Counted from the first letter of the stretch, positions 1 through 32,000 are shown. The stretch is DNA of 32,000 nucleotides from Candidatus Nanosynbacter lyticus (GCF_000803625.1 NZ_CP007496.1:60001-92000), one strand, 5' to 3'. Numbers and translations are program-made. The notes: generated by a model not told the origin, from the sequence alone.

Positions 1-30
1 TAATTACAAAAAACAAACATAGGAAAAGTC

Positions 31-1728
31 ATGTCAAACGGATCAGCAAAACAAAAAGTAGTCCAGAGCATCAAGGATGTAACTAATATTTTGGTGACGG
101 TCAGCTCCAGTCCGTCAGTCGATGAATTATCGGCAGCATTAGGATTGACGATTTTCCTTAACAAACTTGGCAAACACGCTACAGCGGTGTTTAGTGGTGA
201 TATTCCGCCAGCTATTACTTTTCTTAATCCTGATAAAACGTTTGAGCAGACAACAGATTCTTTACGTGATTTTATTATTGCCTTAGATAAGGAAAAGGCT
301 GACCATTTGCGCTATAAACTTGTTGATGATGCGGTGAAGATCTTTATTACGCCATACCGAACGACGATTTCTGACAAAGATTTAGAATTCTCACAGGGTG
401 ATTATAATGTTGAGTTAGTTTTGGCGTTGAATGTTGAGAATAGTGAAAGTATTGATACAGCGTTAACGGCACACGGTAAGATTTTGCATGATGCTACGGT
501 TATCTCGATAACAGCGGGCGACGTAAAGAGCGGCTTGGGGTCGATTGATTGGCATGAGGGTAGTACTAGTGGCGTAAGTGAGATGATTGTTGAACTGATT
601 AATGACTTGAAGACGCCGAAGGTAACTTTGGATGAACAGATGGCAACCGCACTGTTGACGGGAATTGTGGCCGTTACTGAGCGCTTTAGTAATGACAATA
701 CTTCATCAAAGGTTATGACTACTGCAGCAGAACTGATGGCAGCAGGGGCAAATCAGCAATTAGTAATATCAAAGATTGCCGAGAGCGAGACAGAAGATAA
801 GCCTAAGGAAATTGAACAAGTTAAAAAAGAAGTTCCAGCCAAAGACAAAGATGATTCATCCGAAGATAAGGCAGATGAAGTAGAGGAAGCCGAAGAATCA
901 GAGCAGGCAGACGGAACGTTGTCAATTAGCCACGAAAAGAAGGGTGACGTTGATGAAGTAGCTGAGCAGACGGTAAAAGAAAAGCAGGAAGAGTCTGCTA
1001 GGGTTGCTGAAGAGAAATTAGCCAACATTAAGCCGATTAAGGAAGAAGTTCGAGTAGAGGAAGAGGAGCCTAGCGAAAAAATAGTCGCCAAAGAGCTTTC
1101 CTTTGAGGAAACGCCATTGATGGGTGGCACGCTAAATGCGACTACTACGCAGGCTGCCGAGGATAAGATAAGGGCGCTAGCTAGTGACCAGAATAAGACC
1201 ATCTTAACTCATAGTAAGTATGTGGGTGATAGCACACCATCATTTGGCGACACGCCGTTGAATGCGGCTATGGGGGCTTCTGACGAACCGCCAAAAATTG
1301 ACCCATTTGCTACAACTAACGCTGAACAAAGATTGTCGACAATACCTGTTGCTCCTCAATCTGATGAGTCAATTATTGCGGCAATTACCAATGATACAAA
1401 CCAACTAAGCGCGCCGGTAGCCGTAGAGCCAAATCAAGTTAGTGTCTCTCCTGAGCCTGTTCTAGCTGCTCCGTTACAACCTGAGAATACGGCTAACGAG
1501 ATTTCTTTACCGATGCCACCAGCAATTCCAGATTTTAGTGCACTGCCACCAATGCCACCAGCGCCAACCGGTGTTGATACCGCTGGATTACCGCAACTTT
1601 CGCCACTAGGCGTAGCGCCTGAACCGGTAGCTGCTGAAGTAGCTCCAGCACCGGCGCTGCCGACTCAGCCAATTCAAAATACCGGGGAATTTAATCCAGG
1701 TCAATTCCAGATTCCAGGGCAAAAATAG
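31..1728 (+). CDS. DHH/NrnA-like domain protein with degenerate catalytic motifs and a long acidic then Pro/Ala-rich low-complexity C-terminal half
   Basis: 565-aa ORF with an SD-like aggaaaag just upstream. The N-terminal ~240 aa resemble the NrnA DHH fold (STSGVSEMIVEL and LLTGIVAVTERF versus NrnA SSVSEMIYEL / GIVGDTGRF). The metal-binding DxD and DHH motifs are replaced (SPSVDE, ISITAG), and no DHHA1/GGGH region is visible. Its position just upstream of truB matches the usual nrnA synteny. Confidence 0.45.
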   Translation: MSNGSAKQKVVQSIKDVTNILVTVSSSPSVDELSAALGLTIFLNKLGKHATAVFSGDIPPAITFLNPDKTFEQTTDSLRDFIIALDKEKADHLRYKLVDDAVKIFITPYRTTISDKDLEFSQGDYNVELVLALNVENSESIDTALTAHGKILHDATVISITAGDVKSGLGSIDWHEGSTSGVSEMIVELINDLKTPKVTLDEQMATALLTGIVAVTERFSNDNTSSKVMTTAAELMAAGANQQLVISKIAESETEDKPKEIEQVKKEVPAKDKDDSSEDKADEVEEAEESEQADGTLSISHEKKGDVDEVAEQTVKEKQEESARVAEEKLANIKPIKEEVRVEEEEPSEKIVAKELSFEETPLMGGTLNATTTQAAEDKIRALASDQNKTILTHSKYVGDSTPSFGDTPLNAAMGASDEPPKIDPFATTNAEQRLSTIPVAPQSDESIIAAITNDTNQLSAPVAVEPNQVSVSPEPVLAAPLQPENTANEISLPMPPAIPDFSALPPMPPAPTGVDTAGLPQLSPLGVAPEPVAAEVAPAPALPTQPIQNTGEFNPGQFQIPGQK

Positions 1729-2388
1729 TTGATGGATGAAGTCATTCTTATAGATAAGCCACAAGGTTTGACTAGCTTTGGGGTGGTGGCGCGCTTGCGA
1801 CGAGTTTTATCTAATCAAGCGGGTAAGAAAGTGAAAGTTGGCCACACGGGTACGCTTGATCCGTTTGCGACAGGATTAATGATTATTGTGACAGGAAAGA
1901 AATGTCGGGAAGCCGAGACGTTTACTAAGCTAGATAAATGGTATGAGGCGGAGATTGTCTTAGGAGAGAAAAGCTCGACGGGTGATCCTGAGGGCGAAAT
2001 TGCCGAAGTGTCTGACTATAAGCCGAGTGTAGAGGAGATTCAGCAGGTAATCGGTCAGTTTGTGGGGAAAATTGAACAGACCCCGCCTATTTTTAGCGCA
2101 ATAAAAATTAACGGTCAGCGAGCTTATAAATTGGCGCGCGAAGGGAAGCAGGTGGAGATCCCAAAGCGTACAGTGGAGATTTATTCACTAGAATTGTTGT
2201 CCTATGAATATCCTAAGTTAAGAATCAAAACTCATGTTTCCAGCGGAACTTATATCCGAACATTAGCGGTGGATATTGGTGATAGATTAAATACGGGTGC
2301 GTATTGTGAGAATTTGCGCCGCACACAAATAGCCGATTATTCTATTAAGGAAGCGAAGACCTTGGCGGATTTTGGAATTACTAGCTAA
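1729..2388 (+). CDS. truB: tRNA pseudouridine(55) synthase TruB (short form, apparently without the C-terminal PUA domain)
   Basis: Contains the IDKPQGLTSF and GHTGTLDPFATGLM catalytic-Asp motif. The start is TTG at 1729 or ATG at 1732. At 219 aa it is shorter than typical TruB. Confidence 0.9.
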   Translation: MMDEVILIDKPQGLTSFGVVARLRRVLSNQAGKKVKVGHTGTLDPFATGLMIIVTGKKCREAETFTKLDKWYEAEIVLGEKSSTGDPEGEIAEVSDYKPSVEEIQQVIGQFVGKIEQTPPIFSAIKINGQRAYKLAREGKQVEIPKRTVEIYSLELLSYEYPKLRIKTHVSSGTYIRTLAVDIGDRLNTGAYCENLRRTQIADYSIKEAKTLADFGITS

Positions 2389-2417
2389 TTGCAAAAAGCT
2401 GAGTAACTTGGTATAAT
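2389..2417 (+). promoter_or_regulatory. rpsO promoter: TTGCAA, 17-nt spacer, extended -10 TGgTATAAT; ATG 9 nt after the -10
   Basis: TTGCAA at 2389-2394 and TATAAT at 2412-2417, with TG at 2409-2410. There is no SD before the ATG at 2427. Confidence 0.55.
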
Positions 2418-2426
2418 TACAAAGCT

Positions 2427-2693
2427 ATGATTAGCAAAGATAATAAAGCAAAAGCAATTGCTTTGACTCAGGTCAATAAAAACGACGTCGGTAGCCCACA
2501 GGCTCAAGTGTCGGTTTTAACGGCTCGTATCAAAGAGGTCACGGAGCATCTGAAGGCGAATAAACACGACTTTATGGCGCGCCGCGGCTTGATCCAAATG
2601 GTTGGTAAGCGCAAACGCTTGCTGAAATATTTGGAGCGAACTGATTTTGAGAGCTACAAAGCAGTTGTTGCCAAGTTAGGTTTGCGTAAATAA
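2427..2693 (+). CDS. rpsO: 30S ribosomal protein S15
   Basis: 88 aa with typical S15 sequence (GSPQAQVSVLTARI..HLK.NKHD..RRGL..MVGKRKRLL.YL). Confidence 0.95.
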   Translation: MISKDNKAKAIALTQVNKNDVGSPQAQVSVLTARIKEVTEHLKANKHDFMARRGLIQMVGKRKRLLKYLERTDFESYKAVVAKLGLRK

Positions 2694-2715
2694 TTTTACG
2701 TTAGGAAAACTGCTT

Positions 2716-2747
2716 AAATCCCCTTCGGAGAGAAGGGGATTTTTGTT
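2716..2747. terminator. Rho-independent terminator between convergent rpsO and sortase genes
   Basis: Perfect 11-bp stem: aaatccccttc (2716-2726) pairs with gaaggggattt (2732-2742), loop ggaga, followed by a T-rich tail. It is the only hairpin between the two convergent genes. Confidence 0.75.
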
Positions 2748-2754
2748 ATTGCAA

Positions 2755-3354
2755 TTATTTTTTCAACTTGGCAATAAGTACGTCGCGTCCGTCGTTGGCA
2801 CCGCCTAAAGTACAGGAATAAAGCGTCAATTGCGGTTGATCGGTGCGTTGTTCGATTTCTATTGCCTCTGGTTTAACGCTACGTTTTTCGCTGATGACAT
2901 AAATGTAGCGCGCTCCATTATAATCGATAACCATCTCATCGCCAACCATCAGTTTATCAATATTGTAAAACGGTGATTTTCTAAGTGTTTGCCGAGGGGT
3001 CAAGCCCATAATGAAACGGTGTGCGGATAAAACAAAATTACCGCCATCCTTCGGGTTACCATTCTCTGGTTTACGCCACCAAGCACCGTGTTCCATAGTT
3101 TCTGCACCGCCAGATGCGTACGGCAGATTTATATCAATTTTTGGGATATAAAGTCGATTTTCGGTGATTTTATCCTTAGTCTTACTTATAAGCTGTGAGG
3201 TGGAATTGTTCTTTGGGTTGATGGTTTGAGACATGATAAGTGGTGTACTAATAAGCACCAATAGATATATTCCACTAGCAATCATTATTACTGCGATTAT
3301 TGGCAGAATGTAATTTTTTCGTCGTTTGGTAGCCGATTCTAGATGAAGTGACAT
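2755..3354 (-). CDS. Sortase-family transpeptidase (membrane-anchored)
   Basis: N-terminal TM segment. RLYIPKIDINLPY, a catalytic-His context (GNFVLSAHRF), the TLxTC-like Cys motif (LTLYSCT) and a downstream Arg (GRDVLIA) together fit the sortase pattern. Confidence 0.8.
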   Translation of the reverse strand: MSLHLESATKRRKNYILPIIAVIMIASGIYLLVLISTPLIMSQTINPKNNSTSQLISKTKDKITENRLYIPKIDINLPYASGGAETMEHGAWWRKPENGNPKDGGNFVLSAHRFIMGLTPRQTLRKSPFYNIDKLMVGDEMVIDYNGARYIYVISEKRSVKPEAIEIEQRTDQPQLTLYSCTLGGANDGRDVLIAKLKK

Positions 3355-3360
3355 GGCTAA

Positions 3361-3369
3361 ATTATAGCA
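3361..3369 (-). promoter_or_regulatory. Extended -10 (TGcTATAAT) for sortase; predicted +1 falls on the A of the ATG (leaderless)
   Basis: The minus strand reads tgctataat ttagcc ATG. The -10 hexamer is at 3366-3361 and the ATG at 3354-3352. No SD is present. Confidence 0.45.
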
Positions 3370-3541
3370 TAACTATATTAAGGAATTTGCCTGAGCATAA
3401 GAGCGGAGCTGGTGTTTAGGCCAGCGGTTTAGTATAATATTAAGCAGCAATTTGTAATGCGGAAGTGATAGAGATGAGATTGCGCCATGAATCAGGCGGC
3501 ACAATTTTATCCCTGTTACTGCCGCGAGAAAGGAGCTCTTT

Positions 3542-5659
3542 ATGAGTATTATTAATCCAAGCGGCAAGGAGATTTTTAGCGTTACCACTGAGTTTTGTGG
3601 TCGGCCGCTGACACTAGAGGTAAACCGCGTTGGCTTTCGGACAACTGGTAGCGTGCTAGTGCGTTACGGCGATACCGTGGTTTTGGGTAGTGCGCAGGTG
3701 AGCAGTCGCCCAGTCCAGATGGACTATTTTCCATTATCGATTGATTATGAAGAAAAGTTTTATGCAGCGGGTAAAATTTCCGGTAGCCGATTTATTAAGC
3801 GTGAAGGTCGTCCAAGTGACGAGGCTGTGCTGATTGGTCGGTTGATTGATCGTCCAATTCGTCCGCTATTTCCGAAGGGCTACCGCCAAGAAGTGCAGGT
3901 TGTAGCAACAGTACTAAGCATGGATCCTGATTTCCGCCCAGATGTTATTGCGATGATTGCGGCGTCTAGTGCCTTAATGCTAACTGGCACGCCTTTTGAC
4001 GGTCCAGTGTCTGGTCTGCGTGTCGGCCGCGTCAATGGAGAATTTAAGGCATTCTTAACGCAGGAAGAGCGCGAAAAGTCGGATCTTGATTTGGTGGTGG
4101 CTGGTATTGAAAGTGGTATCACTATGGTTGAGGCTGGTGCTAAAGAAGTCTCAGAAGATGTTATTGTCGATGCTATGGCGTGGGCGCACCAGATGATGCA
4201 GCCAGCAATTACCCTGCAGCGGGAATTGGCGGAAAAAGTTGCGCCAGCTCCGCAGGAATATACCTTAATCTTGCCAGATGAATCAATTCAGCAGACAGTT
4301 GATGAGTGGGCTAAGGGTAAGTTTGGTGAAAAACTTCGTCGCCCATATCCAGAGCGTAATGAAATGATTAGTCAGATTCGTGCTGAATTCCATGAGGCGA
4401 TGGCGGAAAAACTTGGTATGGATGAGGAAGAATATAATGAGGTACGTGGTGATTATGATGAGGCGTTTACTTTGGCGCTTCATAAAGATGTACGTCAGGG
4501 AATTGTTGCAGAACAAGTCCGTCCTGATGGTCGACAATTAACAGAAATTCGTCCGCTTAGCTCGGAAGTTGGCTTCTTGCCGCGCGCTCACGGCTCCAGT
4601 CTGTTTACTCGCGGCGTGACGCAGGGTATGAACATTGTTACTTTGGCGCCGCTGAGCTATTCACAACTCGTTGACACAATGGAAGTTAATGATGGCGAAC
4701 GACGCTATATGCACCATTACAATGCGCCAGGCTATACAGTCGGTGAAGTTAAGCGAATGGGTAGCCCGGGTCGACGTGAAATTGGGCACGGTTATTTGGC
4801 GGAACGAGCGCTGTTGCCAGTATTGCCAGCAGAAGAAGACTTTCCTTATGCTATTCGTTCTGTGACAGAAATAATGAGCCAGAACGGCTCAACGTCGATG
4901 GCGGCAACTTGTTCAAGCTGTTTGGCGTTGATGGATGCGGGTGTGCCATTGTCGGCTCCAGTTAGTGGAATTGCTATGGGTCTGATGATGGACGGTGATA
5001 CTCCGTATGTACTGAGTGATATTGCTGACGCTGAAGACTTCGCTGGCGATATGGACTTTAAGGTTACAGGTACAGCAAAGGGAATCACTGCTCTCCAGAT
5101 GGATATGAAGGTGCATGGCCTACCAGTGGCGGTGCTGCGTCAAGCAATTGAGCAGAGTAAGGCCGGTCGCGCGCACATCTTGCAGCATATGCTGAGTGTG
5201 TTGGCTACTCCACGTGATCAGCTTAGTCCGTATGCGCCACGAATTGAGAAGATTAAGATTGATCCAGATAAGATTGGTGCGGTGATTGGTAAGGGTGGAG
5301 AGACCATCAATAAGATTACCTCAGAAACCGGTGCTGAAGTTGATATTAAGGAAGATGGTTTGATTACAATAGCTAGCCCTAATGGTGAATCAATTGAAAA
5401 GGCACTGAATTGGATTAAGAGCTTGGTCGAGGAGCCAGAAGTTGGCAAGGTTTATAAGGGTAAAGTCGTCAGTATTAAGGACTTTGGTGCTTTTGTAAAT
5501 ATTCTGCCGGGCGTTGATGGCATGGTGCACATTTCAAAGTTAGCCGAAGGTCGAGTCAATAAGGTCACTGATGTAGTTAAAGAGGGCCAGTCGGTTCGCG
5601 TAAAAATTACTGGAATTGATGAGCGCGGTAAAATCAATTTGACGATGATCGGTTTGTAA
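3542..5659 (+). CDS. pnp: Polyribonucleotide nucleotidyltransferase (PNPase)
   Basis: 705 aa with two RNase PH-like domains, a KH domain (IGAVIGKGGETINKI) and an S1 domain (GKVVSIKDFGAFVNILPGVDGMVHIS). Strong SD gaaaggag upstream. Confidence 0.97.
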   Translation: MSIINPSGKEIFSVTTEFCGRPLTLEVNRVGFRTTGSVLVRYGDTVVLGSAQVSSRPVQMDYFPLSIDYEEKFYAAGKISGSRFIKREGRPSDEAVLIGRLIDRPIRPLFPKGYRQEVQVVATVLSMDPDFRPDVIAMIAASSALMLTGTPFDGPVSGLRVGRVNGEFKAFLTQEEREKSDLDLVVAGIESGITMVEAGAKEVSEDVIVDAMAWAHQMMQPAITLQRELAEKVAPAPQEYTLILPDESIQQTVDEWAKGKFGEKLRRPYPERNEMISQIRAEFHEAMAEKLGMDEEEYNEVRGDYDEAFTLALHKDVRQGIVAEQVRPDGRQLTEIRPLSSEVGFLPRAHGSSLFTRGVTQGMNIVTLAPLSYSQLVDTMEVNDGERRYMHHYNAPGYTVGEVKRMGSPGRREIGHGYLAERALLPVLPAEEDFPYAIRSVTEIMSQNGSTSMAATCSSCLALMDAGVPLSAPVSGIAMGLMMDGDTPYVLSDIADAEDFAGDMDFKVTGTAKGITALQMDMKVHGLPVAVLRQAIEQSKAGRAHILQHMLSVLATPRDQLSPYAPRIEKIKIDPDKIGAVIGKGGETINKITSETGAEVDIKEDGLITIASPNGESIEKALNWIKSLVEEPEVGKVYKGKVVSIKDFGAFVNILPGVDGMVHISKLAEGRVNKVTDVVKEGQSVRVKITGIDERGKINLTMIGL

Positions 5660-5668
5660 ATATATAAT
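5639..5668 (+). promoter_or_regulatory. Promoter of membrane-protein paralog 1 (TTGACG, 18-nt spacer, TATAAT)
   Basis: TTGACG at 5639-5644 lies inside the pnp 3' end; TATAAT at 5663-5668. The leader contains SD aggag. The architecture matches the paralog 2 promoter. Confidence 0.45.
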
Positions 5669-5703
5669 AATGAAAAGCATAATTTCAGGAGATTAAATTT
5701 CTA

Positions 5704-6618
5704 ATGGATAATAGCAACAATAAGAAGCAACAACTGCAGCAAATACCACCTCAACCACAATTTCAACAAGCTCCGCCTCAACAGCCTCAATTCCAACAGG
5801 CTCCACAACAGCCGCAACAATTCCAACAAATGCCACCTCAACCCATGGCTGGCGCTCCATACCAAATGCCTCCGACGAAGAGTAAAGGTGTTTTGTGGGG
5901 AATTATTGGCGGAGTAATTGGGCTAATAATCATTATCGTTGGTATAGTCCTGGCTATTGTATTCTTGAGTGGTCCAAGTAAGGCAGATTATAAAGATGCG
6001 GTAAGCTTAGTATCGCAAATGAAGCTGCCTGAGTATAAGGATATATTTAAGGATGTGAAAAAAAGTGATGATTACGAAGAGGTCATAAATAAAGTTATAA
6101 ATTCAGCTGATGAAGCTCACGCTAAGTTTGCCTCTAATAAGGCCTTTAAGGACAAAGACGTTAAGGAGGCTTACGACAAGTATCTGAAGGTGTGGAATGA
6201 CGAGGCTAAACCTTACCTAAAATATGTCGGAATTTTTAACAAAGAAGGGGCTTACCGTAAATGTAAAGTCCCTAATCCAAATAAATATTTTGAGAAATCT
6301 AAGGATGAAATCGAACAAGATTTTGACTCTGTCATGAAAAGTTGTACAAACGCCCTGGACAACATGATAAAGTCTGATAATGATATTGCTAAGAAATATG
6401 GTGAAGACTTGAAAAAGCATTATGCGGAGATGAAGCAATATTACGTAGCAGCAACAGCCTATAGGCAGGACTACATAAGAACAAACGGCAAAACATCTTT
6501 GTCGTCACCTAAAGTTCCAACTACCCCAACTCCTAATTACAAAAAGGACATTGTCAAGATAGTGAAAGATAATTTTGATAATTTACAAAAAGTACTAGAA
6601 GATAAAGCTAATAAATAG
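5704..6618 (+). CDS. Bitopic membrane protein of unknown function: Gln/Pro-rich N-terminus, one TM segment, Lys/Asp/Glu-rich ectodomain with a Cys pair (paralog 1)
   Basis: 304-aa ORF with SD, its own promoter and its own terminator. TM segment VLWGIIGGVIGLIIIIVGIVLAIVFL preceded by Lys residues. Paralogous to 6741-7577. Confidence 0.7.
   Translation: MDNSNNKKQQLQQIPPQPQFQQAPPQQPQFQQAPQQPQQFQQMPPQPMAGAPYQMPPTKSKGVLWGIIGGVIGLIIIIVGIVLAIVFLSGPSKADYKDAVSLVSQMKLPEYKDIFKDVKKSDDYEEVINKVINSADEAHAKFASNKAFKDKDVKEAYDKYLKVWNDEAKPYLKYVGIFNKEGAYRKCKVPNPNKYFEKSKDEIEQDFDSVMKSCTNALDNMIKSDNDIAKKYGEDLKKHYAEMKQYYVAATAYRQDYIRTNGKTSLSSPKVPTTPTPNYKKDIVKIVKDNFDNLQKVLEDKANK
5746..5844 (+). repeat. Imperfect in-frame 27-30-nt tandem repeat (3.4 units) encoding PPQ(Q)PQFQQA
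   Basis: Units at 5746-5772, 5773-5802 and 5803-5832, plus a partial unit at 5833-5844. Paralog 2 carries only the last unit. Confidence 0.6.
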
Positions 6619-6634
6619 ATTTTATCTAAAAACA

Positions 6635-6664
6635 AAAGTGCCCTGAGGAAATCAGAGTGCTTTT
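6635..6664 (+). terminator. Rho-independent terminator after paralog 1
   Basis: aaagtgccctga / tcagagtgcttt forms a 12-position stem (two G-U pairs, one mismatch) with loop ggaaa and a T-run. It is homologous to the terminator at 7595-7627. Confidence 0.6.
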
Positions 6665-6676
6665 AGTGGTCAATGT

Positions 6677-6706
6677 TTGACGACAACCAGCTAATAACTA
6701 TATAAT
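6677..6706 (+). promoter_or_regulatory. Promoter of paralog 2 (TTGACG, 18-nt spacer, TATAAT)
   Basis: TTGACG at 6677-6682 and TATAAT at 6701-6706. SD aggagg precedes the ATG at 6741. Confidence 0.5.
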
Positions 6707-6740
6707 AGTAGGTAATGTAAGTTTAGGAGGTAATAATTTT

Positions 6741-7577
6741 ATGAACAATAATCAGAATAACAATACACTACCGCCTCAACCCATGGCTGGCACTCCATAC
6801 CAAATGCCTCCGAAGAAGAATATGAGTAAAGGTGTTTTTTGGGGAATTATTGGCGGAGTTGTCGCTATCATTGCCATTGTTGGTATTGTCTTAGCTTTTG
6901 TATTCCTTGGCGGATCAGGTGATAAAAAAGGTGGAGCCCAAGTCAGTAAGGAAGACTATAAAGACTTTTACTCACAGATTAATAAATTAGACATCTCTAG
7001 GGATGTTGAAGGAAGTAAATATGCTTCATTGTCGTATAGGGGTATTGAGAGAACACTTGGAGAGATTGATGAAAAATATAAAGAACTGGGGTCGCATAAA
7101 GCCCTTGCGGACGAAGATTTAAAAGAAGCCTACGATGAGGCGCTAAAGGATTGGAATGATAGTATAAAGCCGGCTATATATGCTGCATATAAAGTCAGTA
7201 CAGACGAAGATGTCAGTTTTTGTGAACTTAATACCTACGCGTCATATATGAAGCCTGACAGAGAAGCTATTGATGCTGCTCTAGCTTCCCGTGAAGAGCG
7301 ATGCATGAAAGCTGTAGAGAGGTTTGAAAAGTCTGATGATAAAATTGTTTCTCAGTACGGTAAAGCTCTTCGTAAGTATTGGTCAGAAGATATAAAAACC
7401 TTTTTATTAGAGTCATATAAATACTATAGTGAACTTAAAAATAACCCCAACGCTAAATTAAGAAGACCTAAAGAGCCAAAAAACCCAGAAGTGCAAGGTG
7501 AAAAGTCTAGAAGTGATCACTTAGAAGACTATGCATATCTCAAGAAACTAGCTAAGAAAAAGTCTGACGAAAAGTAG
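6741..7577 (+). CDS. Bitopic membrane protein of unknown function (paralog 2 of 5704-6618)
   Basis: 278 aa. Shares PPQPMAG.PYQMPP..K..SKGV.WGIIGGV, the TM segment, DYKD, KEAYD..LK.WND..KP, a Cys pair and KSD..I..YG with paralog 1. Confidence 0.7.
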   Translation: MNNNQNNNTLPPQPMAGTPYQMPPKKNMSKGVFWGIIGGVVAIIAIVGIVLAFVFLGGSGDKKGGAQVSKEDYKDFYSQINKLDISRDVEGSKYASLSYRGIERTLGEIDEKYKELGSHKALADEDLKEAYDEALKDWNDSIKPAIYAAYKVSTDEDVSFCELNTYASYMKPDREAIDAALASREERCMKAVERFEKSDDKIVSQYGKALRKYWSEDIKTFLLESYKYYSELKNNPNAKLRRPKEPKNPEVQGEKSRSDHLEDYAYLKKLAKKKSDEK

Positions 7578-7594
7578 TCTGTATCTAAAAATAA

Positions 7595-7627
7595 AATTAC
7601 CCTGATAAAATCAGGGTAATTTTTATT
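7595..7627 (+). terminator. Rho-independent terminator after paralog 2
   Basis: Perfect 11-bp stem: aattaccctga (7595-7605) pairs with tcagggtaatt (7611-7621), loop taaaa, then a T-run. Confidence 0.8.
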
Positions 7628-7651
7628 GTAGCTTGCTGTGCAGTGCTGTTT

Positions 7652-7680
7652 TTGACAAAATACAGCCAGTTTGTTATTAT
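7652..7680 (+). promoter_or_regulatory. rnj promoter (TTGACA, 17-nt spacer, TATTAT) giving a ~85-nt 5' UTR
   Basis: Consensus -35 at 7652-7657 and -10 at 7675-7680. SD aaaggag precedes the ATG at 7773. Confidence 0.55.
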
Positions 7681-7772
7681 AGGGAGTACTGATTAGAGGA
7701 ATTTATTGTTAGATTAACACCTCTATACTTGGGTTTTGAATTATATTGTAATAAAAAAAGGAGTATAACAAT

Positions 7773-9938
7773 ATGGGTCAGCGGCGACTAGCAACACCGC
7801 AAAAGGACGATGCTAAAAAGCGTCCACAGTCGAAAAAAAGCAATAACGCAGTATTAAATAGTACCACTACTCGAAAGGGCGAGGTCTTTCGAGCGCAGCG
7901 ACGAACGAGCGAGAATGTCAACCTCAGGGCGTCACAGCACTTGATTGATATTCCGGTCAATAAGTCGGTTTATAATGGTTATGGTGGCGAGCAGTTTAGT
8001 ATGAAAATGCAGCCAAAACCGCAACGTGGTGGCCAGCCAAAGCTGCGGATTATCCCAATCGGTGGTGTTGGTGAAATGGGTATTGGTAAAAACATGAACG
8101 CCATTGAGTATGATGATGAAATTATCATCGTGGACATGGGCTTTCTGTTCCCGGGCAGCGATTATCCAGGTATCAACTATATCACGCCGGATATCACCTG
8201 GCTGGAGGAAAATAAGCATAAGATTAAGGCGCACGTGTTCACTCACGGACACCTGGATCACATCGGGTCATTCCGGCACTTTATTCACCGAATTCCAGCG
8301 CCAGTTTATGGGTCGAAGTTTACTATTGGCATGCTGGACAAGTCGATGGCTGACGCTGATACCGATTTTCAGCCAGACTTTCGGGTGATGGATCCATTGA
8401 GTCATGAAATTGTTCAAGTATCGAAGCACTTTTCCGTGGAATTGGTGCGAGTAAACCACTCGATTCCTGACTCGACAGCAGTGATCATTCGGACGCCATT
8501 AGGTGTGGTGATTGACTCTGGTGACTGGCGATTTGAGGAAAGTCCGGTTGATGGCCAGAAATTTGACCTCGAGCGCATGACTGAAGTGGCATCCAAAGAG
8601 GGTGTTCTGATGTTTATGAACGAATCTACCAACTGTGAGTCGGCTGGTACACACACGCACACGGAGTTTGATATTCAATATTCAATAGGTCAGGTGATGG
8701 ATAAATTTAGTAACAGCCGAGTGATTTTGAGCTGTTTCTCATCACAAGTGCACCGCTTGCAATTGATTTTGGAAGAAGCACACAAGCACGGCCGTAAGGT
8801 GGCGTTTGCTGGTTTTTCGATGATTCAGAACTTGGAGGTAGCACTACGTTCAGGCACTATTAAGATTCCAAAAGACACCGTTATGAAGATGGAGGATATC
8901 ATCAAGTTACCAGACAGCCAGGTCACGGTGGTTTGTACTGGTTCGCAGGGTGAGTTTAATGCCGTGTTGAGCCGTATGGCGACTGGCGCGCATAAATACA
9001 TGAAGATCAAGGGCTCTGATGTGGTGGTGTTTAGCTCCAATCCGATTCCGGGCAACGAGAAAAACGTAGTGCGAACAGTTGATGGCTTGATGCGCGAAGG
9101 TTCTAGTGTGATTCAGAACGGCAAGACACACTTGACGGGGATTGGGCCGCTGCACTTGTCGGGACATGGTTATTATGATGATCACGTCAAGTTGATTAAT
9201 GCGTTGAACCCAACGTACTATATGCCAATTCACGGCGAATTTCATATGTTGGTTTATAATGCTCGGTTGGCAGAAGAGGAGTGTGGTATTCCGCGGAAGA
9301 ATATCTTTGTGTGTGACGCTGGCGATATTATTGAAATTGACGTTGAACGGCAAGCTAAGAAAGCTGGTCGGATTCAGGCTGGCGGCGTGATGTATGATGA
9401 TACCGGTGCTATTGTGTCTGAGGTGGTACTAAAAGACCGCATTCATATGTCTCAAGAGGGAATGTTTGTGGTGGTATTGACGGTGCAACGCGGCACCGGG
9501 CGGTTACTAACCAGTCCAGACATTATTTCCCGCGGCTTCATTTATCTGCGTGATTCTGAGGAATTGATGAACATGATTCGTCAGTATTTGAAGCAGAAGG
9601 CAGCGCGCAGTTTTTCTGGCAAGTATGACCTAGACGTTATCAAGAAGGAAATTAAGGATGAAGTCACACATATTTTGTACGATCAGACGCGCCGTACGCC
9701 AATTGTTATTCCGGTGATTAATGAAGTTGGCAGCTTAAAGACGGTAAAATCGACGACTGCTTCAGCTTCTCCGACTGCAAAATCCACGCCTCGCAACAAA
9801 AAATCTATTACTTCGGTGGAGGAGCCAAGGATGACTTTGCCAACCACGCCACGCCGTCGTTTTCCGCAGCGTCAAGTGCCTGACACTGAGGCGAATGACA
9901 CGAAGGCTCGGGAGCGACAAGATTTTCGTCCCTACTAA
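7773..9938 (+). CDS. rnj: Ribonuclease J (metallo-beta-lactamase / beta-CASP) with basic N- and C-terminal extensions
   Basis: KLRIIPIGGVGEMGKN, the HGHLDHIG motif, the beta-CASP region and PIHGEFHM. About 90 aa of extra basic N-terminus and about 80 aa of Ser/Thr/Pro/Arg-rich C-terminus. Confidence 0.9.
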   Translation: MGQRRLATPQKDDAKKRPQSKKSNNAVLNSTTTRKGEVFRAQRRTSENVNLRASQHLIDIPVNKSVYNGYGGEQFSMKMQPKPQRGGQPKLRIIPIGGVGEMGIGKNMNAIEYDDEIIIVDMGFLFPGSDYPGINYITPDITWLEENKHKIKAHVFTHGHLDHIGSFRHFIHRIPAPVYGSKFTIGMLDKSMADADTDFQPDFRVMDPLSHEIVQVSKHFSVELVRVNHSIPDSTAVIIRTPLGVVIDSGDWRFEESPVDGQKFDLERMTEVASKEGVLMFMNESTNCESAGTHTHTEFDIQYSIGQVMDKFSNSRVILSCFSSQVHRLQLILEEAHKHGRKVAFAGFSMIQNLEVALRSGTIKIPKDTVMKMEDIIKLPDSQVTVVCTGSQGEFNAVLSRMATGAHKYMKIKGSDVVVFSSNPIPGNEKNVVRTVDGLMREGSSVIQNGKTHLTGIGPLHLSGHGYYDDHVKLINALNPTYYMPIHGEFHMLVYNARLAEEECGIPRKNIFVCDAGDIIEIDVERQAKKAGRIQAGGVMYDDTGAIVSEVVLKDRIHMSQEGMFVVVLTVQRGTGRLLTSPDIISRGFIYLRDSEELMNMIRQYLKQKAARSFSGKYDLDVIKKEIKDEVTHILYDQTRRTPIVIPVINEVGSLKTVKSTTASASPTAKSTPRNKKSITSVEEPRMTLPTTPRRRFPQRQVPDTEANDTKARERQDFRPY

Positions 9939-10044
9939 ATCCTCAGATTGATTTTACTGATAAATTATGCTATAATACAAAGTGTATTAAATTGATGTTT
10001 ATATCTGTTAAGAAGTATAAAATCAGTGTATAATAAAAACGATT

Positions 10045-12258
10045 ATGGCAAAAAAGCGAAAGAGCACGAAAAAGTCTACTCCTACCAAACCGCAACATAG
10101 TTTGCCGGTGGGTTTTTGGTCACAAGTAGGCGCGGTCTTATTGATCCTCTTGTCATTGCTATTGGTGGTTTCGTGGTTTGGTGTTGGTGGTCCAGTTCTT
10201 CAGTGGATTGATATGGCAACCATAAAGACAGTCGGCTACACTGCTTACACATTACCGATACTATTAATTTATTTGGCGGTAGAAACTTTCCGGGCAGAAG
10301 AGAATCGCTTACCTGCGGCGGTGAAGTTTGCGGCAGTTTTAGAGATTGTGTGGTTTTCAGGATTATTTGGGCTATTAAAGACGTCTTTACGACCAGATGC
10401 TGGTGGATTTGTAGGTGATATATTAAATACAGCCACACTTAAAATGGTAGATTCGGCAATTGCTGCAATATTTTACCTGGTGTTGGCGTTTATTACAGTT
10501 TTATTTATCACCCAAACATCACCATTTACTGTGTTTAGTAAATTGTGGCAAGCAATTAAAAGTAATAGCTTAGAGGATGATAACAATCGATCTATCATGA
10601 AGCAAGCGGCAAATCCTCAGTCGACAGAGGAAAATAAAAAGGTGAGTTTGGGAGATATTAAACTCAATGCTGGCGTGCCGATTATTGACACCACTAAGGA
10701 GAAGAAGGGTTTATTAAAGCGTACTGAAAAGCCAGAAAAGGCCGCTGAAGAACAAGCTCTGGTGGCAACACGTGATCCAAATTGGCAAGCCCCAAGCCTG
10801 GATTTATTAGAGAAGAACGAAGGCGGTGCGGATGCTGGCGATACGAGACAAAATGCTCAGATTATTCATGATACACTATCCGAATTTAACATTGATGCAG
10901 CAATGGGTGATATAAACGTTGGTCCAAAGGTGACGCAGTATACCCTAAGGCCACCAAGTGGTGTGAAATTGACGCGAATTACTGCGCTAGAGACAAATAT
11001 TGCGCTTAATTTGGCGGCCCAAAGTCTGAGGATTGAAGCACCAATTCCTGGCCAGAAGGCGGTGGGAATTGAGGTGCCAAACCGTAAGGCAGCTGAGGTG
11101 CGGCTGTATAGCACATTAGTTTCAAAGCAGTGGACGGCGTCGCGCGATCCGCTCAGCTTTACGATTGGTAAGGATATTTCTGGGCAAGTCGTGGTTGGTG
11201 AGCTGGGAAAGATGCCGCACTTGCTAATTGCTGGGCAAACTGGCTCTGGTAAGTCAGTGATGATTAATACGCTACTGACGAGTTTATTGTATCGCAATAG
11301 TCCGAGTGACATGAAGCTGATTTTGGTTGACCCGAAGCAGGTGGAAATGGCGCCATATGAGGATATTCCGCACTTGCTGACTCCAGTGATTACTGAGCCA
11401 GAAAAGACTATTTCAGCTTTGAAATGGGCAGTTAATGAAATGGAGCGGCGCTATAAATTATTAGCGACAGAGAAGATCCGTAATATTAAGGATTACAATA
11501 AGAGGCTACAATCACGAGCGAAAAAGATTGCTATTGCTGATGAAAACGGTAATGTGCAGGAGCATGAAGATGGTTCGATGCCGTACATTGTGATTGTGGT
11601 GGACGAAATGGCGGACTTGATGATGATTGCTAAGAAAGATGTCGAGGCATTAATTGTTCGTTTGGCGCAGAAGGCTCGAGCGGTTGGTATCCATCTGGTA
11701 CTGGCAACGCAGCGGCCAAGTGTTGATGTTATTACTGGTTTGATTAAGGCGAACGTGCCGGCGCGTATTTCTTTTACGGTAGCTAGCCAGGTGGATAGTA
11801 TGACGATTTTAGACCAAGCGGGCGCGGAAAAATTGCTGGGTCAGGGTGATATGTTGTTCTATACACCAAGCATGAGTAAACCGAAACGCATCCAAGGTGC
11901 CTGGGTAACTGATGACGAAGTAAATAAAATTACTGATCATTTGCGAATGCAGATGGCGCCGCAGTACAACGATGAAGTGGTGGCTCAGCCAGTACAGTTG
12001 AACGGTAAGGGCGGTGTAGTGATGGATTTGTCAGAAGGTGGTGATGATAAATTCAAGGATGCTGTGAGGGTGGTAGTTGAGCGACGAAAGGCCTCAACGA
12101 GTATGCTCCAAACGCGACTAGGTATTGGCTATCAGCGAGCAGCGCGCATTATTGAAGAAATGGAAGAGCGGGGAATTATCGGTCCGCAGAATGGATCAAA
12201 GCCACGTGATGTATTGATCTCTAGTGTCGAAGAATTAGATGAATTGTTGGCGGAATAG
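10045..12258 (+). CDS. ftsK: DNA translocase FtsK/SpoIIIE
   Basis: N-terminal TM segments, a linker, Walker A (GQTGSGKSV), Walker B (IVIVVDEMADLMM), and a C-terminal gamma winged-helix domain (MLQTRLGIGYQRAARIIEEMEERGIIGP). Confidence 0.95.
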   Translation: MAKKRKSTKKSTPTKPQHSLPVGFWSQVGAVLLILLSLLLVVSWFGVGGPVLQWIDMATIKTVGYTAYTLPILLIYLAVETFRAEENRLPAAVKFAAVLEIVWFSGLFGLLKTSLRPDAGGFVGDILNTATLKMVDSAIAAIFYLVLAFITVLFITQTSPFTVFSKLWQAIKSNSLEDDNNRSIMKQAANPQSTEENKKVSLGDIKLNAGVPIIDTTKEKKGLLKRTEKPEKAAEEQALVATRDPNWQAPSLDLLEKNEGGADAGDTRQNAQIIHDTLSEFNIDAAMGDINVGPKVTQYTLRPPSGVKLTRITALETNIALNLAAQSLRIEAPIPGQKAVGIEVPNRKAAEVRLYSTLVSKQWTASRDPLSFTIGKDISGQVVVGELGKMPHLLIAGQTGSGKSVMINTLLTSLLYRNSPSDMKLILVDPKQVEMAPYEDIPHLLTPVITEPEKTISALKWAVNEMERRYKLLATEKIRNIKDYNKRLQSRAKKIAIADENGNVQEHEDGSMPYIVIVVDEMADLMMIAKKDVEALIVRLAQKARAVGIHLVLATQRPSVDVITGLIKANVPARISFTVASQVDSMTILDQAGAEKLLGQGDMLFYTPSMSKPKRIQGAWVTDDEVNKITDHLRMQMAPQYNDEVVAQPVQLNGKGGVVMDLSEGGDDKFKDAVRVVVERRKASTSMLQTRLGIGYQRAARIIEEMEERGIIGPQNGSKPRDVLISSVEELDELLAE

Positions 12259-12302
12259 TATAAAAGATTGACCAAATAATATCTATATTGTAAAAAAACT
12301 TT

Positions 12303-12920
12303 ATGAATGAGCATTTTCCCGGAAGCTATGACTTAGCTCCTGACCAAGATACTCTTGTCTCTATAGTACAAGCAGCAGGTAAAGTTCTTAAAGAGAAGGG
12401 TATTGAAGGGCTAGAGAATGGTCGCTATCAAATAGACGATAGTAGTGCTGCTGCGAACATTTTTACATGTAAACTATCGCCAGAAATAGTACATCATATT
12501 TTTTCAATTCCACTAGAAACCATTCGCGTTTCTTCGGACGGTCATGCGGAGGGGTGCGAAATAATCTATTTACCAGAATCTATGTTGGAAGATGGCACAC
12601 AATGTTCTGCTGAATTAGGTTTGTACGTTACTGAGGTGGTAAGTCGTTCAGGTGTCTTACCGCCGCTTTATATAGAACACAGCTGGATTATTAGAGGTTG
12701 GAAAGGGCAATGTCTTGAGGGAGAGTATAAGGTCGAATATTCCATAGATGGACGACGAGTAAGTCCGGGTAATCTTGATCTAGAAAGTTTGGATTTGAGA
12801 AACTCTGAAGATATCAGAAGATTAATCGCCGACATAAGAAACAACACTCAATCTCTTGGTGTTGACGATATAGACACTATCTATAGGCTAATTGACAAGA
12901 TATCGCAGAGTGGGGTATAA
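12303..12920 (+). CDS. Hypothetical cytoplasmic protein (205 aa), no recognisable family
   Basis: Intact ORF filling the ftsK-rpsF gap, with no signal peptide or TM segment. AGA/AGG and ATA codons are over-used relative to neighbouring housekeeping genes. A possible leaderless promoter (TTGACC-17-TAAAAA-6-ATG) lies upstream. Confidence 0.55.
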   Translation: MNEHFPGSYDLAPDQDTLVSIVQAAGKVLKEKGIEGLENGRYQIDDSSAAANIFTCKLSPEIVHHIFSIPLETIRVSSDGHAEGCEIIYLPESMLEDGTQCSAELGLYVTEVVSRSGVLPPLYIEHSWIIRGWKGQCLEGEYKVEYSIDGRRVSPGNLDLESLDLRNSEDIRRLIADIRNNTQSLGVDDIDTIYRLIDKISQSGV

Positions 12921-12921
12921 T
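12892..12921 (+). promoter_or_regulatory. rpsF-ssb-rpsR operon promoter (TTGACA, 18-nt spacer, TATAAT)
   Basis: TTGACA at 12892-12897 and TATAAT at 12916-12921. The -10 overlaps the stop codon of the 205-aa ORF. Confidence 0.6.
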
Positions 12922-12941
12922 ACAGGCGAATATTAACCTAA

Positions 12942-12963
12942 GCTTACGTGAGACAGCGTAAGC
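12942..12963 (+). promoter_or_regulatory. Hairpin in the rpsF 5' leader; candidate S6:S18 autoregulatory element
   Basis: 7-bp stem: gcttacg (12942-12948) pairs with cgtaagc (12957-12963), 8-nt loop. A CCG-containing single-stranded stretch and the SD gaggagga follow. Confidence 0.35.
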
Positions 12964-12992
12964 ATCCGTAAATGGATTCCAGAGGAGGAAGC

Positions 12993-13346
12993 ATGAACGA
13001 ATACGAACTAACCGTTCTTATTCATCCGGATTTAGAGTCTAATCTAGATTCAGCGTTGGATAAGGTACGTGGTTTAATCACCGATAACGGCGGTGAAATT
13101 ACTAAAGAAGATAACTGGGGCAAGAAAAAATTGGCCTATACCATCAAGCGTGAAGACTTTGCAATTTACGTTTGTTTTGAGGTAAAACTGCCAGCGCCAG
13201 CTTTATTGAAGATTTCTAACACGCTTAACATTACCGACGAAGTATTGCGCTACCTATTGGTAAAAACTGATGAAAAAACTCGTCAGGCATTAAGCGAGCA
13301 AAAAGCACGCAACGAAGAAGCTGATTCAAGCGAATCAAATAAATAA
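12993..13346 (+). CDS. rpsF: 30S ribosomal protein S6
   Basis: MNEYELTVLIHPDL.. is a typical S6 N-terminus. SD gaggagga sits 5 nt upstream of the ATG at 12993, so the ORF-track start at 12972 is unlikely. Confidence 0.9.
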   Translation: MNEYELTVLIHPDLESNLDSALDKVRGLITDNGGEITKEDNWGKKKLAYTIKREDFAIYVCFEVKLPAPALLKISNTLNITDEVLRYLLVKTDEKTRQALSEQKARNEEADSSESNK

Positions 13347-13381
13347 GCCTAACTGCCGCAAGGTAAAAGAGGGGATAGAAT

Positions 13382-13804
13382 ATGGCACGAAGCATCAATC
13401 AAGTAATTTTACTGGGTAGATTGACACGCGATCCAGAGCAGCGAACAACGGCTTCTGGAAAGAACGTAGTTAGTTTTAGTATCGCGGTTGATCGACCAAC
13501 CCAAGATGATCAGGCGGACTTTTTCAATATTACCGCTTGGGATAAACTTGGTGATTTGGTGATGCAATATTTGAGTAAGGGTCGTCGGGTTCTAGTCCAA
13601 GGGCGACTGCGGCAAGATAGTTGGGAAGATAAGGAAACTGGCAAAAGACAGAGTCGAATTGAAGTTACTGCTTCAGACGTAACATTTTTAGACGGTCCGA
13701 ATAATGACAATTCTGGTTCTGCTGCGCCAAAAACTACTAAAAAAGAGGAAGTTGTGACGGAGATTGACGATAAGCCAATTGACCTGAGCGAAATTCCATT
13801 CTAA
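13382..13804 (+). CDS. ssb: Single-stranded DNA-binding protein
   Basis: OB-fold N-terminus ([18 protein letters not shown]), a Gly/Ser/Asn linker and an acidic tail ending DLSEIPF. Confidence 0.93.
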
Positions 13805-13817
13805 TAAGGAGATAATA

Positions 13818-14015
13818 ATGGCACAATTGAAGAAAAATCCACCGATTATTTTTGACTACAAAGACGTAAAGACTTTGCAGCGCTACATCAATGTTTATGG
13901 TCAAATCGAGCCGATTAGCAAGACTGGCTTAAGCGAAAAGCAGCAGAGAAGTTTGGCAGTGGCAATTAAGCGCGCTCGTCATTTGGCGCTATTGCCTTTT
14001 GTGGCTAGCAACTAG
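13818..14015 (+). CDS. rpsR: 30S ribosomal protein S18
   Basis: [13 protein letters not shown]...I......GL..K.QR.LA.AIKRAR.LALLPF, with canonical rpsF-ssb-rpsR synteny. Confidence 0.93.
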
Positions 14016-14030
14016 CAATATTTAAACAGC

Positions 14031-14073
14031 ATATCTCGTTGCTACTACATATTTGGCGGCGAGATATTTTATT
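14031..14073 (+). terminator. Terminator of the rpsF-ssb-rpsR operon
   Basis: 8-bp stem: atatctcg (14031-14038) pairs with cgagatat (14060-14067), followed by ttttatt. The loop is long (21 nt). Confidence 0.55.
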
Positions 14074-14087
14074 GGAAAGGAATATGT

Positions 14088-14648
14088 ATGTATCAGCCAA
14101 CTGATTTGAAAAAAGGCGTAGTTTGCCAAATTGACGGCAAGCCATATCGCGTCGTAGAATACGGTCAAAAAGTTATGGGTCGTGGTGGCTCAATCGTTAA
14201 TGTGAAGCTGAAGAACTTGATTGACGGTAGTGTTATTCCGAAGACATTTAAAGGGCAGGAGCGAATCGAAGCTGCTGAGGTTAATAATAAGACTGCGCAA
14301 TATCTGTATAACGATGGCGATAAATTCTACTTTATGGATCCTGTTAGTTTTGAGCAGTTTGAATTGGCGGCGGAGATTGTGGATGATGCTAGCAAATACT
14401 TGAAGGAAGGCGACGAGTTAAATCTGCAATTCTTTGACGGGCGAGTAATTAACGTTGAGCTACCAAAGAATAAATATTTGGAAGTTACTTATACTGAGGA
14501 TGTAGTGAAGGGTGACACAACTTCGTCTGTCTTAAAAGACGCAACGCTAGAAACTGGTTTGGTAGTGAAGGTTCCGGCGTTTATTAAGCAGGGTGATATT
14601 ATTAGTGTCGATACATCAACTGGCGAGTATCGCGAACGAAAGAAGTAG
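14088..14648 (+). CDS. efp: Elongation factor P (Arg32 type)
   Basis: Full-length alignment by eye to EF-P (IDGKPYRVVE.., YLYNDGDKFYFMD, VKGDT.., LETGLVVKVPAFI..GD.I.VDT.TGEY..R). The loop tip reads VMGRGGS. Confidence 0.95.
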   Translation: MYQPTDLKKGVVCQIDGKPYRVVEYGQKVMGRGGSIVNVKLKNLIDGSVIPKTFKGQERIEAAEVNNKTAQYLYNDGDKFYFMDPVSFEQFELAAEIVDDASKYLKEGDELNLQFFDGRVINVELPKNKYLEVTYTEDVVKGDTTSSVLKDATLETGLVVKVPAFIKQGDIISVDTSTGEYRERKK

Positions 14649-14659
14649 CGGTCCTTCAG

Positions 14660-15382
14660 ATGAAACAGCGATTAGACAAGGTTCTGGTCGAGCGCGGGCT
14701 AGCGTCAACACGTTCTCAGGCGGATAATTTTATTCGCTTGGGTTACGTTTATTTGAATAAAAAAATTGCTCAAAAATCAGGGGCAATGGTATCTGATACT
14801 GATACGATAACGCTAAAAAAGATGGAGACTTATGTGTCGCGAGCGGGCTTAAAACTGGCTAGCGTAGCCAAATATTTTAAGCTTAATTTTCAAGATAAAA
14901 CAGTATTAGATATTGGCTCAAGTACTGGTGGTTTTACCGACTATTCACTGCGTCATGGTGCTAGGAAAGTTTTTGCCGTTGACGTTGGTACTGACCAACT
15001 TCATCTAAGCTTGCGGACGAACCCAAAGATTATCCTTCACGAAAAAACTGATATTCGTGATTTTTGCACAGATGAAGTGATCGATGTGATTGTGGGGGAT
15101 GTGTCATTTATATCGCTACGGGAGATTTTGCCACATGTAGCTAAAGAACTAATGAATAAAAATACCATACTTATTGCCATGGTAAAGCCGCAATTTGAAG
15201 CAGGGCGACATCAAACTAATAAAGGCATTATTAAAAACGATAAGGTGCGACGGCAGATCTTAACTGATTTTGAAAATTGGGCAAAAAAGTATTTTGTGAT
15301 TTTAGATAAAAAGGATAGTGAAGTTGCTGGTAGTAAGGGAAATCTTGAGCGATTTTATAAATTGCAATTAGCTAAACATTAA
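14660..15382 (+). CDS. tlyA: TlyA-family rRNA 2'-O-methyltransferase (S4 domain + FtsJ-like methyltransferase)
   Basis: RLDKVLVERGLASTRSQA (S4 domain), YVSRAGLKL, and LDIGSSTGGFTDYSL..GA.KVFAVDVG..QL (SAM-binding motif). Confidence 0.85.
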   Translation: MKQRLDKVLVERGLASTRSQADNFIRLGYVYLNKKIAQKSGAMVSDTDTITLKKMETYVSRAGLKLASVAKYFKLNFQDKTVLDIGSSTGGFTDYSLRHGARKVFAVDVGTDQLHLSLRTNPKIILHEKTDIRDFCTDEVIDVIVGDVSFISLREILPHVAKELMNKNTILIAMVKPQFEAGRHQTNKGIIKNDKVRRQILTDFENWAKKYFVILDKKDSEVAGSKGNLERFYKLQLAKH

Positions 15383-16451
15383 ACCTAAACTCAACAACAT
15401 CATTTGGTTGCATAATGTAGGTTTTGCCTTCAGTGCGAATCTTACCAGCCTCGCGAGCTTTTACTTCTGATCCGGCAGTAATCAAATCATTAAAATCGAC
15501 AATTTGCGCCGCAATGAAGCCTCGTTCAAAGTCTGAATGGATAACTCCAGCAGCTTGTGGCGCCGTCCAGCCCTTATGGATTGTCCAGGCGCGCACTTCT
15601 TTTTCACCGGCAGTCAAGTAGCTTTGTAACCCCAGTGTGTCGTAGGCGGCGTGAATTAGTTTGACTAGTCCAGTTTCTTGAACGCCATAACTTTCCAGAA
15701 GCTCTTTGGCGTCATCTTCTGATAAACCTTTTAATTCTTCTTCTAGCTTTGCACAGACAAAGACGGTTTTTGAGGGGTGGACTAGTTCTTTTAATTTTCC
15801 TTTTAGAGCGGAATTGTTCAATCCTTCTTCATCAACATTGAAAGCGTAAATAACTGGTTTGGCGGTGAGTAGATGCAGGTCAGCAATTGCTTCAAAGTCC
15901 ACACCAGCCAGAGCAGAAATTGGTGTCCCTGACTGTAGATTGTCTGCCAGTGACTGTAAATAGGCTACTTTTTGGCGGGCTTCTGGACTAGCCTTAGCTT
16001 CTTTTTGTAGCTGCGGCAGGCGTTTCTCGATTGTTTGTAAGTCAGCTAGGATTAGCTCGGTATTGATAATGCCGATATCTTTTTTTGGGTCAATTGGCGC
16101 TTCGTCGTGTCGCAAAATCTTTGAATTTTCAAAAGCACGAACAACGTGAATAATGGCGTTGCACTCTCTGATATTGTGAAGAAACTTATTGCCTAGACCT
16201 TCGCCTTTGGAGGCGCCGGCAACTAGTCCGGCAATATCAACGAAAGTAACGGTAGCTGGGATGATTTTTTGGGTATGATAAAGCTCAGCCAGGGCTTGTA
16301 AGCGGCTGTCTGGCACGGGAACAATTCCTGTGTTCGGCTCGATAGTTGCAAACGGATAATTAGCAGCCAAAATATCATTGTTTGTTAAAGCATTAAAAAG
16401 TGTCGATTTGCCGACATTAGGTAGGCCAACGATTCCAATAGATAAACTCAT
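15372..16451 (-). CDS. ychF: Ribosome-binding ATPase YchF
   Basis: [46 protein letters not shown] and a C-terminal TGS-like domain (RAWTI..G..APQAAG.IH.DF..GFI.A). Confidence 0.95.
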
Positions 16452-16457
16452 AACTTT

Positions 16458-16466
16458 ATTATATCA
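16458..16466 (-). promoter_or_regulatory. Extended -10 (TGaTATAAT) for ychF; predicted +1 is the A of the ATG (leaderless)
   Basis: The minus strand reads tgatataat aaagtt ATG. The hexamer is at 16463-16458 and the ATG at 16451-16449. Confidence 0.5.
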
Positions 16467-16479
16467 TCTGCGCAATCTT

Positions 16480-16488
16480 TGATATAAT
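16480..16488 (+). promoter_or_regulatory. Extended -10 (TGaTATAAT) for the 986-aa gene; ATG 7 nt after the hexamer (leaderless)
   Basis: tgatataat tataagc ATG. The hexamer is at 16483-16488 and the ATG at 16496. No SD is present. Confidence 0.5.
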
Positions 16489-16495
16489 TATAAGC

Positions 16496-19456
16496 ATGAG
16501 AAGAAAATACTCATTGCCTAAGGTGGGCATGCTGGCAATAGTAGTAGCTTTAGTTGTTTCGGTAACGGCGTTTTTTGTCTACACATACGCAATTCCTAGT
16601 TCACCAGCTTGGACGATAACCGGTAAATCTTGGGTCACAAAACAATTTAACCCATCTGACACTAATAACTATGGATCTAACTGGACGGCGGCTCCAGGGC
16701 GATTAAAAAATGTAAAGCCGGGAGATACGGTTGACTGGTGGCACAGCCTTTTTGTGAGTGGTGGGACCACGAGTCAAGTTGTAACGGGTGTACAGCAGGA
16801 CGTATTTGATATCACTTCAAATCAACCGATAGATAATGATTTTAGCCTGGGTAGCAGAGGTGCTTGGCATAACGAAGATCCGCAGCAACACGGTATTATT
16901 ACCGACTGGAAGGGGTATGCTTGGAAGCGAATGAACAACCCGGCGGATTATCGAAACACTACAATGGAGACGCTTAACGGTAAAACTCGCCTGGAGGATC
17001 TTCATGGTGAACTTGGAAAAAATAAATTTATGCATACGCGGATTATCAGAAATGAAGACATGGGTAAGCGTATCTGCCAGAGAATCTACTGGAGTAAACA
17101 GAATTCTTCACCGACTGCAGGCTGGGGATATTCACCTTACGCTTGTGTCGAGGTGCCGTATAATTATGATATCGAGCCATCGGTTGGTATTAGTTCTGAT
17201 TATATTGATACAAAAAACGTTACCAGTATTGAGGGTATAAATGCCGGACTGAATAATAAGGGAACAGAGAAGTCCCAGGGGTCTTCGTATGCGTTGGCTC
17301 GGTTTGTAGCTAGAGGCACAGAAGTCTCCAGTATGGCTGGCGTTAATGCTGTTTCGTTGCCAGGTGGAACTGTTCATGACTGGTCCTGCGCGGTTGTGCG
17401 ATTGATTAAGGAAAAGCATAGAGAACTTAATATTGATAACGGAACATGTAAGGAAATTGTTGCTAATGGCGGTAAGAACCAGATTCCTACCGGCCAGACA
17501 TCAATTGCCACAAACGCAACCGACAATTTGAGCGGGGTAAACCTAAATGCGAATGATAACTTATGCTATGTGGCAATGGTTAGTAATTATAATGGCTCGG
17601 CACCGTCTACAGATTTTAGATACGCGATTAAATGTATTAGGACCTCCAATAAGCCAAAAGTTCAGGTTTGGGGTGGTGATGTTAAAACTGACAAGGAGGT
17701 GATTACTAGTAAGACGTCCAACACCATACTTCAAGCAGATAGCCATAACATATTGGATAAGTCGGCTATACGGTCAATGGGTCTTTGGGCTACGGGCTTT
17801 GATGGCGATGGTAATATTCTTGGTGGTACAGTTAATTTTAGTCCTGGTGAATATAAGTATAAGGGAGGAGATGGGACTGATGCTCACTGGTCATTAATCT
17901 GTTCGCAGGATTCTTTTGGAGGTAATGGTAATCAGCGGGCTTATAGGTATAATAAGGTTTCGGGTAAATCTGAACCGACTGATTTACCAAATTGTCATAA
18001 TGATGCAAGTAATTTGACTGATGAATATCAAGCTAGGACGGCGGTGACAGCACAGTGGCAGTTGCCCGGATCGGCAGATCAGATAAGTGATGGCTGGATT
18101 CCTTGTTCTGATATACCAAATAAAGATTTGGTTGGAGATACGCGTATTATTACATATTCTCCTTTTTGTCGCAGGGGTGTTTGGCGCTCTTCGTCTAAAG
18201 CGAAGTGGATTAGTATAAATAGTTTTGGTCGCCATACCCACTCAGACTCAAAGCCGGATCCAAGTGTTACATCTGGTTGTTTAAATGCTGTAGGACCCTC
18301 AATCTTAAACTGCGGAAACACATACGTATTTAGACTAAAAAATGTGAAATTGGACGACTTAAAGAACGCTAAAAAATTGCAATTTAAGTTCTCGGGTGCA
18401 GCAGACAACTTTGTTCGAGCAAAAATTAATGGTCACGAAATGGATGTTAAAGGAAATGAAAATGGCGCCAGACCAGAGGGGACACAGTACGCAGGATGGG
18501 GACTTCCGGGATTTCTTGAGAACTCAGCGTTTACGGCTGATATTAAACCAGGCACTGTTCTGTATAGCAATGGAAATTTTATTGATGTCTATGTAAAATC
18601 TAGCCCGTCGCACGTAGGTCTGTTGATTGAGGATATATCGGTGTCTTATACGATGGATCGGGTCTATCAGAATATGTATGGATCTTGGGCGGAATATGGA
18701 ATTATTTCTGGCGGAAGGGCGGATTCAGCTTCGGGTGCCGGCCTGTCGTCGTCTTTTAATGGCCGCGACAACTTAACAATGCGAGATTATAATAAATTGA
18801 CTTTTGCTAACACGCCGAAGTTTGGCAATTTTAGCGCAACTAGCTCTGTTCCAGATAACTTCACCCTGCCGTCTGTTGGTGGCGTAAAAGGTAGTGTCTC
18901 AGGTAATGTGAATATTAACAGTTTAGCTACGGGTGAATACACTGCCGGTAACATTAATTTAGTTGGCACTAAATTGGATGCAGGTAAGAGTATAGTTATA
19001 AAATCTACTGGTACGGTTAGGATTTCAGGAGATTTGCTGTATAGCGATTCGGGAAATGTTCGTTCATTGCCACAATTGGTAATTTATGCGAAGAATATTG
19101 TGATAGACCCTTCAGTTGGGGAGGTGAATGCTTGGCTAATTACTCCGAAAGATGGATATGTTAGCACTTGTGGCGCTGTATTTAATATGACCAATTGGTT
19201 AAGTAATGTGTCCGAAGCTTTATGTGGAAAGAAGCTAAGAATTAACGGTCCGATTAAGGCTGGCCACTTATTCTTACGCCGAACATATGGAGGAAGGCAC
19301 GCCTCCTCGGCGAAGAATGACCCGAATATGCACCCAGGAACTCCAGCCGAAATTATTAACTTGCGGGCCGATGCTTATCTTTGGTCCTACAACAACTACC
19401 GCAATACCGGTGCAATTAGCACTATGAATGTTCGTGAATTGCCGCCAAGGTATTAA
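16496..19456 (+). CDS. Large membrane-anchored or secreted Cys-paired surface protein of unknown function (986 aa)
   Basis: Basic N-terminus plus a single hydrophobic span (KVGMLAIVVALVVSVTAFFVY). I count 14 Cys, arranged as seven sequence-adjacent pairs. The protein is Trp/Asn/Gly-rich, with a central lectin-like segment and a C-terminal beta-strand-repeat region. It lies immediately upstream of pilM. Confidence 0.75.
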   Translation: MRRKYSLPKVGMLAIVVALVVSVTAFFVYTYAIPSSPAWTITGKSWVTKQFNPSDTNNYGSNWTAAPGRLKNVKPGDTVDWWHSLFVSGGTTSQVVTGVQQDVFDITSNQPIDNDFSLGSRGAWHNEDPQQHGIITDWKGYAWKRMNNPADYRNTTMETLNGKTRLEDLHGELGKNKFMHTRIIRNEDMGKRICQRIYWSKQNSSPTAGWGYSPYACVEVPYNYDIEPSVGISSDYIDTKNVTSIEGINAGLNNKGTEKSQGSSYALARFVARGTEVSSMAGVNAVSLPGGTVHDWSCAVVRLIKEKHRELNIDNGTCKEIVANGGKNQIPTGQTSIATNATDNLSGVNLNANDNLCYVAMVSNYNGSAPSTDFRYAIKCIRTSNKPKVQVWGGDVKTDKEVITSKTSNTILQADSHNILDKSAIRSMGLWATGFDGDGNILGGTVNFSPGEYKYKGGDGTDAHWSLICSQDSFGGNGNQRAYRYNKVSGKSEPTDLPNCHNDASNLTDEYQARTAVTAQWQLPGSADQISDGWIPCSDIPNKDLVGDTRIITYSPFCRRGVWRSSSKAKWISINSFGRHTHSDSKPDPSVTSGCLNAVGPSILNCGNTYVFRLKNVKLDDLKNAKKLQFKFSGAADNFVRAKINGHEMDVKGNENGARPEGTQYAGWGLPGFLENSAFTADIKPGTVLYSNGNFIDVYVKSSPSHVGLLIEDISVSYTMDRVYQNMYGSWAEYGIISGGRADSASGAGLSSSFNGRDNLTMRDYNKLTFANTPKFGNFSATSSVPDNFTLPSVGGVKGSVSGNVNINSLATGEYTAGNINLVGTKLDAGKSIVIKSTGTVRISGDLLYSDSGNVRSLPQLVIYAKNIVIDPSVGEVNAWLITPKDGYVSTCGAVFNMTNWLSNVSEALCGKKLRINGPIKAGHLFLRRTYGGRHASSAKNDPNMHPGTPAEIINLRADAYLWSYNNYRNTGAISTMNVRELPPRY

Positions 19457-19460
19457 AAGT

Positions 19461-19489
19461 TTGCAAATTAAAACGCTAATGTATATAAT
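19461..19489 (+). promoter_or_regulatory. pilM operon promoter (TTGCAA, 17-nt spacer, TATAAT); ATG 11 nt after the -10, no SD
   Basis: TTGCAA at 19461-19466, TATAAT at 19484-19489, ATG at 19501. Confidence 0.55.
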
Positions 19490-19500
19490 TATTATTAGTT

Positions 19501-20547
19501 ATGAAATTAGCAAAAGGGTTGGGCGACTTCTTCGGACTAGACATCGACACAAATGCTGTGCGAGTGGTTCAGTTGTCTCGTGCTGGCACGGGATGGAGTT
19601 TGTCTCATTATGGTTACACGCCAGTTGATTCTAAGATATCAAGTGGTGATTCTCCCGAGGCGCGGCGACGTCTAGGGGAGGCAATTATGACTGCCGTCGG
19701 TCAGGCTGGTATTAAGACGTCTAATGTGGCCGTTGGATTGCCGTCAAATAAAACGTTTTCGACTGTGATTGACGTGCCAAAAGTTTCTGAGCAGGAACTA
19801 AAGGCGATGATGAAATATCAGGTTGACCAGTATATACCGATGCCGTTAGACGAAGCAGAAGTTGACTGGGTAATGTTGGGTGATAGTCTTCATGCTCAGA
19901 ATCAATATGAAATTTTGCTGACAAGTACAGCAAAAACTTACGCAGAAGAAAGGCTAGAGTTGGTTGAGGGGCTTGGCTTTAATGTGATAGCCGAGGAACC
20001 AAACGCTATTGCTATGGCTCGTTCTCTGCTGGTTTCTGATTCTCAGGATGCTCGCTTAATTATTAACGTGGGTGAAAATTCGACAGATTTAGCAGTGGTA
20101 TATAATGGTGCGCCAAGGTTGATTCGTATGATTCCAACTGGACTCTCATCATTGGTCCGCGCAGCTGTTCAGAATTTAAACGTACAAGAAGATCAGGCTC
20201 GTCAGTTTATTCTTAAATTTGGTTTGGCTCCAGATAAATTAGACGGCCAAGTGTTAAGGGCAATTGATTCGACTTTGGATAGTTTTTCCTCAGAGCTGGT
20301 TAAATCTATTAAGTTTTTCCAGACTAGGTATCCTAATGTAGCGGTTTCTGGTATTTTACTGTCTGGTTTTGGCTCGGCTATTCCGCAGATGGATAGTTAT
20401 GTAATGAATAAGGCTGGCATCCAGTCAATTACCGCCGACCCTTGGCAGCGAGTTCAGGTGTCTCAGACTGATCAGCAACAATTGGCGCCGATTGCCTCAG
20501 AATTTGCTATTGCTGTTGGTTTAGCACAGAGGAGTAACATGTCATGA
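19501..20547 (+). CDS. pilM: Type IV pilus assembly protein PilM (actin-like ATPase fold)
   Basis: The GLDIDTNAVRVVQL N-terminus and overall length and pattern are typical of PilM. It is followed by pilN with an ATGA overlap. Confidence 0.85.
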   Translation: MKLAKGLGDFFGLDIDTNAVRVVQLSRAGTGWSLSHYGYTPVDSKISSGDSPEARRRLGEAIMTAVGQAGIKTSNVAVGLPSNKTFSTVIDVPKVSEQELKAMMKYQVDQYIPMPLDEAEVDWVMLGDSLHAQNQYEILLTSTAKTYAEERLELVEGLGFNVIAEEPNAIAMARSLLVSDSQDARLIINVGENSTDLAVVYNGAPRLIRMIPTGLSSLVRAAVQNLNVQEDQARQFILKFGLAPDKLDGQVLRAIDSTLDSFSSELVKSIKFFQTRYPNVAVSGILLSGFGSAIPQMDSYVMNKAGIQSITADPWQRVQVSQTDQQQLAPIASEFAIAVGLAQRSNMS

Positions 20548-21281
20548 TTGAAATAAACCTTATTCCGAATGTTAAGCGAGAGTTGTTGAAAACTCGAGCA
20601 ATGCGCAATCGCGTTATCTCTGTATCGTTTTTGATAGGTGGGGCTTCAATTGCAGCAGTGGTTGTTCTGGCGGTAATTTTAGGTGGACAAATTGCAGCCG
20701 AAGCGGTGCAGAATAGCGGCATTAAAGATCGAAATGATAAGCTTATGTCTGTGGAGGATCTTAATAAGGTTGTAACAATCCAAAATCAGCTTTCAAAGAT
20801 TAACGAGCAGCATGCTGGTAAGAAAATTAATTCGAGGGTGTTTGATGTAGTTTCAGCTGTAAATCCAGTAGCGCCTAATAATGTTAGCTTTTCAAATATA
20901 AAGATTAGTCCAGAGTCTAAGACTATCACCTTAGAAGGTAGCGCTGTTAATGGTTATAGTGCTTTGGAGACCTTAAAGAAGACTATTCTAAGCACTAAAA
21001 TCCGAACAACTGATGGAGATAAAACTTCTGAAGTGGAATTAACCAAAGATATAAAAGATGGCGATACTAGTTTTGGTGAAAACTCAGAAGGTAAAAAAGT
21101 TTTGCAGTTCTCGTTCTCATTTGAGTACACTGAACAATTATTAGCGCCAGCACCAAATGGTACGGTTTCAGTTATAACGCCAACAACTAAAATTGATATG
21201 ACTGATTCACGCCAAGGTATTCCGGATAGTTTGTTTAAGAGTAATTCGGTAAAACAGGAGAAAAATAATGGCAGCCGATAA
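20544..21281 (+). CDS. pilN: Type IV pilus assembly protein PilN-like
   Basis: MIEINLIPN.. N-terminus followed by a TM segment (ISVSFLIGGASIAAVVVLAVIL). Positioned after pilM. Confidence 0.7.
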   Translation: MIEINLIPNVKRELLKTRAMRNRVISVSFLIGGASIAAVVVLAVILGGQIAAEAVQNSGIKDRNDKLMSVEDLNKVVTIQNQLSKINEQHAGKKINSRVFDVVSAVNPVAPNNVSFSNIKISPESKTITLEGSAVNGYSALETLKKTILSTKIRTTDGDKTSEVELTKDIKDGDTSFGENSEGKKVLQFSFSFEYTEQLLAPAPNGTVSVITPTTKIDMTDSRQGIPDSLFKSNSVKQEKNNGSR

Positions 21282-21936
21282 TAAAGGGGTGGCAATTCGC
21301 AAGCGCCAGCAGATTGATTCTTCAAAAAAGACAATGTTTATTTTTGTGGCAAGCGCAGCTTTCTTGGCGGGAATTGCACTGGTTGTCAGTATATTTCTGA
21401 TTCAGCAAATTGTTTTCCATTCAAAGATTATTATTGAGAAGCAGAGTACAATTTCTCGTTTAGATAAGAACTTAAAAACCATTGATGAATTAAAGAAAAA
21501 CATTAGGGTTTTAGACACAAACACAGCGCTTAACTCTATAAAATCAAGTGACGAGAGTAATGCGTTGCAGACTATTCTTGACGCCCTTCCAGATAATCCT
21601 AATGCTGACGCCTTTGGTGCTTCTTTGAAGAATAAGTTTATCGATACGACAACTGGTGTGACAATTCAGAGTCTGTCGGTGTCGCAAGCTGGTTCTGGTG
21701 GCGAGGGTTCTGAGTCTGCTCCGGCTAACACGGTATCGTTTACGATGGAAGTTAGCGGACCAGCTGATAGACTAAAGGAGCTATTAACTAAATTAGAGTC
21801 ATCAATTCGCGTGATTGATCTAAAGGCTTTAGAGATTCAGCGTAATGAAGATAAATTAAGCTTAGTAGTGCGGGGTGTTGCTTATTATCAGCCAGCGCAA
21901 ACAGTACAATTAGAAAATAAGGTGGTAAAGCCATGA
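21268..21936 (+). CDS. pilO: Type IV pilus assembly protein PilO-like
   Basis: Short cytoplasmic N-terminus, a TM segment, a coiled-coil-like stretch, and a C-terminal pattern (FTMEVSGPADRLKELLTKLES..RVIDLKALEI) like the PilO ferredoxin-like domain. Synteny supports the call. Confidence 0.6.
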   Translation: MAADNKGVAIRKRQQIDSSKKTMFIFVASAAFLAGIALVVSIFLIQQIVFHSKIIIEKQSTISRLDKNLKTIDELKKNIRVLDTNTALNSIKSSDESNALQTILDALPDNPNADAFGASLKNKFIDTTTGVTIQSLSVSQAGSGGEGSESAPANTVSFTMEVSGPADRLKELLTKLESSIRVIDLKALEIQRNEDKLSLVVRGVAYYQPAQTVQLENKVVKP

Positions 21937-22163
21937 AGAAAACAGACATAGCTATGGTGATATTGATTGCAGGCGTGGGTGTAGCTATCGGCTATATTGT
22001 CGCCTCTAATATATCATTTTTAAAGGTTCCAAAATCTGGAGCAAAGGTCCAAACTATTAGAGAAATATCATCTGATGTTGAAAAACCAAACCCAGCAATT
22101 TTCAATAAGAATGCGATAAATCCAACTGTTGAGGTGTTTGTGGGTCAAAATGCGGCCAAATAG
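21933..22163 (+). CDS. Small single-TM protein (76 aa) in the position occupied by PilP in diderm loci
   Basis: ATGA overlap with pilO, SD aaggtgg, N-terminal TM segment (IAMVILIAGVGVAIGYIVA). I recognise no family. Confidence 0.45.
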   Translation: MKKTDIAMVILIAGVGVAIGYIVASNISFLKVPKSGAKVQTIREISSDVEKPNPAIFNKNAINPTVEVFVGQNAAK

Positions 22164-22177
22164 AGAAAGGACGTAGG

Positions 22178-23938
22178 ATGGCTTTACTGACGGACGATAT
22201 TCAGGACAAATTGATTGAGCTGCTGATAAACGAAGGACTTATTGAGAAGTCTGTTATTGATGACGCCTTAAAACGTGCTTCTGAGAATAATAAGCCACTG
22301 TTTAGCTTGCTGAGCGAAGAGGGGCTGCTTGATAATGAGCTTTTAGTCCATGGCGTGGCTCAGGTTTCGGGTGTGCCATATGTTAACTTGTCTAATAGTG
22401 TTATTAGTCAGGATATTTTATCTCTGTTGTCTTCTGATGTTGCTGAACGTTTTATGGCGGTGCCTCTAGCAGAAGTTCAAAACCGTCTAGCAGTGGCGAT
22501 GATTGACGCCAATAATGTCCAGGCGGTTGACTATCTGTCGAATCGTATTCAGCGACCAATTAAAGTCTTTATGGCCTCAGAAGAGAGTGTACGTCACGTC
22601 CTTGATCAATATAAAACTGATTTATCATCTGTTAATGTGGCAGCTGAAGCGTCCCAAGAAGAATCTCTGTCGGAAGCTGGCAATATTAAAACTATTGTTC
22701 AGGATTCGCCCATTTCACGGGCATTATCGACTATTTTGGAATATGCTGTAAGAAGCCATGCTTCGGATGTTCATATTGAGCCATTAGAAAAAGCCTTGAA
22801 AATTCGTTGTCGGGTTGATGGTGTTTTGCGCGAGATTATGCAACTACCAAAAAGTATTGAGCCGGCTTTGGTGAGTCGTATTAAAATTCTTTCCAACCTA
22901 AAAATTGACGAACATCGTATGCCACAGGATGGTCAATTTGCGGTTAATGTTGCGGGTAAGGAAGTTGACTTGCGTATTGCTATTTCTCCGGTTGTTTGGG
23001 GTGAACAGGTGGTTGTTCGTTTGTTAGACAAGAGTGGGAGCTCTTTTAATCTGGAAGATATGGGTTATGCTGGGCGCGCTCTACGGACAATTCGCAAGGG
23101 AATTAAGCGTCCTAATGGTATGATTCTGACATCTGGTCCAACTGGCTCTGGTAAGTCCACCAGCTTATATGCGTTAATTAAAGAAATTAAGAATGATACT
23201 GTTAATATTGTGACGCTTGAGGATCCGGTTGAGTATAAGATGGACGGAGTGAACCAAATTCAGGTTAACGCGGAAGTTGGATTAACGTTTGCTTCTGGAC
23301 TTCGCTCGATTTTGCGTCAAGATCCAGACATCGTGATGGTGGGTGAGATCCGCGACAACGAGACAGCCAATCTAGCGATTCAAGCAGCGTTAACGGGGCA
23401 TCTGGTGTTCTCGACGCTGCACACTAATTCTGCCGCCGGCGTGTTGCCGCGATTGCTCGACATGGGGATTGAGCCGTTTCTTATTGCCAGTACAGTCAAT
23501 ACGATTATTGGGCAGCGTCTAGTTAGGCGAGTGGCACGTCGGCGTGATATATATCAATCGTCACCTCTGGAAACACAGGCAATTCGGGAGGCGGTTGGTG
23601 GATTATTGCCTCAGACAAAAGAGCAGGTTGCCCAGTTTGCACAAGATTTGGGCTATGAAAGTCTGCCGCTGGCAACGCAGACCTCATTTGCCTTAGCAAG
23701 GGGTAAGGATACGCCTCAAACTCCGCGCGGTTACTCTGGTCGAGCCGGTCTATATGAAGTGATGGATATTACTGAGGAAATTCAGAATTTAATCGTTAAG
23801 CGTGCTACGTCAGCTGAAATCCAGCGAATGGCGATTCAGCAAGGCATGATTACGATGCGCCAGGATGGATACCTGAAGGCGTTAAACGGAATAACGACAA
23901 TAGAAGAAGTTAATAGAGTAGCGGCGGATACCGCGTAA
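22178..23938 (+). CDS. pilB: Type IV pilus extension ATPase PilB (GspE family)
   Basis: T2SSE N-terminal domain, Walker A (SGPTGSGKST), Asp box and Walker B (DPDIVMVGEIRD), His box (TGHLVFSTLHTN). The protein has a single Cys, so the tetracysteine Zn motif is absent. Confidence 0.95.
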   Translation: MALLTDDIQDKLIELLINEGLIEKSVIDDALKRASENNKPLFSLLSEEGLLDNELLVHGVAQVSGVPYVNLSNSVISQDILSLLSSDVAERFMAVPLAEVQNRLAVAMIDANNVQAVDYLSNRIQRPIKVFMASEESVRHVLDQYKTDLSSVNVAAEASQEESLSEAGNIKTIVQDSPISRALSTILEYAVRSHASDVHIEPLEKALKIRCRVDGVLREIMQLPKSIEPALVSRIKILSNLKIDEHRMPQDGQFAVNVAGKEVDLRIAISPVVWGEQVVVRLLDKSGSSFNLEDMGYAGRALRTIRKGIKRPNGMILTSGPTGSGKSTSLYALIKEIKNDTVNIVTLEDPVEYKMDGVNQIQVNAEVGLTFASGLRSILRQDPDIVMVGEIRDNETANLAIQAALTGHLVFSTLHTNSAAGVLPRLLDMGIEPFLIASTVNTIIGQRLVRRVARRRDIYQSSPLETQAIREAVGGLLPQTKEQVAQFAQDLGYESLPLATQTSFALARGKDTPQTPRGYSGRAGLYEVMDITEEIQNLIVKRATSAEIQRMAIQQGMITMRQDGYLKALNGITTIEEVNRVAADTA

Positions 23939-23950
23939 AAAGGAGGAAAT

Positions 23951-25021
23951 ATGAATAATCAAGAATTGCGAATTGAAATTTTACTAGAAGAGGTTGTTAA
24001 AAAACGCGCTTCTGACCTTCATATTCAAGTTGGGCTTCCGCCGATGCTTAGGATTGATGGCGCATTGGTGCCGGCGTCGGGCACTCAGCCACTTGATGAG
24101 CCAGCGGTTGAGCGACTGGTATTTCAGATACTTGATGAAGATCAGCGACAGATCTTACTGAAAGATAAAGAATTCGACTTTTCGTTTGCGTTTGGTACAC
24201 TGGGTCGATTCCGAGTAAACGCTTTTCATGAGCGCGGCAATTTGGCTGCGGCTCTGCGTCTGATCCCGAACGAGATTAAGTCGGCGTCTGAACTCGGTAT
24301 GCCACCGGTTGTAAATTCATTTGCTGATTTTCCACGCGGTTTAGTGTTAGTGACTGGTCCAACCGGCTCTGGTAAGTCGACGACCTTGGCAGCATTGGTT
24401 GATAAAATCAACTCTGAGCGCTCACAGCATATCATTACAATTGAAGATCCGATTGAGTTTACGCATAAATCAAAGAAGTCGGTGGTGGTCCAGCGTGAAG
24501 TTCACTACGATACTTACTCATTTTCAGCAGCGTTACGATCCAGCTTACGTCAGGATCCAGATGTTGTGCTGATCGGTGAGATGCGTGACCTGGAGACTAT
24601 TTCAGCAGCCATTACTATCGCTGAAACTGGACACTTGGTATTTGCAACTCTACACACCAACTCAGCAGCACAGTCAATTGACCGTATGATTGACGTGTTC
24701 CCGCCGCATCAGCAGCCACAAATTCGGGCTCAGCTATCAAACATTTTGATGGCTATCTGTTCGCAGCGTTTGGTGCCGGCTATCGGGGGTGGTCGTGTAG
24801 TTGCGGCAGAAGTTTTGATTGCCAATCCAGCAGTGCGTAATATTATTCGCGAAGGTAAATCACATCAGCTAGACGCGGTTATTCAGACCGGTGCCGATCA
24901 AGGAATGCAGACGATGGACCGAACGCTGGTCAACCTGGTGCAGAATGGTACGATTACGTACGATAATGCGCGTGAGTTTGCGGTTGACTTGACGGAATTT
25001 GAGAGGCTAATGAGGGGGTAG
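23951..25021 (+). CDS. pilT: Type IV pilus retraction ATPase PilT
   Basis: ASDLHI, GPTGSGKSTT, DPDVVLIGEMRD, TGHLVFATLHTN, and the PilT-specific AVRNIIREGK motif. Confidence 0.95.
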   Translation: MNNQELRIEILLEEVVKKRASDLHIQVGLPPMLRIDGALVPASGTQPLDEPAVERLVFQILDEDQRQILLKDKEFDFSFAFGTLGRFRVNAFHERGNLAAALRLIPNEIKSASELGMPPVVNSFADFPRGLVLVTGPTGSGKSTTLAALVDKINSERSQHIITIEDPIEFTHKSKKSVVVQREVHYDTYSFSAALRSSLRQDPDVVLIGEMRDLETISAAITIAETGHLVFATLHTNSAAQSIDRMIDVFPPHQQPQIRAQLSNILMAICSQRLVPAIGGGRVVAAEVLIANPAVRNIIREGKSHQLDAVIQTGADQGMQTMDRTLVNLVQNGTITYDNAREFAVDLTEFERLMRG

Positions 25022-25024
25022 TAG

Positions 25025-26239
25025 ATGAAGAAGTACAATTACGAAGCCAGAGATAGTGCTAGTAATAAAATTGTTAAATCTGTAGTTCAGGCTGAAAGTG
25101 AAAATGCTGCTGCAAAGTTATTGACGACGCAGGGTTTTGTACCCTTAAAAATTGAACTACAAGATGATAAAACGGGTTTCTTTGCAAAGTTATCTGGTAG
25201 AATCACTACTAAAGATAAAGTGGTGTTCACTCGTCAGCTAGCGACACTTATTGGGGCGGGCTTGCCATTATCTCAGAGTCTTAGGACGGTTCAGGAGCAG
25301 ACTACTAATAAGCGGATGCAAGAAATCGTTCAAGAGATTATCTCTGATGTGGAGGGTGGTAAATCATTGTCTGACTCATTTGCTAAGCACCCGGAGGCTT
25401 TCAATAAGGTGTACGTGGCGCTGGTTGCAGCTGGTGAAACTTCAGGTACAATGGACGAATCTTTGAAAAGGCTAGCCGCTCAGCAGGAAAAAGATGCTGC
25501 CATGATGAGCAAGATCCGTGGTGCTATGATGTATCCATCAATTGTCTTGGCGGTGATTATCTTAGTGGTTGGTTTTATGTTGTTTACAGTGGTGCCACAG
25601 GTTGAGGGACTATATCGCGACTTAAATAAAGGTCTGCCGTTCATAACATTAATCATGATTAATGTGGCTAATTTTTTTATTCACTTTTGGTGGCTCGCAT
25701 TGTTGGTAATGATTATTGGCGGCTATTTTTTGGTACAATACCTAAAAACCGAGCAGGGCATTAGAACTAAAGACACATTTAAGCTTAATGTTCCATTATT
25801 TAAGGGGATGTTCCGAAAAATGTATATGGCGCGGTTTTCCAGAACAGGCCAAGTTCTGCTAAGCACTGGTGTGCCGATGCTTGATATGCTTCGTATTTCG
25901 TCGGATGCAGTCAATAACATGATTATTAGCGAAGGTATTATCCGAGCAGCGGATAAGGTAAAGGGCGGAAAAGCCCTCTCGGCATCTTTGTCGAATGAGG
26001 AATATTTCTTAACGATGGTGCCACAAATGATTAAAATCGGCGAGCAGTCGGGTAAGATTGACGAAATGATGGGGAAAACTGCTCAGGTGTATGAAGACGA
26101 GCTTGATGAAGAGATCCGCGCTTTATCGACCGCTATAGAGCCGGTTCTGATGGTATTTCTAGCATTAGTTGCCGGTACGATGGTTGCTGCAATACTATTC
26201 CCAATCTATAGTTTGGTTGGCAATATAAATATTCACTAG
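25025..26239 (+). CDS. pilC: Type IV pilus platform protein PilC (GspF family)
   Basis: 404 aa with two GspF repeats, TM segments, and FTRQLATLIGAGLPL / FSRTGQVLLSTGVPM repeat motifs. Confidence 0.92.
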   Translation: MKKYNYEARDSASNKIVKSVVQAESENAAAKLLTTQGFVPLKIELQDDKTGFFAKLSGRITTKDKVVFTRQLATLIGAGLPLSQSLRTVQEQTTNKRMQEIVQEIISDVEGGKSLSDSFAKHPEAFNKVYVALVAAGETSGTMDESLKRLAAQQEKDAAMMSKIRGAMMYPSIVLAVIILVVGFMLFTVVPQVEGLYRDLNKGLPFITLIMINVANFFIHFWWLALLVMIIGGYFLVQYLKTEQGIRTKDTFKLNVPLFKGMFRKMYMARFSRTGQVLLSTGVPMLDMLRISSDAVNNMIISEGIIRAADKVKGGKALSASLSNEEYFLTMVPQMIKIGEQSGKIDEMMGKTAQVYEDELDEEIRALSTAIEPVLMVFLALVAGTMVAAILFPIYSLVGNINIH

Positions 26240-26324
26240 ACGACCAGGTGATTTTGGTGTATTATAAGCGTAAGCATTTTTTTGCACAAATATAAGCATA
26301 AGCCATAGAAAGGTGGAAATTTCA

Positions 26325-26804
26325 ATGGTAAATAAAGACAACAAAAAAGGATTTACAATCATCGAGGTAGTTTTAGTCCTGGCTATTGCTGGACTTATCT
26401 TCGCGATGGTATTTATCGCATTACCAGCTTTGCAGCGCAGCCAGCATGACCAGTCGAGAAAGAATGACGCCTCAACAGTTGCTGCAGCTATTACTAACTG
26501 GAATTCTGCCAACCGTAACGGCGGAACCTTCAACGAGGAATCTTTACGCAAATATGTTGATAAACTTGATCAATATGATAAGAATTCAGAGCTGAAGGTG
26601 GTCGCTACCGGTTCATCAATGTCGGTTGCTGGTAATGAGATTAAGGTGATGCGCGGCCGTAAGTGTCCGTCCAGTATGCCGGCTCCATCTGCAGACGATC
26701 CAGCAAACATTACCTTAGAGAATGGCTCCTCGCGCAATGCTGCCGTCGTGGTGTTGTTGGAGAACAATGGATCTCAGAAACAATTGTACTGTCAGGATGT
26801 ATAG
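26325..26804 (+). CDS. pilA: Major type IV pilin (PilA-like)
   Basis: Class III signal peptide MVNKDNKKG|FTIIEVVLVLAIAGLI with Glu at +5. C-terminal Cys pair (RKCPSS..LYCQDV). Strong SD aaaggtgg before the ATG at 26325 (the ORF-track GTG at 26313 is less likely). Has its own terminator. Confidence 0.85.
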   Translation: MVNKDNKKGFTIIEVVLVLAIAGLIFAMVFIALPALQRSQHDQSRKNDASTVAAAITNWNSANRNGGTFNEESLRKYVDKLDQYDKNSELKVVATGSSMSVAGNEIKVMRGRKCPSSMPAPSADDPANITLENGSSRNAAVVVLLENNGSQKQLYCQDV

Positions 26805-26825
26805 ATAAGGAACATTTACATAAGG

Positions 26826-26853
26826 TCAGCCTCTTAAGGGGGCTGATTTTTTT
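26826..26853 (+). terminator. Rho-independent terminator/attenuator after pilA
   Basis: tcagcc(tc) (26826-26833) pairs with (gg)ggctga (26839-26846), followed by T7. Confidence 0.65.
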
Positions 26854-26878
26854 ATGTTTTTTTGTTAACATAAGAAGT

Positions 26879-27760
26879 ATGATGAAATTTATGATAGCAG
26901 GGTTTTTAGGCGCCATATTGGGTAGCTTTGTAGGGGCGCAGGTTTGGCGTTTGCGTGCTCGTCAGTTAGCTGAGGATAAAAAGGCTGGTGAGAAGGTTGA
27001 CCAGAAAGAATTAAAGAGGCTCTCTCCACTAATAAAGAAAGTTTCTAAGGATCGTTCTCGCTGTCTATCTTGCGGCCACGAATTGTCATTTTGTGATCTC
27101 ATACCAGTTTTCAGTTGGGTGATTAGGCTGGGAAAGTGCCGATATTGTAAGAATTTTATTGGTTGGACGGAAATTCTGCTAGAAGTAGCCATGGCTGGAT
27201 TATTTGTCTTGTCTGTAGTATTTTGGCCAGGATCATTGATGGATTTTTGGCAGGTTTTGCTACTGGCTTTGTGGTTAAGCGGTTTAGTTTTACTGGCAAT
27301 TTTATTTGTTTATGATCTCAAATGGCTGCTTCTACCTGATGTCATAAATATTCCGTTTATTATTTTGGGATTTATTTTTTCAATAATAAACTTGGCGCTA
27401 TCTAATGATTTTACAAAGAGCCTGACGTCTCTTTTAGGGTCGGTTGTAATTTTAAGTGGCATTTATTTGCTACTTTATCTTTTCTCAAAATACCGCTATG
27501 GAGAGGAAAAAACTTGGGTTGGTTTTGGTGATGTTAAGCTTGGTTTGGGGTTGGCTTTATTCTTGGGTAATTGGTTGTTGGCTTTTGCGGCTTTATTCGC
27601 AGCTAATTTAATCGGTACGTTGCTAGTCCTTCCTTCAATGCTAAAGGGTAAATTACAGGCAACTTCAAGAATTTGCTTCGGTCCGTTATTGATTGTAGGG
27701 TTTTTATTGGCATGGTTTTTTAGTCAACAAATTTTAGCATGGGGCTTTCTTATCGTCTAA
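26879..27760 (+). CDS. pilD: Prepilin peptidase / N-methyltransferase PilD (A24 family)
   Basis: CLSCGHEL...GKCRYC Zn-binding pairs, catalytic Asp contexts LLLPDV and GFGDVKLG, and multiple TM segments. The start is at ATG 26879, 26882 or 26891. The 5' part of ORF 26663-27760 overlaps pilA and is not coding. Confidence 0.92.
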   Translation: MMKFMIAGFLGAILGSFVGAQVWRLRARQLAEDKKAGEKVDQKELKRLSPLIKKVSKDRSRCLSCGHELSFCDLIPVFSWVIRLGKCRYCKNFIGWTEILLEVAMAGLFVLSVVFWPGSLMDFWQVLLLALWLSGLVLLAILFVYDLKWLLLPDVINIPFIILGFIFSIINLALSNDFTKSLTSLLGSVVILSGIYLLLYLFSKYRYGEEKTWVGFGDVKLGLGLALFLGNWLLAFAALFAANLIGTLLVLPSMLKGKLQATSRICFGPLLIVGFLLAWFFSQQILAWGFLIV

Positions 27761-27774
27761 GTAAAATTTGCTTA

Positions 27775-27783
27775 TGCTATAAT
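27775..27783 (+). promoter_or_regulatory. Extended -10 (TGcTATAAT) for the minor-pilin operon, embedded in the pilD 3' end
   Basis: TG at 27775-27776, TATAAT at 27778-27783, ATG at 27793 (9 nt after the hexamer). Confidence 0.45.
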
Positions 27784-27792
27784 GGAGAAGTG

Positions 27793-28533
27793 ATGGGCAA
27801 TAAACAAAAAGGTTTTACTATAATTGAAGTTATTTTGTTTGTGGCTATTTCTGGCTTGCTCACTTCTATGCTTATGGTGGGTGTTAACATATCAATTAAT
27901 CGTCAGCAATATCGCGACTCAGTTCAGTCTTATGCTGGCTTTTTGCGTAATGAGTACTCAAAAGTCGTTAATGTTGAAAATGATAGATCGAAAAGTGTCT
28001 GTCCAATTGACGGTGCAGACGGTAGGTCGGAGACTGCACGCGGTCAGTCGGATTGTGTGATTGTTGGTCGCTATATTACTACATTTGGTCCACTAGGGTC
28101 AACTGACGGTAATTCCTATAGAGCATATCCTGTTTATGCATACCGATCAGATAAGGGCAGCGCTTGGGTATATCGGCGCGGTGCTGAATCTGACAAATAT
28201 ACCGTGAATTGGCAGGCAAAGACTAGATTTTCTAGCCAGCCTAAAAATAGCGCTTATATATCCATCTTAATGTATCGACATCCAGAAACAGGACAATTAG
28301 ACATCAGGACGGACACTAGTAGATTTGGCGATAATTTAACGGATTTTGTTAATAATAAGAATAGTGCAGGCATAGTACAGTCCGCTGGCGAGCAGCGCCA
28401 ACAGCGGGAAATTTGTATTTATGATGATGGTTGGTTGCCGAATGAGCGGCTTTCTATCTTTTTGCGTTCATATGCAGCCTCTGCTGATGCGGTTATCGTA
28501 GGGAACGCTACCGGAGGGTGTGCTGATGCGTAA
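27793..28533 (+). CDS. Minor (pseudo)pilin 1, prepilin-type N-terminal cleavage/methylation domain
   Basis: MGNKQKG|FTIIEVILFVAISGLL with Glu at +5. 246 aa, 4 Cys. Confidence 0.8.
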   Translation: MGNKQKGFTIIEVILFVAISGLLTSMLMVGVNISINRQQYRDSVQSYAGFLRNEYSKVVNVENDRSKSVCPIDGADGRSETARGQSDCVIVGRYITTFGPLGSTDGNSYRAYPVYAYRSDKGSAWVYRRGAESDKYTVNWQAKTRFSSQPKNSAYISILMYRHPETGQLDIRTDTSRFGDNLTDFVNNKNSAGIVQSAGEQRQQREICIYDDGWLPNERLSIFLRSYAASADAVIVGNATGGCADA

Positions 28534-29107
28534 ATTTAACAGGGGTGATACTATCGTAGAAGTGCTGCTTGGTGTAACGATTTTTAGCATGGTTGCTGTT
28601 ATTACGTTAGAAACTATGAATCGGGGCATGGCTATTTCCCAGTATGCCTTAGAGACGACGTTGGTGCGTCAGCAGGTTGATGCGCAGGCAGAAATGCTAA
28701 GATATGCTCACGACACAAAGAGTGATATTTGGAAAAAGTTGGTTGATAATAACGCCGTAAGTGTTTCCTCGGTTAATGACAATGAGGGTGGCTTGGGTGC
28801 AGAAAGCTGTCCTGACAACTTTTCTAATAAAGAGTTTGCCTTGGCTGCGACACCTTCACTCGGCTCTAAGATCAGTATTTTAAATAATCCAGGCGATTAT
28901 AAACCGGCAGAAACTTATGCGCGAGTTGATAGTGGTACTAAAAAAACATATGGAATAGCGGTTAGGCTTGTTAAGCCGAGTACAGCTATAGGTAGTAGGG
29001 ATAGCAATAAATATGATGCGTACATAAAAGCTTGCTGGATGCCAGTTGGTAGTAAAATGCCAGCAACAATTGGTACGATTGTGAGGTTGTATGACTCGGG
29101 TCGATAA
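28526..29107 (+). CDS. Pilin-like protein 2 with an atypical processing site (G|DTIVE)
   Basis: MRKFNRG DTIVEVLLGVTIFSMVAV: Gly at -1 and Glu at +5 are conserved, but +1 is Asp instead of Phe/Met. SD ggaggg sits 7 nt upstream of the ATG at 28526. Overlaps the previous gene by 8 nt. Confidence 0.55.
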   Translation: MRKFNRGDTIVEVLLGVTIFSMVAVITLETMNRGMAISQYALETTLVRQQVDAQAEMLRYAHDTKSDIWKKLVDNNAVSVSSVNDNEGGLGAESCPDNFSNKEFALAATPSLGSKISILNNPGDYKPAETYARVDSGTKKTYGIAVRLVKPSTAIGSRDSNKYDAYIKACWMPVGSKMPATIGTIVRLYDSGR

Positions 29108-29789
29108 ACAGGGATTCACACTTGTTGAGTTAATGCTTGCGATGGCATTTATCTCGATTCTTCTATTGTCAATTACTATGGTGGGCGTTCAGGCGGGCAG
29201 AATGTATAGCCGGGGTGTGGTGCTGCGTGATATTAATCAGGCAGGGCGAGACATCTCCGATACAATTCGACGAGATTTTTTGCAGGCAAACGCCAATAAG
29301 ATTGATGGTTCTGGTCTGAGAGTGCCGAACAATAGCAGTTGGGCAACTGGTCGGCTCTGTCTGGGGTCTCATTCGTATGTTTGGAACAACCCGAGATATT
29401 TGGACGATCCGAGCCTGCTGGGTGCAAATAGGCTATTTAAGGTTGACGGTAATCCGATAAACTTGGTGCGGGTAGTTGACGCTGACGGTGGCTTGTGTAA
29501 GAAAGATGGGTCCGGTAAGTATCCAGAGATGGTTGATTTAGCAAAATCATCAAACTTACTTAGGTCTATAAGTAGCGGTGATGGCTCGATTGGCATGCAT
29601 GACGTTACATTGGAGAAAATCACATCGGACGATTCCAGGGAAGCCCTTTACAAGTTGACCTTTACTTTAGGGACAAGTAAGATGAGTGAAATTAGAAATT
29701 CTTCTTGTAAAGATCCGAGCGAGACAGATAATAATTTTGATTTCTGTTCTATAAATAAATTTGAAATGATTGTGAGGACAAATGGGTAG
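29091..29789 (+). CDS. Minor pilin 3 (PilW/GspJ-like by N-terminus and size)
   Basis: MTRVDKQG|FTLVELMLAMAFISILLL with Glu at +5. 232 aa. Overlaps its upstream neighbour by 17 nt. Confidence 0.8.
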   Translation: MTRVDKQGFTLVELMLAMAFISILLLSITMVGVQAGRMYSRGVVLRDINQAGRDISDTIRRDFLQANANKIDGSGLRVPNNSSWATGRLCLGSHSYVWNNPRYLDDPSLLGANRLFKVDGNPINLVRVVDADGGLCKKDGSGKYPEMVDLAKSSNLLRSISSGDGSIGMHDVTLEKITSDDSREALYKLTFTLGTSKMSEIRNSSCKDPSETDNNFDFCSINKFEMIVRTNG

Positions 29790-30924
29790 AGGTATACGAC
29801 AATCGGGCGCTGTATCGCTTTTTGCGGTTATTTTTGGGGCGATGCTGCTAACTATTGTCACAATTGGATTTATGCGATTGATGATTATGGACCAGAGACA
29901 ATCTTCTAATAATGATTTATCGCAGAGTGCTTATGATGCTGCTTTGGCTGGGGTTGAAGATGCCAAGCGAGTAGTTCGTGCTGCACAAACAGGAAATATT
30001 CAGGCTGCAGGAGTACTCAATGGTCCGATTAACTGTAATATGGTTGCCGCCTCTGGCGTTGTCGGCGGTAGTACATCTGGCGATACTATTATTCAGACTG
30101 GCACCGGCGCTGGTAAGAGGTTTGATCAGGCCTATACTTGTGTAAAGATTACTATGAAATCTCAGGATTTTATATATAAATCTATTGAAGATAAATCCCA
30201 GCTTATACCGCTACGTGCAACCAGCTCATTTAATAAGATATCAATTGAGTGGTATCGCCGCGATGATGAAAGTAACCTTGGTGGCGCAAACGCAGTTAAT
30301 ACTGAGATATCTACCACGGGAGATTTGCCGGCAAGGAATAGCTGGCATAGTAACACTCCTCAATTGATGAGGGCGCAGCTAATTAATCCAGGGCCAACAT
30401 TTAGCTTATCAACATTGGATACGACTGGCGTCACCTCCTTTTTCCGACCAAACGTATTGAGGTCAGATGTAGCAGGGCAAGATGGAACTGCAGTTTCTGG
30501 CAAGACGTCAGATCGACCAAGGGCAACTGACGGAAATGAGCATAATAATGGAACGAATATAGTATCTTGTAGCAAGACCTTTAAATTTTCTGGCGAATAT
30601 TCGTGCAAGGCGGTGATTGAAGTTGATGAAATTGCTGCAGGCAGCGAAACGGCTTTTTTGAGACTAACTTCCATATACAAGGGTGGCAGCGTAAAAGTTT
30701 CACTTCAAAAAACGGATGGCACTATCGTAAATTTCGATGGAGTTCAGCCTATAGTTGACTCAACGGGACGAGCGAGTAATTTATTTAGACGAGTCGAGGC
30801 GCGTCTGCAAATTGGCGATGATTTTGCTTATCCAGATAACGCGATTGAGCTAAAGAATAGCCTCTGTAAAGATTTCTCCGTATCTGGTAGAGGATCTGCC
30901 GTTGCTGGTCGATGCAAACCTTAA
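29782..30924 (+). CDS. PilX/GspK-like pilin-like protein lacking Glu5 (380 aa)
   Basis: RQSG|AVSLFAVIFGAMLLTIVTIGF followed by SQSAYDAALAGVEDA, which resembles the PilX N-terminal domain pattern. No Glu at +5, as in tip-capping GspK-type proteins. Confidence 0.6.
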   Translation: MGRGIRQSGAVSLFAVIFGAMLLTIVTIGFMRLMIMDQRQSSNNDLSQSAYDAALAGVEDAKRVVRAAQTGNIQAAGVLNGPINCNMVAASGVVGGSTSGDTIIQTGTGAGKRFDQAYTCVKITMKSQDFIYKSIEDKSQLIPLRATSSFNKISIEWYRRDDESNLGGANAVNTEISTTGDLPARNSWHSNTPQLMRAQLINPGPTFSLSTLDTTGVTSFFRPNVLRSDVAGQDGTAVSGKTSDRPRATDGNEHNNGTNIVSCSKTFKFSGEYSCKAVIEVDEIAAGSETAFLRLTSIYKGGSVKVSLQKTDGTIVNFDGVQPIVDSTGRASNLFRRVEARLQIGDDFAYPDNAIELKNSLCKDFSVSGRGSAVAGRCKP

Positions 30925-30931
30925 AGGTAAT

Positions 30932-31849
30932 TTATGTATCGCTATGAAAGCGTTCATGAATATCTTTTAGATGTTGATCTGTAACATGGGTGTATACCTG
31001 AGTTGTTGATATATTGCTATGTCCTAGCATAGATTGGACCGAGCGTAGATCGGCACCATTCATTAGAAGGTCGGTTGCAAAACTATGCCTCATGGTGTGT
31101 GGGCTTACGTGTTTGGTAATGCCAGCTAGGCGTGCATATTGGCTAACCATTCGTTGAATGCTACGAGCGCTTAGGCGGCGGTAATCGCCAGAAGTGCTGG
31201 GTGTGATGGTTCGTTTACTGCAACTTAGGAATAGTGCGGGTAGGCTATCTGTTCTTGAGTTCAGATATGTGGATACATGTTTGGCGGCACCTTTTGATAT
31301 AAAGACTGGTCGGTCTTTTTGTCCTTTTCCTCGCACCATAAACTCGCGCCTTGTTAGGTTTATATGATCCCGATTTAAGTTGACTAATTCAGAGACGCGG
31401 AGGCCGCTGGAAAACAGCAACTCCACAATTGCCCGATCTCTCAGCCCCGATTCGGTGTCGGTTGGTATTTGCTCAATCATTCGCAGCACCTCGTCATATT
31501 GTAGAAAAGTTACTTGTTTCCGGACAGTCTTGGGTAGGATAATTTTATCCGCAGCCAAACTTTTGATATCGCGTCGAGAAAGGTATGTGAGTAGCCCTCG
31601 AAGTGCAATTAGATGATAGCTTTGTGTGATTAAAGATAAGCTTTCGCCTGTGTTGTCATTTTTATAACGGTTTAGCCAGAGACGATATTGCCTAATTAGC
31701 TCTGATGTAATTTTATCAACAGGTATATCACCGGCAAAATCGATAAATCTCTCTAGATAGAGCTGATAATTTATAATAGTTTTTTGACTGCGTCCACTCT
31801 CAACTTCCAGGTGTTCTAGAAAATCAGTTAGGGCTTCTGATATAAACAT
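30932..31849 (-). CDS. Tyrosine recombinase, XerC/XerD family
   Basis: N-terminal SAM-like core-binding domain. Catalytic residues in RDRAIVELLFSSGLRVSEL, HTMRHSFATDLL, and LGHSNISTTQVYTHV (Tyr nucleophile). Confidence 0.9.
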   Translation of the reverse strand: MFISEALTDFLEHLEVESGRSQKTIINYQLYLERFIDFAGDIPVDKITSELIRQYRLWLNRYKNDNTGESLSLITQSYHLIALRGLLTYLSRRDIKSLAADKIILPKTVRKQVTFLQYDEVLRMIEQIPTDTESGLRDRAIVELLFSSGLRVSELVNLNRDHINLTRREFMVRGKGQKDRPVFISKGAAKHVSTYLNSRTDSLPALFLSCSKRTITPSTSGDYRRLSARSIQRMVSQYARLAGITKHVSPHTMRHSFATDLLMNGADLRSVQSMLGHSNISTTQVYTHVTDQHLKDIHERFHSDT

Positions 31850-31937
31850 ATACTTATTTTACAGTTAGAGGGCTGGTTTATCAAATCATCTATTTTTGGT
31901 ACTATAATAAAAATAATAATGAGCAAAGGAGCAACCT

Positions 31938-32000
31938 ATGTCAGATAGTGAAAAAAAATATTGTGGCGTTGAAAGAACGTTGATTGTTTTTAAGCCTGAT
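31938..32000 (+). CDS. ndk: Nucleoside diphosphate kinase, N-terminal 21 codons (truncated by the window edge)
   Basis: MSDSEKKYCGVERTLIVFKPD matches the conserved Ndk start (ERT..IIKPD). SD aaaggag and a TATAAT at 31903-31908 lie upstream. Confidence 0.6.
   Translation, partial: MSDSEKKYCGVERTLIVFKPD

Follow-up and report, generated by a model that had tools for sequence, protein, structure and literature searches.

The closest described counterparts of the protein considered here belong to type IV pili. PilY1/PilC of Pseudomonas, Myxococcus and Neisseria is a large non-pilin whose gene belongs to a pilus cluster. It has an ordinary signal peptide and joins a variable N-terminal adhesive part to a conserved C-terminal beta-propeller part, presumed to dock at the tip on the complex of minor pilins. 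ComZ of Thermus thermophilus is a tip-located competence pilin (PMC6561018); it binds DNA, and its solenoid, which resembles ice-binding proteins, is inserted in the pilin fold. Solenoids are also found in PilX, a pilin of cyanobacteria without PilY1, and a 2026 preprint proposes that they replace the PilY1 'tip plug'. Modular pilins are minor pilins onto which lectin, vWA, jelly-roll or propeller modules have been grafted for adhesion, examples being PilB/PilC of Streptococcus sanguinis and PilX1/PilX2 of N. lyticus TM7x (PMC11623550; bioRxiv 10.1101/2021.01.27.428410). In Saccharibacteria, the essential T4P-1 powers twitching and T4P-2, together with PilX2, promotes binding; further close-range adhesins have been invoked (PMC11623550, PMC10633639).

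The window analysed here, a stretch of 32,000 nucleotides from an oral Nanosynbacter (Saccharibacteria), holds a gene for a 986-aa protein that is not listed among the T4P genes in the same two papers (PMC11623550, PMC10633639). Like PilY1/PilC, it is a large non-pilin from a family with ordinary signal peptides, encoded in a pilus gene cluster and built of a variable N-terminal and a conserved C-terminal part, but its C-domain is modelled as a beta-solenoid rather than a beta-propeller, Pfam returns no PilY1 or Neisseria_PilC match, and the gene stands before pilM and not among the minor-pilin genes as in operons of the fimU-pilVWXY1E type. With ComZ and the solenoid-bearing PilX it shares its association with type IV pilus genes, and with the latter also the setting of an organism without PilY1; the best, though weak, solved-structure match of the C-domain is ComZ, and next come the ice-binding proteins to which ComZ itself is similar. 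Those proteins, however, are pilins with an inserted solenoid, whereas the solenoid of the 986-aa protein is C-terminal, a class III (prepilin) signal, N-methylation motif and pilin similarity are all lacking, and nothing in the protein points to DNA binding. The modular pilins likewise combine adhesive modules with a type IV pilus in a monoderm-type envelope, but they are true pilins, and the present protein is a non-pilin with no similarity to the window's PilX1.

A conserved gene at the head of the pilus locus

The features of the locus, counted from the first nucleotide of the window, are as follows.

15372..16451, minus strand: ychF, ribosome-binding ATPase (Pfam YchF-GTPase_C, 1.4e-36; MMR_HSR1)
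16458..16488, both strands: back-to-back extended -10 elements TGATATAAT (consensus match read from the sequence)
16496..19456, plus strand: 986-aa ORF with ATG start, belonging to a family of secreted modular proteins that is unnamed and spans the Saccharibacteria
16496..16594, plus strand: aa 1-33, basic N-terminus and hydrophobic span (from the sequence; pLDDT <50)
16595..17122, plus strand: aa 34-209, most variable N-terminal region, partly a low-confidence model, likely recombination tract
17123..17650, plus strand: aa 210-385, Ig/CARDB-like beta-sandwich modules (AF2 strands, pLDDT 75-90)
17651..17722, plus strand: aa 386-409, first segment of the C-domain (KPKVQVWGGDV...TS; HMM)
17723..18631, plus strand: aa 410-712, beta-sandwich insert of ~310 aa that splits the C-domain HMM match
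18632..19414, plus strand: aa 713-973, conserved C-domain, the best-matching stretch in most of 150 listed representatives
19415..19453, plus strand: aa 974-986, extreme C-terminal tail ...I.T....ELPPR[F/Y/L/W]-COOH (invariant; pLDDT <50)
19457..19500, plus strand: 44-nt spacer to the pilM ATG (19501), without a terminator-like hairpin
19501..30924, plus strand: type IV pilus cluster, pilM to PilX1-like (Pfam and NCBIfam matches)

The initial annotation had placed a 986-aa ORF at 16496..19456, behind a leaderless-type promoter back to back with that of ychF and 44 bp ahead of pilM with no terminator in between, in a pil locus devoid of a PilY1-type gene; this description holds throughout. The putative promoters are perfect extended -10 matches (TGATATAAT), one 7 nt ahead of the 986-aa gene's ATG (16480-16488, +) and one 6 nt ahead of that of ychF (16466->16458, -). 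No terminator-like site lies in the 44-nt gap; a promoter-like TTGCAA-17-TATAAT for pilM does lie inside it, at 19461-19489, so that co-transcription of pilM with the 986-aa gene is not established. The cluster runs pilM, pilN-like, pilO-like, a ~76-aa TM ORF, pilB, pilT, pilC, pilA, pilD, three minor pilins and PilX1-like, and is the counterpart of 'T4P locus one' in N. lyticus TM7x (PMC11623550), where TM7x_00415 is PilM. Pfam and NCBIfam searches of the window's pil cluster returned no PilY1/PilC homologue. The minor pilins (27739-30924) are encoded ~8 kb downstream of the 986-aa gene, at the opposite end of the cluster.

The position of the gene is widely kept. The order ychF(-), family gene, pilM-N-O-B-T recurs at 15/15 species-representative genome loci, in 6 of which the family copy is only 45% identical. 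At environmental loci the family gene directly precedes pilM-N-O-B-T(-C) in 70 of 73 evaluable cases and ychF(-) lies upstream of it in 46 of 52, in a sample of 80 loci that had been retrieved with two peptides of the C-domain and ordered on likeness to a single member; this sample may over-represent the pilM-linked orthologue group. Seven further cluster representatives, inspected singly, were each located in the stretch upstream of pilM (7/7). The family stop codon is usually a few to ~35 nt from pilM, tandem family copies occur in 7 of the 80 environmental loci, and the flanking order efp-tlyA-ychF is as conserved as the position of the family gene. At other loci, extra small ORFs or a second family copy are found in the ychF-pilM gap.

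Co-occurrence beside pilM, which had been suggested as a check, is thus seen at nearly all of these genome and environmental loci but is not universal. The ychF-pilM gap holds no gene in Southlakia epibionticum ML1, even though the T4P genes of this organism are essential, which rules out a universal core role in the pilus for the family protein. At least one paralogue, L053, resides away from pil genes, between rplK and rplA, with none of them within 7 kb.

The protein had been taken for an orphan, which it is not: it has 286 close homologues, and an exhaustive search at E<=1e-3 delineated a family of 1,494 cluster representatives (50% identity clusters). That the family is undescribed does stand, every representative being named "hypothetical" and the 986-aa protein having no Pfam, NCBIfam or PDB sequence match. 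Members span ~550 to >1,300 aa, and identity falls to ~35-45% even in the most conserved domain. Ricin or CARDB accessory domains are present in some members, matches to CARDB or DUF11 being confined to a few, and SurA-N/PPIase chaperone domains are fused to four distant ones.

Domain architecture

The family is recognised by a C-terminal domain of ~290 aa whose last residues are an invariant ELPPR[F/Y/L/W]-COOH. This domain is common to the listed representatives, a few rows of the 150 being fragments or upstream-only matches, and is C-terminal in complete members. The 986-aa protein matches the whole C-domain HMM (E 1e-104) and carries the full defining set of the family, namely an N-terminal signal, KPKVQVWGGDV, YGSWxEYG..ASGAGL..LTFAN, the solenoid, an invariant Cys pair and ELPPR[FYLW]-COOH. 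The match is split by the insert. HMM positions 3-39 align to aa 374-409, where P387, Q390, G393 and D395 are nearly invariant in the family; the main stretch, aa 713-973, consists of the 'YGSWxEYG..ASGAGL..LTFAN' head, a beta-solenoid core (aa ~795-935, with Cys 892/910) and a helix at 958-971. Five charged residues, E733, R929, E952, R957 and D959, are invariant.

AlphaFold models the C-domain alone as a beta-solenoid with pTM 0.78 and core pLDDT >90, in agreement with the beta-helix-like C-terminal region that had been read from short strand repeats. The top Foldseek match of this model is ComZ (6qvi_B; prob 0.98, E 0.08, TM 0.30, 12% identity), followed by ice-binding proteins (E>2), a lyase and a haemolysin, all at E>1. 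The weak ComZ match may reflect only generic solenoid geometry. The likeness to the ice-binding protein/DUF3494 family is structural only (E>2), and the corresponding Pfam profile matches neither the 986-aa protein nor the family. A clear enzyme fold, for which profile and structure searches had been recommended, did not appear among the Foldseek results for the 986-aa protein or its C-domain.

Nearly all of the listed representatives that are complete end in the ELPPR[F/Y/L/W] tail, in which T976, E981, L982, P984 and R985 are at least 90% conserved or invariant; no other ORF of the 32,000-nt window has the motif. The tail is disordered in the monomer models of both the full-length protein and the C-domain, which fits a segment that folds on a partner. 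A sortase signal (LPXTG, hydrophobic segment and basic tail) is absent, the protein ending in ...RELPPRY-COOH and the family likewise.

At the other end of the protein, aa 1-33 comprise the basic N-terminus and single hydrophobic span described in the initial annotation and would be either a Sec signal peptide, with possible cleavage after YTYA, or a signal anchor. Classical signal peptides with AxA-type sites begin most complete family members; in the window's clade the hydrophobic span is long and may stay uncleaved as a membrane anchor, which a tip location would not allow. The residue at +5 after KVG|MLAIV is V, departing from the pilin motif G|(F/M)xxxE, and the N_methyl motif (PF07963/TIGR02532), which the window's true pilins do match, is not matched by the 986-aa protein. 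No sequence similarity to PilX1 or the other pilins of the window was found. Pfam and NCBIfam searches gave no PilY1, VWA, PA14 or other match, bearing out the reported lack of a PilY1/PilC, VWA or known adhesin signature, and none to the wall-binding domains SLH, LysM, CWB, LPXTG and PG_binding; no viral relatives appeared in the searches.

The 14 cysteines form seven sequence-adjacent pairs, as had been counted: 194/217, 298/318, 357/380, 469/500, 537/558, 595/606 and 892/910. Spacing within a pair is 11-31 residues, and the arrangement is non-random (P ~3e-4 for a largest within-pair gap <=31, relative to random placement); pairs 357/380 and 892/910 are kept family-wide, in at least 90% of aligned sequences. 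The composition, with G 9.8%, S 9.7%, N 8.5% and W 2.3%, is indeed Trp/Asn/Gly-rich. In the variable region, pLDDT drops below 50 at aa 111-175. The Ig/CARDB-like block that follows contains Cys pairs 298/318 and 357/380 together with C217, whose partner C194 lies just upstream; its family consensus includes 'ACxxVPYxYxLxP...VxNxGxTxS', and its Foldseek matches are generic (integrin-alpha legs, alpha-2-macroglobulin, RbmA and an S. mutans adhesin).

In the AlphaFold model, a long two-stranded ribbon (406-419 / 709-729) carries the insert, which holds three Cys pairs, is modelled with pLDDT mostly 85-97 and has the subfamily-conserved motif 'GLWxTGVD..DxHWxI ... GAVDNxVKFxVNG ... SHTGLLID'. Its C-terminal half corresponds to the segment (aa 569-720) in which the initial annotation saw a PA14/GLEYA-type fold. 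Of that proposal the beta-sandwich is borne out by the model, and the assignment to PA14/GLEYA is unproven. As in PA14/GLEYA of the yeast flocculin Flo5, the insert is a confidently modelled beta-sandwich, and its motif is PA14-like in style ('GAxDNxVxxxxNG ... G.N.l.v.v ... GLLI'). However, five diverse inserts have no Pfam match even at E<=10, PF07691 and PF10528 in particular being unmatched at that threshold by the full protein and the five inserts, and with the full-length Foldseek query Flo5 PA14 (2xju_A, 2xjp) ranks only 39 and 42 (E 2e-3), at the very low TMt of 0.23-0.24.

Rapid evolution and module exchange

The 986-aa gene is the fastest-evolving of the region, several-fold above its pil neighbours, with dN 0.052 versus 0.001-0.013 for the neighbours and omega 0.16 versus 0.005-0.063 for the pil genes and 0.11 for ychF. 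Relative to the homologue at locus L001, aa 34-209 are 73% identical with dS 1.8, the rest of the gene having dS 0.16-0.3; the elevated dS of this tract suggests recombination. Identity to the L011 copy is 32% in the N-region, 36% in the Ig region, 49% in the insert and 64% in the C-domain. Two close relatives (L100, L101), with PilM 91-92% and PilB 97.6% identical, retain the C-domain at 78% identity but lack the 310-aa insert, and their N-part aligns in partial stretches only, at 32-38% identity. Close relatives exchange whole N-terminal and insert modules and keep the C-domain, and such whole-module replacement separates strains that share 97-99% identity in their pilus motor proteins. A comparison of dN/dS or strain variability had been proposed for the central domain; over the whole gene it revealed both fast evolution and module replacement.

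A proposed pilus-associated adhesin and its alternatives

Given an export signal, paired cysteines, the domain layout, a synteny that is widely kept, fast evolution by modules and a modelled solenoid, the reading that is tentatively favoured, at a little under even confidence, is that the 986-aa protein is a modular adhesin, secreted, linked to the essential pilus with its capacity to retract, and docked via its C-domain in a manner analogous to PilY1. Pilus docking, tip location and host or glycan binding are the parts of this explanation that we infer. Synteny, conservation polarity, module swapping, fast evolution, the solenoid, the cysteines and signal and the disordered tail all support it, as does the published work on T4P-1 that calls for further close-range adhesins and does not count this gene among those of the pilus. 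The earlier idea of a pilus-linked, lectin-like host-contact adhesin is strengthened by the synteny, the fast evolution, the swapping, the ComZ match and the failure of the searches to turn up an enzyme fold or a viral relative; its orphan status is wrong and its PA14/GLEYA assignment unproven.

In such a mechanism, a probably Sec-exported, disulfide-stabilised, modular surface protein would be supplied by the conserved gene at the head of the T4P-1 cluster of Saccharibacteria, a cluster whose pilus is retractile, essential and used for twitching. The ComZ/ice-binding-protein-like triangular beta-solenoid and the ELPPR[F/Y] tail would be the docking end on the pilus apparatus, the likeliest site being the minor-pilin tip complex of PilX1 and three minor pilins. 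The part pointing outward would comprise the variable beta-sandwich modules of the N-terminus and, where present, the lectin-like insert, and would bind host-cell-surface structures; PilT-driven pilus retraction would then draw the epibiont onto the host. The family is a good candidate for host-bacterium recognition by Saccharibacteria. Several observations speak against the pilus-adhesin reading: the protein is a non-pilin from a family with ordinary Sec-like N-termini, its gene and those of the minor pilins lie at opposite ends of the cluster, a separate promoter-like site precedes pilM, the Southlakia gap is empty, L053 is unlinked and the ComZ match is weak.

The leading alternative, if a doubtful one, is an adhesin anchored in the cell envelope and never located on the pilus. 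The C-terminal solenoid and tail would bind the epibiont's own wall or S-layer, in the way of SLH or CWB-type domains, and the variable part would bind the host; co-regulated with and encoded beside T4P-1, the protein would be a 'close-proximity adhesin' acting after retraction. Surface proteins anchored in the wall of monoderm bacteria classically combine constant C-terminal with variable N-terminal modules, and the conservation polarity and module swapping fit this alternative equally well. However, none of the wall-binding domains searched for was matched and a sortase-type C-terminus is lacking, and the adjacency to pilM, maintained across very deep divergence, is tighter than co-regulation alone predicts. 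The unlinked paralogue L053 and a Southlakia T4P that works without a gene at the ychF-pilM position favour envelope anchoring, but the best structural neighbour is the pilus-tip protein ComZ. Grossman et al. postulate extra cell-surface adhesins after twitching, as this alternative would supply (PMC11623550).

A bolder form of the pilus-adhesin reading, which we consider unlikely, is that the family represents a detached, trans-acting solenoid of the ComZ/PilX type, secreted via Sec and capping T4P-1 by donating its C-terminal strand (...I.T....ELPPRF) to the PilX1/minor-pilin complex, with exchangeable N-terminal and insert cassettes setting the host range; it would then amount to a receptor-binding-protein-like host-range switch for a whole phylum of episymbionts.

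It seems quite improbable that the protein is instead a part of the pilus machinery or of envelope passage, be it a secretin-substitute, a collar or a beta-helix glycan-cleaving enzyme opening the wall of the epibiont or the host. Its first place in an otherwise purely structural pil cluster would suit such a part, but machinery parts are normally uniformly conserved, whereas this gene evolves fastest in its region, undergoes wholesale module replacement and tandem duplication, and is absent at its position in Southlakia despite the essential T4P genes there. Beta-helices are common among polysaccharide lyases and hydrolases, and a PL6 alginate lyase and a pectin methylesterase are among the weak C-domain Foldseek matches; these enzyme matches, however, are at noise level (E>1, prob <=0.08), and Pfam, NCBIfam and PDB sequence searches point to no catalytic family. 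The five invariant charged residues could form an active site, and the SurA-N/PPIase fusions of four distant members would also accord with a machinery role.

A secreted or surface protein without any pilus tie, its position reflecting conserved gene order in streamlined genomes or an insertion-tolerant gap, is very unlikely: the separate promoter-like elements of the 986-aa gene and pilM, the empty Southlakia gap, the extra small ORFs or second copies elsewhere and the equally conserved efp-tlyA-ychF flank would fit it, but the position is kept despite the divergence in sequence and length, which argues for selection on linkage rather than inertia, the stop codon usually lies within ~35 nt of pilM, and the modelled ComZ-like fold supports a pilus link.

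Concluding remarks

The 986-aa family may bear on how Saccharibacteria and other Patescibacteria recognise and attach to their hosts. Adjacency to pilM in nearly all loci examined, oral and environmental, combined with the fastest evolution of the region and module replacement, is the signature expected of a host-specificity determinant, and such a role is directly testable, as Saccharibacteria are now genetically tractable. Even if it were only a wall-anchored adhesin, the family would still be a large unannotated group of surface proteins deserving a name and a profile model. If a pilus-tip role is true, it would constitute a third answer to the pilus-tip problem, beside PilY1/PilC propellers and solenoid-bearing pilins.

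A Saccharibacteria-wide family of surface proteins

The open reading frame at 16496..19456 (+), which lies between the divergent ychF and pilM, is real, and its 986-aa product begins with MRRKYSLPKVG followed by a hydrophobic span of about 20 residues. The composition includes 9.8% G, 9.7% S, 8.5% N and 2.3% W. As the initial annotation had counted, 14 cysteines form seven adjacent pairs (194/217, 298/318, 357/380, 469/500, 537/558, 595/606 and 892/910), with 11-31 residues between partners; randomly placed cysteines would pair this tightly about 3 times in 10,000.

Profile searches recognized no known family: the full protein lacks a Pfam, NCBIfam or PDB sequence match, neither Pfam nor NCBIfam models the conserved family core, and a profile of the C-domain (aa 386-409 plus 713-986, the part shared across the family) found no relative among PDB sequences. 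The protein had been described as an orphan, which is wrong, as homologues are abundant. A word-indexed search returned 286, the top 120 of which are all at least 70% identical, and an exhaustive comparison with 1.84 billion cluster representatives gave 1,494 matches at E<=1e-3, of which 1,230 reach E<=1e-10. Among named homologues the closest, at 91% identity, comes from Candidatus Nanosynbacter sp. TM7-074; like every other name available in the family, its name reads "hypothetical protein". A profile of 34 sequences, used for a third round of homologue searching, was swamped by the protein's own clade and brought no further diversity.

What most of the representatives listed have in common is their final ~260 residues, at the C-terminal end of proteins ~500-1,350 aa long. 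Nearly all complete members listed end in ...I.T....ELPPR[F/Y/L/W], and most complete members carry an N-terminal signal peptide. Ricin, CARDB, DUF11 or SurA-N/PPIase domains are added in a few members; one carries the ricin lectin, and chaperone-like SurA-N/PPIase N-terminal domains occur in P0243 (L102 649-4221), on a contig too short to reveal its neighbours, and in three other distant members. Another database protein, P0310 (469 aa, NCBI), joins a PilM Pfam domain to the family C-terminus (78% identity across 42% of the query) and most probably reflects read-through or a frameshift in the annotation of the short gap. Sequence comparison thus places the 986-aa protein in a large, undescribed, Saccharibacteria-wide family.

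Domain layout and predicted fold

Family alignments and an HMM of the C-domain give the following layout of the 986-aa protein:

aa 1-33, signal or anchor
aa 34-209, variable region
aa 210-385, beta-sandwich modules with conserved Cys pairs
aa 386-409, start of the C-domain (KPKVQVWGGDV)
aa 410-712, module of ~310 aa interrupting the C-domain (the insert)
aa ~728 to end, remainder of the C-domain, resuming at YGSWAEYG

The AlphaFold2 model, built from a 124-row alignment, has a mean pLDDT of 79 and exceeds 85 across most of aa 300-930. In this model the insert, rich in beta structure, sits on a long ribbon of two strands (406-419 / 709-729), and the last 13 residues are disordered. The C-terminal region had been thought to look beta-helix-like, and the predicted core (aa ~795-935) agrees, being modelled as successive short strands in the manner of a beta-solenoid, after which comes a helix. 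Modelled alone, the C-domain reaches a pTM of 0.78.

Foldseek searches with the full-length model tell nothing about function: matches in the PDB are generic multi-beta-sandwich proteins at TM ~0.1 (integrin alpha legs, alpha-2-macroglobulin, RbmA, arrestins, an S. mutans adhesin), and those among viral structures are generic strings of FN3, DUF11, CenC and tail-protein domains. The Flo5 PA14 domain appears in the full-length search at ranks 39 and 42 (E 2e-3); the proposed PA14/GLEYA membership of the insert found no Pfam support in five insert sequences, even at E<=10. For the C-domain alone, the top match is ComZ of Thermus (6qvi_B; probability 0.98, E 0.08, TMq 0.30, 163 columns), followed by ice-binding proteins and assorted beta-helices at E>1. 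ComZ is a competence pilin located at the pilus tip, and its inserted triangular solenoid resembles the ice-binding protein FfIBP (PMC6561018). In a 2026 preprint, solenoids in cyanobacterial PilX were proposed to assume the tip-plug role of PilY1.

The gene at the head of the pilus locus

The gene is followed by pilM, pilN-like and pilO-like genes, a ~76-aa single-TM ORF, pilB, pilT, pilC, pilA, pilD, three minor pilins (27739-28533, 28520-29107, 29091-29789) and the PilX1-like gene (29782-30924). In Nanosynbacter lyticus TM7x this cluster is known as "T4P locus one" (PMC11623550), and PilM is TM7x_00415. No paper was found that describes the 986-aa gene or mentions TM7x_00410, and of the two genes only PilM (TM7x_00415), not its upstream neighbour, appears in the supplement of the TM7x transcriptome.

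The back-to-back promoters proposed earlier have matching sequence elements: in the 44-nt gap that separates the 986-aa gene from the divergent ychF, a perfect extended -10 (TGATATAAT) occurs twice, placed symmetrically (16458-16488), each copy 6-7 nt from the start codon of its gene. Leaderless or near-leaderless starts look common in this region. Another 44 nt separate the stop codon from pilM, as noted before without a terminator-like hairpin. Since this spacer also contains a promoter-like site of its own (TTGCAA-17-TATAAT, ending 11 nt before the pilM ATG), co-transcription with pilM is only a possibility.

Two smaller features of the cluster were observed:

21933-22163, +, ~76-aa single-TM ORF (MKKTDIAMVILIAGVGVAIGYIVASN...) between pilO and pilB
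26663-27760, pilD ORF as listed (GTG start), overlapping the 3' end of pilA (26313-26804) by ~140 nt

Genes of 76-88 aa occupy the same pilO/pilB position in five other loci (L017, L100, L101, L103, L104), and the positional counterpart SEML1_0107 is essential in Southlakia Tn-seq; the ORF may encode a part of the pilus machinery that has no name yet. The true start of pilD probably lies further downstream.

Linkage to pilM across loci

It had been proposed that homologues be checked for proximity to pilM, and they adjoin it almost throughout. All 15 species-representative genome loci have the order ychF(-), family gene, pilM-N-O-B-T, and in 6 of them the family copy is 45% identical vs 82% for PilM, 90% for PilB and 97% for PilT. 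Two C-domain peptides from an 8-sequence subset of the C-domain alignment recovered 80 environmental loci, 73 with sufficient downstream sequence; in 70 of the 73, a sample that may over-represent the orthologue group because a single member served as the reference for ranking the loci by similarity, pilM directly follows the family gene, usually a few to ~35 nt away, and is followed by pilN-O-B-T-C. Upstream, ychF(-) is found in 46 of 52 evaluable environmental loci. Seven more representatives, looked up individually, all lie in the region upstream of pilM (7/7).

Seven of the environmental loci hold two family genes. Paired copies upstream of pilM were seen in L017 (3624-5897, 6001-7644), L023, L037, L045, L057, L094, L099 and L086, the last with one copy on either side of ychF. 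In several loci a small ORF (155-211 aa) with an N-terminal hydrophobic segment stands between the family gene and ychF; it has no counterpart in the window:

L017, 2992-3627
L101, 4523-5008
L103, 4208-4675
L104, 4453-5004

The only clearly unlinked copy seen is a 982-aa paralogue between rplK and rplA (L053 4850-7798), and no pil gene occurs within 7 kb of it. Southlakia epibionticum ML1, another saccharibacterium, also departs from the pattern: ychF ends at 103880 and pilM starts 12 nt away at 103892 (SEML1_0103/0104; Wang et al. 2023, Table S1), so that the otherwise conserved position holds no family gene, and yet the T4P genes of this organism are essential.

Module replacement around a constant C-terminus

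Comparison with the closest locus, L001, gave dN 0.052 and omega 0.16 for the 986-aa gene vs dN 0.001-0.013 for its neighbours (omega 0.005-0.063 for pil genes, 0.11 for ychF); overall selection on the gene is still purifying. Synonymous divergence is uneven, with dS of 1.8 over aa 39-209 (16610-17122) vs 0.16-0.3 elsewhere in the gene and in its neighbours, which suggests that recombination brought this stretch in from a diverged allele. Two very close relatives of the window (PilM 91-92%, PilB 97.6% identical) carry shorter alleles between ychF and pilM:

L100, 1364-3844, allele of 826 aa
L101, 5001-7016, allele of 671 aa

Their C-domains are 78% identical to that of the window protein, the N-terminal parts just 32-38% and in partial stretches only, and the insert is wholly absent. 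The locus thus diversifies by exchanging modules while its C-terminal module stays constant.

A candidate pilus-docked adhesin

The picture is consistent with an exported adhesin, docked by its invariable end and using the other to bind a target that varies. The C-terminus is conserved, whereas the N-terminal part and the insert are exchangeable; a signal peptide is present and disulfide pairs are conserved; some members have accessory domains of lectin type; copies occur in tandem; and the gene strictly adjoins those of a retractile pilus. For TM7x, wall glycans that contain rhamnose have been implicated. As an N-terminal membrane anchor would set the variable region nearest the membrane, cleavage of the signal peptide and attachment via the C-domain are favoured. 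The best single explanation, tentatively held, is that the C-domain docks the protein on the type IV pilus encoded by 19501..30924 (T4P-1), most likely at a tip of PilX1 and minor pilins. A protein docked in this way would be an analogue of PilY1/PilC, but on a ComZ-like solenoid. Identities as a prepilin, a sortase substrate or PilY1 itself were rejected: the protein lacks an N-methylation motif, ends at ELPPRY with no hydrophobic segment or basic tail beyond it, and hits no PilY1/PilC profile. BLASTP and phmmer found no match between the protein and the window's pilins, PilN or PilO. A phage origin was dropped, as a scan of viral contigs found none encoding a family relative.

Attachment to the epibiont's own wall is an unlikely but appreciable alternative. 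A machinery or enzymatic role is improbable: the family gene heads the conserved pil order, but in Southlakia the T4P genes are essential although the gene is absent from this position. That the protein is functionally unconnected with the pilus is very improbable.

The observations of the initial annotation were thus largely right, and its interpretation as a pilus-linked adhesin is partly supported and now sharpened. The 986-aa protein is best filed with the pilus-associated adhesins, as a variant of that theme, and it provides a concrete, testable candidate for the determination of host specificity in episymbiotic bacteria.
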